IMG/VR virus record: IMGVR_UViG_3300032665_000003
Origin: a virus
Taxonomy: Duplodnaviria; Heunggongvirae; Uroviricota; Caudoviricetes
DNA: 64,000 nt
Direction: 5' to 3' (one strand)
Of the stretch, positions 1 through 64,000 are shown one piece after another. The notes beneath the pieces are model-generated. The model saw only the letters and a list, made by a program, of their open reading frames with translations. It was not told the origin of the DNA and did not search any database. Position numbers and translations under genes: made by a program. Numbering within the stretch: the first letter of the stretch is position 1; each line of letters opens with the position of its first letter.

Positions 1-493
1 ACCTAAAAAATCCAAACCTATCCGAAGCACCCGCATAAGATCCAAACTGGTCTGTAAAGAATGTGGCACTATTTTTTCGGTGACGCCATGTGAATCGACT
101 AGGAAATACTGTTCCGTTGCATGTAGCAATAAGAACAAATATCATCCCAATTCTACACGAAAGAAAACATGCATTTACCGCGGGCACAAGATGGATTCTG
201 GAGCAGAGTATCAATTTGCGCTTTTACTCGATAAACACCAAATACAGTGGATCAAAAACACCACTACTTATTTCTCATTCACCGATTCTGCAGGCAAAAC
301 AAGGAAATATTATCCGGATTTCTATCTAAAGGACTACGATCACTGGGTAGAAATTAAAGGAGAGAGATACATTCGAGAAGATGACGACTTACGCTTAGCA
401 GCGGTAGGAAATATTGAACGAATAATGAGCAAAGATATTCGTCTTCCTAGGTGTGTTACTTCGACCACACCTAGCAGACCCATGAGCCATTGA
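1..493 (+). CDS. Zn-ribbon plus PD-(D/E)XK-like nuclease-domain protein; the reading frame is open from the window edge, so the N-terminus lies outside the window
   Basis: Frame 2 is open from nt 2 onward. Contains the Cys pairs CKECG..CSVAC and the motif YYPDFYL..WVEIKG (P-D..E-x-K), which resembles the 55654..56088 protein. Confidence 0.35.
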   Translation, partial: PKKSKPIRSTRIRSKLVCKECGTIFSVTPCESTRKYCSVACSNKNKYHPNSTRKKTCIYRGHKMDSGAEYQFALLLDKHQIQWIKNTTTYFSFTDSAGKTRKYYPDFYLKDYDHWVEIKGERYIREDDDLRLAAVGNIERIMSKDIRLPRCVTSTTPSRPMSH

Positions 494-545
494 ATATTCA
501 ATTTATTCTAATACAATTCAGGTGTCAATTGAATTGGGCAAAAGT

Positions 546-620
546 GGAAGCAGTGATGGGACTCGCACCCACGATAGACAGAATATGAATCTGTTGCATT
601 GGCTACTATGCTACACTGCT
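546..620 (-). tRNA. tRNA with anticodon CAT (Met or lysidine-modified Ile2)
   Basis: Reverse complement folds with acceptor AGCAGTG/CACTGCT, anticodon stem ACAGA/TCTGT, loop TTCATAT, a T-arm with a TGCGAGT loop, and an encoded CCA. Confidence 0.55.
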
Positions 621-629
621 ATAATTTAA

Positions 630-716
630 TGGAGGACGTAGTAGGATTCGAACCTACGATGCGCTAAGCGTCCGGATTAAGAGCCAGGTGTATTCGACCA
701 CTATACTAATACGTCC
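630..716 (-). tRNA. tRNA with a long type-II-like variable arm; best fold gives anticodon loop CTCTTAA (CTT), so its identity is ambiguous
   Basis: Acceptor GGACGTA/TACGTCC, T-arm GTAGG-TTCGAAT-CCTAC, encoded CCA, a variable region of about 14 nt with a CGC-TTA-GCG hairpin, and one mismatch in the anticodon stem. Confidence 0.45.
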
Positions 717-1052
717 AAATTATATTTTTATATTATATCGATAGATGACCAATGTCAACTACCTAACGGTTAATTATCGAATAAGTGTCTTAATAAAAGT
801 AGCAATCAGATACCCGAAGTCAACTAATTAATCGAAAAAATTACCTTCGACCCAATTCCATTGGGAATCCGAAATCTTCTGCCAAACCCCAGAACCAAGC
901 GGAAAATGACGATTAGCCATCAACATCGCTTCGTTGTGCGTATTCGCATTAAAGACCTTAGAGTTACCAAAGGCCCGAAAAACAAAACTATTCATGGTTT
1001 GTTCCGTTTGCTGAATCTCTATGATTCATATTAGCAAATCAGAGACGTGATG

Positions 1053-1370
1053 TCAACCGATATTAGCCATTTTCTTTTGTGTGAGTTTTCGGTGTTCTTC
1101 TTCGGTCATGTTTTGGTCGTTTAGATACCAATACCGAGCTCCGTTCGCATATTCACACGCAGGACCATCTTCTCGATGACGTTGTCCGTTAAGATACCAA
1201 TGCCGATCGCCGTTCGCATATTCAATAGCAGGGCCGTCTTCTCGGTGACGTTGCCCGTTAAGATACCAATGCCGATCGCCGTATGCGCCCAAATCAATAG
1301 TATACCCCTTAAGAATATACCACATCATTTGTTCGTCAGATATAGGCGGTAGCATATGGATCGGTCCCAA
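1053..1370 (-). CDS. MORN-repeat protein (repeats YxNGxxHREDGPAxEY)
   Basis: Three tandem repeats of WYLNGQRHREDGPAIEYANGDRH. The N-terminus MLPPISDEQMMW is shared with the ORFs at 9514..10120. Confidence 0.55.
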   Translation of the reverse strand: MGPIHMLPPISDEQMMWYILKGYTIDLGAYGDRHWYLNGQRHREDGPAIEYANGDRHWYLNGQRHREDGPACEYANGARYWYLNDQNMTEEEHRKLTQKKMANIG

Positions 1371-1412
1371 TTTCTATATCTATAACGTAGAGATATAGGA
1401 ACCATAAGTCAA

Positions 1413-1637
1413 CTAGTTTATCATGCAAGCCTTGAGCATTTCCTCAGAGAAGCCCGTAGCCAGAATCATTTCCTTCAGCATCTTACTCTTACGGGTCGCA
1501 TGCTCTACAATTTCAGGGTCAGACATGGTTCCGCATGAGAGATCGGCAAATCCAAAAAGCTCTATGGCAAGGGCTTCCATAGGGAATTCCATACGGTCGC
1601 GATACTGTTCAGTGTCCTTAGACATCTCTATCTCCAT
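1413..1637 (-). CDS. hypothetical small protein (74 aa) driven by repeated promoter cassette copy 1
   Basis: ORF track, with the canonical promoter and RBS GGAAATGGAG immediately upstream. Confidence 0.4.
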   Translation of the reverse strand: MEIEMSKDTEQYRDRMEFPMEALAIELFGFADLSCGTMSDPEIVEHATRKSKMLKEMILATGFSEEMLKACMIN

Positions 1638-1649
1638 TTCCTATAATTA

Positions 1650-1678
1650 AATATAGTCTTTTGCTGAAAATAAGTCAA
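1650..1678 (-). promoter_or_regulatory. sigma70-like early promoter TTGACT-N17-TATATT (copy 1 of 3)
   Basis: Minus-strand reading GTTGACTTATTTTCAGCAAAAGACTATATTTAATTATAGGAAATGGAG, followed by ATG. Confidence 0.5.
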
Positions 1679-1684
1679 CGGGGT

Positions 1685-1864
1685 TTAGCGTTCTTCAAGC
1701 TTAATGCCATATGTACGACAGTCCTTGATAGCAGCCGTTTTAGTAGGATATCGGCCGAAGGGCGAACAATTTTCCTTCCAAACGACCCAGCGAGGAGTGC
1801 CCCAGTTGTTTTCCTTACTTACAAAATAGGTCTTATAGGTTTTACGCGCCATCTTGATCTCCAT
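1685..1864 (-). CDS. hypothetical 59-aa protein, below the ORF-track length cutoff, behind promoter copy 2
   Basis: Manual translation MEIKMARKTYKTYFVSKENNWGTPRWVVWKENCSPFGRYPTKTAAIKDCRTYGIKLEER. It has the same leader as its neighbours. Confidence 0.35.
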   Translation of the reverse strand: MEIKMARKTYKTYFVSKENNWGTPRWVVWKENCSPFGRYPTKTAAIKDCRTYGIKLEER

Positions 1865-1876
1865 TTCCTATAATTA

Positions 1877-1905
1877 AATATAGTCTTTTACTGAAAAGAA
1901 GTCAA
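1877..1905 (-). promoter_or_regulatory. sigma70-like early promoter TTGACT-N17-TATATT (copy 2 of 3)
   Basis: Near-identical 50-nt cassette: CTCCATTTCCTATAATTAAATATAGTCTTTT[A/G]CTGAAAA[G/T]AAGTCAAC. Confidence 0.5.
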
Positions 1906-1912
1906 CTGGTTT

Positions 1913-2182
1913 TTAAAACCACATAGTACGTTCGATATACTCTGTCTGGCCAGCATCAACCAGCTTGTAGGTTTGAAACGAAGCCTTGGTCAAGTTGCAG
2001 TCTTCGAGACACTTTTCAGCGGACGCCGGCTCATCAAAAGACCAAATCAAAGACCAGTTATTATCAGGGTCGATACCGCGGAGCCGGTACTCCGCCTTAT
2101 GCGCAGCAGGAAGTTCTTCGTGACGGATAATACGGTAACGTCCAACTCGTTCTTGATACGTCTCAGGCATTTCGCTCTCCAT
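1913..2182 (-). CDS. hypothetical protein (89 aa) behind promoter copy 3
   Basis: ORF track plus the same promoter/RBS leader. Confidence 0.4.
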   Translation of the reverse strand: MESEMPETYQERVGRYRIIRHEELPAAHKAEYRLRGIDPDNNWSLIWSFDEPASAEKCLEDCNLTKASFQTYKLVDAGQTEYIERTMWF

Positions 2183-2194
2183 TTCCTATAATTA

Positions 2195-2223
2195 AATATA
2201 AGCTTTTTAGGAAAATAAGTCAA
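2195..2223 (-). promoter_or_regulatory. sigma70-like early promoter TTGACT-N17-TATATT (copy 3 of 3)
   Basis: TTGACTTATTTTCCTAAAAAGCTTATATT on the minus strand, with 17-nt spacing. Confidence 0.5.
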
Positions 2224-2232
2224 CTAAAAATC

Positions 2233-3624
2233 TTAATATTCTTCTTTAGGTACTGGTTTTTTGTAGCTTTGCAGATGCTTGATGATCTTCTTAACATAAG
2301 TTTGCCATACCTTAATAAACCGCTTTTCTTGATTAGTTGGGTTTGGTTTTTGCATAGCTTCTTTGGCGGTTTGTTCTATAGACGCCATCGTATAAAAATT
2401 TTTAGGGAAATACCCATATCGAATATTATCAATCTCATTGTCTACAAACTGATTTATCTCTCGCTGTCGATCAATGTCTGAATAGCTATAGCTTCTCCAT
2501 GTTGATAAATTTGACAACATTTCCATATAAAGTTCACTTGCGGCGTGGGCGGCGTGCGCTTCAATCTCATTAACTGATCCTAAATATGCTGACCATCGAT
2601 TTAGATTGTTTTCAAATCTATCAACATCTTGCACCGGATTACCGCGTTTTCCACCGCGATATTTTCTGTATTTGGCATCTGCGTTCTTAACATCAGATCC
2701 TTTGGTGCTATTCGGATCAAGAATCGTTATCTTAGGGCGAGGCTGGTCTGGGTTAGGCAACATAGTATGATCTGTTCGATTGACACCGTATGGTTCCCCT
2801 CTAAGTTCTGCCTGTTGTTTGTTAATTCTTAAACGTGCATCCTGTTCTAAGTGAACAACTTCATGCACATAAGTATGTAGTATATCCTTTAAAAACTTTG
2901 GGATTGGATTGGAGATACTGCTTTCACCATATCTATCTTCTGTTTCTAGTTGCTGTAGTCTATTGGTCAGCACTTCCCATAATTTCTTTTCGCTAGTGTA
3001 CACATTAACATGCACAGCTAAATCATTCCACCAATCGATGGTTTGCCCATATCTGCTTTGTATTTTGTTTTTTGAAGGATAGGCTTGATAGTAACCTCCG
3101 CCTGTCTTTGGTTCTCCGGTACGAGCGTTGGCCCCTTTAGTATCCAACTGAACAATTATGTGTTCTAACCAATATAGATTTTGTTTGGTTCGGGTATCCC
3201 AATTGATGTCCTTCTGAGAAGGATCTTTAGTCATGATTTTACCAAATTGAGTCTCAATGTAATCACGAGCCACATTCTGTAAATCTAATTCCAAAGTGTG
3301 TTTAAAATCTTCGACAATTTCTTTGTTAGGTTCACTAGTGTAGGAGTCGCGCTCTACGTCGCCCCACAAATCCATAGTCTGATTTTGCAAAGGTTCAACT
3401 AGTTTTTCTTCTTCTTGCCACGGTAGCTGTTGTTCACGAATGTCTGCAATTTTCTTATCATTTGATTCCATTCGAGCAATGATGTTTTCTACACCTATAG
3501 CATGATAGATTCTGTTGCGATTTTCTTTTACGAACTTATCAATCTCTTTACGCAACAAAGTATACGCAGTGTCAGTCAATACACTGGTTTGGTTAATGGC
3601 TTCAACTAATTCTGTAATACGCAT
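2233..3624 (-). CDS. hypothetical 463-aa protein with an HExxH motif (HEVVH); possible zincin-like metallopeptidase
   Basis: ORF track. Motif LHTYVHEVVHLEQ. No family recognised with confidence. Confidence 0.4.
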   Translation of the reverse strand: MRITELVEAINQTSVLTDTAYTLLRKEIDKFVKENRNRIYHAIGVENIIARMESNDKKIADIREQQLPWQEEEKLVEPLQNQTMDLWGDVERDSYTSEPNKEIVEDFKHTLELDLQNVARDYIETQFGKIMTKDPSQKDINWDTRTKQNLYWLEHIIVQLDTKGANARTGEPKTGGGYYQAYPSKNKIQSRYGQTIDWWNDLAVHVNVYTSEKKLWEVLTNRLQQLETEDRYGESSISNPIPKFLKDILHTYVHEVVHLEQDARLRINKQQAELRGEPYGVNRTDHTMLPNPDQPRPKITILDPNSTKGSDVKNADAKYRKYRGGKRGNPVQDVDRFENNLNRWSAYLGSVNEIEAHAAHAASELYMEMLSNLSTWRSYSYSDIDRQREINQFVDNEIDNIRYGYFPKNFYTMASIEQTAKEAMQKPNPTNQEKRFIKVWQTYVKKIIKHLQSYKKPVPKEEY

Positions 3625-3635
3625 GTATGTATTTA

Positions 3636-3643
3636 TATAAATA
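3636..3643 (+). promoter_or_regulatory. T4-type late promoter motif TATAAATA
   Basis: TATAAATA lies about 20 nt upstream of the ATG at 3664. The same 8-mer also precedes the ATGs at 12860 and 21538. Confidence 0.4.
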
Positions 3644-3663
3644 TCAAAGAGTTAGGATACATT

Positions 3664-4524
3664 ATGGATTGGGTAAAATACGGGTTTGGACCAGACTATC
3701 TACCACATGACCCAAAGCTACCGTTTTATATTAACTACAACAATGCTATTCCAACTACTGACAAAACACCATTAGAAATATCTAAAGAGGCCATTGAACG
3801 TATATCTAGTAAGTACCCTGCACCTTATACCTTGATGTGCAGCGGCGGTGTAGATAGTCAAGCGATGATTTTAGCCTGGAAGCACAGCGGTGTACCTTTC
3901 AGAATCGTTTCAGCTAGATACAATGACAATATGAATGATTATGATTTAGTTGAGTTAAATGCATTAGCAGAACGTGAGGGGCTTTCGGTCGACTACCTAG
4001 ACATCGATGTTATTGATTTTCATGAAAATCATTTACAAGAATGGGCTAAGACTTATAACTGCACCACACCACACATTCTCACACACATGTATATTGCAAG
4101 CAAGATTACCGAAGGTACTGTCGTGTCTAGCGGAAATTATGTTTTATCTATCGGAAAATTCGGAGCGATCAATTATGGACAATTTGGGTTGCAGAGATAT
4201 TCTGAGATTTCCAAACAACCGATGGTTCCTTATTTTTGGATGCACGACCAATATCTGATGCCGGTTTTTGAGATTATACGTCGGCAGCAAGGAATTGAAT
4301 ATGAACAATTAGAGAAAGACGGATATCACTATAAATGTCTATTATTTCAATTGGCCGGGTTTGACGTTATACCGCAACCTCGTAAATATAATGGATTCGA
4401 AAAACTAAAAGAACATTACGATTCGGTTACGCTTAAATATACTGATATCCTAAAGGCTGCTAAAAACCGAAAAGACAGCAGAGATGCTCTTGTCTGCTAT
4501 AATATCTTCCTTAACTTCAGTTAA
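3664..4524 (+). CDS. PP-loop (SGGxDS) ATP-pyrophosphatase superfamily protein; function unknown (QueC-, MnmA- or TilS-like fold)
   Basis: Motif LMCSGGVDSQAMI. Divergent paralogue of the 4600..5580 protein. Confidence 0.5.
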   Translation: MDWVKYGFGPDYLPHDPKLPFYINYNNAIPTTDKTPLEISKEAIERISSKYPAPYTLMCSGGVDSQAMILAWKHSGVPFRIVSARYNDNMNDYDLVELNALAEREGLSVDYLDIDVIDFHENHLQEWAKTYNCTTPHILTHMYIASKITEGTVVSSGNYVLSIGKFGAINYGQFGLQRYSEISKQPMVPYFWMHDQYLMPVFEIIRRQQGIEYEQLEKDGYHYKCLLFQLAGFDVIPQPRKYNGFEKLKEHYDSVTLKYTDILKAAKNRKDSRDALVCYNIFLNFS

Positions 4525-4599
4525 TTTTTCACGCAACGCTTGCATAAACGACATATTTCTGACCTTCATTACTATTCTTATTTATCATTACCGGTATGT

Positions 4600-5580
4600 C
4601 TACAAAGTTTTGCGGCGAAGTAACCCGATTAGATTTGTCATACCATAATTATCATTTGAGCCAGGCCCTATCTCTAAAAGGTTTCCTATGGACATATTCC
4701 AGTTAATAATACTTTTTGTGTGTTTGGAGTTAGTCACACGAGAATTTATAACGGGCTGTATAGTATCTAACCATAAATTGGATCTCTTTACGAATTCCCA
4801 GCCGTCGCTTCTATGCCTGGCTTCCAGTTTACCAAAACCTAAATTTTCTAATAACTGTAGCTTGAATTGACCTATGGCCAGGTAATCCCCGTTAATAGAA
4901 TGTTTCTTGCGCAGGCTCAGGTGTTCCTTAATAAAGAACATGTTAGATTCCAAACTGTGACTTATCATGTTGCCTATACCAGGGATGCTTTGTTCTCTCA
5001 TGAACACATCAAACATCGCAAATTCATACCGGTGTGGACTATATACCTTTTCCTGTGGCCAAGTGTAATCTCCGCCTATGATAGGAAATGAATGGCATTG
5101 CTCAACTAACCACATTTGAGTAGGAGTGTTTGGTTCTAACAAATTATATGGTTCCATATACTTTGTATGATCACCATTACCAAAGAAACTGTCAAGGTTT
5201 AAATCAAAATGATATTGCTTGACTCCATGATTTCTGCAAAATTTTTCAGAGTAGTATAGATCATGGACGTTTATAGGGTTTCCCCTAAACAACAAGCGCA
5301 TTGATACTGCAACAACTGGAATATTGTTTTGCAAACATCCTACGATAGCGCTCTCGCTATCTAATCCGCCGCTATACAAAACTTCAACTGGAAGAAGTGC
5401 CGATTTCAAATGCTCAGTGTATGCTTCCTGCACAGTATTGTACGTTACAGTTTCAACGTCACGAAGTTCCATAGTGAATGTGTTGGTAGGGCCTTCGTCT
5501 AATGTTAACTTTCGATAATCATTGTGCCCAGTGTACCAAACCTTAGTCACCGAACTTATAACCCCTCGCGTCAACATCAC
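4600..5580 (-). CDS. PP-loop (SGGxDS) ATP-pyrophosphatase superfamily protein, paralogue of 3664..4524
   Basis: Motif VLYSGGLDSESAIVGC. The two genes are convergent. Confidence 0.5.
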   Translation of the reverse strand: MMLTRGVISSVTKVWYTGHNDYRKLTLDEGPTNTFTMELRDVETVTYNTVQEAYTEHLKSALLPVEVLYSGGLDSESAIVGCLQNNIPVVAVSMRLLFRGNPINVHDLYYSEKFCRNHGVKQYHFDLNLDSFFGNGDHTKYMEPYNLLEPNTPTQMWLVEQCHSFPIIGGDYTWPQEKVYSPHRYEFAMFDVFMREQSIPGIGNMISHSLESNMFFIKEHLSLRKKHSINGDYLAIGQFKLQLLENLGFGKLEARHRSDGWEFVKRSNLWLDTIQPVINSRVTNSKHTKSIINWNMSIGNLLEIGPGSNDNYGMTNLIGLLRRKTL

Positions 5581-5827
5581 AGTGCAAGAACACTTTTTCT
5601 ATTAATTCTTGCAGCACTAATCTATTTTGGTCTGCTGCTATAATATTTAGTGGGTCAGACCGATACCCGGGCCATGAGCCACCAGGCTTTTTTGATTTTA
5701 GGCCCACAGTCGGTGCAAAATCAATGTCTGTGGTTTCATTGCTATGAAACGGAATAGTCTTTGCTAGATTCACCCAATAATACGGATCAGCTAACGCATC
5801 ATCAATAACTACTATATCTTTTAACAT
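5543..5827 (-). CDS. hypothetical protein (94 aa)
   Basis: ORF track only. Overlaps the start of the upstream gene. Confidence 0.3.
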   Translation of the reverse strand: MLKDIVVIDDALADPYYWVNLAKTIPFHSNETTDIDFAPTVGLKSKKPGGSWPGYRSDPLNIIAADQNRLVLQELIEKVFLHCDVDARGYKFGD

Positions 5828-5929
5828 GTAAACCCTTTGATAGTGTCAATTATACAACACTTATATATTCAACACAATCAATTTGGGTGACTTTGGTGAA
5901 CCCTCTGGGACTCGAACTCATCTAGTTTA

Positions 5930-5957
5930 CTAGACAGTCTGCTAGCAGACTGTCTAG
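5930..5957. repeat. 28-nt perfect palindrome CTAGACAGTCTGCTAGCAGACTGTCTAG inside the tRNA cluster
   Basis: Direct reading. It sits next to a T-loop-like sequence (GAGTTCGAGTCC, ...TTCACCA on the minus strand) that does not fold into a canonical tRNA. Confidence 0.6.
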
Positions 5958-5967
5958 TAATAAAATT

Positions 5968-6042
5968 TGGAGGATCCTCTCGGGATCGAACCGAGGACCA
6001 GCGGGTTAAAGGCCCGCTGCTCTACCGCTGAGCTAAGGATCC
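5968..6042 (-). tRNA. tRNA-Lys (TTT)
   Basis: GGATCCT/AGGATCC acceptor, GCTC..GAGC D-stem, anticodon arm GCGGG-CCTTTAA-CCCGC, T-arm CTCGG-TTCGATC-CCGAG, CCA encoded. Confidence 0.8.
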
Positions 6043-6102
6043 GTATCTGTATGATTCATAGTAGCAAACAGTGTGCTGCGTGTCAACCGATTTTATTAAA
6101 AA

Positions 6103-6194
6103 TGGCGGAGAGACAGGGATTCGAACCCTGGGTACCTATTTCTAGGTACGATGGTTTAGCAAACCACTCCCTTCGGCCTCTCGGGCACCTCTCC
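6103..6194 (-). tRNA. tRNA-Ser (GCT), type II
   Basis: Anticodon arm GTGGT-TTGCTAA-ACCAT, long variable hairpin CGTACCTAGAAATAGGTAC, T-arm with GTTCGAATCC, CCA encoded. Confidence 0.75.
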
Positions 6195-6204
6195 GTAATA
6201 GTAT

Positions 6205-6588
6205 TTATATACCTAAATGCTTCTTCGCATTTTCAATGTAACCGATGATTCTGTCTTTACCAGCCGGATTCATAGAATGTACTATGTACTTTGGAAATTT
6301 CTTTCCGTGATCCGTGCAGTAATCGACCAACCATTTGGCACAATCGTATCCGGTCTTTTCATCACCGTAGGCCGCGTCATGACCTTCAGATTCAGCCAAC
6401 ATAGCAGCATAGTGTTCATCTGCAAGGTCGTGATCAAAACAGACAAATTCAGGAACGCCATGCAACGAAATATGCTTAATGAATTGATCATAGTTACGAA
6501 GAATGTAGGTCAATTCATCGCGAGGGAACGATTCCCAGGTAACTTGATCTGGCATTCGAACATCATCTAGAAACAGTAGGTATGACAT
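6205..6588 (-). CDS. hypothetical protein (127 aa)
   Basis: ORF track. Confidence 0.4.
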   Translation of the reverse strand: MSYLLFLDDVRMPDQVTWESFPRDELTYILRNYDQFIKHISLHGVPEFVCFDHDLADEHYAAMLAESEGHDAAYGDEKTGYDCAKWLVDYCTDHGKKFPKYIVHSMNPAGKDRIIGYIENAKKHLGI

Positions 6589-6599
6589 TGGACTTTTCT

Positions 6600-6998
6600 T
6601 TAATCTTTATATTTTGAATTAAACTTCATGTGACCAGCAATAGCGGCTGCGCAAGGAAACTTCTCACCTATTTCAAATTGGTATCCGTTAAGTGAAAACG
6701 GTTTCATTACTCTATCTCCATTCCACCAATGACGCTCTGTTTTTATATAGCCGTTATCTTCCAGATGTTCTCTAAGTTCAGTGAATATAGGATGATCTTT
6801 ATGCGAATAACTTCTAACAGTTATGTGTTCATCTTTAAGAATTTTGATGAGATCCTCAGCCGTAGGCTCGTCTGGATTTTCTAAATTGCTTCTAACGTCT
6901 CGTACCGATACATGAGTTAGATACTGTTCTTCTATAAAGAATTCCACGCTAAACCCGATGCATGATTTGTACGATAAGCAACACAACATCACGGGCAA
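6600..6998 (-). CDS. hypothetical protein (132 aa)
   Basis: ORF track. Confidence 0.4.
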   Translation of the reverse strand: MPVMLCCLSYKSCIGFSVEFFIEEQYLTHVSVRDVRSNLENPDEPTAEDLIKILKDEHITVRSYSHKDHPIFTELREHLEDNGYIKTERHWWNGDRVMKPFSLNGYQFEIGEKFPCAAAIAGHMKFNSKYKD

Positions 6999-7388
6999 AA
7001 ATTCCCGTCCACAGGGCGGCCAGAAGCCAGTGCCAATCCTTCCAATTAGCTAGAAGAACCGGAATTGACAACCAACCAAATAAAATGGTGCCTGGCAGTA
7101 GAATTAGTAGTTCTATGATTTCCCAAAAGGTAATATGCATGTTACATGCATATTACTTATTGAGAACAAAGTCAATATTAATTATGCGTAGGAGCCGATA
7201 ATTTTCGCTACAAGTTCTAAAACAAGTTCATTGAACTCATTATAAATCTTAGCCGAATGACCATATCTGTGATGGCGACCAGATGCAAAATCTACGGCTT
7301 CATTGTATGAATTGAAGAACAATGTTGCTACGACTAGCTCTCCGTTTTCCCAACCACGGATTTTAACTGAATGTTTCTTGTGCATGTG

Positions 7389-8444
7389 CTATCCTTTAAA
7401 TATCTTTGACCAAATCTTAGCAGTCTTGTCTGTGTATTTAGTCAAGCTATGCTGATTACATGCTACATTGAGCCATGGCATTTCGTAAGCAAACTCTAAT
7501 TCAGTTTTAATTAGTCTGCTTTCTGTTGGATCAGTTTTACCGAACACCATCCACGGAATCTCTTTACTACCAATCAAAGGAACACCTTGGCTTATTAAAT
7601 CAGCTCCTACGATATTGAAGGTTTCACTAAAATTGCACTGCATACCAATGTCCATTTTAGAACAAGTCACGAGAAATTCCTCGCGAGGTGCCCATGCATG
7701 ATTAACTAATCTATGTCCACGATCATATAAATGCGCAAAGAAACTTTCTAAATTGTGTGCTACCGGTTGCCCTTGCATTTCAATTCTGCCGGCATTTATG
7801 TGAAACTTGACTCTTTTTCCTATAGATTCAGCAAAATCCACCGCTGCTATTGCCTGAACCATATGATTCTTTAGTGGGCGGACAGCACCGAAACAACCCA
7901 CGTTCACGTAATATTGTTTGCGATCTATTTTCTTTGGTTTGGCGTATGTTTGTGGATAATAGTTAGGAAGATACAAAACCTTTTTATCAGTTTGCTCGTC
8001 TGTCCAATTATTCAGCGTCTTTAGAAAAAATTTAATTTCACGTAACATACGTGGCGCATTTACTGAAACTAACATATTCTTAATTTTAGAATATTCACCA
8101 ATCCAATTCAGCGCCATACCTTCACCGGACATAAAAGGCATTTCACTGTGAAGGCGCAATATCCATGTTACATTAGGATGTAACTTTTGTAGTATTTGAT
8201 ATTTTTCAGGAACTACCCAGAGTGCTTCTATGATCACATGGGTTGGTTTATGCTTTGCTACAAAGTGATCAATGCAGTTGTTATCGACTGCAACTTCCAT
8301 ATTGGATTCTATACCCATATCATTTAGCATCTGATTAACAAATGATGCTGAGTTATATAATCCCGTACTAAGTCCTATATGTCTACTATCTCTGTTTGCA
8401 TTATAGTCATCCTTGCGCTTTAGGATGAACAGTACTTTAGACAT
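7389..8444 (-). CDS. hypothetical protein (351 aa)
   Basis: ORF track; no motif recognised. Confidence 0.45.
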   Translation of the reverse strand: MSKVLFILKRKDDYNANRDSRHIGLSTGLYNSASFVNQMLNDMGIESNMEVAVDNNCIDHFVAKHKPTHVIIEALWVVPEKYQILQKLHPNVTWILRLHSEMPFMSGEGMALNWIGEYSKIKNMLVSVNAPRMLREIKFFLKTLNNWTDEQTDKKVLYLPNYYPQTYAKPKKIDRKQYYVNVGCFGAVRPLKNHMVQAIAAVDFAESIGKRVKFHINAGRIEMQGQPVAHNLESFFAHLYDRGHRLVNHAWAPREEFLVTCSKMDIGMQCNFSETFNIVGADLISQGVPLIGSKEIPWMVFGKTDPTESRLIKTELEFAYEMPWLNVACNQHSLTKYTDKTAKIWSKIFKG

Positions 8445-8459
8445 TGGGGCTCCTTAAAA

Positions 8460-8552
8460 TTGGCGGAAGCGGTGAGATTCGAACTCACGGAACGCTCATC
8501 ACGTTCGTCCGCTTTCAAGGCGGATGCCATAAACCAGACTCGACCACACTTC
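8460..8552 (-). tRNA. tRNA-Ser (TGA), type II
   Basis: Anticodon arm TCCGC-CTTGAAA-GCGGA, long variable arm, T-arm GTGAG-TTCGAAT-CTCAC, CCA encoded. Confidence 0.75.
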
Positions 8553-8559
8553 CGTATAA

Positions 8560-8736
8560 CTATTTATTTCTGTATTTGTTGATCCTAACAATTTCTGCAA
8601 CAGCGCCAATGATTCCAACGAAGCAACCTACTACGATAAACCATTTAGCAGTGTTCGGAGCATGATCCATAAAAATCGGGCCCCATTGAATTGCACACAA
8701 GGCATAGCCATACGCCGCCGCAGTAAAAATATTCAT
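8560..8736 (-). CDS. possible small membrane protein; the ORF-track start at 8796 overlaps tRNA-His, so an internal Met is more likely
   Basis: Hydrophobic 58-aa product MNIFTAAAYGYALCAIQWGP... Confidence 0.25.
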   Translation of the reverse strand: MNIFTAAAYGYALCAIQWGPIFMDHAPNTAKWFIVVGCFVGIIGAVAEIVRINKYRNK

Positions 8737-8752
8737 TTCAGATCCTATATAA

Positions 8753-8826
8753 TGGCACTGCCGGTAAGAATCGAACGTACGTGACTTGATCCACAATCAA
8801 GCGTTCTACCATTGAACTACGTCAGC
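8753..8826 (-). tRNA. tRNA-His (GTG), with acceptor-stem mismatches
   Basis: Anticodon arm CTTGA-TTGTGGA-TCAAG, D-arm GTTC-AATGGTA-GAAC, TTCGATT T-loop, CCA encoded. Confidence 0.6.
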
Positions 8827-8833
8827 ATGAATT

Positions 8834-8917
8834 GGTGCCTCATCTAGGTAACGATCCTAGCCAGTCAAAGACACCGGATTTACAGTCCGGACCCCGTCCT
8901 TAGAGGTATACTGAGGC
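8834..8917 (-). tRNA. tRNA-Tyr (GTA), type II
   Basis: Anticodon arm CCGGA-CTGTAAA-TCCGG, variable arm, T-arm CTAGG-ATCGTTA-CCTAG, CCA encoded. Confidence 0.7.
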
Positions 8918-8925
8918 GTTAAATA

Positions 8926-9159
8926 TTATCCGAACCAGGCTGAGGCCAACACCTGAATGTCTTCATCGGCTTGGTCAAAAGCCACACAATCGTTGATTGC
9001 GTCAACTACATCCATAGCGTCGTCTTCGTCTAATCCTTGCTCTCGTAGTGAGTTTAGATAGTTTTCAAGCGCAGGGTTTACCTTACGGGTGAAGTCAACG
9101 TTAATGATATTGCTCATGTTAGTCTCCGTTATTGTTACTGTTTTACAGTACGACAGCAT
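8926..9159 (-). CDS. small acidic hypothetical protein
   Basis: ORF track. Confidence 0.3.
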   Translation of the reverse strand: MLSYCKTVTITETNMSNIINVDFTRKVNPALENYLNSLREQGLDEDDAMDVVDAINDCVAFDQADEDIQVLASAWFG

Positions 9160-9200
9160 TTGTACACTGTCAACTGTTTCGGGTGTTATTTAGTATATTT

Positions 9201-9285
9201 TGGTAGCCGCGGTCGGAGTCGAACCGACATGCCCAAAGCGAGGGATTTTAAGTCCCTTGTGTCTTACCAGTTTCACCACGCGGCC
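9201..9285 (-). tRNA. tRNA-Leu (TAA), type II
   Basis: Acceptor GGCCGCG/CGCGGCT, anticodon arm AGGGA-CTTAAAA-TCCCT, variable arm, T-arm GTCGG-TTCGACT-CCGAC, CCA encoded. Confidence 0.75.
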
Positions 9286-9513
9286 ATAATTTTAGTCTTC
9301 GACTGCCTTCCATTCGAGGAATCCGGTATGAAAGATTCGAACGATATGTCCGGTAATTTCATTGATCATCGAACGATAATCGTCAGACTCCTTAAGAGTC
9401 ATGTAACCTTGCCTGTAGTAGTGAGCAACAGCTTCGGCACCAGACGCGAAAATCATTGTTCAGCTCCTTTGTTCAATCTCTATGATGCATAGTAGCAAAT
9501 CATTTTCTTACTG

Positions 9514-9855
9514 TCAACCGGCTATTTTAATTTCTTTGTAAACTTCCCTACCGTTAACATACCAATGTTTAGTTCCATCTGCACATTCAATCGCAGGGCC
9601 GTCTTCTCGGTGACGTTGTCCGTTAAAATACCATTCTTTGTCACCGTTAGCACGTTCCAACGCAGGGCCGTCTTCTCGGTGAAGTTCTCCGTAGCGATAC
9701 CAACATACGCTGTTAATACCAATTACTGCAGGGCCGGCTTCTCGGTGTAGGGTTCTATTCAAAAACCACATACGAGTTCCGCTACTATACGTAACGACTC
9801 TATAACCCTTTAGAGTATCCCACATCATTTGTTCATCAGATATCGGCGGTAGCAT
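9514..9855 (-). CDS. MORN-repeat protein
   Basis: HREDGPA repeats; shares the N-terminus MLPPISDEQMMW with 1053..1370. Confidence 0.5.
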   Translation of the reverse strand: MLPPISDEQMMWDTLKGYRVVTYSSGTRMWFLNRTLHREAGPAVIGINSVCWYRYGELHREDGPALERANGDKEWYFNGQRHREDGPAIECADGTKHWYVNGREVYKEIKIAG

Positions 9856-10120
9856 GTTCTCTGTTCTTTTGTGTGAGTTCTCGGTGTTTTTCTTCGGTCA
9901 TGTTTTGGTCGTTTAGATACCAATACCGAGTTCCATCCGCATCTTCAACCGCCGGGCCGTCTTCTCGGTGAAGTTCTCCGTAGCGATACCAAGCCCGAGT
10001 TCCGTTCGCATGTTCAACCGCAGGGCCGTCTTCTCGGTGCCACTGCCCGTTTAGAGACCACCACCGCTCGCCGGGCCTGTCCACATCAATAGTATACCCC
10101 TTAAGGATATACCACATCAT
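9836..10120 (-). CDS. MORN-repeat protein paralogue; the conserved start ATG reads ATT here
   Basis: The upstream in-frame sequence translates as ILPPISDEQMMW (ATT instead of ATG). Overlaps the next MORN ORF by 20 nt. Confidence 0.45.
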   Translation of the reverse strand: MMWYILKGYTIDVDRPGERWWSLNGQWHREDGPAVEHANGTRAWYRYGELHREDGPAVEDADGTRYWYLNDQNMTEEKHRELTQKNREHATADI

Positions 10121-10164
10121 TTGTTCATCAGATATCGGCGGTAGAATAACTAAACCTAAATCAG

Positions 10165-10398
10165 TTAAAGCATGGACTCTTTAAATTCTTCGTAGAGATA
10201 CATGTCTTCCATAGCTACAAGAAGCATGTCACCATTGGCGATGATTCGGTCTCCGGCACAATTGCGCATGATGTATTCAGCGTATTGCCTGATAAATTCC
10301 TCAGTTCCAAATGCAGCTTCAAAGTCTTGTTCAGATTTAAACATCATGCTCATATCCTCTTTATAAGAGAATGTACTGTATGATATGAAACAAGTCAA
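10165..10398 (-). CDS. hypothetical protein (77 aa)
   Basis: ORF track; a GTTGAC -35-like element lies upstream on the minus strand. Confidence 0.35.
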   Translation of the reverse strand: MTCFISYSTFSYKEDMSMMFKSEQDFEAAFGTEEFIRQYAEYIMRNCAGDRIIANGDMLLVAMEDMYLYEEFKESML

Positions 10399-10414
10399 CT
10401 GTTTTTTACGTATT

Positions 10415-10489
10415 TGGCACCAGTGGAGAGAATCGAACTCCCGCTTGGGGTTTTGGAGACCCTCGCACTACCACTATACTACACTGGTA
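10415..10489 (-). tRNA. tRNA-Trp (CCA)
   Basis: Acceptor ACCAGTG/CACTGGT, anticodon loop CTCCAAA, T-arm GGGAG-TTCGATT-CTCTC, CCA encoded. Confidence 0.75.
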
Positions 10490-10492
10490 TAG

Positions 10493-10933
10493 TTACTCGG
10501 ATTCAGGAATAGGAAGATCAACCAGATCATGTTCACGATCCAAATATTTCATGTCGATATGAACTGGATCCATGATCTTAAGCGATTCAACAACGTCATA
10601 TGGATCGAGCGGCCCGCACGTATAAACGTCGAGTTGTACCATTGCCGGGCTCTGTTCATCCCAGATATGCATGACAATATGACTGGTCTCAATAATAGTG
10701 GCAGCGGTCAATCCGCGATTACCTTCCATATCACTATAAACAGCATAGGGTCCCATGAGAATTTTCATACCAATACGGTCAATAAGAGCAGGCATCCACT
10801 CTTTAGATACCTTCTCAGGACAAACCATTGGTTTATTGACTTCTGCACGGACGATCAAATGCTTGTGAAATAGGGCCAACTTCTTATTACCTTTCTTAAT
10901 ATCATATTTATTTAAATGAAAAAGCCGCAGCAT
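10493..10933 (-). CDS. speD: S-adenosylmethionine decarboxylase proenzyme (pyruvoyl-dependent, SpeD/SpeH-like)
   Basis: Motif LTAATIIETSHIVMHIWDE..VDVYTCG, with an E-S self-cleavage site typical of bacterial AdoMetDC. The start is trimmed to the Met downstream of tRNA-Val. Confidence 0.55.
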   Translation of the reverse strand: MLRLFHLNKYDIKKGNKKLALFHKHLIVRAEVNKPMVCPEKVSKEWMPALIDRIGMKILMGPYAVYSDMEGNRGLTAATIIETSHIVMHIWDEQSPAMVQLDVYTCGPLDPYDVVESLKIMDPVHIDMKYLDREHDLVDLPIPESE

Positions 10934-10960
10934 TTTCCTGTATGCGCGGCTTCTTCTAAA

Positions 10961-11036
10961 TGGTAGGCCCTGACAGGATCGAACTGCCGACATTCTGCGT
11001 GTAAAGCAGACGCTCTCCCAGCTGAGCTAAGGGCCC
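10961..11036 (-). tRNA. tRNA-Val (TAC)
   Basis: Canonical cloverleaf GGGCCCT..AGGGCCT; anticodon arm TCTGC-TTTACAC-GCAGA. Confidence 0.8.
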
Positions 11037-11101
11037 GTATTTTTTTGTATTCTTACAAATACTTGTTACGTTTAGTTACCTTTTTGTAACGACTTCTATT
11101 A

Positions 11102-11178
11102 TGGTCGGAGATGCAGGATTCGAACCTGCGACCCTCTGCTCCCAAAGCAGATGCGCTACCAGACTGCGCTAATCTCCG
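11102..11178 (-). tRNA. tRNA-Pro (TGG)
   Basis: Anticodon arm TCTGC-TTTGGGA-GCAGA, T-arm GCAGG-TTCGAAT-CCTGC, CCA encoded. Confidence 0.8.
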
Positions 11179-11260
11179 TTATATAAAACACACGGGCTAA
11201 GAGTGGGTATTTTCCCTCTCAATTGCTCTGCTACATTAATCCCGTAGCAGACCCTAATAT

Positions 11261-11336
11261 TGGTGGAGACAACAGGACTCGAACCCGCCACCTACTGGAT
11301 GCAAACCAGTCGCTCTACCAGATGAGCTATGTCCCC
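11261..11336 (-). tRNA. tRNA-Ala (TGC)
   Basis: Anticodon arm ACTGG-TTTGCAT-CCAGT; GGGGACA acceptor; CCA encoded. Confidence 0.8.
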
Positions 11337-11403
11337 TTGTATTTCGTAAAAGTATTTAGTTTTCTACTATGACACAATTTTTATTCTGTGTCAAGTTATA
11401 TTT

Positions 11404-11478
11404 TGGCGTCCCGAGAGAGAATCGAACTCCCATTCAGAGTTTAGAAGACTCTTGTCTTATCCATTAAACGACCGGGAC
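11404..11478 (-). tRNA. tRNA-Arg (TCT)
   Basis: Anticodon arm AGAGT-CTTCTAA-ACTCT; T-arm GGGAG-TTCGATT-CTCTC; CCA encoded. Confidence 0.8.
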
Positions 11479-11493
11479 ATATATTGTACACAA

Positions 11494-11537
11494 TGGCGCG
11501 AATAGGTTCAGGCTCTAATCCGCTGAGCTATGGAGCC
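11494..11537 (-). pseudogene. tRNA fragment: acceptor and D-arm (GGCTCCATAGCTCAGCGGATTAGAGCC) without an anticodon arm
   Basis: 44-nt tRNA-like 5' half ending ...CGCGCCA. Confidence 0.35.
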
Positions 11538-11641
11538 ATTAACTAATCTCTTATCGTTTTCTTATTCTATACTATCAAAAGAAAAAGTCAAGGGTTCTGA
11601 ACCCTTGACTTGATCATTCTCGATGATATTTTACAGTAGAA

Positions 11642-11986
11642 TTAGGTTGGTTCCGAAGTTTGAATTTGAGCCGTTTGTGCTGCAAGATCAGAAGTATGTG
11701 CAATGATAATTTGCTTAAACTTTGCAATTTCAGCTTCCGCATCTGCAATTGCTCGGGCACCTTGATTAATTGTTTCTTGGTGCGCGTCTCGTGACTTTTT
11801 CAATGCATCTTGTAACTGTGTTTTAAGTAAACTAACTTCTGCATTGGTTTCAATCGCAAGTTTTCGTGACCGTTCAAATAAAATCTTTGCGTCAGTCTCT
11901 ACTTCCTCTACGAACGTATCTACTAGCTGAATTGCCTTTTTTTCTTCTGTTTTAGCTTCTGAAAAAATATTTAAAAAATTAGCCAT
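11642..11986 (-). CDS. hypothetical coiled-coil protein (114 aa)
   Basis: ORF track. Confidence 0.4.
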   Translation of the reverse strand: MANFLNIFSEAKTEEKKAIQLVDTFVEEVETDAKILFERSRKLAIETNAEVSLLKTQLQDALKKSRDAHQETINQGARAIADAEAEIAKFKQIIIAHTSDLAAQTAQIQTSEPT

Positions 11987-12037
11987 AAGAGTCTCCTTAC
12001 GTGACTATTTATCTTTGTTTGGTGCCGGCACCAAGGA

Positions 12038-12550
12038 TTAGTAGCTTTTGCCTTCAGCATAACGTTGTCTTCTAGTGTGTCTACCGTTACCTTTATTTTT
12101 GGCCTTATAAGTAGGTGTTTGGCTATGACAATTGGGACATAGCAAACAAAGATTTTCTAATGCATTGTTATCACTATTACCGTCTTTATGTTCTAGTTCT
12201 AATGTTATAGGTTTAGAATTGTAATCACTGATTCCGCATTCTGTGCATTTATAACCAAATGTTTCTTTTAAGTATCGACGGATAGCACCTAACCCGGGTG
12301 CTTGGTTTTCATCTAACCACTGTTTAATTTTTAAAGAAAAAATGTGATCATTTTGACATTTATTATTACAATATTTGCCCTTACTAGAAATACTATTATT
12401 ACAGTAAACACATATATTTGTATAAATTATTTTTCTTTTAGCATTATTACAGGCAGCAGAACAAGACGAATTGCAAAACAATCTATGACGATGTTCATAT
12501 TTTAAAATCTGACTACAATGTATACACCGTTTAGGATCGATTGTATACAA
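12038..12550 (-). CDS. HNH homing endonuclease
   Basis: Motif ELEHKDGNSDNNALENLCLLCPNCH, with an N-terminal Cys-rich zinc finger. Confidence 0.7.
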   Translation of the reverse strand: MYTIDPKRCIHCSQILKYEHRHRLFCNSSCSAACNNAKRKIIYTNICVYCNNSISSKGKYCNNKCQNDHIFSLKIKQWLDENQAPGLGAIRRYLKETFGYKCTECGISDYNSKPITLELEHKDGNSDNNALENLCLLCPNCHSQTPTYKAKNKGNGRHTRRQRYAEGKSY

Positions 12551-12686
12551 GTTTATCCGATCTTGCTTTTTTGCAGTGTTATTGCAGCGGATTATAATCC
12601 GCCTATTCTGCTTTACTCATACTCATTTTTGAAACTTTCTATTAATTAATAATTATTTATCTTTCAAATATGAAAACGAGCAAAAA

Positions 12687-12761
12687 TGGTGCCCCAAGAG
12701 GGAATTGAACCCCCTGCCTTCGACTTACAAGGTCGCTGCTCTACCGATGAGCTATAAGGGC
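12687..12761 (-). tRNA. tRNA-Thr (TGT)
   Basis: Anticodon loop CTTGTAA; GCCCTTA acceptor; GGGGG-TTCAATT-CCCTC T-arm; CCA encoded. Confidence 0.75.
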
Positions 12762-12835
12762 GTATTTTACGTATTTTTCGAATGAGCTATACCGGCATTA
12801 TCATGTATATATGCATGGTTCCATGCATGAAAATT

Positions 12836-12843
12836 TATAAATA
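12836..12843 (+). promoter_or_regulatory. T4-type late promoter motif TATAAATA
   Basis: TTATAAATAcgtaaaaggaaagctaATG. Confidence 0.4.
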
Positions 12844-12859
12844 CGTAAAAGGAAAGCTA

Positions 12860-13207
12860 ATGAATATAAAACCTATTGTTGACAAAATAAATGATATCAA
12901 CAAGACAATAGCCATACTCATTACAAATTCTGTAGCCACAATGTGGTGTGCTTACCTTTTTGCTATTATAGCGTTTATCAGTTTACCCGAAGCTATTAAG
13001 GGTGGGGTCGCTACTCTGATAAGTTGGATAGCACAGACTTTCTTGCAGTTAGTTTTACTTAGTATAATTATGGTAGGTCAAGCGGTCTTAAATGAAAAAA
13101 CAGAAAAAAGAGCAGACGAAGATCACGAAACTTTATTAAAAGAGTTACAGGAAATCAAAGCTATTCATTCTGATATTCATGAACTACTTAAGAAACACGA
13201 TGAGTAG
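12860..13207 (+). CDS. membrane protein (two or three predicted TM helices); the start is chosen at the Met after the late promoter and RBS
   Basis: MNIKPIVDK...; hydrophobic stretches followed by a charged C-terminus. Confidence 0.4.
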   Translation: MNIKPIVDKINDINKTIAILITNSVATMWCAYLFAIIAFISLPEAIKGGVATLISWIAQTFLQLVLLSIIMVGQAVLNEKTEKRADEDHETLLKELQEIKAIHSDIHELLKKHDE

Positions 13208-13377
13208 TTCGGGCGGGAGTGACGATTCTTCACCCGCTCTTGCCGTCTCTAGAGTACACTAGTCAACGCTGACAGCCTTGCTATTTATTGATCGTTTAAC
13301 TACACTACCGAACTTAAATAATATAGAGTTAACCATGACCCTATGCGGAGTTATTTACGGCTCTCACCCCGTTAGAA

Positions 13378-13454
13378 TGGCTCCCCAGGTTCGGCTCGAA
13401 CGAACGACATTCGGATTAACAGTCCGACGCAACTACCAACTGTGCTACTAGGGA
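13378..13454 (-). tRNA. tRNA-Asn (GTT)
   Basis: Anticodon arm TCGGA-CTGTTAA-TCCGA; T-arm GTTCG-TTCGAGC-CGAAC; CCA encoded. Confidence 0.75.
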
Positions 13455-13506
13455 ATGATATTAAACACCATAAATTAGATTCTCATATTGATTAGATAAA
13501 TAAATC

Positions 13507-14226
13507 ATGTTTCACATTATATACAAAACTACTAACACTGTCAACAACAAAATCTACGTGGGTTATCATTTTCAAGAAAGTGACCCCTTCGCATTTGATG
13601 GATATTTAGGTAGCGGTAAAGGTATCTTAAAGGCTATAAAGAAATACGGGCGATACAAATTTATACGAGAAACGCTACATGTGTTTACTACGGAACATGA
13701 TGCGTTGTCTAAGGAAACTGAAATAGTTAATGAATCATTTATAATGAGGTCCGATGTCTACAATTTAGTACCGGGAGGAGGCAAACCTCCGTCACATAAA
13801 GGAAAGAAAAAAACCGAAAACCACAAAAAGAAAATAGGATGTTCACAAAAAGGGAAAGTTATATCTATAGCGCAACGAGATAAAACTAGCACGACGCTAA
13901 CAGGGAGAAAAGTAGGACCACACTCTGTTGAGCGTAAGAAAAACATTGCTAACGCATTACTTGGTGTAAAACACACCGAAGAACGTAAACAGAAGATGAG
14001 CGATAATCACGCTGACATGTCTGGGGCTAAAAACCCTATGTTCGGTAAAATTGGACCTGCAAATCCAAACTTCGGTAGAAAAGATTCAAGTACAGCAAAA
14101 CTTCGAAAGAAGCAAGCCGCACTTGAATCTCAGGTTATTGTCGAGTGCCCGCATTGCAAAAAGATCGGTAAAAGATCAGGAATGCAAGTTTGGCATTTCG
14201 ACCGCTGTCGCAAATTAAAAATATAG
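13507..14226 (+). CDS. GIY-YIG homing endonuclease with NUMOD-like repeats and a C-terminal CPHC zinc motif
   Basis: N-terminus HIIYKTTNTVNNKIYVGYH (GIY-YIG), repeated xKKxxxHKK units, and a C-terminal CPHCKKIGKRSGMQVWHFDRC. Confidence 0.75.
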   Translation: MFHIIYKTTNTVNNKIYVGYHFQESDPFAFDGYLGSGKGILKAIKKYGRYKFIRETLHVFTTEHDALSKETEIVNESFIMRSDVYNLVPGGGKPPSHKGKKKTENHKKKIGCSQKGKVISIAQRDKTSTTLTGRKVGPHSVERKKNIANALLGVKHTEERKQKMSDNHADMSGAKNPMFGKIGPANPNFGRKDSSTAKLRKKQAALESQVIVECPHCKKIGKRSGMQVWHFDRCRKLKI

Positions 14227-14778
14227 TCTAATTCTACTGTGTTTTGGAATACCGGACATCAAGTAATCCATTTGGTCAGCAAGGATGCTGCGGTTTTGGA
14301 GAACCAAATGTTCATAATGTGACGGTTCGTACGGTACGTACAGCAACTCCATACCAGCCTGCTTCAACGTCTTACAACCCTTCTTTTGGTTACAAGGCTT
14401 ACAAGCAGTTACGACGTTCATCCATTCATCTTCGCCACCAAGAAACCGCGGCTTGATGTGATCACGACTCAAGAATTGATGACTCGTGTGATGATCACCG
14501 CAATAGGCGCAGACGCTACGGTCACGAGCGAACAAAGTCTTGTTCGTCAGAATAACATGCGTGTGCTTCTTGAAGTCGAAACCAGTGCCCTTAATGGCGA
14601 TGATACTCGGAGTTTCAAGATAGCTTTGGGTACCGTCATTTCTCGTGCCACCACGATAACGAGCAACTACCGAACCTAGCGACCAGGCCACAAGACCCTT
14701 CGCGTGATAAGAAATTGCATCGTCGTTAGATACCCAAGTTCGGGGAATACCCGAAACGTCCAAGGCTAGAATCGCCAT
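14215..14778 (-). CDS. HNH endonuclease (McrA-like)
   Basis: Motif CAYCG...LSRDHIKPRFLGGEDEWMNVVTACKPCNQKKG. Confidence 0.65.
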   Translation of the reverse strand: MAILALDVSGIPRTWVSNDDAISYHAKGLVAWSLGSVVARYRGGTRNDGTQSYLETPSIIAIKGTGFDFKKHTHVILTNKTLFARDRSVCAYCGDHHTSHQFLSRDHIKPRFLGGEDEWMNVVTACKPCNQKKGCKTLKQAGMELLYVPYEPSHYEHLVLQNRSILADQMDYLMSGIPKHSRIRLYF

Positions 14779-15157
14779 AACTGCTCCTATTTTTCTGTAT
14801 TTATCCTATATGTTCATTCTCTCTATTGAACCCTATGTTCAATCCTTGAAATTTCTTCAATTCATCTTATGAGTTAATATAACAAAATGGGCGAACGGCG
14901 TCAACCATTTTATAGACTATTCGTTGAGAATACCTGATTCCCAATTTTCGGCGGCGGACTCTGCATAGTAGATTGACTTGTCCTTAAGATCGATTGTACG
15001 CTTAAGAATTTCGTTTTCGTAGCAAAGCACTACATATCCATCTATGTCAGTGATGACCGCTCTGCGATTAGGTTTAGTATTAGTGTTCATGAGTTTCTCC
15101 TATATACTATTTAAGTACCTAATTTAGGTAATTATTTTTCTATAGGTAAATCGTATT

Positions 15158-15232
15158 TGGTGCCTAGAACAGGATTGAACTGCCGGCCTTCGCTTTACGA
15201 AAGCGCTGCTATACCAATTCCGCCACCTAGGC
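15158..15232 (-). tRNA. tRNA with anticodon loop TTCGTAA (CGT, Thr-like); the anticodon stem is atypical
   Basis: Acceptor GCCTAGG, T-arm GGCAG-TTCAATC-CTGTT, CCA encoded. The anticodon arm GCGCT-TTCGTAA-AGCGA has a G.A closing pair. Confidence 0.6.
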
Positions 15233-15241
15233 ATATTTTAT

Positions 15242-15466
15242 TTAGGATTTAGGTCCGTATTTTTCCATAAGGGCCAGATAGTCGTCAAGAATAACTTGTG
15301 CCTTTTGGCAGGCACTAAAACTTTGTTCACATGCCGGAAGCTTTCCGCCAGCAGCAGAAAAACCGGCAAACCAATGCCTCAATCGCTTCATTTCTTCGAC
15401 TGTATGCGACACGTACAGCTTTGTATGCTTGTCCAAATCCTTTTCAAGCGCGGTCTTCTTAGTCAT
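15242..15466 (-). CDS. hypothetical protein (74 aa)
   Basis: ORF track. Confidence 0.3.
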   Translation of the reverse strand: MTKKTALEKDLDKHTKLYVSHTVEEMKRLRHWFAGFSAAGGKLPACEQSFSACQKAQVILDDYLALMEKYGPKS

Positions 15467-15479
15467 TGTATTTTATCTT

Positions 15480-16157
15480 TCAATAGTTGTGAATTAACGC
15501 ATTGAGCATAGATTTCTCTAGATTTCTACGACTCATCAGTTGTGGAATGATTTCATTTCTCAACCAATTTCTTTCATGGTGATTGTCTTGATTAGTGATA
15601 TCATCAATGAAGGGGATACCGCGCCGATTGCACTGTTCTAAAATAACAGACTTCGGAACCGTAAGAAATGGTTTGCATTTAAAAAATTCTAGGCTTTCGT
15701 CAAATCTAAACTTAGCAAGTCCAAGATTCGAATGAGCGGCGCCCCGCATCAGGTCCAAAAACACTTGTTCGATATTGTCATTGAGGTGGTGTGCAGTTAC
15801 CGCTACAACCTCTTTACCAAGAGTTTTTCTGTAGTTACGCACAAACTCCCAACGCTGACTGCGGGCCTCTGCTTCAAGGTTGGAAGAATCTTTGAGATCC
15901 TTTCCGTAACCAACGACAAAGTTACATTGAATCTGTTTATCCTGAATAAACTGCTGAATGAGTTCCTTGTCGAGATAATCGTTGTCTCGAATACCGTGCT
16001 GAAAATGACAGACAGTAAAACCGATGCCTGCATTATTGCAGAAATCTAGCATGAACATACTGTCGGGTCCTCCTGATACCATCAGCAGGATTTCTCTACG
16101 ATCTTGCGAATACAGATTCACTAATTCTTGTTGAATCTTTTTCCATGCAACTGACAT
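15480..16157 (-). CDS. tilS: tRNA(Ile)-lysidine synthetase (TilS) N-terminal PP-loop domain protein
   Basis: Motifs LLMVSGGPDSMFMLDF ... VCHFQHGIRDNDYLDKELIQQF match the TilS signature (SGGxDS ... HxNHxLR). Confidence 0.7.
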   Translation of the reverse strand: MSVAWKKIQQELVNLYSQDRREILLMVSGGPDSMFMLDFCNNAGIGFTVCHFQHGIRDNDYLDKELIQQFIQDKQIQCNFVVGYGKDLKDSSNLEAEARSQRWEFVRNYRKTLGKEVVAVTAHHLNDNIEQVFLDLMRGAAHSNLGLAKFRFDESLEFFKCKPFLTVPKSVILEQCNRRGIPFIDDITNQDNHHERNWLRNEIIPQLMSRRNLEKSMLNALIHNY

Positions 16158-16177
16158 TTGAGTACCTCTTAGATGAT

Positions 16178-16253
16178 GGTGCCCGCACTAGGATTTGAAC
16201 CTAGGACCCCAGGTTTATGAGACCTGCGCTACTGACCACTGAGCTATACGGGC
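16178..16253 (-). tRNA. tRNA with anticodon CAT, probably tRNA-Ile2 (lysidine) given the adjacent tilS; otherwise elongator Met
   Basis: GCCCGTA/TGCGGGC acceptor; anticodon arm CAGGT-CTCATAA-ACCTG; T-arm CTAGG-TTCAAAT-CCTAG; CCA encoded. Lies 21 nt upstream of the tilS start on the same strand. Confidence 0.75.
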
Positions 16254-16493
16254 ATATTTCTTTAATTTTATCATAACAGATATAAAAAAATTGTCAACCG
16301 GGTTTTTTATTTTCTTTATGGTTGCGACGAGTTAGACCTTTTCTATATCCTATAGGAATTTCGTCCAATGGCGAAATTGATTTGTTAATCACTCCGTTAG
16401 TTATTCTGACTTTGTTTTTAGAGGCTAATGATCTTTTTCTGTTGGCTTCTTGGTGTTCAACTGAATCCGTATTTTTTGGTTTACCTTTATTCG

Positions 16494-16931
16494 CTAACCC
16501 GCCTTTTTAGCTCTTTCTCGCATGGCGTTCGTATAGGAACTATATTCTTCCTCCGTCATTCTGCTGACGTACTCTAAATAAGCTTTTTTGGCCAGAAGAC
16601 TGCGTTCTTCTACTGTTGTTTTTTCTATCCTTGCCAGAGCGCCCTTAAGGGCGCTCTCTTTGGTAAACCCTCCCACTCCGCCCAATCTCATATTATAATT
16701 TGAATGTTCGTTAAAGTTTTCGGTTAGCTTTCGTTCTAAATCATATGCTTCCGTTCGGGTTTCGGATATTAAAAGAATTTCCTTTCGAAAATTTTCTTTT
16801 CCATATTTTGAAATTGCGTTTTTTATTGCAGTTCCGCTCCCGTAATACGAATCCATTGGCTTGTTGGTCTTATGAACTCCTATATAGGTTTTGCTGTTAA
16901 CCAAATTAGTAATTCTATAAACAGTATACAT
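16494..16931 (-). CDS. GIY-YIG homing endonuclease
   Basis: MYTVYRITNLVNSKTYIGVH ... YYGSG. Confidence 0.7.
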   Translation of the reverse strand: MYTVYRITNLVNSKTYIGVHKTNKPMDSYYGSGTAIKNAISKYGKENFRKEILLISETRTEAYDLERKLTENFNEHSNYNMRLGGVGGFTKESALKGALARIEKTTVEERSLLAKKAYLEYVSRMTEEEYSSYTNAMRERAKKAG

Positions 16932-16986
16932 GCGAAATTTTCTCCGAATGTATTTAACATGTCGCAACCTAAACACTTAGATTTTT

Positions 16987-17061
16987 TGGTGCCCCATGAC
17001 AGAATCGAACTGCCGACCTTCGCTTTACGAAAGCGCTGCTATACCTCTTAGCTAATAGGGC
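16987..17061 (-). tRNA. tRNA with anticodon loop TTCGTAA (CGT), paralogue of 15158..15232
   Basis: Identical anticodon arm and a different acceptor (GCCCTAT/ATGGGGC); T-arm GGCAG-TTCGATT-CTGTC; CCA encoded. Confidence 0.6.
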
Positions 17062-17062
17062 G

Positions 17063-17446
17063 TTAGTTATTTACTGTGTTGTCGCCGTGAAACTGTCCGT
17101 ATATACAATGGATAAATTCGTGACCAACAAACTCTGGTTGGTAAGTCACGCTAGGATCCATCATGTGAATTGTGCATGTATCATAACTAGGAGGTTGCAG
17201 CAGGCTAAATGCTACTACGTTAGTAGAATTTACTTTATGATCTGATGCCGTAGTACTCTTATTGAGATACCCTGCTACTACTCGGTTTAATTCCGAAGGT
17301 GATTTATATGTAACTATCTTAATCGTAACTTCGTGCTTCTCGTACTGCTTTTGTTTAAAAGTATAACCATCAGCGCCAACTTGTGAACTTGAATTTGGCG
17401 TACATGCTGCTAACGCAAGCACAGCGATGCATAGTAATTTTTTCAT
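17063..17446 (-). CDS. lipoprotein with an HExxH motif (HEFIHCIYGQFHG); possible small zinc metallopeptidase
   Basis: Signal peptide plus lipobox LAACT; HEFIH motif. Confidence 0.45.
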   Translation of the reverse strand: MKKLLCIAVLALAACTPNSSSQVGADGYTFKQKQYEKHEVTIKIVTYKSPSELNRVVAGYLNKSTTASDHKVNSTNVVAFSLLQPPSYDTCTIHMMDPSVTYQPEFVGHEFIHCIYGQFHGDNTVNN

Positions 17447-18071
17447 AAGAGTATCCTCCCATATTATTTATCTAATGATAAATATGAATATAATGATAAA
17501 TATGAATATGGACACTACAGATTTTCGTAAACTACTTAACCTATTTGAAGCACGTAATCCTAATTTGGAGTACGAGGACGAACCTAACGGTAAAAAGGTC
17601 ATTGCTAGACTTAAGAGCTATAATAGCCAAATATATACAAAGCTTGCACAAAAACTTGCAAGAATTGATGAATTGGAATCAGAAGTCAAATATCTTAAAG
17701 CTGCCGTAAAGGATGAAGCTAAAGAAAATGTGAGTGATTTGTTTGACGCAGAAGATGCCGTTCGCACTAGAGTTGTTGAGACTCTTAGCTTTATCTTTAC
17801 GTTGACTAAGGATCCGGAAGAAACTAGAACTCCAAAGTACAAAGATATTTTAACTGAATTAGAGAAGCATCTAACACCTGAATTGATCGTAGTGTTAGAG
17901 GGGCTTAAAAAGCAAATGGTTACAGTGACTCAAAAAAGTCCTGCAATGTCAGTAAAGCCAATCAAAGAAGCTGTAGGAGATGTGTTCTCTCGACTAAAAC
18001 AGACTATTTTGGGTTGGGCTAAAGATTACGATAGACAGCTTGATGCACTTAAAGCAGAAGCCGGTATGTAA
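17427..18071 (+). CDS. hypothetical protein; the true start may be the internal Met near 17508
   Basis: ORF track. Confidence 0.35.
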   Translation: MHSNFFIRVSSHIIYLMINMNIMINMNMDTTDFRKLLNLFEARNPNLEYEDEPNGKKVIARLKSYNSQIYTKLAQKLARIDELESEVKYLKAAVKDEAKENVSDLFDAEDAVRTRVVETLSFIFTLTKDPEETRTPKYKDILTELEKHLTPELIVVLEGLKKQMVTVTQKSPAMSVKPIKEAVGDVFSRLKQTILGWAKDYDRQLDALKAEAGM

Positions 18072-18077
18072 CTAATT

Positions 18078-18161
18078 TGGTAGGGGCGGAGGGAGTCGAA
18101 CCCCCAATCCTTTCGGAAGCTGCTTTTGAGACAGCCGCGTAGACCATTCCGCCACGCCCCC
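18078..18161 (-). tRNA. tRNA-Leu (CAA), type II
   Basis: Anticodon arm GCTGT-CTCAAAA-GCAGC, variable arm TTCCGAAAGGAT, T-arm GGGGG-TTCGACT-CCCTC, CCA encoded. Confidence 0.7.
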
Positions 18162-18207
18162 ACATCATTTATACCCTGGACAATTCCACCATCGGGGCAT
18201 TATATAT

Positions 18208-18292
18208 TGGTGCGAGTAGAGGGAGTCGAACCCCCACGCCTTTCGGCGCTGGTACCTAAAACCAGTGCGTCTACCAATTCCGCCATACTCGC
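18208..18292 (-). tRNA. tRNA-Leu (TAG), type II
   Basis: Anticodon arm CTGGT-TTTAGGT-ACCAG, variable arm CGCCGAAAGGCGT, T-arm GGGGG-TTCGACT-CCCTC, CCA encoded. Confidence 0.75.
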
Positions 18293-18431
18293 ATAAAACT
18301 TACTGGGGTTCCTCATTTTTAGAGACCGTCACCCCCTTAAAAGCTTACTAATAGCAGTATTGTGCTGCCTAGTTTCTCCTCAACCGTATATCTCATTCTG
18401 CAGGGCTTGCAATAATCACCTACAGTAAAAA

Positions 18432-18483
18432 TGGTGTCTCCCGGCGACTTGACGCCTTTAGCACGCTATGAACCTGAGGAGAC
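18432..18483 (-). ncRNA. tRNA-like minihelix: a 7-bp acceptor stem (GTCTCCT/GGGAGAC), a T-arm-like hairpin (GGCG-TCAAGT-CGCC) and 3' ACCA, with no D or anticodon arms
   Basis: Folded by hand. Resembles a tRNA top half or a tmRNA TLD fragment. 52 nt. Confidence 0.25.
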
Positions 18484-18609
18484 ATAAATGGTGTTGCCCT
18501 TCGGTAATGATCCGAAACCTCGAGATTTTCGGTCTCGCGTGCAGACCATCTACACTAGAGCAACATGAATTCTGCGGACTTACGGTGTTCTTCACCCGCC
18601 GAGTTATTT

Positions 18610-18680
18610 TGGTGGAGACGGAGGGAATCGAACCCTCCCTGCTGAACTGCCAGCCCGGCGTTAAGCCCACTTACGTCCCC
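18610..18680 (-). ncRNA. non-canonical short tRNA-like gene (about 68 nt plus CCA); the anticodon region is unclear
   Basis: Acceptor GGGGACG/CGTCTCC, perfect T-arm GGAGGG-TTCGATT-CCCTCC, A discriminator, encoded CCA. The central region does not give a standard D/anticodon fold. Confidence 0.35.
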
Positions 18681-18755
18681 ATAATCTCTCGGGTAGCTGC
18701 ACACTACCCTTCCTCGTCAGAACCATTGTGCAGGGTACCAACGAGAGTATCCTCT

Positions 18756-19139
18756 CTACATGAATAGCTTCAAGGCTTTCAAATCTTCACCGATCAAGTC
18801 TTCTCGAATAGGACCGAGTCCTAAACAAGTAACAGTCGGTTCGTTGAATACCGTGAACCCAGCGTCTTTAACTAACGAGACACCGCATACATTCTTGTAT
18901 GCCTCTTGAATCACTTCTAGTTCGGCTACCGTGTCAACAATAAGAGTGATCTTATACGCATGATCACTGTTCTTGTACTGGATTGCTTGAAGATTGCAGT
19001 CCGAAGAAACCTCAAGACTAACTGCATTCCAATAAGCATGAAGGTATGCGTGACCTGCCATAGAAGCAAGCTTTCCGCGATTACCTTTCATCTTGTCTAC
19101 GCTTTCTTTAGCGAAGATGCAGTACATTTTCAGTTTCAT
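18756..19139 (-). CDS. pth2: peptidyl-tRNA hydrolase, PTH2 family (start trimmed to MKLKM)
   Basis: N-terminal KMYCIFAKESVDKMKGNRGKLASMAGHAYLHAY resembles the PTH2 signature KMvlvvRtDLkMgKGKiAAQ.sHAa. Confidence 0.5.
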   Translation of the reverse strand: MKLKMYCIFAKESVDKMKGNRGKLASMAGHAYLHAYWNAVSLEVSSDCNLQAIQYKNSDHAYKITLIVDTVAELEVIQEAYKNVCGVSLVKDAGFTVFNEPTVTCLGLGPIREDLIGEDLKALKLFM

Positions 19140-19157
19140 ATTTCCTCGCTGGTATGT

Positions 19158-19231
19158 TGGATGAGGGGCCAGGACTCGCACCTGGATCTTCTGATTCAGA
19201 GTCAAATATCCTACTATTAGACGAACCCTCA
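19158..19231 (-). pseudogene. degenerate tRNA: good acceptor and T-arm (CCAGG-TGCGAGT-CCTGG), but the anticodon arm is replaced by an 11-nt palindrome TCTGAATCAGA
   Basis: Folded by hand. Confidence 0.35.
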
Positions 19232-19239
19232 ATTAAATT

Positions 19240-19331
19240 TGGCGGAGAGTGAGGGATTTGAACCCCCGGTACTTATTTCTAAGTACGTCGGTTTTCGAGA
19301 CCGCCACCTTCGGCCGCTCGGTCAACTCTCC
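19240..19331 (-). tRNA. tRNA-Ser (CGA), type II
   Basis: Anticodon loop CTCGAAA; long variable hairpin CGTACTTAGAAATAAGTACC; GGGGG-TTCAAAT-CCCTC T-arm; CCA encoded. Confidence 0.7.
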
Positions 19332-19340
19332 GTAGTTAAA

Positions 19341-19429
19341 TGGTCAGGGTAGCAGGATTCGAACCTGCGTGAACGATTCCGCCTCTCGTTTCCAAAACGA
19401 GCGCTCCGACCTGGCTGAGCTATACCCTG
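19341..19429 (-). tRNA. tRNA with anticodon TGG (Pro-like) but an unusually long variable region of about 16 nt
   Basis: Perfect acceptor CAGGGTA/TACCCTG; anticodon arm CTCGT-TTTGGAA-ACGAG; variable region AGGCGGAATCGTTCAC; T-arm GCAGG-TTCGAAT-CCTGC. Confidence 0.5.
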
Positions 19430-19583
19430 ATAATTTGGCCGTCAGGAAATTTTCTCTCCGGCAGTCACTAGTAAACTGCTACCGCTGCGGGACCTGACGA
19501 TAAACTGTCGCCCCTACTCTATCTTTCTCTCGATTACTTTCGGTGTTGGATACCAAACATACGTGATAGGGGCATAAACTTAT

Positions 19584-19671
19584 GGCGGAGCGTTAGAGAT
19601 TCGAACTCTATACCCGTAAGGTACCTTTCGCTTTCCAAGCGAAGACAGATCCTATCTGCTTACCCACTCCG
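19584..19671 (-). tRNA. tRNA-Ser (GGA), type II
   Basis: Anticodon arm TTCGC-TTGGAAA-GCGAA; long variable arm; T-arm TAGAG-TTCGAAT-CTCTA; CCA encoded. Confidence 0.65.
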
Positions 19672-19756
19672 TATTATGGTGGCCCTCAATCCTAATTATA
19701 TAATCACCTAAGTGAGTTGATAGTCGGGGCATAAACTTTGGTGTGCAATGCGCAAT

Positions 19757-19835
19757 TTGGTGGGTCTAATTGGAATCGAACCCACGTCTGCTGCTTTGGA
19801 GACAGCGGTACTACTATTGTACGAAGTGCGCATGA
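19757..19835 (-). pseudogene. tRNA-like sequence (anticodon arm GCTGT-CTCCAAA-GCAGC would give CCA/Trp); the acceptor stem does not pair
   Basis: Good D-arm (GTAC-AATAGTA-GTAC), anticodon arm and T-loop GGGTTCGATTCC, but 5'/3' acceptor complementarity is absent. Flanked by more tRNA-like debris at 19680-19940. Confidence 0.25.
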
Positions 19836-19953
19836 TAAAGTCGTATTGGCTAGCGGAATCAAACCGCTTTTGGGGCACCCAAGTCCTATAGAGACGATTC
19901 GAACGTCACACCCTTTCCCACCAAGGAAAACCACCTAGGACCAATACTATAAA

Positions 19954-20030
19954 TGGCGCAATCAGAGGGATTCGAACCCCCAACCCTCAGATTCGTAGTC
20001 TGATGCTCTCATCCGTTGAGCTATGACTGC
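19954..20030 (-). tRNA. tRNA-Arg (ACG)
   Basis: Anticodon arm TCAGA-CTACGAA-TCTGA; T-arm GGGGG-TTCGAAT-CCCTC; CCA encoded. Confidence 0.75.
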
Positions 20031-20050
20031 ATACTTTAATATGCTATATT

Positions 20051-20127
20051 TGGCGAATCCTGACAGATTTGAACTGCCGACCCTCGCGTCCGAAGCGCGA
20101 TGCTCTAGTCCGCTGAGCTAAGGATCC
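20051..20127 (-). tRNA. tRNA-Arg (TCG)
   Basis: Anticodon arm TCGCG-CTTCGGA-CGCGA; T-arm GGCAG-TTCAAAT-CTGTC; CCA encoded. Confidence 0.7.
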
Positions 20128-20133
20128 GTAATA

Positions 20134-20207
20134 TGGTGCCGACGAAGGGGATTGAACCCTTGACCTCAGTCTTACCAAGACTGCGCACTACCACTGTGCT
20201 ACGTCGG
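20134..20207 (-). tRNA. tRNA-Thr (GGT); its 5' end overlaps the last codons of the HNH gene
   Basis: Anticodon arm CAGTC-TTGGTAA-GACTG; T-arm AAGGG-TTCAATC-CCCTT; CCA encoded. Confidence 0.75.
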
Positions 20208-20696
20208 CTTATTTTTGTACCGGTGCGTTCGACCATTTCCCCTGTTTTTTCCTTTAAAGGAATCAGTTTGACTATGACAGTTTGGACAAAGCAACCTTAA
20301 ATTATCTATATGATTGTTATTAGGATTACCATCTGAATGATCACATTCTAGTGTGATTGGGAGATCGTTCCATTGCTCTAATTTACACCACTGACATTTG
20401 GCTCCATGCAACGCTATTAAAGTTCGGCGCGCCCATGCCGGAAAACCCATGCTATCAAATGCACCGGTTATCAACCAATTTTTAATTTTTTCAGCAGACT
20501 GGTATTCTGCTTGACATTTATTAGAACAAAACTTTTGCTTGACGCCACATTGTTTCTCGCATTTCAAACACGAAGGTATATTTGTTCGGGCTCTACCTCT
20601 ACTAATAGAGTATCTTCCGCCTTCCCGATGAACACTTTTATGTCCATTCAATTGACGGAACGTTTCAAACTCTTTACCGCAGTGACATACGTGCAT
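20199..20696 (-). CDS. HNH homing endonuclease
   Basis: CDHSDGNPNNNHIDNLRLLCPNCH, plus an N-terminal C2H2-like zinc finger (HVCHCGKEF). Confidence 0.7.
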   Translation of the reverse strand: MHVCHCGKEFETFRQLNGHKSVHREGGRYSISRGRARTNIPSCLKCEKQCGVKQKFCSNKCQAEYQSAEKIKNWLITGAFDSMGFPAWARRTLIALHGAKCQWCKLEQWNDLPITLECDHSDGNPNNNHIDNLRLLCPNCHSQTDSFKGKNRGNGRTHRYKNKPT

Positions 20697-20767
20697 AAGC
20701 TTTGTCCTAGCTCAGTTATTTATGCCTATTAATAGGTATGTTGTATGAGCTAACACGGCATATAATT

Positions 20768-20840
20768 TGGCTGTCCCCCAAGGACTCGAACCTCGATAAT
20801 CCGCACCAAAAACGGATGTCTTACCATTAGACGAAGGGAC
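20768..20840 (-). tRNA. tRNA-Gln (TTG); the anticodon stem/loop boundary is ambiguous (9-nt loop, or a 6-bp stem with a G.T pair)
   Basis: TGTCCCT acceptor; D-arm TCTA-ATGGTA-AGA; anticodon region ATCCGTTTTTGGTGCGGAT; T-loop TTCGAGT; CCA encoded. Confidence 0.6.
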
Positions 20841-20947
20841 AATAATACTTGATATTTATATACGAATACTATGATTATAAGAAAACACATTGACGTGTTG
20901 CTTCAACGAGGTTCGTAGCCCAGTGACTGTGTTTAAGTCCTATGTTT

Positions 20948-21157
20948 TCATATAATAATAGTTAGCTTTTTATTGACAAGCGAGGATATGTTGTCCAGCA
21001 TTTCGGACTGCCCCACTTGCGAAGGGTCACAATGCCCTTCACTGAAAGTTTTTACTTTCTGCGTTACCTCCGCAGATTTCATCCCTAACACCGCCCGTTC
21101 ATTTTTTAAAGTGCTTTGCAGCCTCGTTCCGACTTGCACTTGTGTTAGGTCTTTCAT
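20948..21157 (-). CDS. possible small protein (69 aa) in an otherwise non-coding, relatively GC-rich 680-nt gap
   Basis: ORF track; weak RBS. Confidence 0.25.
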   Translation of the reverse strand: MKDLTQVQVGTRLQSTLKNERAVLGMKSAEVTQKVKTFSEGHCDPSQVGQSEMLDNISSLVNKKLTIII

Positions 21158-21524
21158 CCTAACTGTCAGAGATTCTTGCCTCCAACTAATAAAAAACCCT
21201 GAAAATCTTTCGATTCCCAGGGACCAAATAAACTAGTTTTATATGAACTGTTTATCTAATCCCGGAACCCTTCTCTTAGATTAAAGGTACCGCGAATGCT
21301 TGTAGGGTATACCGCATCCGCAACGACGCACAATGAGGCTAATTGGCCCCAGAGTTGGTTATGCTGCTTCATCGATATGTTACAAGTGTTGTTCATATTA
21401 AACTTATTTAGTCCTGGTTAATAATACGTTAATTTTAACTTCGGTTTTTTCAAACTTTCGTTTCAATCAACTCTACAGTCTTATTTATACATCTTCTAAA
21501 AACAGTTGTCAAGCCTTTTTTGCA

Positions 21525-21532
21525 TATAAATA
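21525..21532 (+). promoter_or_regulatory. T4-type late promoter motif TATAAATA
   Basis: tgcaTATAAATAcgattATG. Confidence 0.4.
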
Positions 21533-21537
21533 CGATT

Positions 21538-22089
21538 ATGAATTTCGATGCATTTTCTCACGGACAGATTCAAAGTAAACTTTGGCTCTGCAATGAACTT
21601 GAACCCTACGTCCCTAAAAGCGCAAAAGTTGCTATCTTAGGTAGTTGGTACAACGTACTATCATTTATGCTTCTTACACGCAATCCTAATTTATATCAAC
21701 ATATTTTGGGCATTGATATAGATGCAAGCACGAAGCCTATTGCAGACAGAATCACCGATGCTTGGTGTATCGACTCGACTGTCACTAACATCATTGCTGA
21801 CGCCAGTACGTATGATTTAGCTTCTTTCGATATTGTTGTCAACTGTTCACCTGAACATATGTCCACAAATGAATGGTTTGAAAATTTGGATTACGGAAAA
21901 CTTGTATGTATTCAATCTAGTGATGTAACCATTGACAATGATGATATTTGGAAGTGCGTCAATCCTAATGAGTCATTAGATGCCTTAACAAAAAAATACC
22001 CTCTATCAAAGTATCTTTTTTCGGGGACGAAAGAAATTAGATACTCCGACGGAGGGTATAATCGTTTTATGCTAATCGGTATTAAGTAA
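21538..22089 (+). CDS. possible class I SAM-dependent methyltransferase-like protein
   Basis: Rossmann-like motif KVAILGSWYN ... GIDID ... FDIVVN. Start set at the Met after the late promoter. Confidence 0.35.
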   Translation: MNFDAFSHGQIQSKLWLCNELEPYVPKSAKVAILGSWYNVLSFMLLTRNPNLYQHILGIDIDASTKPIADRITDAWCIDSTVTNIIADASTYDLASFDIVVNCSPEHMSTNEWFENLDYGKLVCIQSSDVTIDNDDIWKCVNPNESLDALTKKYPLSKYLFSGTKEIRYSDGGYNRFMLIGIK

Positions 22090-22558
22090 TCTTACCAATA
22101 GCGGCTATCGCAGCAGCAATTTTCACAATTGCTGATTTTGCCTTAACATTTATGCCGCCGTTTGTTAGCAGACTCGAATAATAATTGATTAATTTTTCGT
22201 GCTGCATAGCGATGGCTGCTGCAAAAGCATATGCGTTGTGATTTGGTTGATTCCAATCATTGGTCAATCCACCAGTATATTGAGGATATGACATGCATGT
22301 CGCTTCCATAACTAGAAGCACTGCTACTTTCTTTGCTATTTCTCTTTCGTCGGATCCGAAAAGTGGACCATTCATAGAAATTTCAAATGCCAAACCACCA
22401 TTAGCAGTTGCGGTAGCAGCAGCAAGAGCACAACCGTGAACAGTTATTTCATCTAACTGTGCTACCGCATCATCTATGGAGTATTGTAGCGTTTCAGCCA
22501 CAGATTCCGCATATTCCGGAATAGTACCCTTTACGTCATCAATCCAATTTCGAGTCAT
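22082..22558 (-). CDS. hypothetical Ala-rich protein (158 aa), translationally coupled (TAATG) to the upstream MqsA-like gene
   Basis: ORF track; stop/start overlap at 22556-22560. Confidence 0.45.
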   Translation of the reverse strand: MTRNWIDDVKGTIPEYAESVAETLQYSIDDAVAQLDEITVHGCALAAATATANGGLAFEISMNGPLFGSDEREIAKKVAVLLVMEATCMSYPQYTGGLTNDWNQPNHNAYAFAAAIAMQHEKLINYYSSLLTNGGINVKAKSAIVKIAAAIAAIGKIT

Positions 22559-23016
22559 TATTTTCCTAAAGCAGGGCAGTATAGTCGTAGTTGATCTTTT
22601 CCTTCACCCGGGGCATCGGCAGCCAGCAGGGCGCAGGCGTTGTGGCGGACAAGATGATCCGAATAGTCACCCACACCCTTTCCCCCATCCTTCTCCCAAC
22701 GAGAGGCTGTCTCAGCCGTGATACCCATCGTCTCGGCAAATTCCTTTTGCGTCATGTCCAAAGCACGGCGCAGCAGACGCATATCACCCGCGTTCAGTTT
22801 GATCGGCAGCAGGCAACGAGCCACAGCCACCGTCCGCACTAGACCCCGCATGTCCGGGATCATGGTCATCTCGTCCGCACATCCAGCGCAGCGACGCACG
22901 TGGACGGTGTTTTTCAGGCACACCTCAATTCCGCCGACATCCTCCAGGTGCTCCGGGAGGATGTACTCCTCATAGTGGCCATTGCCACATTCCGTGCATG
23001 TCGTCGTAGTGTTCAT
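22558..23016 (-). CDS. MqsA/YgiT-family zinc-finger plus XRE-type HTH protein (antitoxin-like), located in a visibly GC-rich island
   Basis: N-terminal CTECG...CAGC zinc ribbon, then LRRALDMTQKEFAETMGITAETASRWEKG, which closely parallels E. coli MqsA RKKLSLTQKEASEIFGGGVNAFSRYEKG. GC content is clearly above the rest of the window. Confidence 0.65.
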   Translation of the reverse strand: MNTTTTCTECGNGHYEEYILPEHLEDVGGIEVCLKNTVHVRRCAGCADEMTMIPDMRGLVRTVAVARCLLPIKLNAGDMRLLRRALDMTQKEFAETMGITAETASRWEKDGGKGVGDYSDHLVRHNACALLAADAPGEGKDQLRLYCPALGK

Positions 23017-23239
23017 TTTCTTTTACCAGCCCAGCCCGTAATTACCTTGCATGTCCTGACCAACCGTGTAGTTGCCTGCTGGAAGATGCTCATGCAAATC
23101 CATCGCATCCTTAGAAGTAACGCGCCAATTCGTGCCCGATTTTAAATAAAATGAAATAGCTTTTCTCCATCATAAATGTCTGATTGACATATCTATAATA
23201 TAGTAGCATCAAACCATTGTCAATAACAAAGATAAATAA

Positions 23240-23305
23240 AAATGTAGTTCACGGATGTCTCGACAATATCCCAACTACTCTAACGCTATCAAGGAGCAAG
23301 CACCA
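23240..23305 (+). promoter_or_regulatory. conserved roughly 57-nt leader motif (copy B), ATGTAGTTCRCGG...CCCAACTACTCTAA..TCAAGGAG-N9-ATG, followed only by a 13-codon ORF
   Basis: Aligns at about 75 percent identity with 62507..62563, which precedes an HNH gene. Confidence 0.4.
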
Positions 23306-23319
23306 TGCTACAAATTTAT

Positions 23320-23535
23320 TTATCTATTGCGAACAGCAGTATTTAAATTAGATATGTCAGTTTTTTGGCGGCGATAATGCCTCTGCATTAGGCCCAACTC
23401 AGACTGAACATTAGCTACTGTCTCTGCTAGTCTACGAATCTTTGATTCAAGTAGCTCGATTTGTTTTTCAACCGTAATGGGTTGAATGTGATCTACCTTC
23501 GTAGAAGAAGCCTCACTCTTATACATCTTTGACAT
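23320..23535 (-). CDS. hypothetical coiled-coil protein (71 aa)
   Basis: ORF track. Confidence 0.35.
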   Translation of the reverse strand: MSKMYKSEASSTKVDHIQPITVEKQIELLESKIRRLAETVANVQSELGLMQRHYRRQKTDISNLNTAVRNR

Positions 23536-23558
23536 TTTAGTTCCTTATTTTACTTGTG

Positions 23559-24455
23559 TCAATTGCGGGTTAACCCGTTTAACTTGAAGTTAACAAATCC
23601 TACGATGTGGTCTGCTACATTTATATTGCAATATCGTTCGAAGCCCTCAAAGCCTGGAGCTGAGTTTGCTTCACAAACTTTAAATCCGTTTTCATCAAAC
23701 AAGAGGTCTATCCCTGCAATTTGCAATCCGCAAACTCTAGCAGTCTCTCTCGCAATGTATTCAATTTCGTCGGTGACCTCAAATGTTTCACCGTGACCAC
23801 CATTTGAAATATTAGCACGGAAGTCACCGACTGGAGCAATACGTTTCATTGCCCCAATCACCTTGCCGCCCACAACAAACACTCTGAGGTCTTCACCTGG
23901 GCGGTGTCCTACGTATTCTTGTACTATTAAGGTTTTTGCACTTTTTAGACTATCAGTGAAGTCCATAAGCTTTTTGAAATCTTTTTTTCTTTCACATAGA
24001 TATACACCTTCACCATAGCTTCCACTAATCACTTTTACTATGCAAGGCCAACCAATATTTCTATCTACAATATCAACTTCAACTGGAAACCTAACTAGCA
24101 TCGTATTTGGAATTGGAATTCCATTGCTCACTAGTAATTGTGATGTTCTAAGTTTATCTTTAGCAATCTCAATTCCCTCAGAGGAATTTACACAAGGTGT
24201 TCCTTCTTCTTCAAACTGTCTGATCAAAGCCCTTGCAAACTCATTTGTACCTGATCCAGTTCTAGTCAACAAAAGTTTGGGTTTCTCAAGGGTCAATCCA
24301 TTGTAATTTATACCAGTTTCTATACCTTGCCTAACAACTAAATCAAAGTTTTCTGGATTGGCAAACTGTACGTTTATACCTTGGTTGGCAAAACTTTCTA
24401 GGAGACGAGCATTCTCATAATCCTTTTCTCTTTTGGTCAAAATTACTACAGACAT
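23559..24455 (-). CDS. rimK: RimK-like ATP-grasp ligase (alpha-L-glutamate ligase / glutathione-synthetase fold)
   Basis: MSVVILTKREKD ... VVKVISGSYGEGVYL ... LIVQEYV ... GAMKRIA ... CGLQIAGIDLLFDENGFKVCEANSAPGFEG is a typical RimK motif set. Start trimmed to MSVVIL. Confidence 0.6.
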   Translation of the reverse strand: MSVVILTKREKDYENARLLESFANQGINVQFANPENFDLVVRQGIETGINYNGLTLEKPKLLLTRTGSGTNEFARALIRQFEEEGTPCVNSSEGIEIAKDKLRTSQLLVSNGIPIPNTMLVRFPVEVDIVDRNIGWPCIVKVISGSYGEGVYLCERKKDFKKLMDFTDSLKSAKTLIVQEYVGHRPGEDLRVFVVGGKVIGAMKRIAPVGDFRANISNGGHGETFEVTDEIEYIARETARVCGLQIAGIDLLFDENGFKVCEANSAPGFEGFERYCNINVADHIVGFVNFKLNGLTRN

Positions 24456-24672
24456 ACTGAATCTTTCATACTGTGTATATTTATGACATTTCATATTTCA
24501 TATTTCATATTTCACGTCGTATTTAAGAATAAGATAACAAATTAGAGGATGATCATTAGTCATAAATTCAATGTTGTACCCATCAAACTTTTTTTGATAC
24601 GGCAGGTGTTTGATTCCCGATTCTCGTATTGCCTTATTAATTTGATGGAAAACCTAGGTTGGTACGAAAATT

Positions 24673-24825
24673 TTACAGGTCTTCATCTTCATCAATCCAA
24701 TCTGCTTCATCGTAATCTAGTGTTTTGGCTCGTTTATCGTATTCTTTGTAGAGAGGTTCGTTGGGCGTCATGATTCGAAAATCGTATTTCAATAGGGCAA
24801 ATACAACTTCCTGCTTATCGAGCAT
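24673..24825 (-). CDS. small acidic protein (50 aa from the first ATG); the frame stays open upstream to 25011 with no ATG, so it may be a non-ATG start or the decayed 3' part of a longer gene
   Basis: Manual translation ...TTTGGCGNPWVVCDMLDKQEVVFALLKYDFRIMTPNEPLYKEYDKRAKTLDYDEADWIDEDEDL*. Confidence 0.25.
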   Translation of the reverse strand: MLDKQEVVFALLKYDFRIMTPNEPLYKEYDKRAKTLDYDEADWIDEDEDL

Positions 24826-24983
24826 ATCACACACTACCCATGGATTACCGCATCCTCCTGTCGTAGTTTTAAAAGGAGTATGTTGGAATTCATTGCGCTC
24901 TAGTGCCTTATGTATTGCACTACCGTAGAGAAAGATGATGCGGGTTTCCTCTTCTTTTTTTATGCGAAGCTTGTCCGCGGTTG

Positions 24984-25517
24984 TTAGTTTTTCAGATATA
25001 CGAGGATGTTTTCAGGTGAAGATTCACCGTAGGGATCCGTATCGCAATTGTGTTCGATGCCAGGTTCAATAAACCACTTTTCAATGCGTCCATTGTCAAC
25101 GATTACCGCATATCGCCAAGAACGAACACCGAAACCCAAATTATCCTTAGCAACAAGCATGTTCATCTTGCTAGTGAATTCACCAGAACCATCCGGAATA
25201 ACCTTAACGTTCTTTAGATTTTGGTCTTGAGCCCACTTGTTCATGACGAACGAATCGTTCACTGACAAGCAGTAGATTTCGTCAATACCCAAATCCTTAA
25301 ATTGTTGATAGTTATTTTCAAAACCCGGAAGTTGGTAAGTAGAGCAAGTAGGGGTAAATGCTCCAGGCAGCGCAAATAGCACAACTCGCTTTCCTGCGAA
25401 ATAGTCAAATGAAGTTACTTCTTGCCAGCGATATGGATTGGGTCCTTCGATACTATCGTCACGAACCCGAGTCTTAAAGACTACGCTAGGGACTAGCGTA
25501 GGAAGGTCAGCACTCAT
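24984..25517 (-). CDS. peroxiredoxin, Prx5-like atypical 2-Cys (AhpC/TSA family)
   Basis: Motif VVLFALPGAFTPTCS. Start trimmed to MSADLPT. Confidence 0.7.
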   Translation of the reverse strand: MSADLPTLVPSVVFKTRVRDDSIEGPNPYRWQEVTSFDYFAGKRVVLFALPGAFTPTCSTYQLPGFENNYQQFKDLGIDEIYCLSVNDSFVMNKWAQDQNLKNVKVIPDGSGEFTSKMNMLVAKDNLGFGVRSWRYAVIVDNGRIEKWFIEPGIEHNCDTDPYGESSPENILVYLKN

Positions 25518-25567
25518 AATGTCTCCTTTATAATAATGACATATACTACAACTTAATGCAGTATATG

Positions 25568-25873
25568 TCAATTATTATGGGACAGCAGGTCTTCCTTAGT
25601 CATAGTAAAACGAGATTTAACCCAAGCATCACGCATGACTTGCAGCCGTTGACCAACTTCCTTGCCAGGCTTCATACCAGTTTCCAGCAGGTCTTGTCCT
25701 TTAATCGGAAAGATCGGAGGAACATAGCATTCGGCATAGTCGGGACTTTGATCTTGCAGCAGAGCCCAAGAAACTGCCCAATCACGTCGAACACCGTCAA
25801 CCAGACGCAGTTGAAAAACACGGGAAGTGAATTCCTCGTGCAGCGATTTCAGTTCTTGTGTGATCATGTCCAT
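25568..25873 (-). CDS. small protein resembling the C-terminal domain of class II tRNA nucleotidyltransferases (CCA-adding enzyme / poly(A) polymerase)
   Basis: PIKGQDLLETGMKPGKEVGQRLQVMRDAWVKSRF compares with I.G.DL.alG.kPGp..G..L......ql.g. Confidence 0.3.
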   Translation of the reverse strand: MDMITQELKSLHEEFTSRVFQLRLVDGVRRDWAVSWALLQDQSPDYAECYVPPIFPIKGQDLLETGMKPGKEVGQRLQVMRDAWVKSRFTMTKEDLLSHNN

Positions 25874-25921
25874 AAGTCACATTATTATAAGGTGTATACG
25901 GAGTCAAGATATATTTTAAGA

Positions 25922-25975
25922 GTGGCGGGCCCGACAGGATTTGAACCTGCAATCTTGAGCTTTAGAGACTCTTGT
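25922..25975 (-). pseudogene. tRNA 3'-half fragment (T-arm GCAGG-TTCAAAT-CCTGT, acceptor CGGGCCC, discriminator G, CCA) with no matching 5' half
   Basis: The 5' portion has no acceptor complementarity and no anticodon arm. Confidence 0.4.
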
Positions 25976-26049
25976 GAAACCATTCAGCCTCAGGCGCGCA
26001 TAACTCTTATGTAACGAATAATACGATAATATACGCTGAATGTCAAGCC

Positions 26050-27513
26050 TTAAGCAATTATTCCTTGAACTACTTTACCTGCAGTATCAGTTAAACGGAA
26101 ATCTCTACCTTGATAATGGTATGTAAGTTGTTTGTGATCAATTCCTAAAAGATATAACACAGTAGCATTTAAATCGTGAACTTCTACTGGATTTTCCACA
26201 ACATTATAAGAGAAATCATCTGATTTGCCGTATTCGATGCCAGGTTTTGTTCCGCCTCCGGCCATCCACATCGTAAAGTTTCCTCCGTGATGGTCACGCC
26301 CGCAGTTTGGATTTATTCCTCCTTGCGCGTATACAGTTCTACCGAATTCACCCTTCCAAGTTACAAGAGTATCATCTAGAAGTCCTCGCTGCTTTAAATC
26401 CGTCACCAAAGCAGCAGATGGCTGATCTACTGCCCAACAGTCACTAGGATGTCGGCGGGCAATACCATTATGGTGATCCCATCCAACTTGAATTAGGTTG
26501 ACATACTTAACACCGCGTTCAATAAGACGACGTGTTAATAGGCAATTGCGAGCAAAGCTACCTGGTTGATGAACCTGAGGACCATACATATCGAGTATAT
26601 ATTGTGGTTCATCAGATAGATCAGTTACCTCAGGTACAGAATCTTGCATACGATATGCCATTTCATATTGAGCAATTTTGGCTAAGACTTCTGGGTCATC
26701 GGTCGTCTGATACTGATAGCGCGATAATTCACCGATAAGATCAATTTGACTTCTTCGTTCTTCACGACTAATGCCATCTGGATTGCTTACATAAAGAACA
26801 GGAGAATTACCAGAACGAAATTCAACACCTTGGTGATTAGAGGGCAAAAATCCTGCTGACCAAGTAGCCTGAGTAGCGCCAACCCCTGCTGATTGGAACT
26901 GAGATTTCATGACTACATATGAAGGGAGATTAGAGTTATCAGTCCCTAATGCATAATTAACCCATGCTCCAGCGGCAGGGCGGCCCGCTAATTGAAACCC
27001 AGTATGCATGAGAATGTCTGCTGGATCGTGATTAACTTGGGGAGTCCATATAGAATGAATGAAGGTTAGATCATCTGATATAGACCCTATATGTGGCATT
27101 AGGTCTGAAACCCAACGACCACATTGACCATATTGTTTATATGGAGCAATAGGACCCATAAGAGGGAAAGAAGTTTGTCCATTAGACATTGATGATATTT
27201 TGCCATGACCCTTTACAGAAGGTGGAATTTCTTGCCCATGGCGCTTGATAACTTCTGGCTTATAATCAAAAGTATCAATTTGGGATACTGCTCCTTTCAT
27301 GTGAATGTCAATTACACGCTTTGCTCTTGCTGGAAATTGACCTGTAGTTAACTTACCTAAATCTGGGCCAGTCTCGCTGGAAGGTGCAGCACTGGCTGCT
27401 TGTGATTTGGTAGCACCTAATAATTCGGCGCCGGCTATCACACCCAATCCCATACTCGTGCCTAAAAGTGACCGGCGGGCAAAATTTATTAATTCATTTG
27501 GATCATTATTCAT
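26050..27513 (-). CDS. DUF1501 family protein (sulfatase / alkaline-phosphatase-like fold) with a Tat signal peptide
   Basis: Twin-arginine motif FARRSLLGTSMGLGVIAGA. The C-terminus GRDHHGG...GGG...GIEYGKSDD...VHDLNATVLYLLGIDHKQLTY..GRDFRLTD is typical of DUF1501. Confidence 0.8.
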   Translation of the reverse strand: MNNDPNELINFARRSLLGTSMGLGVIAGAELLGATKSQAASAAPSSETGPDLGKLTTGQFPARAKRVIDIHMKGAVSQIDTFDYKPEVIKRHGQEIPPSVKGHGKISSMSNGQTSFPLMGPIAPYKQYGQCGRWVSDLMPHIGSISDDLTFIHSIWTPQVNHDPADILMHTGFQLAGRPAAGAWVNYALGTDNSNLPSYVVMKSQFQSAGVGATQATWSAGFLPSNHQGVEFRSGNSPVLYVSNPDGISREERRSQIDLIGELSRYQYQTTDDPEVLAKIAQYEMAYRMQDSVPEVTDLSDEPQYILDMYGPQVHQPGSFARNCLLTRRLIERGVKYVNLIQVGWDHHNGIARRHPSDCWAVDQPSAALVTDLKQRGLLDDTLVTWKGEFGRTVYAQGGINPNCGRDHHGGNFTMWMAGGGTKPGIEYGKSDDFSYNVVENPVEVHDLNATVLYLLGIDHKQLTYHYQGRDFRLTDTAGKVVQGIIA

Positions 27514-27524
27514 GTTTATTCCTC

Positions 27525-30500
27525 TTAGTGCAAAGTATATGCGTCTGGGGTATTCATGACGCTTGCAGTGACCATAGTCATTGCTGCGAGTTGGGCCGGA
27601 TCAATCGAAGTATCGGTAGGAGAAACCCCCATAGAAAGTATCTTTTTTACTTCATCAGGGGAATTCTGCATTCTGCTAATTTCAGCAACACGATATTTCC
27701 TCAATACTGATAGTTCATTATCATTTGGATGGCGCCGAACAGCCAAACGGAACATCGTTATCAGTTGTTGATCTTGATTTGCAGAAGACTTGATTGCTCT
27801 TTCAGATAGCTTACGATAAGCTTCCATAAATTGAACGTCATTCAACATAACCAATGATTGCAGAGGTGTAGTTGACACTGGACGTAGAACTTGTGCATTG
27901 TAGCGATCTGGCATGTCAAACGGTACTAAGTTGGCTACTGGTGAGTTCCGCTTTATATAGGTATACATAGATCGTCTGTGCATTTGATCATCCGGTTCAT
28001 TTGTAGGATAAATAACCGCACCTTGCGCTACACCATCCCAAATTGCATCTGGAGCATATGGGAATACTGCATCTCCGCCCACTTTCTTAAGTAACAGACC
28101 AGAGGCAGCTAATGCATTATCACGAATAACTTCTGCTGGCATTCTAAAACGTGGTCCTCGTTCTAGAAGAAAATTTCGTGGATCTTTTTCTAATGCGTCA
28201 TGCGTAATATTAGAATTTTGACGATAAGTTGCAGACATAACTATTAGTTTTTGTATGTGCTTTATATCCCAACCAGACCTAATAAACTCTACGGCTAGGT
28301 AATCAAGTAGTTCCGAATGAGTTGGATTAGTTCCTTGTGTACCAAAATCATCTACCGTTTGAACTATACCAGTACCGAAATGATTTTGCCATATGCGGTT
28401 TACATAAACCCTAGCAACGAGCGGATTTTTCGGATCAAACATCCATTCAGTTAGTCCCAAACGGTCTCTAGGTAAAGTTTCGTTCCATGCAAATACTCGG
28501 TTCGGTGCCTGAGGTTTTACTTCTTGTAGATAGCTGTTATAGACCCCACGATCTAACACGAAGTTTTTACGAGGAATAGCCTGATCTCCTGCAACCATGA
28601 CACGATAGATCGGAGTTTCTATGCGTTGTTCAGCAAGTCGTGCATCTGTCATCTCTTGCCAGGCTCGTTGAACCGCAGGATCCAGTTCAGCCATAATTAA
28701 CTTCATATCAGATATTGCTTGCTGTGCCGGAACTTGTTTAAGTAGTGCAGGATCCTGCAGATAAGTAATTTCCGTAGGAGTCAATGCCCGTGTAATCACA
28801 CGTAGCTCATCAATGGCGCCGTCTACTAATTCCGGTCTATTAAAGTTAACTCCAGCAGACAACCCAAAATAACTCACAAACTGACTGTTTCCGCCGCGCG
28901 GAAATGCGCTACGTGTTAAGTGGTCATGATCAATTTGAGCTTTTTGTTCTACACCATCAAAATATAGATGCATACCAGCCGCTTTGGAGTTACCGTCATA
29001 AGTAGAAGTTATATGAACCCAACGACCTGTGGGAACATCTTGAATCGTAGAAATTCTAAGCATGTCGGTTGGAGCTTGGTGAGTAATAGAATATGCCATT
29101 TTATTATTAGACATGGTTAATTCATAACCAAGCCCTTCAATGCCGCCGTTGTTATAAATTATAGATGCAGACGGTCCTAATGGACGAGTATTGTCGTAAT
29201 ATGGTTTCTTTGGAAGCTTCAACCAAAAATCTAATGTGTATGGTTGAGTTCTTTCAAACATACCTACACTTTTGTCCGCAGCAAAAACTGAATCTTTTAG
29301 TTGAATTCCCTGTCCCTTGTGACCGGAAACAAACTTTACATTACTTACAAATCCACGCTTTTCACCCTGAATCCCTGCATCTGTCCACAACAGTGAATCT
29401 TCATGAATCCATTGTGGAAGTTGACGTTTCATGATACGTTGTGGGTCTCCTAAACGATCATCAGTAAATCCGGATGCTACAAGCTGTTCCATAGCCCAAT
29501 CGATTTCATGAGAAGCTATTCTCGGAAGATTAGGGTCCGCCTTCATTGCAGCAATGTCTCCGTCCATACCGCCGAATCGTGAGCGGCGAAGGGGTGCTTT
29601 TTTAGGGTCCTTTATATCTGAAGACTTGATGGTTTTAGGAGACATAGAATCATCTTTAGGTGTCATACTAGGAGTTGGTTTACCGACCTTTACATCTGCA
29701 AGAATTTTATTTTGTAATATGGCAGTAACTTGAGCCGCAGTTAATCCGGGAAAGTTATTTTTTTGATTAGGTAGAGGTTCACCAGGTGCCGTTGGTTGCG
29801 GATCTAGGTACAGTTCATCAAATGAATCTTTGTACCCTGCATCTAATGGATAATAGGCTTGTGTGTCTGCTTGAATAGATGATTGTATAAATGTTGTTCG
29901 GTTTGTGTCTAATGCTATTTTATTGATCTGCGCAGATTGTAAAGCAACTTGATAAGCTTGTTCTTTAGCTACTGTAATTGCATGGGCGGCCTCAAGTCTT
30001 TTTGATTGCAGCGGAGTCGGCCATTCGATTGTGGCGCCGCCGGGTGTACCACGAGAACCGGATCCTTGTCCTCGCTCGTCCATCTGATTAAAGAATCCAG
30101 CTAATGAATAGTAATCTGATTGGGCAATCACATCATATTTGTGATTGTGGCATTTGGCGCACCCAACGGTTAGACCCAAAAAGTCTTTACCTATTAATTC
30201 TGTTCTTTCTTGGACATAATTAGTTCTAAATTCTTCATCAATTGATCCGCCCTCTGAATCTTGACGACCTTCTTTAAGGAAGGCACTTGCAAGTAATTGC
30301 TCACGAGTCGGATGACCATTATTAAGTTTATCGCCGGCAAGCTGCCAGGTCACAAACTCATCATAAGGCATGTTGCGTTTAAACGCATTGATGACCCAAT
30401 CACGATACGGGAAACTGATTCCTCGTTCCCCGTCATTTAGTCCTCCGCGGCTGTCTGCATACCGAGCAACATCCATCCAAATATTTGTTTGGCGTTCTGC

Positions 30501-31196
30501 ATACTCGGTAGATGATAAAAGATGATCTACTATCTTCTCGTAAGCATTAGGAGAGGTGTCATTGATAAATGCATCTACTTCTTGAAGCGAGGGAGGAAGT
30601 CCAGTTAGGTCTAGATAAACACGATTTATAAGCGTTTCTTTGTCCGCTTCCGCAGAAGGAGATAACCCTTCTGTAGCTAATTTGGCATAGATATATCGAT
30701 CAATGGCGTTGACAGCTTGCTTGTCCCATTTAGTTCTTTCTGGCTTTACTACTGTCGGTGTTATGTATGCCCAGTGTTGTTTATAGTGAGCACCTTGTTC
30801 AATCCATCGCTTTATAATTGCGATTTCATGTGCAGACAGGGTTTTATGAGAATCTTTAGGTGGCATTCTGTAGTCTGCATCAGTCGAAGTAATGCGTTTA
30901 AATGCCTCGCTTTTACTAGGATTACCCGGAACAAAAGCGTGTTTGGTTTTGTCTTCTGGTATGGAATCGTAAGCGGCTTTTTGTATGTCTAACCGTAGAC
31001 CAGCCTTCTGTGTTCCTTGCCCGTGACAAGCAAAGCAATTTTGTGACAAAATCGGACGAACGTCCCAATTGTAGTCAGGATTGTTTGGAATATTTTCTGC
31101 GTTTGCAGTTTGTTGTCTAGATGTAAAGCAAGCTGTGAGTGTGAGTGTGGAAACTATAGCGGTAACTGCTAGTAAAATAGCCTTCGCGTGCTTCAT
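27525..31196 (-). CDS. PSCyt1 (cytochrome-c-like CxxCH) / DUF1549 (PSCyt2) / DUF1553 (PSD1) multidomain lipoprotein
   Basis: Lipobox LTLTAC; DVRPILSQNCFACHG..KAGLRLD (PSCyt1); the C-terminus ..DMPDRYNAQVLRPVSTTPLQSLVMLNDVQF is typical of DUF1553. Confidence 0.8.
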   Translation of the reverse strand: MKHAKAILLAVTAIVSTLTLTACFTSRQQTANAENIPNNPDYNWDVRPILSQNCFACHGQGTQKAGLRLDIQKAAYDSIPEDKTKHAFVPGNPSKSEAFKRITSTDADYRMPPKDSHKTLSAHEIAIIKRWIEQGAHYKQHWAYITPTVVKPERTKWDKQAVNAIDRYIYAKLATEGLSPSAEADKETLINRVYLDLTGLPPSLQEVDAFINDTSPNAYEKIVDHLLSSTEYAERQTNIWMDVARYADSRGGLNDGERGISFPYRDWVINAFKRNMPYDEFVTWQLAGDKLNNGHPTREQLLASAFLKEGRQDSEGGSIDEEFRTNYVQERTELIGKDFLGLTVGCAKCHNHKYDVIAQSDYYSLAGFFNQMDERGQGSGSRGTPGGATIEWPTPLQSKRLEAAHAITVAKEQAYQVALQSAQINKIALDTNRTTFIQSSIQADTQAYYPLDAGYKDSFDELYLDPQPTAPGEPLPNQKNNFPGLTAAQVTAILQNKILADVKVGKPTPSMTPKDDSMSPKTIKSSDIKDPKKAPLRRSRFGGMDGDIAAMKADPNLPRIASHEIDWAMEQLVASGFTDDRLGDPQRIMKRQLPQWIHEDSLLWTDAGIQGEKRGFVSNVKFVSGHKGQGIQLKDSVFAADKSVGMFERTQPYTLDFWLKLPKKPYYDNTRPLGPSASIIYNNGGIEGLGYELTMSNNKMAYSITHQAPTDMLRISTIQDVPTGRWVHITSTYDGNSKAAGMHLYFDGVEQKAQIDHDHLTRSAFPRGGNSQFVSYFGLSAGVNFNRPELVDGAIDELRVITRALTPTEITYLQDPALLKQVPAQQAISDMKLIMAELDPAVQRAWQEMTDARLAEQRIETPIYRVMVAGDQAIPRKNFVLDRGVYNSYLQEVKPQAPNRVFAWNETLPRDRLGLTEWMFDPKNPLVARVYVNRIWQNHFGTGIVQTVDDFGTQGTNPTHSELLDYLAVEFIRSGWDIKHIQKLIVMSATYRQNSNITHDALEKDPRNFLLERGPRFRMPAEVIRDNALAASGLLLKKVGGDAVFPYAPDAIWDGVAQGAVIYPTNEPDDQMHRRSMYTYIKRNSPVANLVPFDMPDRYNAQVLRPVSTTPLQSLVMLNDVQFMEAYRKLSERAIKSSANQDQQLITMFRLAVRRHPNDNELSVLRKYRVAEISRMQNSPDEVKKILSMGVSPTDTSIDPAQLAAMTMVTASVMNTPDAYTLH

Positions 31197-31260
31197 TTTT
31201 TTATGTCCTAAATGGCAATAATCCTCTTATTGTCAAGTATTTAGCACATATTATGTATAA

Positions 31261-31545
31261 CTAGTTCTTTTGGAAAGACTTACAGAAATCTTCTGGTGTC
31301 TGAGCGATCACAATAAAGTTATCATGATCTTCTGAGTTCTTGACCACGTAAGACCCGTCCGGGCGCAAGTAAACCGAAGGAACTCCTGGTGGGCATGGAT
31401 TAGCTAGCTTGTAATCAGCAGGGATTGAAGGATCGCTTGATGTATCAGAGCCTTGCTGAACAAACGAACCGCTAGCGGGTTTATTACACCCCGCTAGCGC
31501 CACGATAGAAGCAAGCCCGATAATCATCGATAGCATGCGGGCCAT
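31261..31545 (-). CDS. small lipoprotein
   Basis: Signal peptide plus lipobox LAGC. Confidence 0.5.
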   Translation of the reverse strand: MARMLSMIIGLASIVALAGCNKPASGSFVQQGSDTSSDPSIPADYKLANPCPPGVPSVYLRPDGSYVVKNSEDHDNFIVIAQTPEDFCKSFQKN

Positions 31546-31546
31546 A

Positions 31547-32395
31547 CTAGTTACCCTTCATCAGATTGCCGATGATCGGGATTTCAGCCCCAGCGCCAAC
31601 ATAAGTCGGCATCTTACCACCAGTTTCCTTCCAGGCTTCAATCGCACGAAGCTTGACGAGTTCTGGGCTAGCCTTAATCGATTGAGCAAGCAGTGCGTTA
31701 GCATCAGCTTCACCCTTAGCCTTAGCAACCGCAGAGCGAGCATTGGCTTCAACCGTGATCACGTTAGCCTCAGCAGCCTTAGCTTGCTGTTCGTTAGCGA
31801 TACGTTGGTTGATTTGATCGTGAATCGATTGGGGCATACGAATAGTATTCGCCCAAGTCAGACGCTCGATGTTCAGACCGTAAGGCTTGAAGTGAGCAGC
31901 GACTTCAACCTGCACCTTATCCAACAGTTCCTTCTTCTTAGGACCGAAGATTTCATCGACCGCATAGGCAGAAGCAATGTCGTTCAGATCGTTACGAATT
32001 TCGTTACGAATTTGATTTTCGACAAGACCTTCGGCAGTAGAGCGGAACTTCTGATAAAGAACCGGAGCCTTGCTAGAGTCAACCGAATAGCTTACAGCAA
32101 TGTCGGCACCCATATTCAGACCTTGCTTGTCATTGAACGTAAATTCTTCGTTGACAGCCTTGCCTTCATTCTTAGAAGCGGTGTAGATATATTGCTGAGT
32201 ATAAACCGGAAACTCGATAATTTGAGTTCCCATTGGGGTAAAATACGTACCGACACCTAGAACATTAGGGTCAACACCAGAACCTGAACCATATTGATTA
32301 ACCTTAAGGCCAACATATCCGGGTTGCACTTGACCACATGCAGCAAGAGCCGCAGCGGCAGCACCGACGATAAGAACCGTCTTAATGTTATTCAT
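31547..32395 (-). CDS. SPFH/band-7 (stomatin/prohibitin/HflKC-like) domain lipoprotein
   Basis: Lipobox LAACG; SPFH-like core; a C-terminal Ala/Lys/Glu-rich coiled coil (QQAKAAEANVITVEANARSAVAKAKGEADA). Start trimmed to MNNIKT. Confidence 0.7.
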   Translation of the reverse strand: MNNIKTVLIVGAAAAALAACGQVQPGYVGLKVNQYGSGSGVDPNVLGVGTYFTPMGTQIIEFPVYTQQYIYTASKNEGKAVNEEFTFNDKQGLNMGADIAVSYSVDSSKAPVLYQKFRSTAEGLVENQIRNEIRNDLNDIASAYAVDEIFGPKKKELLDKVQVEVAAHFKPYGLNIERLTWANTIRMPQSIHDQINQRIANEQQAKAAEANVITVEANARSAVAKAKGEADANALLAQSIKASPELVKLRAIEAWKETGGKMPTYVGAGAEIPIIGNLMKGN

Positions 32396-32402
32396 AGTTT
32401 GA

Positions 32403-32543
32403 TTAGTCCTTTGATTGAGGTTGTTTGATAATATTGAACACAAATTCAATGATTAGTGTTGCGGTAAGAATCACAACGAGCATGGTTCCCAGCAGTGCGC
32501 CGAAGATCGCGAAGTCGTTGTGAATGTTAATCATCCAGGGCAT
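32403..32543 (-). CDS. small membrane protein (46 aa) immediately upstream of the SPFH gene; possible NfeD/YqiJ-like partner
   Basis: Manual translation MPWMINIHNDFAIFGALLGTMLVVILTATLIIEFVFNIIKQPQSKD. Confidence 0.35.
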   Translation of the reverse strand: MPWMINIHNDFAIFGALLGTMLVVILTATLIIEFVFNIIKQPQSKD

Positions 32544-32723
32544 GATAGCACGGAACCAAATAAGAGGAACCATAACATAAGAGGAACCATAACTACTGCA
32601 AAACCCTTGATGAACTCGATTAGAAAACCATATACTGATTTCTTATTCACAGGTAGCCTCTTAGTTTCGTACAGAGCCTTCTCTGTATCGATAACTACAA
32701 TTTATCAGCGACTAGACGTAAAG

Positions 32724-33035
32724 TCAATCGTCTTTGTACCCAAAATCGACACCATCAATAAATTTTTTCTCCTGCATAGTTATTTCATTGAAAAACTTAC
32801 GAGGATTTCCACACATCATACAATTTGGATCTCCGCAATTCAAAGAATGCATTTTTGCGTACCGATGCATTTTGTTAGGATCAGGATTCATTCCATGTGA
32901 TTTTGCGATACTGTATTGTTTCTTGGCTGCGGTGTTCGCCGCTGCTCTACGTTTAGATTTCTTAAGTCTGCTTTCGGAATCACTCACGATTGGTTGGCCT
33001 TGATTTAGGGTTATGTGGATTTTTTTGTTTAGCAA
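32724..33035 (-). CDS. small basic protein with a C-terminal zinc-ribbon-like CGDPNCMMCGN
   Basis: ORF track. Confidence 0.35.
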   Translation of the reverse strand: MLNKKIHITLNQGQPIVSDSESRLKKSKRRAAANTAAKKQYSIAKSHGMNPDPNKMHRYAKMHSLNCGDPNCMMCGNPRKFFNEITMQEKKFIDGVDFGYKDD

Positions 33036-33170
33036 GTGTTTCTTGCTGCTGCTGCGGAGACCAACCCATCGTCCGTAACTTACCTTGCATTAATATTTGA
33101 TTTAACAGCTTTCGTCCGGCGCCCATATTGTTTAGATTCATGTCAGCCACCTCTCAAGCTATTTATTGCG

Positions 33171-33211
33171 CAAAATACAGGTGCTATTGAAATAACACCT
33201 GTATTTTTGTT
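33171..33211 (-). terminator. rho-independent terminator-like hairpin (9-bp stem ATACAGGTG/CACCTGTAT, 12-nt loop) with flanking T-runs on both strands
   Basis: Begins immediately after the nuclease-gene stop. Followed by ATTTTG on the minus strand and TTTTTG on the plus strand. Confidence 0.5.
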
Positions 33212-34052
33212 AGTCTACACTCGCACTTGGTCCACATGCTGCCTTCTTAGAAGCAGTCAGTTTACCAAAATCAACCGGCCATTCTTTTCCTACCGGAAGT
33301 TCCTGAGCATTCTTAGGTAATGCTACAATTACACCTGATTCCTTTTCAATAGCGGCAATAGATGTACGATACTTAGTTAGATCGTTTCCTAAATTAGGAT
33401 ACGGAGCCGTATGAGGGAAATACCAACCTGCTACCATTCCAGTTTGATCATCAATGACAATCTTGTAGAACGCATGAGGCACAACGACGCCGGACCCAAT
33501 CTTTTTATCTCCAGCTGCATAGATTGCTCCGGAAATTGCGGTGAATGGACGGTTCTGTTGGAACGCCCAACCACGAAAGGAAGTTTCTAACAATTTCCAA
33601 ATCCCGCGATTGAGAGAAGGAGCCTGAGGTGTCATATTAGTCATTAGAAATGACTCATACTCAACTTGTTGATTCCAACTTTGGTCGCCGTCGGGCGCCA
33701 TGTGGCCCTTATCGTAACCGGAGCCTGCATAGTCGTTAGGCGTTGCTCCGCCTGCTATAGATGGGTCAGCGGTAAATGCATTTGATCGCACAACACAACC
33801 TAACGCAGCTTGCGGAGTAAGTGTCCACTCTACGTATTCTGGTATTTTTGAACTAGCGTCATACCCAACCAGATATGCCTGACGGCATATAGATTGAACT
33901 GGTTTAGTGCTTTGCGGCGGTCCAAAAGGTGCATGTACTGAACAACTCGCAATAGGCAAAGGTGCGCGAGGTGTAAATGCGTAGCTTGTATCATAAAGAC
34001 ATAGAGATATTAGCAGTATTGATACTACTGCAAAAAACTTTTTCATAAACAT
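33210..34052 (-). CDS. secreted DNA/RNA non-specific endonuclease (Serratia NucA / EndoG family)
   Basis: Signal peptide MKKFFAVVSILLISLCL; the active-site-like motif GYDKGHMAPDGD..N resembles the DRGH motif of the family. Confidence 0.6.
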   Translation of the reverse strand: MFMKKFFAVVSILLISLCLYDTSYAFTPRAPLPIASCSVHAPFGPPQSTKPVQSICRQAYLVGYDASSKIPEYVEWTLTPQAALGCVVRSNAFTADPSIAGGATPNDYAGSGYDKGHMAPDGDQSWNQQVEYESFLMTNMTPQAPSLNRGIWKLLETSFRGWAFQQNRPFTAISGAIYAAGDKKIGSGVVVPHAFYKIVIDDQTGMVAGWYFPHTAPYPNLGNDLTKYRTSIAAIEKESGVIVALPKNAQELPVGKEWPVDFGKLTASKKAACGPSASVD

Positions 34053-34097
34053 ACTCCTTATATGTGAGTATATTTATGTTAACTATTTAAATAATAA

Positions 34098-34268
34098 CTA
34101 TTGATGAAGGTTGGCAATTGCTGTGCAGCACCCAATGCCCATACAGAGCGAGAAGATAATAGCAGCCATACCTAGTCTATTCCAAAAAAGAATTGTTGGA
34201 TTCTTACTTTCGGTAGTAGAACCATCAAAATCCATAGTCTTGTGCTCACAGTCACATTCGTCACACAT
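34098..34268 (-). CDS. possible small Cys-rich membrane protein (56 aa)
   Basis: Manual translation MCDECDCEHKTMDFDGSTTESKNPTILFWNRLGMAAIIFSLCMGIGCCTAIANLHQ. Confidence 0.25.
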   Translation of the reverse strand: MCDECDCEHKTMDFDGSTTESKNPTILFWNRLGMAAIIFSLCMGIGCCTAIANLHQ

Positions 34269-34371
34269 GTTAAATCTCCGTTACATTAGTGTGCGGTGAA
34301 ATACTAAGGATACCATCAGATGGAGTCCAAAATAAATTATACCAAGGATTCCGACTCCAAATGCAAATCGA

Positions 34372-34785
34372 TCAACGTTCAGCATTAGCCAATTCCTCAC
34401 ACGTACCATACTTAACGCCCATTTTGTAGTCCAAAAATTCCCAATCATAGTAACTGAAACCCTGGTTGTCACTGTAGCAACCGTTGGCGTCAGCGAGGTA
34501 ACGCATCATATCCAACTGAGTAGCATGAGGGAAATAGGTACGAAGAAGTTCGATATCCTTGTTGAGTCGGGCTACCGCTGCTAGCTTAGCCTTGCGATCC
34601 TGCTCCATTTGGTTTTCCAAATCAATTACTAGAGCGTCCCAGCTGTTTCGGAAATCATTGAGATTTGCAAATTGAGCAAGTTCGGCGCGCGGGCGGAATC
34701 CGTTAACGTCCTTAAACAGATCCGAATACACGGAACCTTCCCGAGTTTCAGGAAACATGTTGTCGATGTCAGATAGAGTAAGCAC
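34372..34785 (-). CDS. hypothetical protein (137 aa)
   Basis: ORF track. Confidence 0.4.
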   Translation of the reverse strand: MLTLSDIDNMFPETREGSVYSDLFKDVNGFRPRAELAQFANLNDFRNSWDALVIDLENQMEQDRKAKLAAVARLNKDIELLRTYFPHATQLDMMRYLADANGCYSDNQGFSYYDWEFLDYKMGVKYGTCEELANAER

Positions 34786-34866
34786 GTCGATATCTCCTCA
34801 ATTGATTATTTCTTACAATAAACTCACGAAAAGATTATGTCAACCGTAAAATTACCAAACGATATT

Positions 34867-35073
34867 TTAGTTGGAAATTTCCTTGTGGGATTTTATAGCT
34901 GACATAGCATGATCCAATCCGGAAAGTATATCAAGCAGCACCATTTTTTCAGCTTGGTTAGGTGCATTGCGCCAAATAACAGTTACCTCTTCGTGTATCT
35001 TTTTAAGTTTCTTTTCAGAATCTTTAATTCGAGCAGATCGAGATTTAGTACGTGATCGAGGTTTAACAACCAT
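34867..35073 (-). CDS. small basic hypothetical protein
   Basis: ORF track. Confidence 0.35.
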   Translation of the reverse strand: MVVKPRSRTKSRSARIKDSEKKLKKIHEEVTVIWRNAPNQAEKMVLLDILSGLDHAMSAIKSHKEISN

Positions 35074-35345
35074 TATCGAACCTCACCGGTCTTAAACCAG
35101 GTAAGCACGTCTTCCTTCTTCTTGCTGTAATACGTGACACCGGTGCATCCAGAAGACATAGTTCTGTTGTGCAGAGAAGTCTTGAACAGAGTACCCTTCC
35201 ATGCGGGACCGCCGGCAGACTTCCATCGGGCACGGTCGAACTTAAGTTCGCCTACGATTTCTCCGTCATTTTTAATGACGAACGTATGAAAGCGTTCGTT
35301 GGGGAGGTCATGAAACCCGTTCTTGACCTTAGCGAGTGTCCACAT
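35073..35345 (-). CDS. hypothetical protein (90 aa)
   Basis: ORF track. Confidence 0.35.
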   Translation of the reverse strand: MWTLAKVKNGFHDLPNERFHTFVIKNDGEIVGELKFDRARWKSAGGPAWKGTLFKTSLHNRTMSSGCTGVTYYSKKKEDVLTWFKTGEVR

Positions 35346-35402
35346 GATTGTACTCCGTTGTTATACGTAAATAACAAACATGAACTATGATGTCAAACTA
35401 TT

Positions 35403-38330
35403 TTATTTGACCCAACAATCACAGTTACAAGCAGTAACCTGCGCAATTGCATCGGGTATAGAAGGAGTGGCCGGAAGCAACGTAGTACTAGTGTAATTTG
35501 GATCTAAATTCGGTGGCAAATTATTAGGGTCATATGCGGGCGCCGGAGCGATGATGACTATTTCGCTGCTCGGCGGAGTAACGACTGGGCCAGCAGGAAC
35601 GACAGTGCCGGCAACCGGATTTGGATTACAATTTAGAATCTGAGTAATATCGCCGGGTGCTGATCCTGAAATCTGTTGAAACCCTTCTGAAGACGTATAA
35701 ATCCCTGCAGGTTTAGGCGTTATGGTATTACCAGTGTCGTCTATATTAGAAGGCCATGCAGGGAACGTATATTCAGTACCGCAACTTGGAATACCATTAA
35801 CTGCATTCGATGTTGTTCCGTTTGTAGTGAGCGCAATTTGATTTGGAAGAACATCTGCAATACTATTATCCAAATCAATACCAACTTGCTGCAAGCGGGC
35901 TTGATTTCTTTCTTGGCGCAGTAGCGCTACTAGGCTTTGACCACCGACCGTAGACAAGTCCGAAATTGCTTCTAATGTCTGTGCTGCCATATGAGGGCGA
36001 GTGTCTAGTGCCATCTGAGGTAGCGAATCTACAAAGGACGATTGTGTGCTAGGATATGCGTTTAAGAAAAAGTCTTTAGGGACCGATACAGGAGGTGCAT
36101 AAGTGTATCGAGTTCGCTGTTCTCTTGCTAGTTGGGTTCCTAAAATGTTCCAGTACGCATTCAGGTGTTGTGCAGCATCTGGTTTGTTTACTAAGATAGA
36201 AGCTATTTCCGCATTAGCCTGATCGATATATCCCTGAACTACCGCATTCATTGGATTCGGCCAACCAGTTGTTCCGGCTGGTGTATTAGTTCCACCCGAT
36301 GTACTAGTAGGTGGGCATTCGATTGTTACGGTAGGAATAGACGTGGAGTCCGGACCGGATGATGTTAGTGTTACTGATGTTACTCTCCCGTACCCTGTAT
36401 TAACGTGATCTACTGACTGTGCAAACTCACCGGTTTCGACAGTGGCTACTGCGGTTCCGCCGTTAGACAGTGTTATTGTAGGCACAGGTGCATCACCGCG
36501 AATATATCCACCACCTGGATGAGTGAGCGTTACTCCGGTAACATGATAGTATGTAGTGAGTGGGCCCGGAGGACCAACAGTATATGTAGTATATTGAACT
36601 GTTACTATAGCCGGATCCCATGTAACAGCTAAAAATAATCCGCGATATATTGCAGCCAAGTTATCAGTTTGTGCTTCTTGAATTCGCTGTTCTATGAGTT
36701 GCCATGGGTAAGGGAGGCCCGACATGCATCCAAAAAAGTCTGAAAGCGTGAGCGATCCACTAGGGCCGCTGCCTAGCGCCTGAACACTAGTCGCAAAATC
36801 TATCTGCGTCTGATCCGTAGGTTTACTGGTGCCATTGACTAAATTTAGATTAGATGTATTTTCAATACCCTTAACTACTTTAGCGAATTTTTGTATGTCA
36901 ACATTTTGAATGTTTCTAATTTGTCTCATCGTATATGAGAATGCGCCTGCGGCTAATGCCTGATCGTATGGAATAATGTCCTGCAGGTATGAGGCGAATC
37001 CTTTAGGAAGCTCCGTATAATTTTCAGGATTAGATGCTTTATCAAAAATAGGAGGCTTACCACTAGGAATGATTGTTCCTACATATTCTTGTAGAGCAGG
37101 AGTGTCTAGTGCATCATTGACGCCGCCATTTTGATAAATGAGGTAGTAAGTTTTGCTGTTGGTTGTTCCTGCGATAGCATTATAGATTGGAACAGTTAAT
37201 GCTGAATAGCTGATAGGGAACAACATCTTTAGATTTAGTAGATCCGCTAAGGAGTTTAGTCCTTGTGTCACGCATTGTAGAGGTGCCAAAACATGGGCTA
37301 AATTTTCACCTGTTATGATTAAAAATGCACCATAGATTTTCTGTTCTAGTGCCTTAGATACATTTGGTGTTACTCCACCCGTAATGTCAGATATTTCCTT
37401 AGTGGTTAATCCTGCAGCCAAAAGAGCCAAAGACAAATCTTGCGTGACTGCTGAATTTTTACCTATTGTTCTGAGTAGGTTGGATGGTAAACCAAACGTC
37501 TCGATCTGTTTTAGGTCTATAGCCTTTCCTAAATTTTCTAGATCAGTACCAAAATCCTTAGTGGAAAGATTTACACCAGATATATCAGCACTCATGAGGT
37601 CATCCATGTTGCTGTATGTTCCGTCTAAGAAGGTATTTGAGTTTACAACCGTACTGATCGTTTGATTTGAAGTACCGGCTGCTGAAACTGCACTAGAAAA
37701 TGATGCACAAAATTCTTTATATTCCGGAGTAGTTGTGTTTACAGTAGTACCATTACAGTTAAATTCATTCCATGCCTGCAATGCATGAAGTCTAATATAT
37801 CCCCATTGCGTGATCGAATTGTTAGGATTAGTTGTATTATAAGGGTACCATGTTGCATTTTGTTGTTGATCTACAACACCATACCCCTCAAGCGGATCTC
37901 CTATTGAATTACTATAGTTACCATAACCAGATGTAGCAGGGCCAGGAAGAACTGCACTTCCTGTGGTCTGTAAACCGTATGCTTGTGCAGCATTAGTCCA
38001 CACACCAGCAGGATCCGTTACAGTATATGTAGGTGGCATCGAGTTGCCTAGAGCAGGAATAGTGTCAGCACCAATAGATATAAGATTGTTATATGTTGTC
38101 GTAGTTAACGTTGTTCCCGGAAACCAACCGCGAACATATCCGTCATTTATTGCCCACGTGAGTAGATGCAGTACTGTATTATTCAGTATACTACCAAATG
38201 CGTATCCGGCATTAGTCCTACTGATTCCCATATAAGATTGTGCTACTGGATTGATGACGAAGCCGGCGTTAGCTAGCAGCGATCCCAGTACATTAACACC
38301 TAAGGGACTTTGTTTTCCTGAATCAGCCAT
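35403..38330 (-). CDS. large N/T/S-rich virion structural protein (baseplate- or fibre-associated), directly downstream of the PAAR gene
   Basis: 975 aa, low complexity rich in T/N/S/G/Y, in the same operon as PAAR. Confidence 0.5.
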   Translation of the reverse strand: MADSGKQSPLGVNVLGSLLANAGFVINPVAQSYMGISRTNAGYAFGSILNNTVLHLLTWAINDGYVRGWFPGTTLTTTTYNNLISIGADTIPALGNSMPPTYTVTDPAGVWTNAAQAYGLQTTGSAVLPGPATSGYGNYSNSIGDPLEGYGVVDQQQNATWYPYNTTNPNNSITQWGYIRLHALQAWNEFNCNGTTVNTTTPEYKEFCASFSSAVSAAGTSNQTISTVVNSNTFLDGTYSNMDDLMSADISGVNLSTKDFGTDLENLGKAIDLKQIETFGLPSNLLRTIGKNSAVTQDLSLALLAAGLTTKEISDITGGVTPNVSKALEQKIYGAFLIITGENLAHVLAPLQCVTQGLNSLADLLNLKMLFPISYSALTVPIYNAIAGTTNSKTYYLIYQNGGVNDALDTPALQEYVGTIIPSGKPPIFDKASNPENYTELPKGFASYLQDIIPYDQALAAGAFSYTMRQIRNIQNVDIQKFAKVVKGIENTSNLNLVNGTSKPTDQTQIDFATSVQALGSGPSGSLTLSDFFGCMSGLPYPWQLIEQRIQEAQTDNLAAIYRGLFLAVTWDPAIVTVQYTTYTVGPPGPLTTYYHVTGVTLTHPGGGYIRGDAPVPTITLSNGGTAVATVETGEFAQSVDHVNTGYGRVTSVTLTSSGPDSTSIPTVTIECPPTSTSGGTNTPAGTTGWPNPMNAVVQGYIDQANAEIASILVNKPDAAQHLNAYWNILGTQLAREQRTRYTYAPPVSVPKDFFLNAYPSTQSSFVDSLPQMALDTRPHMAAQTLEAISDLSTVGGQSLVALLRQERNQARLQQVGIDLDNSIADVLPNQIALTTNGTTSNAVNGIPSCGTEYTFPAWPSNIDDTGNTITPKPAGIYTSSEGFQQISGSAPGDITQILNCNPNPVAGTVVPAGPVVTPPSSEIVIIAPAPAYDPNNLPPNLDPNYTSTTLLPATPSIPDAIAQVTACNCDCWVK

Positions 38331-38338
38331 TTTTTATC

Positions 38339-38608
38339 CTAAGGCACAAACACGTCAGGACTACCCTGATTGACTTTGTGACCACATGTAGTCCCAGAAC
38401 CTACACGAAGGACCGCGACACCATCAGCAAATACGCTAGGACTACCTTCAGTAGTCTTAGAGGCATTATGCTTACCTCCGCCAGGGTGAGGAGTGATGTC
38501 GCTGACATGCAAACCAACAGCAATTCCGTTCGCAAACACGGTACTGGCCCCGCGAACTATCTTACCATTAGCTTCCGTCGTATCGTTTTTTCTGGATAGC
38601 TTTGCCAT
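38339..38608 (-). CDS. PAAR-repeat spike-tip protein (T4 gp5.4-like)
   Basis: Two PAAR-like repeats, STVFANGIAVGLHVSDI and SPSVFADGVAVLRVGSGTTCGH. Confidence 0.65.
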   Translation of the reverse strand: MAKLSRKNDTTEANGKIVRGASTVFANGIAVGLHVSDITPHPGGGKHNASKTTEGSPSVFADGVAVLRVGSGTTCGHKVNQGSPDVFVP

Positions 38609-38907
38609 TAGCCCGTGATAAACTTCTTTTTAGGTACTACTAGACCAGTCGTTGCTTCCACATACTTTTCAGTAATAGTGGCATCAGTCTTGCATACTAG
38701 TGAGTAGCTGCTATTATTTAGTCTAGGATCAGACTTCGTATCTGAAGTAAACATGGATTGAATGAGTCCCATACCTTGCGGACCAGGTGCGACTGATACC
38801 GGATTGTGAATGATCAATTCATCACCGTCCATACCCAAATACGTTGCGATCATTTCTTCGCCGCTGTGCATCTTGAACGAGTACACTTCGTTTTCTTCAA
38901 ACTTCAT
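38608..38907 (-). CDS. hypothetical protein (99 aa)
   Basis: ORF track. Confidence 0.4.
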   Translation of the reverse strand: MKFEENEVYSFKMHSGEEMIATYLGMDGDELIIHNPVSVAPGPQGMGLIQSMFTSDTKSDPRLNNSSYSLVCKTDATITEKYVEATTGLVVPKKKFITG

Positions 38908-38908
38908 A

Positions 38909-39142
38909 TTACACTGACTCCGCTAAAAACTTAGCTTGTAGCTCGCGGAAGCCGCCGACATACGCTCCGTCTAAAAAGATTTGCGGAACAGTGCGAGCGT
39001 TTGGAATTGCCTCAAGCAAATCTTCTATTGCGTATCCTGACCCGATCTTACGTTCTTCATATTCGATTCCCTTAGAATCCAATAGAGCCTTTGCTTGCAC
39101 ACAGTAGGTGCAATTTTCCTTTGACCAAATTAATGCCTTCAT
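38909..39142 (-). CDS. glutaredoxin / NrdH-like redoxin
   Basis: CTYC active site in a thioredoxin-fold-length protein (77 aa), adjacent to nrdB. Confidence 0.7.
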   Translation of the reverse strand: MKALIWSKENCTYCVQAKALLDSKGIEYEERKIGSGYAIEDLLEAIPNARTVPQIFLDGAYVGGFRELQAKFLAESV

Positions 39143-39151
39143 TTCTTCTCC

Positions 39152-40252
39152 TTAAATATTGGGTAGTTCATCGTAATTTAGGTCATGTGACATGATTCCG
39201 ACTACGTAATTAGTACTTTCTGACTCTTGCAGCGCCGTTTGTTTCTTACTAGTATCCATGTGTTTGTTGAACCATGGAATAGGAGTGGACTTTGGAGCCG
39301 GATTCCAATACTTAATACCAATCTGCTTCAATGCATCTACAGCATTGTAATCCACAAAATCTATCATGATTCGTTCGTTAAGACCTATAACCGGGCCCTT
39401 CTTGAACAGATATCCGGCCCATTCCTTTTCTTCACGTATAACATCTTCATAAATCTTACGGACTTCTGCTTCGCATTCATTTTTTGCTCGCAAAAATCGA
39501 GGATCTTCTTTGATCACTTGGTTAATCATCCAGGCAGTCCACTCTTTGTGCAGTAACTCATCTTGTAAAATAAGACTGATGATGTTGCCATTACCCATAA
39601 AGATTTTGTTTTCTACCATCGCAAGTGACGTAGCAAATGAAACCATAAATCGAAAAGCCTCAAGTGCATAAGATGCATGTAGCGCTAGCCAAATAGCATT
39701 AATGTGTTCTTCCTCAGAAACATCAATACCGCATTCTTTCTTACAATTTAATAGATGTAAACGATCATAGTATTCACCTACACTTGCAGCCATATCGATG
39801 ATTTCTCTAGTATCGTGAACGGTGTTGAAAACTTCCTTAGGGACGTTATAGATGTTACGAATAATGTGTGAATACGCCCGAGAATGAATATTTGTTTCAA
39901 AAAAGGACCAATTGGACATGATTGCTTCTAGTTCCGGAATAGAACATGCTGGCGTAAACACCTGCGCAGGTGCTCGGCCTTGTATACTATCTAAGGCTGT
40001 CTGTCTCAATAGGTTACTAGTAAACATATGTGCTACTGTCTCGCTAGCATCTTTCATGTCATTGGCATCTTTAGTCAAACTGATTTCTTCTGAAATCCAA
40101 AAGAAGCCGCGGGCAGTTTGCTCTATTTTTGCTAGCTTATTATATTTTACTTCCTCAAATCGTTGGATGGTTACGGGACCTGCTGGATCCAGGAACATCT
40201 TGCGATGCAGGTAGTCTGTCTTGGTATTGAGATTGTATTGCGCTTTACTCAT
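39152..40252 (-). CDS. nrdB: ribonucleotide reductase small subunit (class I NrdB)
   Basis: Length and context; conserved iron-ligand-like E..H and ferritin-like helices (EEEHINAIWLALHASYALEAFRF). Start trimmed to MSKAQYN. Confidence 0.7.
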   Translation of the reverse strand: MSKAQYNLNTKTDYLHRKMFLDPAGPVTIQRFEEVKYNKLAKIEQTARGFFWISEEISLTKDANDMKDASETVAHMFTSNLLRQTALDSIQGRAPAQVFTPACSIPELEAIMSNWSFFETNIHSRAYSHIIRNIYNVPKEVFNTVHDTREIIDMAASVGEYYDRLHLLNCKKECGIDVSEEEHINAIWLALHASYALEAFRFMVSFATSLAMVENKIFMGNGNIISLILQDELLHKEWTAWMINQVIKEDPRFLRAKNECEAEVRKIYEDVIREEKEWAGYLFKKGPVIGLNERIMIDFVDYNAVDALKQIGIKYWNPAPKSTPIPWFNKHMDTSKKQTALQESESTNYVVGIMSHDLNYDELPNI

Positions 40253-40253
40253 A

Positions 40254-40838
40254 TTATTTTTTAGATCCAATGTTAGCCGGAGCATTACCACCAACCGGAT
40301 ATGTCACACCTTCTGCGGCCTGGGTAAATCCAATCTGGCCAGGTTTAACATGATCGTTAGTCCAAGGACTTTCCATGATAGGTCCATAACACGAAGCCAA
40401 CTTTACTCCATTGACTTTTTGTGCTTGGATCTCGCATGGAAAACTCCACATATTGCTCATACCGGTTGTAGGCGTTGTGCCAATAATGAAGCTTCTAAAT
40501 TGTGCAGGTGCCACCGCCCAAGTGGGTTGTTGTGGATAACTGGTCTGGGCTGGAATGCCAAACAAACTCCAAATTTTACCTGGACCAGGAGCATCACATG
40601 ACCCATTCATCAGGTTTAGGTTGGCCGCAGCATCACCGTGAAGTATTGGACATGCTGCCATGCCTTCTTTGAATGTTTTGCCATTGACCTTCATGGTTTT
40701 ACCTGTTGGCGTAGTTGGACTTGCGGCACATAGAGCATAGTCAATATTTTTACAGACATGCAGTGGCTCAGCTAAAACTGCGCCGGCGCCGACGGCGAAT
40801 AATACTAATGCTGTTGCTACGATATTTTTAAATTTCAT
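40254..40838 (-). CDS. secreted hypothetical protein (signal peptide MKFKNIVATALVLFAVGAGAVLA)
   Basis: ORF track; start trimmed. Confidence 0.45.
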   Translation of the reverse strand: MKFKNIVATALVLFAVGAGAVLAEPLHVCKNIDYALCAASPTTPTGKTMKVNGKTFKEGMAACPILHGDAAANLNLMNGSCDAPGPGKIWSLFGIPAQTSYPQQPTWAVAPAQFRSFIIGTTPTTGMSNMWSFPCEIQAQKVNGVKLASCYGPIMESPWTNDHVKPGQIGFTQAAEGVTYPVGGNAPANIGSKK

Positions 40839-40892
40839 TTTTTTTCCTTTAGTTCTTTCCATTCTAAATCTTCTATAGGAACCCAACCGTTC

Positions 40893-41126
40893 CTAAAGTT
40901 TGTCTTTCATCTTTGCGTGATACTTCTTCATTGCTTCGCTATGTTGTTCGCACCACTCTTTTGTCCCACTACGGCCGCTCATTGCTTTGCTTTGATTCTT
41001 TTTATGCTCTTCTGTTTTATTAATACCTTTAGTAGTCTTCTTTACGTACGGAGCAATGCTTTCGCTGTAGGTGTATTTAATCTGCTTTCCTTTACAACTC
41101 GGTATCTTGTGTTGGAATCCAACCAC
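40893..41126 (-). CDS. small basic hypothetical protein
   Basis: ORF track. Confidence 0.25.
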   Translation of the reverse strand: MVGFQHKIPSCKGKQIKYTYSESIAPYVKKTTKGINKTEEHKKNQSKAMSGRSGTKEWCEQHSEAMKKYHAKMKDKL

Positions 41127-41760
41127 TTCTAAAATATTTTACCATATTCATATACGGTCCTATAACTTTGCTTTCATTAATATAACTCTTATCGTTCACT
41201 AATGTATATAACTTACAGTACGAGGGTTTATTGTTTTCTACCCAAACATTGTAAATCGTTTCTGCTTGTTTCCAAACAGATTTAGAATAATCTGTTGCTC
41301 TTGGATGATTCCAGGGCTTAACACCAGAACATGGATTTTTTTCACCCGTCATTCGGGTAGACATTGATTTTAATGTGTCGTCCGAAAAGTTGACTTTATT
41401 TTTATAGCCTGTCATACCCTTGTTCCATGGTCCGTTTAGTTTTGCCGGGTTATTAGGACCGCGCATATATTCGGAATATTGTCTCTTTAACCAGCCATAT
41501 GACTTGTTGTTTCTCTGTTGTTCACTATTTGATGATAGCATAAACATAGCGGCCTTTACCAGTCGTATATTGTTAGGATACAGTTTAACTAATAACAGAT
41601 GACACAAATAATGTTCTTCAGGAGTCAATGATACTAAGTTAGATGCGTCATCGGTTCCACCAAGACATTTAGGAACAATATGATGCTTCTCGCTATATCC
41701 TTCTAGTATTCTACTCTGTCCTCTACTTACTAATGTATTGTATATTTTTTCATAGTTCAT
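41092..41760 (-). CDS. HNH homing endonuclease with a NUMOD-like C-terminus
   Basis: EKHHIVPKCLGGTDDASNLVSLTPEEHYLCH. Confidence 0.65.
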   Translation of the reverse strand: MNYEKIYNTLVSRGQSRILEGYSEKHHIVPKCLGGTDDASNLVSLTPEEHYLCHLLLVKLYPNNIRLVKAAMFMLSSNSEQQRNNKSYGWLKRQYSEYMRGPNNPAKLNGPWNKGMTGYKNKVNFSDDTLKSMSTRMTGEKNPCSGVKPWNHPRATDYSKSVWKQAETIYNVWVENNKPSYCKLYTLVNDKSYINESKVIGPYMNMVKYFRSGWIPTQDTEL

Positions 41761-41816
41761 GTAAATCTCCTGTAAACTTATTTATCATAGTTTACAGAAA
41801 ACTTATAGTTTACATG

Positions 41817-42905
41817 CTATAACTTACAACTCTCGCAGGAATCTTCATCTTCAAAAAAGTCTATAGGCATAAGAGGTGCATCGTCGGCTTCTTCTTTAGA
41901 ACCTTGTTTACACACGAGGCTATAATAAAGCGTCTTGAGACCGAACTTATGTGCTAGCATCAAATTTTTAGCAATTAGCGTAGTTGGTATCTTGCGATCA
42001 GGGAAATGTGCTGGATTATAGAACGTATCAGTTGAAATTGATTGATCCATGTATGCAGCAAGAACAGCAGAGGTCTTAAGATACTCGACGCAATCAACCT
42101 GATCCCACATCAACTGATAATTCTTTCTGACCTTAATATTATGATATTCTGGGACAACTTGCACGAAGGATCCCGCTTTTGATTCCTTAACAGAAATCAA
42201 ACTCATTGGTAGTGCAATACCATTAGTTGAATTAATGGCAACAGATGAAGATTCAACCGGAGCAATGGCACCAACTGTGCTGTTTCGCACACCATACTCT
42301 TTCATTTCAAATCGTAGTGATTCCCAATCAAGCTCAGGATTAAAGTCTGCTAGCTCGTTTACACCATTGGCTCTAAGTTCCCAGGGAAAGATTCCTTGAC
42401 CATAGCGGGTCTTGTCAGAGTCAATGCACTTTCCACGCTCTTTTGCCAATTCTACATTTGCTTCCATGAGGTAGTAAGTCTGGTGTTCTGCCCAACTCTT
42501 TACGTCCTGTAGTGCATCTGAGTCTCCGTACTTATATCCGCGCTTAGCGTGCCAGTATGCGAGATTAGTTACACCGATACCGATTGGACGAATCTCGTCA
42601 TTCGATAACTTAGACTGAATAGAAAGGAAGTCTTGATAATCCAAAATGTTATTCAGACTTCTTAGTAGAATACGACATGCTCGGCGCATATCTTCTGGGT
42701 TACGGAACGCACCCCAATTAATACTCCCTAAGGTACACAGCGCAATTCGGCCGGCCTCATCATCTAGTCTCTTGAATGACTTTGTAGGTAGTAGGATCTC
42801 GCAGTTATGAACTAATATGTTATTAGCAAAGAAACATTCTGTTTCAGGCACAGATAAGTCATATACATCGGTTGGTTCTACTTTAATTTTTTTAATTTTA
42901 ATCAT
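41817..42905 (-). CDS. nrdA: ribonucleotide reductase large subunit NrdA, C-terminal piece: C-intein (34 aa, ends ...ILVHN) followed by the C-extein starting CEILLPT
   Basis: MIKIKKIKVEPTDVYDLSVPETECFFANNILVHN | CEILLPTKSF. Joining the halves gives SNLC|CEILLPT, which matches the class I catalytic motif SNLCxEIxLPT. Confidence 0.8.
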   Translation of the reverse strand: MIKIKKIKVEPTDVYDLSVPETECFFANNILVHNCEILLPTKSFKRLDDEAGRIALCTLGSINWGAFRNPEDMRRACRILLRSLNNILDYQDFLSIQSKLSNDEIRPIGIGVTNLAYWHAKRGYKYGDSDALQDVKSWAEHQTYYLMEANVELAKERGKCIDSDKTRYGQGIFPWELRANGVNELADFNPELDWESLRFEMKEYGVRNSTVGAIAPVESSSVAINSTNGIALPMSLISVKESKAGSFVQVVPEYHNIKVRKNYQLMWDQVDCVEYLKTSAVLAAYMDQSISTDTFYNPAHFPDRKIPTTLIAKNLMLAHKFGLKTLYYSLVCKQGSKEEADDAPLMPIDFFEDEDSCESCKL

Positions 42906-43837
42906 ATTTTTATTCTTCCTAATACATAATTTGGATTATGTTTACAAAATTCTTCTTCGTCTGTGACTCTTACATTTTGTACGCCGTTGTTGTACCATCG
43001 ATGTTTTTTTGAGTGTTCTGCTGCAACCCGTCGTTGCTCTGCGCTTCTATGATATGGATTATATTTGATGTTTAGATTCAAGTTCTTATTCGTTTCGTTT
43101 ATTAGATTTTCTAAAGATCCAAACTTTTTGCCTATCCACGCCAATGAAATTTTCTTAAACTCTACAAATTCTTTTTTCATATTATCCTGCAATAAGTGTA
43201 ACTTCAAGTAACCCTCTTGACAAGATTCAGACACACATTTCCACATTCTTTCTCTTCGATCCTGAGTTAATTCCTTAAAGTTAGTATTTTTAGAACCAGA
43301 CATATCTCTTGCAGACTTTCCAGGAACGCCTTTACTATGATGAACCCATTCCCCTGATAAAACTTTAGGGTGATCTACGGAGACTGATCCTATTTTTTCT
43401 CTAGTCACAGCATCGACAACAGGCATCTTTCCTTTTCTTGCCTTACTAATACATTCATTGCCTAGTAGTCTTAAGTGTTCCATTTCTTTAAGAAACTTTT
43501 CATCAACATCTGACAAATTAATTTGTCGTTTGTGGTTGCCTGTCGCTTTTACAAAAAAGAATTGCAGGGCAGAACCAGCAGAGTATTCATAACGAGTTCC
43601 TTTATAAATCTCATACAAGTAGTAATGAGCCATTAAGTGTTCGGAAAAAGTCAATAGAATTAAATTCTCCGCGCTATCTGGATTACCGTCTAGATGCCCG
43701 TTTGGTCCTGTTCTCTTTCTGTTCTTGTACAAGAAATCAGGAACGATATGGTGTCGTTCATAATATGTTCCTTGATTTCTCATTCTGTTTTCTTTTCTTG
43801 CGTTGTCAATTATAGTCTTATAAAGTTCTTTATACAT
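42902..43837 (-). CDS. free-standing HNH homing endonuclease sitting between the N- and C-intein halves of nrdA
   Basis: YYERHHIVPDFLY...NLILLTFSEHLMAH; overlaps the downstream ORF by ATGA. Confidence 0.7.
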   Translation of the reverse strand: MYKELYKTIIDNARKENRMRNQGTYYERHHIVPDFLYKNRKRTGPNGHLDGNPDSAENLILLTFSEHLMAHYYLYEIYKGTRYEYSAGSALQFFFVKATGNHKRQINLSDVDEKFLKEMEHLRLLGNECISKARKGKMPVVDAVTREKIGSVSVDHPKVLSGEWVHHSKGVPGKSARDMSGSKNTNFKELTQDRRERMWKCVSESCQEGYLKLHLLQDNMKKEFVEFKKISLAWIGKKFGSLENLINETNKNLNLNIKYNPYHRSAEQRRVAAEHSKKHRWYNNGVQNVRVTDEEEFCKHNPNYVLGRIKI

Positions 43838-43870
43838 ATGAATTTCTCCATATGTATTTATGTTCGGGAA

Positions 43871-55155: not shown

Positions 55156-55641
55156 TTACTCATTTTTTTTCGGATTAAGCATCTTAAGCAACTCGTTGCG
55201 GTCGAGTGATTTCCCTTCTCCTAACGGAGTACTTTCTATTTCTTCATTTTTGGATTGAACCTTTTGATCCAGTTGCGCTTTCTTAAGCTGAATGTCCAGC
55301 ATCTTTAGTTTTTTATTTATTTTGGCTGTCTTAGCAGTAATTGCATGTCCAAGAAAACTGCTAGCTGCGTTGAATATTTCCGAACTGAATCTGGATTCAA
55401 CTTGCATACCTAAATCGACAAGATCCTTATAGCTAGATTTTGCCATATCAGCAAGTTCATCCATCTCCTCATCAGCGGCCTCTAAACCTTTAACCAGCGG
55501 TAAGGCTGCTTCAATTTTATCTAAATTTGTAAGTGCAGATTCGGTTACTTCTTGTGTATTTTCTGGTAAGGAGGCGTCATCATACGAGTCTGGCTCGTTG
55601 GATTTGGATGATAACTCAAATAGTTCTTCAAGTTTTTTCAT
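55156..55641 (-). CDS. acidic coiled-coil protein (161 aa); scaffold-like composition
   Basis: ORF track. Confidence 0.4.
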   Translation of the reverse strand: MKKLEELFELSSKSNEPDSYDDASLPENTQEVTESALTNLDKIEAALPLVKGLEAADEEMDELADMAKSSYKDLVDLGMQVESRFSSEIFNAASSFLGHAITAKTAKINKKLKMLDIQLKKAQLDQKVQSKNEEIESTPLGEGKSLDRNELLKMLNPKKNE

Positions 55642-55653
55642 GCAAGTATTTAT

Positions 55654-56088
55654 TTACTTGCGCCCATTATAGAACAAATCCTCTTCCGTAATTACGCGAA
55701 AGGCAAACCCTTGCGACTGGCAGTAGGCCTTGGCCGCGGCCCACTTAGCATGATTCACTGCAACTGCGGCTCTATCTCTAGCACTTGCTGTCCTGCTTTC
55801 AATCAGACTTTGCTTCTTTGGTTTGATTTCTACTACTTCAGCAATCTTTTTACCAAATTTGTTTTCATACACTACGAAAAAATCAGGAATATAGTTGGAT
55901 GGTTTTCCTGTTAATGGATTACGATATGGAATCGACATTGATTCACTTGCCCAAGCAAGCACATTTTTGTTACTGTCGCAAAAGGTCATGAACGTCATTT
56001 CCCAGCCTGATCTATATCTAGGTGCGTGTTTACCTATATATTTCTCAGGGTTTTTGGGAGTGTATATGCCGTTTGCCCATTTACCCAT
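55654..56088 (-). CDS. PD-(D/E)XK nuclease-fold protein
   Basis: Motif W.SESM..Y......YIPDFFVVY.......EVVEIKP. Confidence 0.45.
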   Translation of the reverse strand: MGKWANGIYTPKNPEKYIGKHAPRYRSGWEMTFMTFCDSNKNVLAWASESMSIPYRNPLTGKPSNYIPDFFVVYENKFGKKIAEVVEIKPKKQSLIESRTASARDRAAVAVNHAKWAAAKAYCQSQGFAFRVITEEDLFYNGRK

Positions 56089-56089
56089 A

Positions 56090-56449
56090 TCATTGCACTA
56101 CATTGCGCTGTACTGCTTCGTTTGGTTTTGGAATATTTCCGACGCCATACAAAGAATTATTTGACTTAAATGTATTCAAATAATAACAAAGAATAGTGTT
56201 CATCTGTAGATTATTAGGGGCGCCCTGAACAATCTCTAACAAGTCCATAACGTTATAATTTCCAGTTTGCGCGATTCTAAACAGAATAGTTGTCATGTTA
56301 GATGCAATGTCTGCGTTGTTTGACTTGCCCTTAAAATATGAATACACTATATCGTAGTCAGCCGCATTTATAGTCAACTGCTTATTATAGAAGTTGTCAT
56401 AAATGCGAATAGTTTGATCTACTTGATCTATCGATGAAATGCTTGCCAT
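56090..56449 (-). CDS. hypothetical protein (119 aa)
   Basis: ORF track. Confidence 0.4.
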   Translation of the reverse strand: MASISSIDQVDQTIRIYDNFYNKQLTINAADYDIVYSYFKGKSNNADIASNMTTILFRIAQTGNYNVMDLLEIVQGAPNNLQMNTILCYYLNTFKSNNSLYGVGNIPKPNEAVQRNVVQ

Positions 56450-56469
56450 ATTAGTATTTATGCTGTAAA

Positions 56470-57648
56470 TTAACTATTGTTTTGAGTTCCGGCTGTTCTG
56501 CTTCCTGTTATAGCAGAGGTCACTGCACCAATGACAGGTGATGCTGCTAATCCGGCAGGACCTGGAGTTGATCTTGCAGTTGGGAAGTTGAATAATGTGT
56601 TTCTAGTATTTGGTGTGTTTTGTACTGAGTTCACTAACATAGTGTTCAATTCAGTTTTAGCAGTGAGCGCAAGGTTGGTATTTTTAAACGTGTTGTACGC
56701 TGTTCCAGCAGCCATAATAGCACCAATTGGGTTACCCTCGTTTAGTGAATTTACAAACCCTCCTGCTGCATCCACTAATACGCCTTGTCCGAAAATAGTG
56801 CCCTGAGAACCTGGCTTAGCAATAGGACTCAGAGTAGTATCATAGTTTGCGGGATCACCGAAGGAAGTTACAATGTTACCTGGAGTTCTGCCATCCATTC
56901 CACCGTTATTATACAACACCGTCTCATAATCGACTGTCATTCTGTTAGCCATTGTGCCGGCACCCTCGGCGTAATTGTACGAGTCGTGTGAGAAATTCGT
57001 GATTATAGGATTAATTAGGGTATATGCAGTATACTTGTGTTGATCAAACCCGAACACGGTTATGCGCTTGAAGAAGGGAACCTTTTTGTTTGCTTGCACG
57101 TCCGTAGGGGTTCCGCCAGTGCCGCCCACAAGACCCCAATCATATGTTGCAGCGGGGCTATTTTGATAGATATTTCTGTCATTATATGCTGCATCACGCG
57201 GGCCATTTGCTCCGGGCGGACTACCCGGGTCGCCAGCTAATACCGATCCGGATCTAGCACCGTCGTTGTAATAATAAACGTAATATGCTTCCCACATTTT
57301 GTTAACTTGATTTGCAGTATCATCGTGGAAAGTAATTTCTATAGGTTCGTACTTGATTTTAGTTTGAATTATTCTCTTTCTGTTGTATTGATTCATCTGA
57401 TAAGTACTGAAAGAGAATGATGGTAATTTAACCTCTTTTACTAATAGACCATAATTGGTCTGAGATCCAGGAAAGTACACCGCCGGATTAATTTCAAAAT
57501 ATGTATGAAAAAGGAACTTTAGTTTAGGAGCATTTTGATATGCATTTGTCCTAAACGTTTTTGATGCGTGTGTATAGTCTCTAAGGTAGTCGCTGCCGAA
57601 GAAGGCTCCGGCAGCGTCCTGTAGTAAATCTTGAATAAATCCAGTCAT
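56470..57648 (-). CDS. virion structural protein (392 aa) immediately downstream of the tail tube; possible second tube/tail protein
   Basis: Synteny, and G/N/T-rich composition. Confidence 0.4.
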   Translation of the reverse strand: MTGFIQDLLQDAAGAFFGSDYLRDYTHASKTFRTNAYQNAPKLKFLFHTYFEINPAVYFPGSQTNYGLLVKEVKLPSFSFSTYQMNQYNRKRIIQTKIKYEPIEITFHDDTANQVNKMWEAYYVYYYNDGARSGSVLAGDPGSPPGANGPRDAAYNDRNIYQNSPAATYDWGLVGGTGGTPTDVQANKKVPFFKRITVFGFDQHKYTAYTLINPIITNFSHDSYNYAEGAGTMANRMTVDYETVLYNNGGMDGRTPGNIVTSFGDPANYDTTLSPIAKPGSQGTIFGQGVLVDAAGGFVNSLNEGNPIGAIMAAGTAYNTFKNTNLALTAKTELNTMLVNSVQNTPNTRNTLFNFPTARSTPGPAGLAASPVIGAVTSAITGSRTAGTQNNS

Positions 57649-57663
57649 ACTGTATGACCTTTA

Positions 57664-58308
57664 TTAAGTAGTTCCACCGATACCTGTTACAGAACCAGTT
57701 GTACCTGATAGTGGGCGGACTACAGGTGTTCCAACACCAGAACCAAGCGGAGACTGAATTGCGTTGTCGAAACGAATAGTAAGTGCGATAGTTACCGGTT
57801 CATTTGTTCCGTAGTTCAATGTGTTGTAGTTTACAGTTTGAACGAAGCAACCATAAAGCTCCCAGGTCTCAAGAACTTGCGGAGTAGCAGTACCGTTACC
57901 ACCATCGAGAATTTCGATGTTAGTTTGGAACTTGTAGTCTTGACCGGTAGCCGCAGATGCTTGTTCAACAAAGTCCATTTGCTTTTGCACTTGTTGACCT
58001 ACTGCCTTAGAAACACTGCCTGAAGCGTCATCACGAATGTTGATCGAGATTGTTTGCCACTGATGCTTGCCAGCTAGATATAGGGTTGAGTTATATACTG
58101 GAAGAGTGATTTCTTGAAACGTAACGTTTGGACGAGAGCAATCTACTACTTGCTTAGTCAAACTCAGTCCTGCTGTTGACCCAACCCCGAAGTTCAAGAA
58201 ATTGACACGAAATCTGAACTGTAGTTTAGGCATCAACAGGCCTTGATTGCCACCAGCATTATCAGACGCTACGGTCATATTGAACAATGATTGTGAGGCT
58301 GTTGCCAT
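57664..58308 (-). CDS. tail tube protein (T4 gp19-like)
   Basis: Length and position after the sheath; a spaced conservation pattern like gp19 (..KLQFRFRVNF.., ..WELYGCFVQTVNYNTLNYG..EPVTIALTIRFDNA). Confidence 0.55.
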   Translation of the reverse strand: MATASQSLFNMTVASDNAGGNQGLLMPKLQFRFRVNFLNFGVGSTAGLSLTKQVVDCSRPNVTFQEITLPVYNSTLYLAGKHQWQTISINIRDDASGSVSKAVGQQVQKQMDFVEQASAATGQDYKFQTNIEILDGGNGTATPQVLETWELYGCFVQTVNYNTLNYGTNEPVTIALTIRFDNAIQSPLGSGVGTPVVRPLSGTTGSVTGIGGTT

Positions 58309-58344
58309 TTTTGTATTCTCCTGTTATAAGTATTTATCTTTTTA

Positions 58345-58370
58345 AAGTGGGTGCCCTAAAGCACCCACTT
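58345..58370 (-). terminator. hairpin AAGTGGGTGC-CCTAAA-GCACCCACTT between the sheath and tube genes, followed on the minus strand by a late-promoter-like GATAAATA and the RBS AGGAG
   Basis: Direct reading; 10-bp perfect stem. Confidence 0.35.
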
Positions 58371-58378
58371 TAACTATA

Positions 58379-61300
58379 TTATGAGCTAGCATTGTTACCC
58401 AATGCACCAGTATTAAGAACGCGAACTGGGATATAAATGAATTCTGCTGCTTTCACCGGCTCAATCGCACAGTCTACCCAAAGTTCATTTCTGTCGATTC
58501 TTGCTGGTGTGTTGTTTGACAAATCACATACAACCAAATAATCGTATACACCGCGCTTTGCTACTAGGTCTACAAACAGGGTTTGAATGACACCAGAGAT
58601 TTGCTGTCTAGTGATACTATCGTTTGGTTCGAATACGAATGGTCTTGCTGCCACTGTCAATTGACGACGAATGTATCCAATAAGTCTTGCTACGTTAACT
58701 CTATCAAGTGCAGAATTTGATGCATAGCTAGTTTTATTACCGTAGTTTAGCAATCCATTTCCAGTGAAGAATACCAGTGGGTTGATTTGATTAGAATATA
58801 GAACGTCACGAATTCCGACTCTAGAATTCTTAACTACTACAAATTCACCCGTCATTGCACTAACGTATCCGATGTTGGTAGCGTTGTCTATGATACCACG
58901 ACGCGTACCTGCTGGAGCAAACCATGGATAAGAAACACTATCACTACGTAAGAATGTTCTGATCATCATGTGCGATGCAGGAACTGCAACAAGATTGCCG
59001 CTCAAGTCAGAAGTGATACCTGATGGATAGAACAGACCCAAATAAGTATCACGAGTTACAAGACCGTCTTCACCAGTTGACGTTGCGTTGGCAGCATTAG
59101 TTGCCCATGCTTGAATTAAGGTAGCATCATCTGCTAGTCTCATCGGCGTATCACCGATGATGAATCCAGTGTCTCCTCTATCGTTATTGAGAACAACCAT
59201 GTTAGGTTGTAGTTCAGGATAGTTCGGAGTTGCAATCAAGGTGAATGCGTTATCTTCGTCACGAATTGCAGTATTTGTGTCGATTGCCTCACGCATTGCC
59301 TTAACAACCATTGCTCTTTGTGCCTTGCGGCCCATATACGGAGCACCGTTTGTTTGCAACCCGGATTCTGTTACCCAGGCATCAGTTTGATTGGGAATAT
59401 TTGCTCCTGGGAATCTGTTATTGTTAAAGTAGTTAGAACGGAATTGCTTTACATTATATCCCGAACGACGAGTATTGAACAATAACATACCTACTGGATA
59501 TAAAGTAGGATCTGGTGCATCCAAATCAAGATAGTTGCTAGTCAACAATGACTTGATCGTTGGAATAGGATCATTAACCGGGCTAACGTATTGTGTAGTG
59601 GCCCAACGTGCATCTGCAAACAGAACACCAGTTGAACTGGTCTGATCAGTATTATCTAATCTTACCCATTGATCTACGCCATTTACGCTTTCCCAACGAT
59701 TTATAAGAGGATAATTCTCTAGATCACTAGTGTCGATCCAAATATCACCATATGCAAGGGCCTGACCGCTTGATTGCAGCATTGGTTCTGAAGCACTTAT
59801 AAGTGGTCCGTTAGGGTCGGTCATGTTTGATCCTGATGGAAGAGGAAGACCTGAACTGCTGTATGATGCATTTCTATAGCCCTTCCATCCAGTAGTAGTA
59901 TTTACCATAATATCTACTTGATCTACTACACTATAAAACCAATTTGTTAGATCAGCAGGAGCCGCAGTTGGTGCGCCTTCGTTTGCAGTCATGTAAAATT
60001 GTATCCAATTTGACAATTCAACCATGTAGTTTGCGGCGCCGGAGCCTGCATAGTAAGAAACTTTAGTGACTGCTCCTGTTGAAGTTTCTTCAACTCTTAC
60101 AGTCAAGTCATTTCCTGATGGAGTAATTCCACCAGTACCAGTACCACCTAATTGGCTACCTGGGAATGTTACTAAGTCTCCTACAGTATAACCAGTTCCT
60201 GGATTTGCAAAAGAAATAGGATTTACTTGATAATTTTGGAAGTTATTAGTAACGCTAATTGACAAATCGGTTCCTACGCCAGTAGTATATGTTGGTGTAG
60301 GTGTCATCAATGGTGATACAAACGGACCAACTTTGACTCCTTCAGTATAACTTACAACAAATCCAGCGTCACTCATTAAACCGTTTGGTTGGAATGTACT
60401 AGTGTCAAAGTCATTTACTACGATCACGCCACCCTCAGTGTGAGTCAATTGAATTTCTCCAGTATCCAATAACATAGCTGTTGTATATGGAATAGCAGCA
60501 GTCGTCCAAGCAGTTACAAAGTCAAGCGCTGTAGCGTTATCTGCGACACTAAGCGTATAAGGTGCTGACAATCCGTTTGATCCTGGAATTGAAACATACA
60601 CATGACTAGTATATGGGCCATTAGTAAATGTAGGATCTTGCATAGAACCAGTAATTACAGTTGGACCAGATGTAAGTCTTTCCCAATAATAAATTGGACC
60701 TGCTTGATAACCAGGAACGCCTGAAGTATTGATGATATCAGCATCATAGTTGTATTGCGCATAGACCGTTCCAGCTGGAATGTTTTTTCCACCAGTTGAA
60801 TCTAATGAATTGATCGCAGCAACGTCGCTAGTAGCGAATGATACAGTTTTAGAAGACCAAACTGCCTGTGTGCTGTCCCATTGTGATATTACTGGATTGA
60901 ATCCAGTGCCAGCAGATCCAATCTTGATCCAAACTGATCCAGTTGGGCTCGGGAAAAGTTGACCTTGTTGCCATAATGGCTGCTGTGCAGATGTACCATA
61001 GGCAACATTCGGTTGGAAATAATTACCTGCGGTAATGCCCAAGGAGGTAAGCATTGTGCCGGTACCTGAAATATTAATGTAAAACGGAACGCTGTTATTA
61101 GGAGCCTGTCCAGTTTGTGTAGAGAAAAGTTGAAGATTTCCGCCTACAACACTTGCTGACAAATACGGACGCTGTAAAGCATTAATAGCTGATGCTAGAC
61201 CAAAAACAGTAGTCTGTCCAGTAATAGTATAAACGGGACCATTCGCTCCGTTTGCAGGGCCACCCATCGCAATGCTGATAGAATCACCTGAATTCAACGT

Positions 61301-62005
61301 TGGTAGTGAATTGCTACCTTGAACCGTAGGAACCGAAGCGAACCAAGCAGACGTTCCGATTGCCACCCATTGATTAAATGAGTTCTTATAGAAGAATTGT
61401 TTAGCATTGTTTGCAGAAGGATATGTGTAATTAGGAATTGCGATCACCGCGTAATCACCCACTGAACCCAAGCTTTGAATTGGATATCCAGCAGATACTA
61501 GCGTAATATCGCTAATTTCAATCGGAGATTGAATTTCAAATTGCCCAGTAGTAGAATTAAATTCGTAAATGCCCCAAGTGGTGTTAGTAGTATCTAACCA
61601 ATAAGTTCCGTCAGCTGGATTTCCAGTAGGACGACCAGTCTGTCCTACTAGACTTGCGAGGTCGATATCTGCTCTTAGGCAGTAAATTAAGTTAGATACA
61701 CCTAGTGCAGAATATGCAGCTAGCAAACCATATTCATTGAGTTCGTATCCTTGAATAGGAGTACCATTCGAAGTCGTATAGAAGAATGGATTACCATATA
61801 GAGTTACAAGATCACGTTGACTAGTGATTTGAAATAGCGTGTTTGCGTTTGCTGCTGTGGTTCCGACTGCTACAGAAGTAGAAGTAGGATCAGCTTTGTT
61901 TGCTGCGGTCGCGAGCAAAACAAAAGGAATTGTACCGAGCGGGGCCGGAAGATATTGAGATTGATCAATGATCGTTACTTCTACACCTGGAGAAACTAGT
62001 GTCAT
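58379..62005 (-). CDS. contractile tail sheath protein (T4 gp18-like)
   Basis: N-terminus MTLVSPGVEVTIIDQSQY compares with gp18 MTLLSPGIELKETTVQ. The C-terminus RVNVARLIGYIRRQL..YDYLVVCDLSNNTPARIDRNELWVDCAIEP compares with gp18 RINVRRLFNMLK..YEYRVVCDTTNNTPSVIDRNEFVATFYIQP. Start trimmed to MTLVSPG. Confidence 0.75.
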   Translation of the reverse strand: MTLVSPGVEVTIIDQSQYLPAPLGTIPFVLLATAANKADPTSTSVAVGTTAANANTLFQITSQRDLVTLYGNPFFYTTSNGTPIQGYELNEYGLLAAYSALGVSNLIYCLRADIDLASLVGQTGRPTGNPADGTYWLDTTNTTWGIYEFNSTTGQFEIQSPIEISDITLVSAGYPIQSLGSVGDYAVIAIPNYTYPSANNAKQFFYKNSFNQWVAIGTSAWFASVPTVQGSNSLPTLNSGDSISIAMGGPANGANGPVYTITGQTTVFGLASAINALQRPYLSASVVGGNLQLFSTQTGQAPNNSVPFYINISGTGTMLTSLGITAGNYFQPNVAYGTSAQQPLWQQGQLFPSPTGSVWIKIGSAGTGFNPVISQWDSTQAVWSSKTVSFATSDVAAINSLDSTGGKNIPAGTVYAQYNYDADIINTSGVPGYQAGPIYYWERLTSGPTVITGSMQDPTFTNGPYTSHVYVSIPGSNGLSAPYTLSVADNATALDFVTAWTTAAIPYTTAMLLDTGEIQLTHTEGGVIVVNDFDTSTFQPNGLMSDAGFVVSYTEGVKVGPFVSPLMTPTPTYTTGVGTDLSISVTNNFQNYQVNPISFANPGTGYTVGDLVTFPGSQLGGTGTGGITPSGNDLTVRVEETSTGAVTKVSYYAGSGAANYMVELSNWIQFYMTANEGAPTAAPADLTNWFYSVVDQVDIMVNTTTGWKGYRNASYSSSGLPLPSGSNMTDPNGPLISASEPMLQSSGQALAYGDIWIDTSDLENYPLINRWESVNGVDQWVRLDNTDQTSSTGVLFADARWATTQYVSPVNDPIPTIKSLLTSNYLDLDAPDPTLYPVGMLLFNTRRSGYNVKQFRSNYFNNNRFPGANIPNQTDAWVTESGLQTNGAPYMGRKAQRAMVVKAMREAIDTNTAIRDEDNAFTLIATPNYPELQPNMVVLNNDRGDTGFIIGDTPMRLADDATLIQAWATNAANATSTGEDGLVTRDTYLGLFYPSGITSDLSGNLVAVPASHMMIRTFLRSDSVSYPWFAPAGTRRGIIDNATNIGYVSAMTGEFVVVKNSRVGIRDVLYSNQINPLVFFTGNGLLNYGNKTSYASNSALDRVNVARLIGYIRRQLTVAARPFVFEPNDSITRQQISGVIQTLFVDLVAKRGVYDYLVVCDLSNNTPARIDRNELWVDCAIEPVKAAEFIYIPVRVLNTGALGNNASS

Positions 62006-62146
62006 ATTATTTTTCCTTTGTATAATTATGAGGTTTACCACCTGTCCCCTAATGCTAGTAACACTAGGTTTCTAACACTTATTTAGCGTAGGATTAAAAA
62101 ATCCTTGGTTAGACGCACCTTCGAAGGTTTTTTGATAAGTATTAGT

Positions 62147-62503
62147 ATGCTGAAAAGACCCATCTGTAAGACCTGTAATAAGAACTACTGTGCCGTCAAC
62201 TACAAGAAGAACGGAGTGACGCATTACCGTAGTATTTGTGATGGGTGTGGAAAGAACAAGCCTAAAAAGAAGGCACAGGTTCATACTTGGGAGAAGGCTG
62301 GATACAAGAAAAAATCCACTTGCGACCTATGCGGATTTAAAGTAGTTTATCCCAGCCAAACAACGGTGTTCCACATTGACGGGGACTTAACTAATGTATC
62401 GTTCAATAATTTAAGGACGATATGTTTGAATTGCGTTGAAGTAGTGAAGCGCAAAGAAGTCACTTGGAAACGCGGAGATTTGACAGTAGATTGGTATAAA
62501 TAA
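62147..62503 (+). CDS. HNH-like zinc-finger protein
   Basis: CKTCNKNYC...CDGCG; HIDGDLTNVSFNNLRTICLNC. Confidence 0.35.
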   Translation: MLKRPICKTCNKNYCAVNYKKNGVTHYRSICDGCGKNKPKKKAQVHTWEKAGYKKKSTCDLCGFKVVYPSQTTVFHIDGDLTNVSFNNLRTICLNCVEVVKRKEVTWKRGDLTVDWYK

Positions 62504-62506
62504 AGA

Positions 62507-62563
62507 TGTAGTTCGCGGGACGGCAATCCCCAACTACTCTAATACTGTCAAGGAGTATCAGCA
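62507..62563 (+). promoter_or_regulatory. conserved leader motif (copy A) with strong RBS AAGGAG, upstream of the HNH gene
   Basis: gatgtagttcgcgggacggcaatccccaactactctaatactgtcaaggagtatcagcaATG. Confidence 0.4.
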
Positions 62564-63140
62564 ATGTCTATTTATAGAAAAACCAACTACCGCAAAATAT
62601 ACGAAGACCACAATGGTCCCATCCCCGTAGATGAGGATGGGAGAACCTATGAAATACACCATCTTAGATGGGAATAGAAAAAACAACGATCCTAACAATC
62701 TGATTGCCGTCTCTATACAAGATCACTACGACATACATTATTCCCAAGGAGACTGGGGTGCGTGTATTAGAATAGCCCAAAGAATGAGTGTGTCCCCTAG
62801 CAAAATATCCGAATTGTCAAGCCTTCACAATAAGAAAAGACTAGAGAACGGAACACACCTCTTTTTAGATAGTGAGTTTCAACGAAGCATGGTGAGAAGA
62901 CAAATAGCAGACGGAAAAAGTGCCCTAGTCGGAGGAAAGCTACAAAGGGAATTAGTAGCTAGTGGAAAACACCATCTATTATCCGGAGACATACAACGAA
63001 GATCAGCAAAACAACGCACGGACGAAGGTACTCATCAATGCGTTGTAAAGACAACCTGTCCGCACTGCGGTAAAGAAGGAACAAAGTTAATATTAGCTAG
63101 ATGGCATTTTGATAACTGTAAGTCTAACCCTAACCGTTGA
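62564..63140 (+). pseudogene. HNH homing endonuclease gene interrupted by a +1 frameshift near 62655-62670 (EIHHL then the frame jumps to DGNRKNNDPNNL); a pseudogene, a sequencing error or programmed frameshifting
   Basis: Frame A reads MSIYRKTNYRKIYEDHNGPIPVDEDGRTYEIHHLRWE*. Frame B reads MKYTILDGNRKNNDPNNLIAVSIQDHYDIHY..., and the HNH motif spans the junction. NUMOD-like repeats and a CPHC zinc motif lie downstream. Confidence 0.55.
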
Positions 63141-63765
63141 TTATTGATTCAATCTGCTGATGCAGACTGTCAATCGTGCCATTATTATCTATCTGGCAAT
63201 CATATTCTAGACCAACGCTACTGTATTCGCTAGCATGAACTTCATATTCCTTCTCTAGGATGAGCTTAAGATGATTGCGTTCTTCTTCATCCGTCGAGTT
63301 GTTGAACTTAGCAGCGAACTGTTCCCATATGTAGGTGCCGCCGCGATTAGTTCTCATAGTGATTCCGCCTGCTGACTGGATAGCATTAATCTCATTTGGG
63401 AACCTGCAGTCAGTGATGACGATATCATCCTTTGTAACTAGGAGCCGATTCTCGACTGAAGCTACCCAGATGTCATTGTGAAAGCTTTTCCTACAAACAT
63501 CTGTCCCCCATTGCTGAAGAATCCAACGAGGAGTTAGATTTGGAATACCTAGTCTGTCAGCCCACCATTGGTCAACAGTCTCTCTCCATTCTCTGCTTGT
63601 TTTGGTAGAGCCTTCAAGGAGTTCTCTATCCCAGTTGAAGACTGCTGATACAGCATCTTTAAGAGTTCCAGCAAAGCTCATGCGTTTGAATCCATGAACG
63701 GTGCACAGATAGTCTGCTGCGGTATCCTTGCCGGATCCGATCTTGCCTGTAATTCCTATGATCAT
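63130..63765 (-). CDS. deoxynucleoside monophosphate kinase (T4 gp1-like)
   Basis: P-loop GITGKIGSGKDT; RWILQQWGTD compares with T4 RRLMQALGTD; ITDCRFPNE compares with T4 VPDTRQDHE. Confidence 0.6.
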   Translation of the reverse strand: MIIGITGKIGSGKDTAADYLCTVHGFKRMSFAGTLKDAVSAVFNWDRELLEGSTKTSREWRETVDQWWADRLGIPNLTPRWILQQWGTDVCRKSFHNDIWVASVENRLLVTKDDIVITDCRFPNEINAIQSAGGITMRTNRGGTYIWEQFAAKFNNSTDEEERNHLKLILEKEYEVHASEYSSVGLEYDCQIDNNGTIDSLHQQIESIING

Positions 63766-63796
63766 TTAATTATAATAGCACAGTAGCTATAGAATG

Positions 63797-64000
63797 TCAA
63801 TCGGTTTGATCTATCCACCACTGAATAGCTTCGTCGGAGTATCCCAATAATTTACCCAATTTGATGTCATACTCCCTGCCTCTATCTGAAGAAGATATAA
63901 GTTTTAATATCTCTTCCCCTCGCCATTCTTCACCGGGCAAAGTGATAACATAATCTCCGTTTTGGTCTTTTGCAATAAGTTTGATACGACCTTGCTGTAT
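63797..64000 (-). CDS. C-terminal part of a hypothetical protein whose start lies beyond the window
   Basis: Manual translation ...IQQGRIKLIAKDQNGDYVITLPGEEWRGEEILKLISSSDRGREYDIKLGKLLGYSDEAIQWWIDQTD*. Confidence 0.3.
   Translation of the reverse strand: MQQGRIKLIAKDQNGDYVITLPGEEWRGEEILKLISSSDRGREYDIKLGKLLGYSDEAIQWWIDQTD

Follow-up and report, generated by a model that had tools for sequence, protein, structure and literature searches.

The 64,000-nt stretch of phage DNA analysed here (the window) contains two adjacent genes of a module published mainly for bacteria of the PVC group, which raises three questions: whether the pair really belongs to the phage, from which bacterium it came, and what a phage might gain by keeping it. 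In many Planctomycetes and Verrucomicrobia, a single genome carries tens of copies of the DUF1501 + PSCyt1/PSCyt2/(Laminin_G_3)/PSD1 module, which is widespread in other groups too. As an earlier note on this DNA had stated, the literature assigns it no function (Kamneva et al. 2012, PMC3542564; He et al. 2017, PMC5615132), electron transport having been proposed by Kamneva et al. (PMC3542564).

The two genes and their products

The pair comprises the following elements, in the direction of transcription:

27525..31196, minus strand: gene for a PSCyt1/PSCyt2/LamG/PSD1 lipoprotein (1223 aa, predicted di-haem)
27514..27524, minus strand: 11-nt spacer between the pair genes, with a GAGGA ribosome-binding site
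26050..27513, minus strand: DUF1501 gene (487 aa, Tat signal)

Within the lipoprotein, the following regions were recognized:

N-terminus: signal peptide and lipobox LTAC (aa 20–23)
aa 54–115: PSCyt1 (PF07635, 56.7 bits), with CFACH at residue 54
aa 165–373: PSCyt2/DUF1549 (PF07583, 264.2 bits), with CAKCH at residue 346
aa 646–810: Laminin_G_3 (PF13385, 61.7 bits), between PSCyt2 and PSD1
aa 911–1168: PSD1/DUF1553 (PF07587, 299.1 bits)

Both open reading frames are exactly as the earlier note had given them, a Tat-exported DUF1501 protein and a 1223-aa lipoprotein encoded by adjacent, co-oriented genes; the bacterial operons are equally tightly coupled (5–11 nt). The four domains that it had named (DUF1501, PSCyt1, DUF1549 and DUF1553) were all recovered above the Pfam gathering thresholds. 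Indeed, the PF07394 profile matched the DUF1501 protein over its full length (positions 1–390 of 390) with 491.1 bits for a cut-off of 27, and every domain of the lipoprotein exceeded its threshold, with PF07635, PF07583 and PF07587 in the order expected of the family. Note that two features had been overlooked, the LamG domain and the second of the haem motifs (CAKCH); with both CxxCH motifs, the lipoprotein has two predicted c-type haem sites.

The export signals, judged at the level of motifs, are likewise those of the family. Residues 11–17 of DUF1501 form a twin-arginine motif (FARRSLL), with a hydrophobic stretch after RRSLL (13–17), and this motif is kept in five bacterial orthologues and in most of the viral-clade copies described below. 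The lipobox and both CxxCH motifs of the lipoprotein are kept in the bacterial orthologues, and the CxxCH motifs also in the viral-clade copies. The periplasmic or outer-membrane location predicted earlier is supported by export signals that are both present and conserved in orthologues. Compared with the bacterial module (PMC3542564, PMC5615132), the phage pair has the same domain architecture, adjacency, gene order, Tat motif, CxxCH motifs and optional LamG insertion, and differs in that a jumbo phage encodes it, in the codon usage of the phage.

The DUF1501 protein had been described as having a sulfatase fold. This description holds at the level of the alkaline-phosphatase superfamily, whose fold was found together with the family-invariant polar residues (the invariant residues include S77, D80, N161–H162, D346, H348, E389–F390–G391–R392–T393 and D407–H408–H409), but it fails for a sulfatase proper, as the formylglycine and SDHG motifs are absent. 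No C/S-x-P/A-x-R formylglycine motif occurs anywhere in the phage DUF1501 or in five bacterial copies, and in profile-to-PDB alignment an invariant GEFGRT (E389–T393) stands at the SD(H/N)G metal loop. DUF1501 therefore differs from the type I (formylglycine) sulfatases (arylsulfatase A, carrageenan sulfatases; PDB 1e2s, 9hh2) in lacking C/S-x-P-x-R and in having the invariant GEFGRT in place of their SDHG, with 10–14% identity and a TM score of ~0.3. NPP-type phosphodiesterases and PafA/PhoK alkaline phosphatases (PDB 7mw8, 5ege, 5too, 5xwi) are only 12–14% identical to it, and the canonical Asp–His metal ligands of their SDHG loop are not conserved; as structural matches, NPP/PafA-type structures lead sulfatases by only ~2 Z units. 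Searches of the PDB by sequence or profile found no real relatives, and PADLOC defence models and NCBIfam gave nothing for the pair. With GEFGRT in the place of the SDHG metal motif, DUF1501 may differ in its chemistry from every solved relative. Across distant copies, position 77 is only Ser or Thr and D80, H162, D346/H348 and H408 are invariant; Ser/Thr-77 is a candidate nucleophile.

The insertion and its phage surroundings

The genome that carries the pair is that of a jumbo myovirus of freshwater type, with 30 tRNAs, a tail sheath, a tail tube and RNR. Its tail sheath is 46% identical to those of PA5oct, Atu_ph07 and Phosso, the last two being low-GC jumbo phages that infect Alphaproteobacteria. 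The published 'Moraphage' lineage was considered and rejected, being a separate clade with Bacteroidota hosts. The surroundings of the pair, with reference to a relative, L251, are as follows:

31547..32449, minus strand: SPFH/Band_7 lipoprotein gene (phrog_200), a phage-clade gene, 82% identical to its L251 counterpart
31261..31545, minus strand: gene for a 94-aa phage lipoprotein (LAGC) that anchors the insertion upstream; conserved, with 63% identity to the L251 protein
31197..31260, minus strand: upstream junction, a spacer of 64 nt before the large gene, containing the hexamer TTGACA and, as ribosome-binding site, AGGA
25874..26049, minus strand: downstream junction, with a promoter-like TTGACA-17-TATTAT (26046–26018) followed by a tRNA-like gene
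25926–25997: the tRNA-like gene, anticodon CUA
25568..25873, minus strand: remnant of a CCA-adding enzyme gene (101 aa, internal deletion), conserved downstream anchor
24984..25571, minus strand: peroxiredoxin gene (phrog_2281; 177 aa from its likely true start), a conserved phage-clade gene
22558..23016, minus strand: Zn-ribbon + HTH (MqsA/YgiT-like) gene, GC 0.57, un-ameliorated

Synteny with L251, in which an intact 382-aa cca gene lies ~390 bp after the lipoprotein gene, identifies the pair as a 5.4-kb insertion in a variable cargo hotspot between the phage lipoprotein gene and cca. The downstream junction segment (25874..26049) is missing from L251, and the pair junctions do not align to the L251 intergenic region. 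At the insertion borders, the search for flanking repeats returned only short, chance-level matches; no convincing −10 element was found in the upstream junction, and the scan for promoters and terminators stayed at chance level and was uninformative. All the neighbours of the pair across 26050–34052 bear signal peptides or lipoboxes, including a secreted nuclease and the SPFH and small lipoproteins. Close relatives (L260–L264) lack the pair and their hotspot holds unrelated cargo or nothing; in this phage clade the pair is known from one clonal genotype only.

We used the peroxiredoxin gene as a handle for finding independent assemblies and relatives. At least six independently assembled samples (JGI 3300032562, 3300013093 and 3300032579; Logan SRR26084411, SRR26084413 and SRR11607848) contained the pair in this gene order, without a single difference over 5136 nt. 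A chimera or contamination, in which a bacterial 5.1-kb segment had been wrongly joined to phage DNA, would fit the bacterial best matches of the pair and its lack of homologues in 50,697 GenBank phage genomes or PHROGs. It is, however, refuted in practice by the recurrence of the same junctions in these assemblies, by a GC3 and codon usage that are phage-like and opposite to those of every bacterial relative at ≥57% identity, and by phage genes of the same strand to either side of the pair. The pair is therefore phage-borne, as had been proposed. When metagenomes were scanned for the copy of the phage itself, the best match was a bacterial sequence, 85% identical.

Donor, host and age of the capture

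The nearest homologues of the pair are chromosomal genes of high-GC Caulobacteraceae, a label that depends on MAG binning, with identities of 80–91% for DUF1501 and 66–83% for the partner (66–86% per domain to the Caulobacteraceae-clade orthologues). Their genomic surroundings are truly bacterial (thiGS, accBC, TonB receptors, beta-oxidation genes), and their gene order is the same. Identity is 58–68% for other Proteobacteria and at most 53% for every PVC, Bacteroidota and Acidobacteriota match. In a neighbour-joining tree, the phage DUF1501 lies on a short branch inside a clade of 100% bootstrap with four Caulobacteraceae proteins. On these sequence comparisons, the close homologues and the tree indicate that the pair was taken from Caulobacteraceae, and both genes rank the bacterial loci identically, which fits co-transfer. 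The proteobacterial loci usually continue with a third gene (PSCyt1+LRR) and a TonB-dependent receptor, both of which the phage lacks.

The earlier note had taken the pair as a sign of a PVC or Bacteroidetes host, and had proposed a phylogeny to find the donor lineage. Such a host would agree with the expansion of the module, greatest in PVC, Bacteroidota and Acidobacteriota (PMC3542564), and with the low GC of the phage, which resembles that of Bacteroidota. The phylogeny points elsewhere: the identity and bootstrap values above single out the Caulobacteraceae clade, even the low-GC Bacteroidota copies are only ~50% identical, and the named homologues of the Zn-ribbon + HTH gene are from Phenylobacterium (Caulobacteraceae). 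This gene, a recent acquisition, is an independent clue that points to a Caulobacteraceae host, as do, more broadly, the Alphaproteobacteria hosts of the sheath relatives Atu_ph07 and Phosso, and we regard a PVC or Bacteroidetes host as extremely unlikely. Inferring a host from the usual taxonomy of a domain can thus badly mislead; here a phylogeny of the gene itself gave the specific answer, and an independent clue corroborated it. The phage itself, with a GC of 41% and many tRNAs, appears to trade genes with hosts of 60–68% GC.

The pair had also been described as AT-rich, ameliorated and not freshly transferred, which the composition confirms. Its GC is 0.42 and its GC3 0.27/0.30, near the phage mean (0.36, sd 0.08) and far from the 0.74–0.94 of the donors; its RSCU correlates with that of phage genes (r = 0.80–0.84) and inversely with that of bacterial orthologues (r about −0.5). 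Between phage and bacterial orthologues, pS is ~1.0 (saturated) while dN, at 0.065–0.16 for DUF1501 and 0.13–0.29 for the partner, is similar to that between bacterial orthologues. Saturated synonymous sites combined with a dN of bacterial level indicate, from the phage–bacterium comparison, that the capture is old and that the pair is kept under purifying selection. For DUF1501, the rate on the phage branch was not raised (24 versus 16 unique changes, p = 0.2). The lipoprotein partner evolved ~2.4 times faster on that branch, in its C-terminal part, which could signal an altered role.

Recurrence in other phages and possible role

Among GenBank phages (50,697 genomes), neither megablast of the region nor tblastn of either protein gave a match, and neither protein is present in PHROGs. 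The literature found to name any of the module domains reports neither a function nor an occurrence in phages, the one phage paper containing a weak CDD match of a 61-aa protein. Scans of IMG/VR with patterns derived from the window proteins or from a close-clade alignment gave no match either, but a scan with a diverse family alignment matched 35 contigs, of which 34 carry distant pairs; the blanks of the narrow patterns are therefore false negatives for the family. The statement that the pair is not a known phage cargo thus stands for GenBank phages, PHROGs and the literature but not for IMG/VR, where the search of viral metagenomes suggested earlier yielded these distant versions.

The distant pairs (L266–L299) represent the same two-gene module among phage-type genes, and have in common with the phage pair the Tat motif, the signal peptide, two CxxCH motifs and the core DUF1501 residues. 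They differ from it in being only 29–44% identical and in forming two separate deep viral clades that are not sister to the phage copy; the two genes often stand in the opposite order, a lipobox is missing from most partners, and the partner proteins are shorter. The carrier phages have only few scattered genes in common with this phage. The two deep clades and the few common genes point to independent captures, and the hallmark-bearing pairs on 34 phage contigs to recurrent retention: on this comparison, capture of the module is recurrent.

Phages carry host-derived auxiliary metabolic genes, such as psbA, pstS and phoA of cyanophages. Like these, the pair has a close host homologue, lies among phage genes in a variable cargo region, is ameliorated and is under purifying selection. 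It differs in being a two-gene cassette instead of a single gene, in having no known metabolic role, and in that both products are exported (one by Tat, the other as a haem lipoprotein), which calls for several host export and maturation systems. For a phage-borne, reproducibly assembled, intact pair with an identified donor, the earlier label of candidate auxiliary gene pair is reasonable; 'metabolic' is an assumption, the module having no assigned function even in bacteria.

We consider it probable that the pair is a captured Caulobacteraceae cassette kept to sustain or boost a host periplasmic function during infection. An ancestor of the phage would have taken up, in one piece, the two leading genes of an operon on a Caulobacteraceae chromosome, and the cassette would have landed in the cargo hotspot between the phage lipoprotein gene and the phage cca. 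The mutational bias of the phage has since rewritten the synonymous sites completely while selection preserved both proteins, a step that we regard as shown. During infection, both proteins would be produced by the phage, as we infer; the large one would be exported by the host Sec system, carry its lipid on Cys23 and receive two c-type haems once in the periplasm, and DUF1501 would acquire a metal cofactor and fold in the cytoplasm before export by the host Tat system. In the periplasm, the LamG-bearing haem lipoprotein and the putative metallo-hydrolase of the alkaline-phosphatase superfamily would act together as they do in the bacterium, on a substrate that may be an imported small ester or oligomer; the bacterial operons often adjoin a TonB-dependent receptor. 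Like other auxiliary metabolic genes, the phage copy would sustain or boost the host function as host gene expression collapses. The likeliest guess at the chemistry, a speculative one, is that an organic ester yields up a nutrient in short supply, phosphate or perhaps sulfate.

Three other explanations were weighed. The pair could belong to an envelope-targeted block that remodels the envelope (superinfection exclusion, receptor masking or modification, envelope integrity or lysis timing), as suggested by the export signals of all its neighbours, by a LamG domain that suggests glycan binding, by the faster lipoprotein and by the missing third gene and transporter, which leave the bacterial pathway incomplete. 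The SPFH, lipoprotein and nuclease genes are, however, present in relatives without the pair, so that the pair is not integral to the block; moreover, near-copies of it form a chromosomal operon beside TonB receptors and catabolic genes, and defence-system models were unmatched, making this reading rather unlikely. A role in redox or oxidative stress, in which the di-haem lipoprotein would carry electrons in the periplasm or be a peroxidase-like partner and work with the phage peroxiredoxin, draws on the two conserved CxxCH motifs, on a weak similarity to di-haem cytochrome families, on the published electron-transport proposal and on the peroxiredoxin gene ~480 bp downstream of the pair. Yet the peroxiredoxin lacks a signal peptide and is also conserved where relatives have no such pair, and between its gene and the pair lie the tRNA-like gene and the cca remnant, which have their own promoter-like sites. 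The obligatory AP-superfamily partner would moreover be left unexplained; we give this role little credence.

It is very unlikely, finally, that the pair is a neutral passenger, that is, a decaying bacterial fragment useless to the phage. Its restriction to one genotype, its position in a hotspot where relatives hold other cargo or nothing, and the decay of the adjoining cca gene would all fit. Against this, both reading frames are intact over 5.1 kb despite saturated synonymous sites, dN equals that between bacterial orthologues and the enzyme shows no acceleration, the family-invariant residues, Tat motif, lipobox and both CxxCH motifs are all retained, and distant pairs persist in two deep viral clades.

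For the captured cassette, survival of the phage copy, with intact proteins, through complete synonymous turnover and the independent keeping of distant versions by other large phages argue that the activity of the module pays off in the course of one infection cycle. This fits a function that acts fast in the periplasm, and does not fit a structural one in intracellular membranes. We tentatively suggest, as a possibility on the doubtful side, that unrelated lineages of large phages have repeatedly captured and long kept the module (at least three captures: the present one from Caulobacteraceae and one for each deep IMG/VR clade), its periplasmic step limiting phage production; that step would most plausibly free phosphate or some other nutrient from organic esters that have been imported, with the help of the haem lipoprotein. 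If true, this would be the first phage auxiliary system made of a Tat-exported enzyme and a c-type cytochrome lipoprotein. Phage–host pairs would then offer the first experimental handle on a module that is among the largest uncharacterised two-gene families of PVC, Bacteroidota, Acidobacteriota and some Proteobacteria. The donor family in any case provides a tractable test system, as the Caulobacteraceae include genetically amenable bacteria.

The two genes and the phage that carries them

The pair consists of two co-oriented genes, separated by 11 nt with a GAGGA ribosome-binding site (coordinates and lengths from the ORF listing):

26050-27513, minus strand: DUF1501 gene (487 aa)
27525-31196, minus strand: PSCyt1/PSCyt2/LamG/PSD1 gene (1223 aa)

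In Pfam searches, the 487-aa protein matched DUF1501 with 491 bits over the entire model, and its N-terminus bears a twin-arginine motif (FARRSLL). The 1223-aa protein matched PSCyt1 (56.7 bits), PSCyt2/DUF1549 (264), Laminin_G_3 (61.7) and PSD1/DUF1553 (299), and contains a lipobox (LTAC, Cys23) and two CxxCH motifs (CFACH at 54, CAKCH at 346). ORF listing, Pfam, Tat motif and lipobox thus bear out the two genes and the domains named in the earlier note, although that note had missed the LamG domain and the CxxCH motif at 346. For the 1223-aa partner, the prediction is a lipoprotein that faces the periplasm, carries two c-type haems and has a LamG domain for glycan or ligand binding; its bacterial orthologues keep the lipobox and both haem motifs.

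The window encodes a 1220-aa tail sheath, tail-tube proteins and a tail-fibre-like 1520-aa protein, together with split ribonucleotide reductase (RNR) genes with homing endonucleases and 30 tRNA genes. The sheath shares ~46% identity with its counterparts in phages PA5oct (Pseudomonas), Atu_ph07 (Agrobacterium) and Phosso (Sinorhizobium), and 265 IMG/VR contigs, some of them 333-352 kb long, encode sheaths 60-98% identical to it. The phage belongs to a jumbo myovirus clade. Its other features include:

545-20841, minus strand: tRNA array (30 genes, same strand throughout) with GIY-YIG/HNH-type and small ORFs in between
17063-17446, minus strand: small lipoprotein (LAAC) inside the tRNA array
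33210-34052, minus strand: DNA/RNA non-specific endonuclease with a signal peptide
41817-42905, minus strand: RNR C-part, opening with an intein C-terminal '...VHNC' junction
42902-43837 and 41092-41760, minus strand: endonuclease-like ORFs following the RNR N-part
43871-45526, minus strand: N-part of the split RNR large subunit, with an intein-like tail

Unusual tRNA calls comprise a tRNA-Phe with anticodon AAA (15158-15232), two tRNA-Ser(CGA) and two tRNA-Pro(UGG); a partial tRNA match (19769-19822) was seen by Rfam alone. The tRNA region also holds small paralogous ORFs with a repeated MORN-like '...W(Y/F)LNG..HREDGPA.E' motif (1053-1370, 9514-9855 and 9836-10120, minus strand), a family that is multi-copy in the related viral contig L251 too (4732-6537). 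For the split RNR, relatives are annotated with Intein_splicing and SegE_GIY-YIG.

The earlier note had raised the possibility of a chimeric assembly. Independent assemblies were located via the neighbouring peroxiredoxin (P0121, 100% identical protein) in three JGI samples (3300032562, 3300032579 and 3300013093) and three Logan samples (SRR26084411, SRR26084413 and SRR11607848). All have the same order, nuclease, SPFH, 94-aa lipoprotein, 1223-aa protein, 487-aa DUF1501 protein, 101-aa ORF, peroxiredoxin and RimK, with 0 differences in the 5136 nt of the pair and whole loci 99.92-100% identical, which in practice rules out a chimera. The GC3 values of the pair (0.27 and 0.30) lie inside the phage range (mean 0.36, sd 0.08; large structural genes 0.25-0.31), and its codon usage (RSCU) correlates with that of phage genes (r = 0.80-0.84) and anticorrelates with that of the bacterial orthologues (r about -0.5), in agreement with the ameliorated, phage-like composition noted earlier. 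The phage-borne, ameliorated status of the pair is firmly established.

Donor lineage, age and host

A search of 5.8 billion proteins returned many DUF1501 matches at 80-90% identity, several of them labelled 'MAG: Caulobacteraceae bacterium'. The contigs of the nearest homologues are bacterial (59-68% GC), with thiG/thiS, aroQ, accB/accC, TonB-dependent receptors, MarR, amidohydrolase and beta-oxidation-type genes as neighbours, and phage and bacterial loci have in common the order large protein then DUF1501. In a second scan, of one genome per GTDB species, a Caulobacteraceae MAG was best (81%), followed by an unclassified proteobacterium (68%) and Gammaproteobacteria MAGs (58-60%), while PVC, Bacteroidota and Acidobacteriota matches all stayed at or below 53%. 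A bootstrapped neighbour-joining tree placed the phage DUF1501 on a short branch within a 100%-supported clade holding all four Caulobacteraceae-labelled proteins, its sister (92%) being a 64%-GC contig. Since relatives at least 57% identical are all high-GC, the low-GC loci being Bacteroidota at ~50% identity, the low GC of the phage pair was not inherited from a low-GC donor.

Both genes order the bacterial loci identically by similarity (L009 > L001 > L006 ~ L002 > L010), as would be expected under joint capture. In four of five bacterial contexts, the pair is followed by a third gene (PSCyt1 with or without LRR, ~520 aa) and often by a TonB-dependent receptor; the phage has neither. The third gene measures 516-525 aa in the Caulobacteraceae-clade operons (L001, L006, L010 and the P0002 contig). 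Two loci of this clade also have a MarR-Amidohydro_2-ECH-aldehyde dehydrogenase-acyl-CoA dehydrogenase set downstream, whose resemblance to aromatic or side-chain catabolism is a possible lead for the function of the bacterial module.

Substitution rates between the phage and five bacterial copies were estimated by the Nei-Gojobori method. pS is fully saturated (0.94-1.10), and reaches beyond saturation because the phage and bacterial base compositions are opposite. By contrast, dN between phage and bacteria (0.065-0.16 for DUF1501, 0.13-0.29 for its partner) is about equal to that among bacterial copies (0.10-0.155 and 0.20-0.27). Tajima's relative-rate test gave no sign of faster evolution in the phage DUF1501 (24 vs 16 unique changes, p = 0.2) and showed a moderate acceleration of the C-terminal part of the partner (41 vs 17, p = 0.002), whose four domains are still 66-86% identical to their orthologues. 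The data show that the pair was captured from a Caulobacteraceae-type operon as one cassette, has fully ameliorated and is under purifying selection, and that its export and cofactor signals are conserved.

Another gene of the window bears on the host:

22558-23016, minus strand: Zn-ribbon + HTH_3 gene, MqsA/YgiT-like antitoxin type (GC 0.57 and GC3 0.62 in a 0.41-GC phage)

This gene is absent from viral contig L259 and encodes 143 aa in L254, though the contigs are 99.9% identical; un-ameliorated GC combined with presence/absence polymorphism is what a recent acquisition looks like. Among 5.8 billion proteins, just 10 are homologous to its product, and those with a name come from Phenylobacterium sp. 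(66-68% identity; one on a 3.85-Mb contig), a member of the Caulobacteraceae. The old pair and the recent HTH gene, which are independent transfers, therefore both point to this family. The PVC or Bacteroidetes host proposed in the earlier note is not supported, the nearest relatives of the pair and of the HTH gene being from Caulobacteraceae and Phenylobacterium, respectively, and we infer instead a Caulobacteraceae (Phenylobacterium-like) host. It is unusual for a phage of 41% GC to infect a host of 60-68% GC; the Rhizobiales jumbo phages among the sheath matches are likewise low-GC and tRNA-rich, and the 30 tRNAs may compensate for codon usage that differs from the host's.

The insertion site

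In L251 (IMG/VR, GC 0.40), the SPFH gene (82% identical) is followed by the small lipoprotein gene (63%), ~390 bp and an intact gene for a 382-aa CCA-adding enzyme. In the window, the anchors matching L251 stand 5.4 kb apart (31261 and 25873), and the gap holds the pair, a promoter-like sequence and a tRNA-like gene with anticodon CUA, next to a remnant of cca:

25568-25873, minus strand: cca remnant, a 101-aa ORF with ~30 N-terminal and ~80 C-terminal residues of the 382-aa protein (internal deletion)
25926-25997, minus strand: tRNA-like gene, anticodon CUA (amber-suppressor type), Rfam tRNA 34.6 bits vs gathering score 29
26046-26018, minus strand: promoter-like, near-consensus TTGACA-17-TATTAT ahead of the tRNA-like gene

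A reduced CCA-adding enzyme gene is odd for a phage with 30 tRNA genes. The tRNA-like gene, which ARAGORN did not call, is mismatched once in the acceptor stem and once in the anticodon stem, and its D-arm is weak; it is missing from L251, and none of the 30 phage tRNAs is a close paralogue. TAG remains an ordinary stop in the window (13 of 56 ORFs). Upstream of the pair runs a series of envelope-targeted products (31261-34052, minus strand), namely the endonuclease, an SPFH/Band_7 lipoprotein (LAAC) and the 94-aa lipoprotein (LAGC).

No flanking repeats were found at the insertion borders. We compared the locus with relatives whose peroxiredoxins are 84-89% identical to that of the window. 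In the interval from the NucA-like nuclease to the peroxiredoxin, L260 and L261 carry nothing, L262 (a contig of 327.6 kb) has a reversed cluster for sugar biosynthesis (DegT/TPP-enzyme/epimerase), and L263 and L264 (352 kb) have MetK, SPFH and small ORFs. These differing contents identify the interval (~25570-34050 in the window) as a cargo hotspot, and within this jumbo-phage clade the pair is lineage-specific.

The module in other phages and its possible function

The earlier note held that the pair is not a known phage cargo. Indeed, neither protein has a homologue in 50,697 GenBank phage records, PHROGs has no family for DUF1501 and matches the partner via its LamG domain alone, no defence-system or NCBIfam model exists for the pair, and the searched literature naming these domains gives no function and no phage occurrence. 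IMG/VR scans with clade-specific motifs gave no match. However, when motifs covering the whole family were taken from a diverse alignment (A4), the scan yielded 35 IMG/VR contigs (8-190 kb, mostly GC 0.31-0.43) encoding PSCyt/PSD1 proteins at 29-44% identity, and DUF1501 adjoins the PSCyt/PSD1 gene on 34 of them (L266-L299), often in reverse gene order. The neighbours are phage-like (HNH endonucleases, endonuclease VII, YopX, GP88, DUF932, ThyA, ThyX, DNA ligase, exonuclease, tail and tail-fibre proteins), the majority of ORFs lack a Pfam match, and the carriers have merely a few scattered genes in common with the window phage. Some neighbours are N_methyl/DUF1559 pilin-like proteins, which are typical of PVC bacteria and hint at PVC hosts for some of these phages.

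The IMG/VR copies keep the Tat motifs, signal peptides, both CxxCH motifs and core residues. In the DUF1501 tree they fall into two deep clades made up of viral copies alone (bootstrap 100 and 78), apart from the window's copy; these clades need not be virus-specific, because the bacterial references are biased to the window's subfamily. Several large-phage lineages have captured this two-gene module independently, a pattern that appears to be unreported.

No solved relative was found by sequence for either protein. The AlphaFold2 model of DUF1501 (pLDDT 73, pTM 0.77) matched sulfatases, LtaS and PMH in Foldseek at probability 1.0, but with a TM of just ~0.3. Unlike sulfatases, no copy checked, phage or bacterial, has the C/S-x-P-x-R formylglycine motif, and in profile-to-PDB alignments an invariant GEFGRT occupies the position of the metal-binding SD(H/N)G loop of sulfatases and NPPs. 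S/T77, D80, H162, D346, H348, E389, R392 and H408 are kept from the window phage to distant viral copies, and the Ser/Thr alternation makes residue 77 a candidate for the catalytic nucleophile expected in the alkaline-phosphatase superfamily. From motifs and fold, DUF1501 is predicted to be a divergent metallo-hydrolase of this superfamily and not a classical sulfatase, which refines the 'sulfatase-fold' of the earlier note.

During infection, both products would be made, exported by the host Sec/Lgt/Lsp and Tat pathways, matured with the host cytochrome-c machinery, and would act jointly in the periplasm, as in the host, sustaining or boosting a function that turns limiting once host expression shuts down. 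As for the chemistry, our preferred but speculative reading is that a small imported substrate has its phosphate (or sulfate) ester hydrolysed. Three points suggest this: the structural neighbours of the fold, the TonB receptors near the bacterial pairs, and the many nucleotides needed by a phage whose genome exceeds 300 kb and includes genes for a secreted nuclease and RNR. Less likely alternatives are envelope remodelling or superinfection exclusion, a redox role, or a neutral passenger.

Host-derived auxiliary cargo of jumbo phages is already known, and the pair, another member of this kind, demonstrates no new mechanism. Its presence in phages opens a way of learning what this very large and uncharacterised family does.
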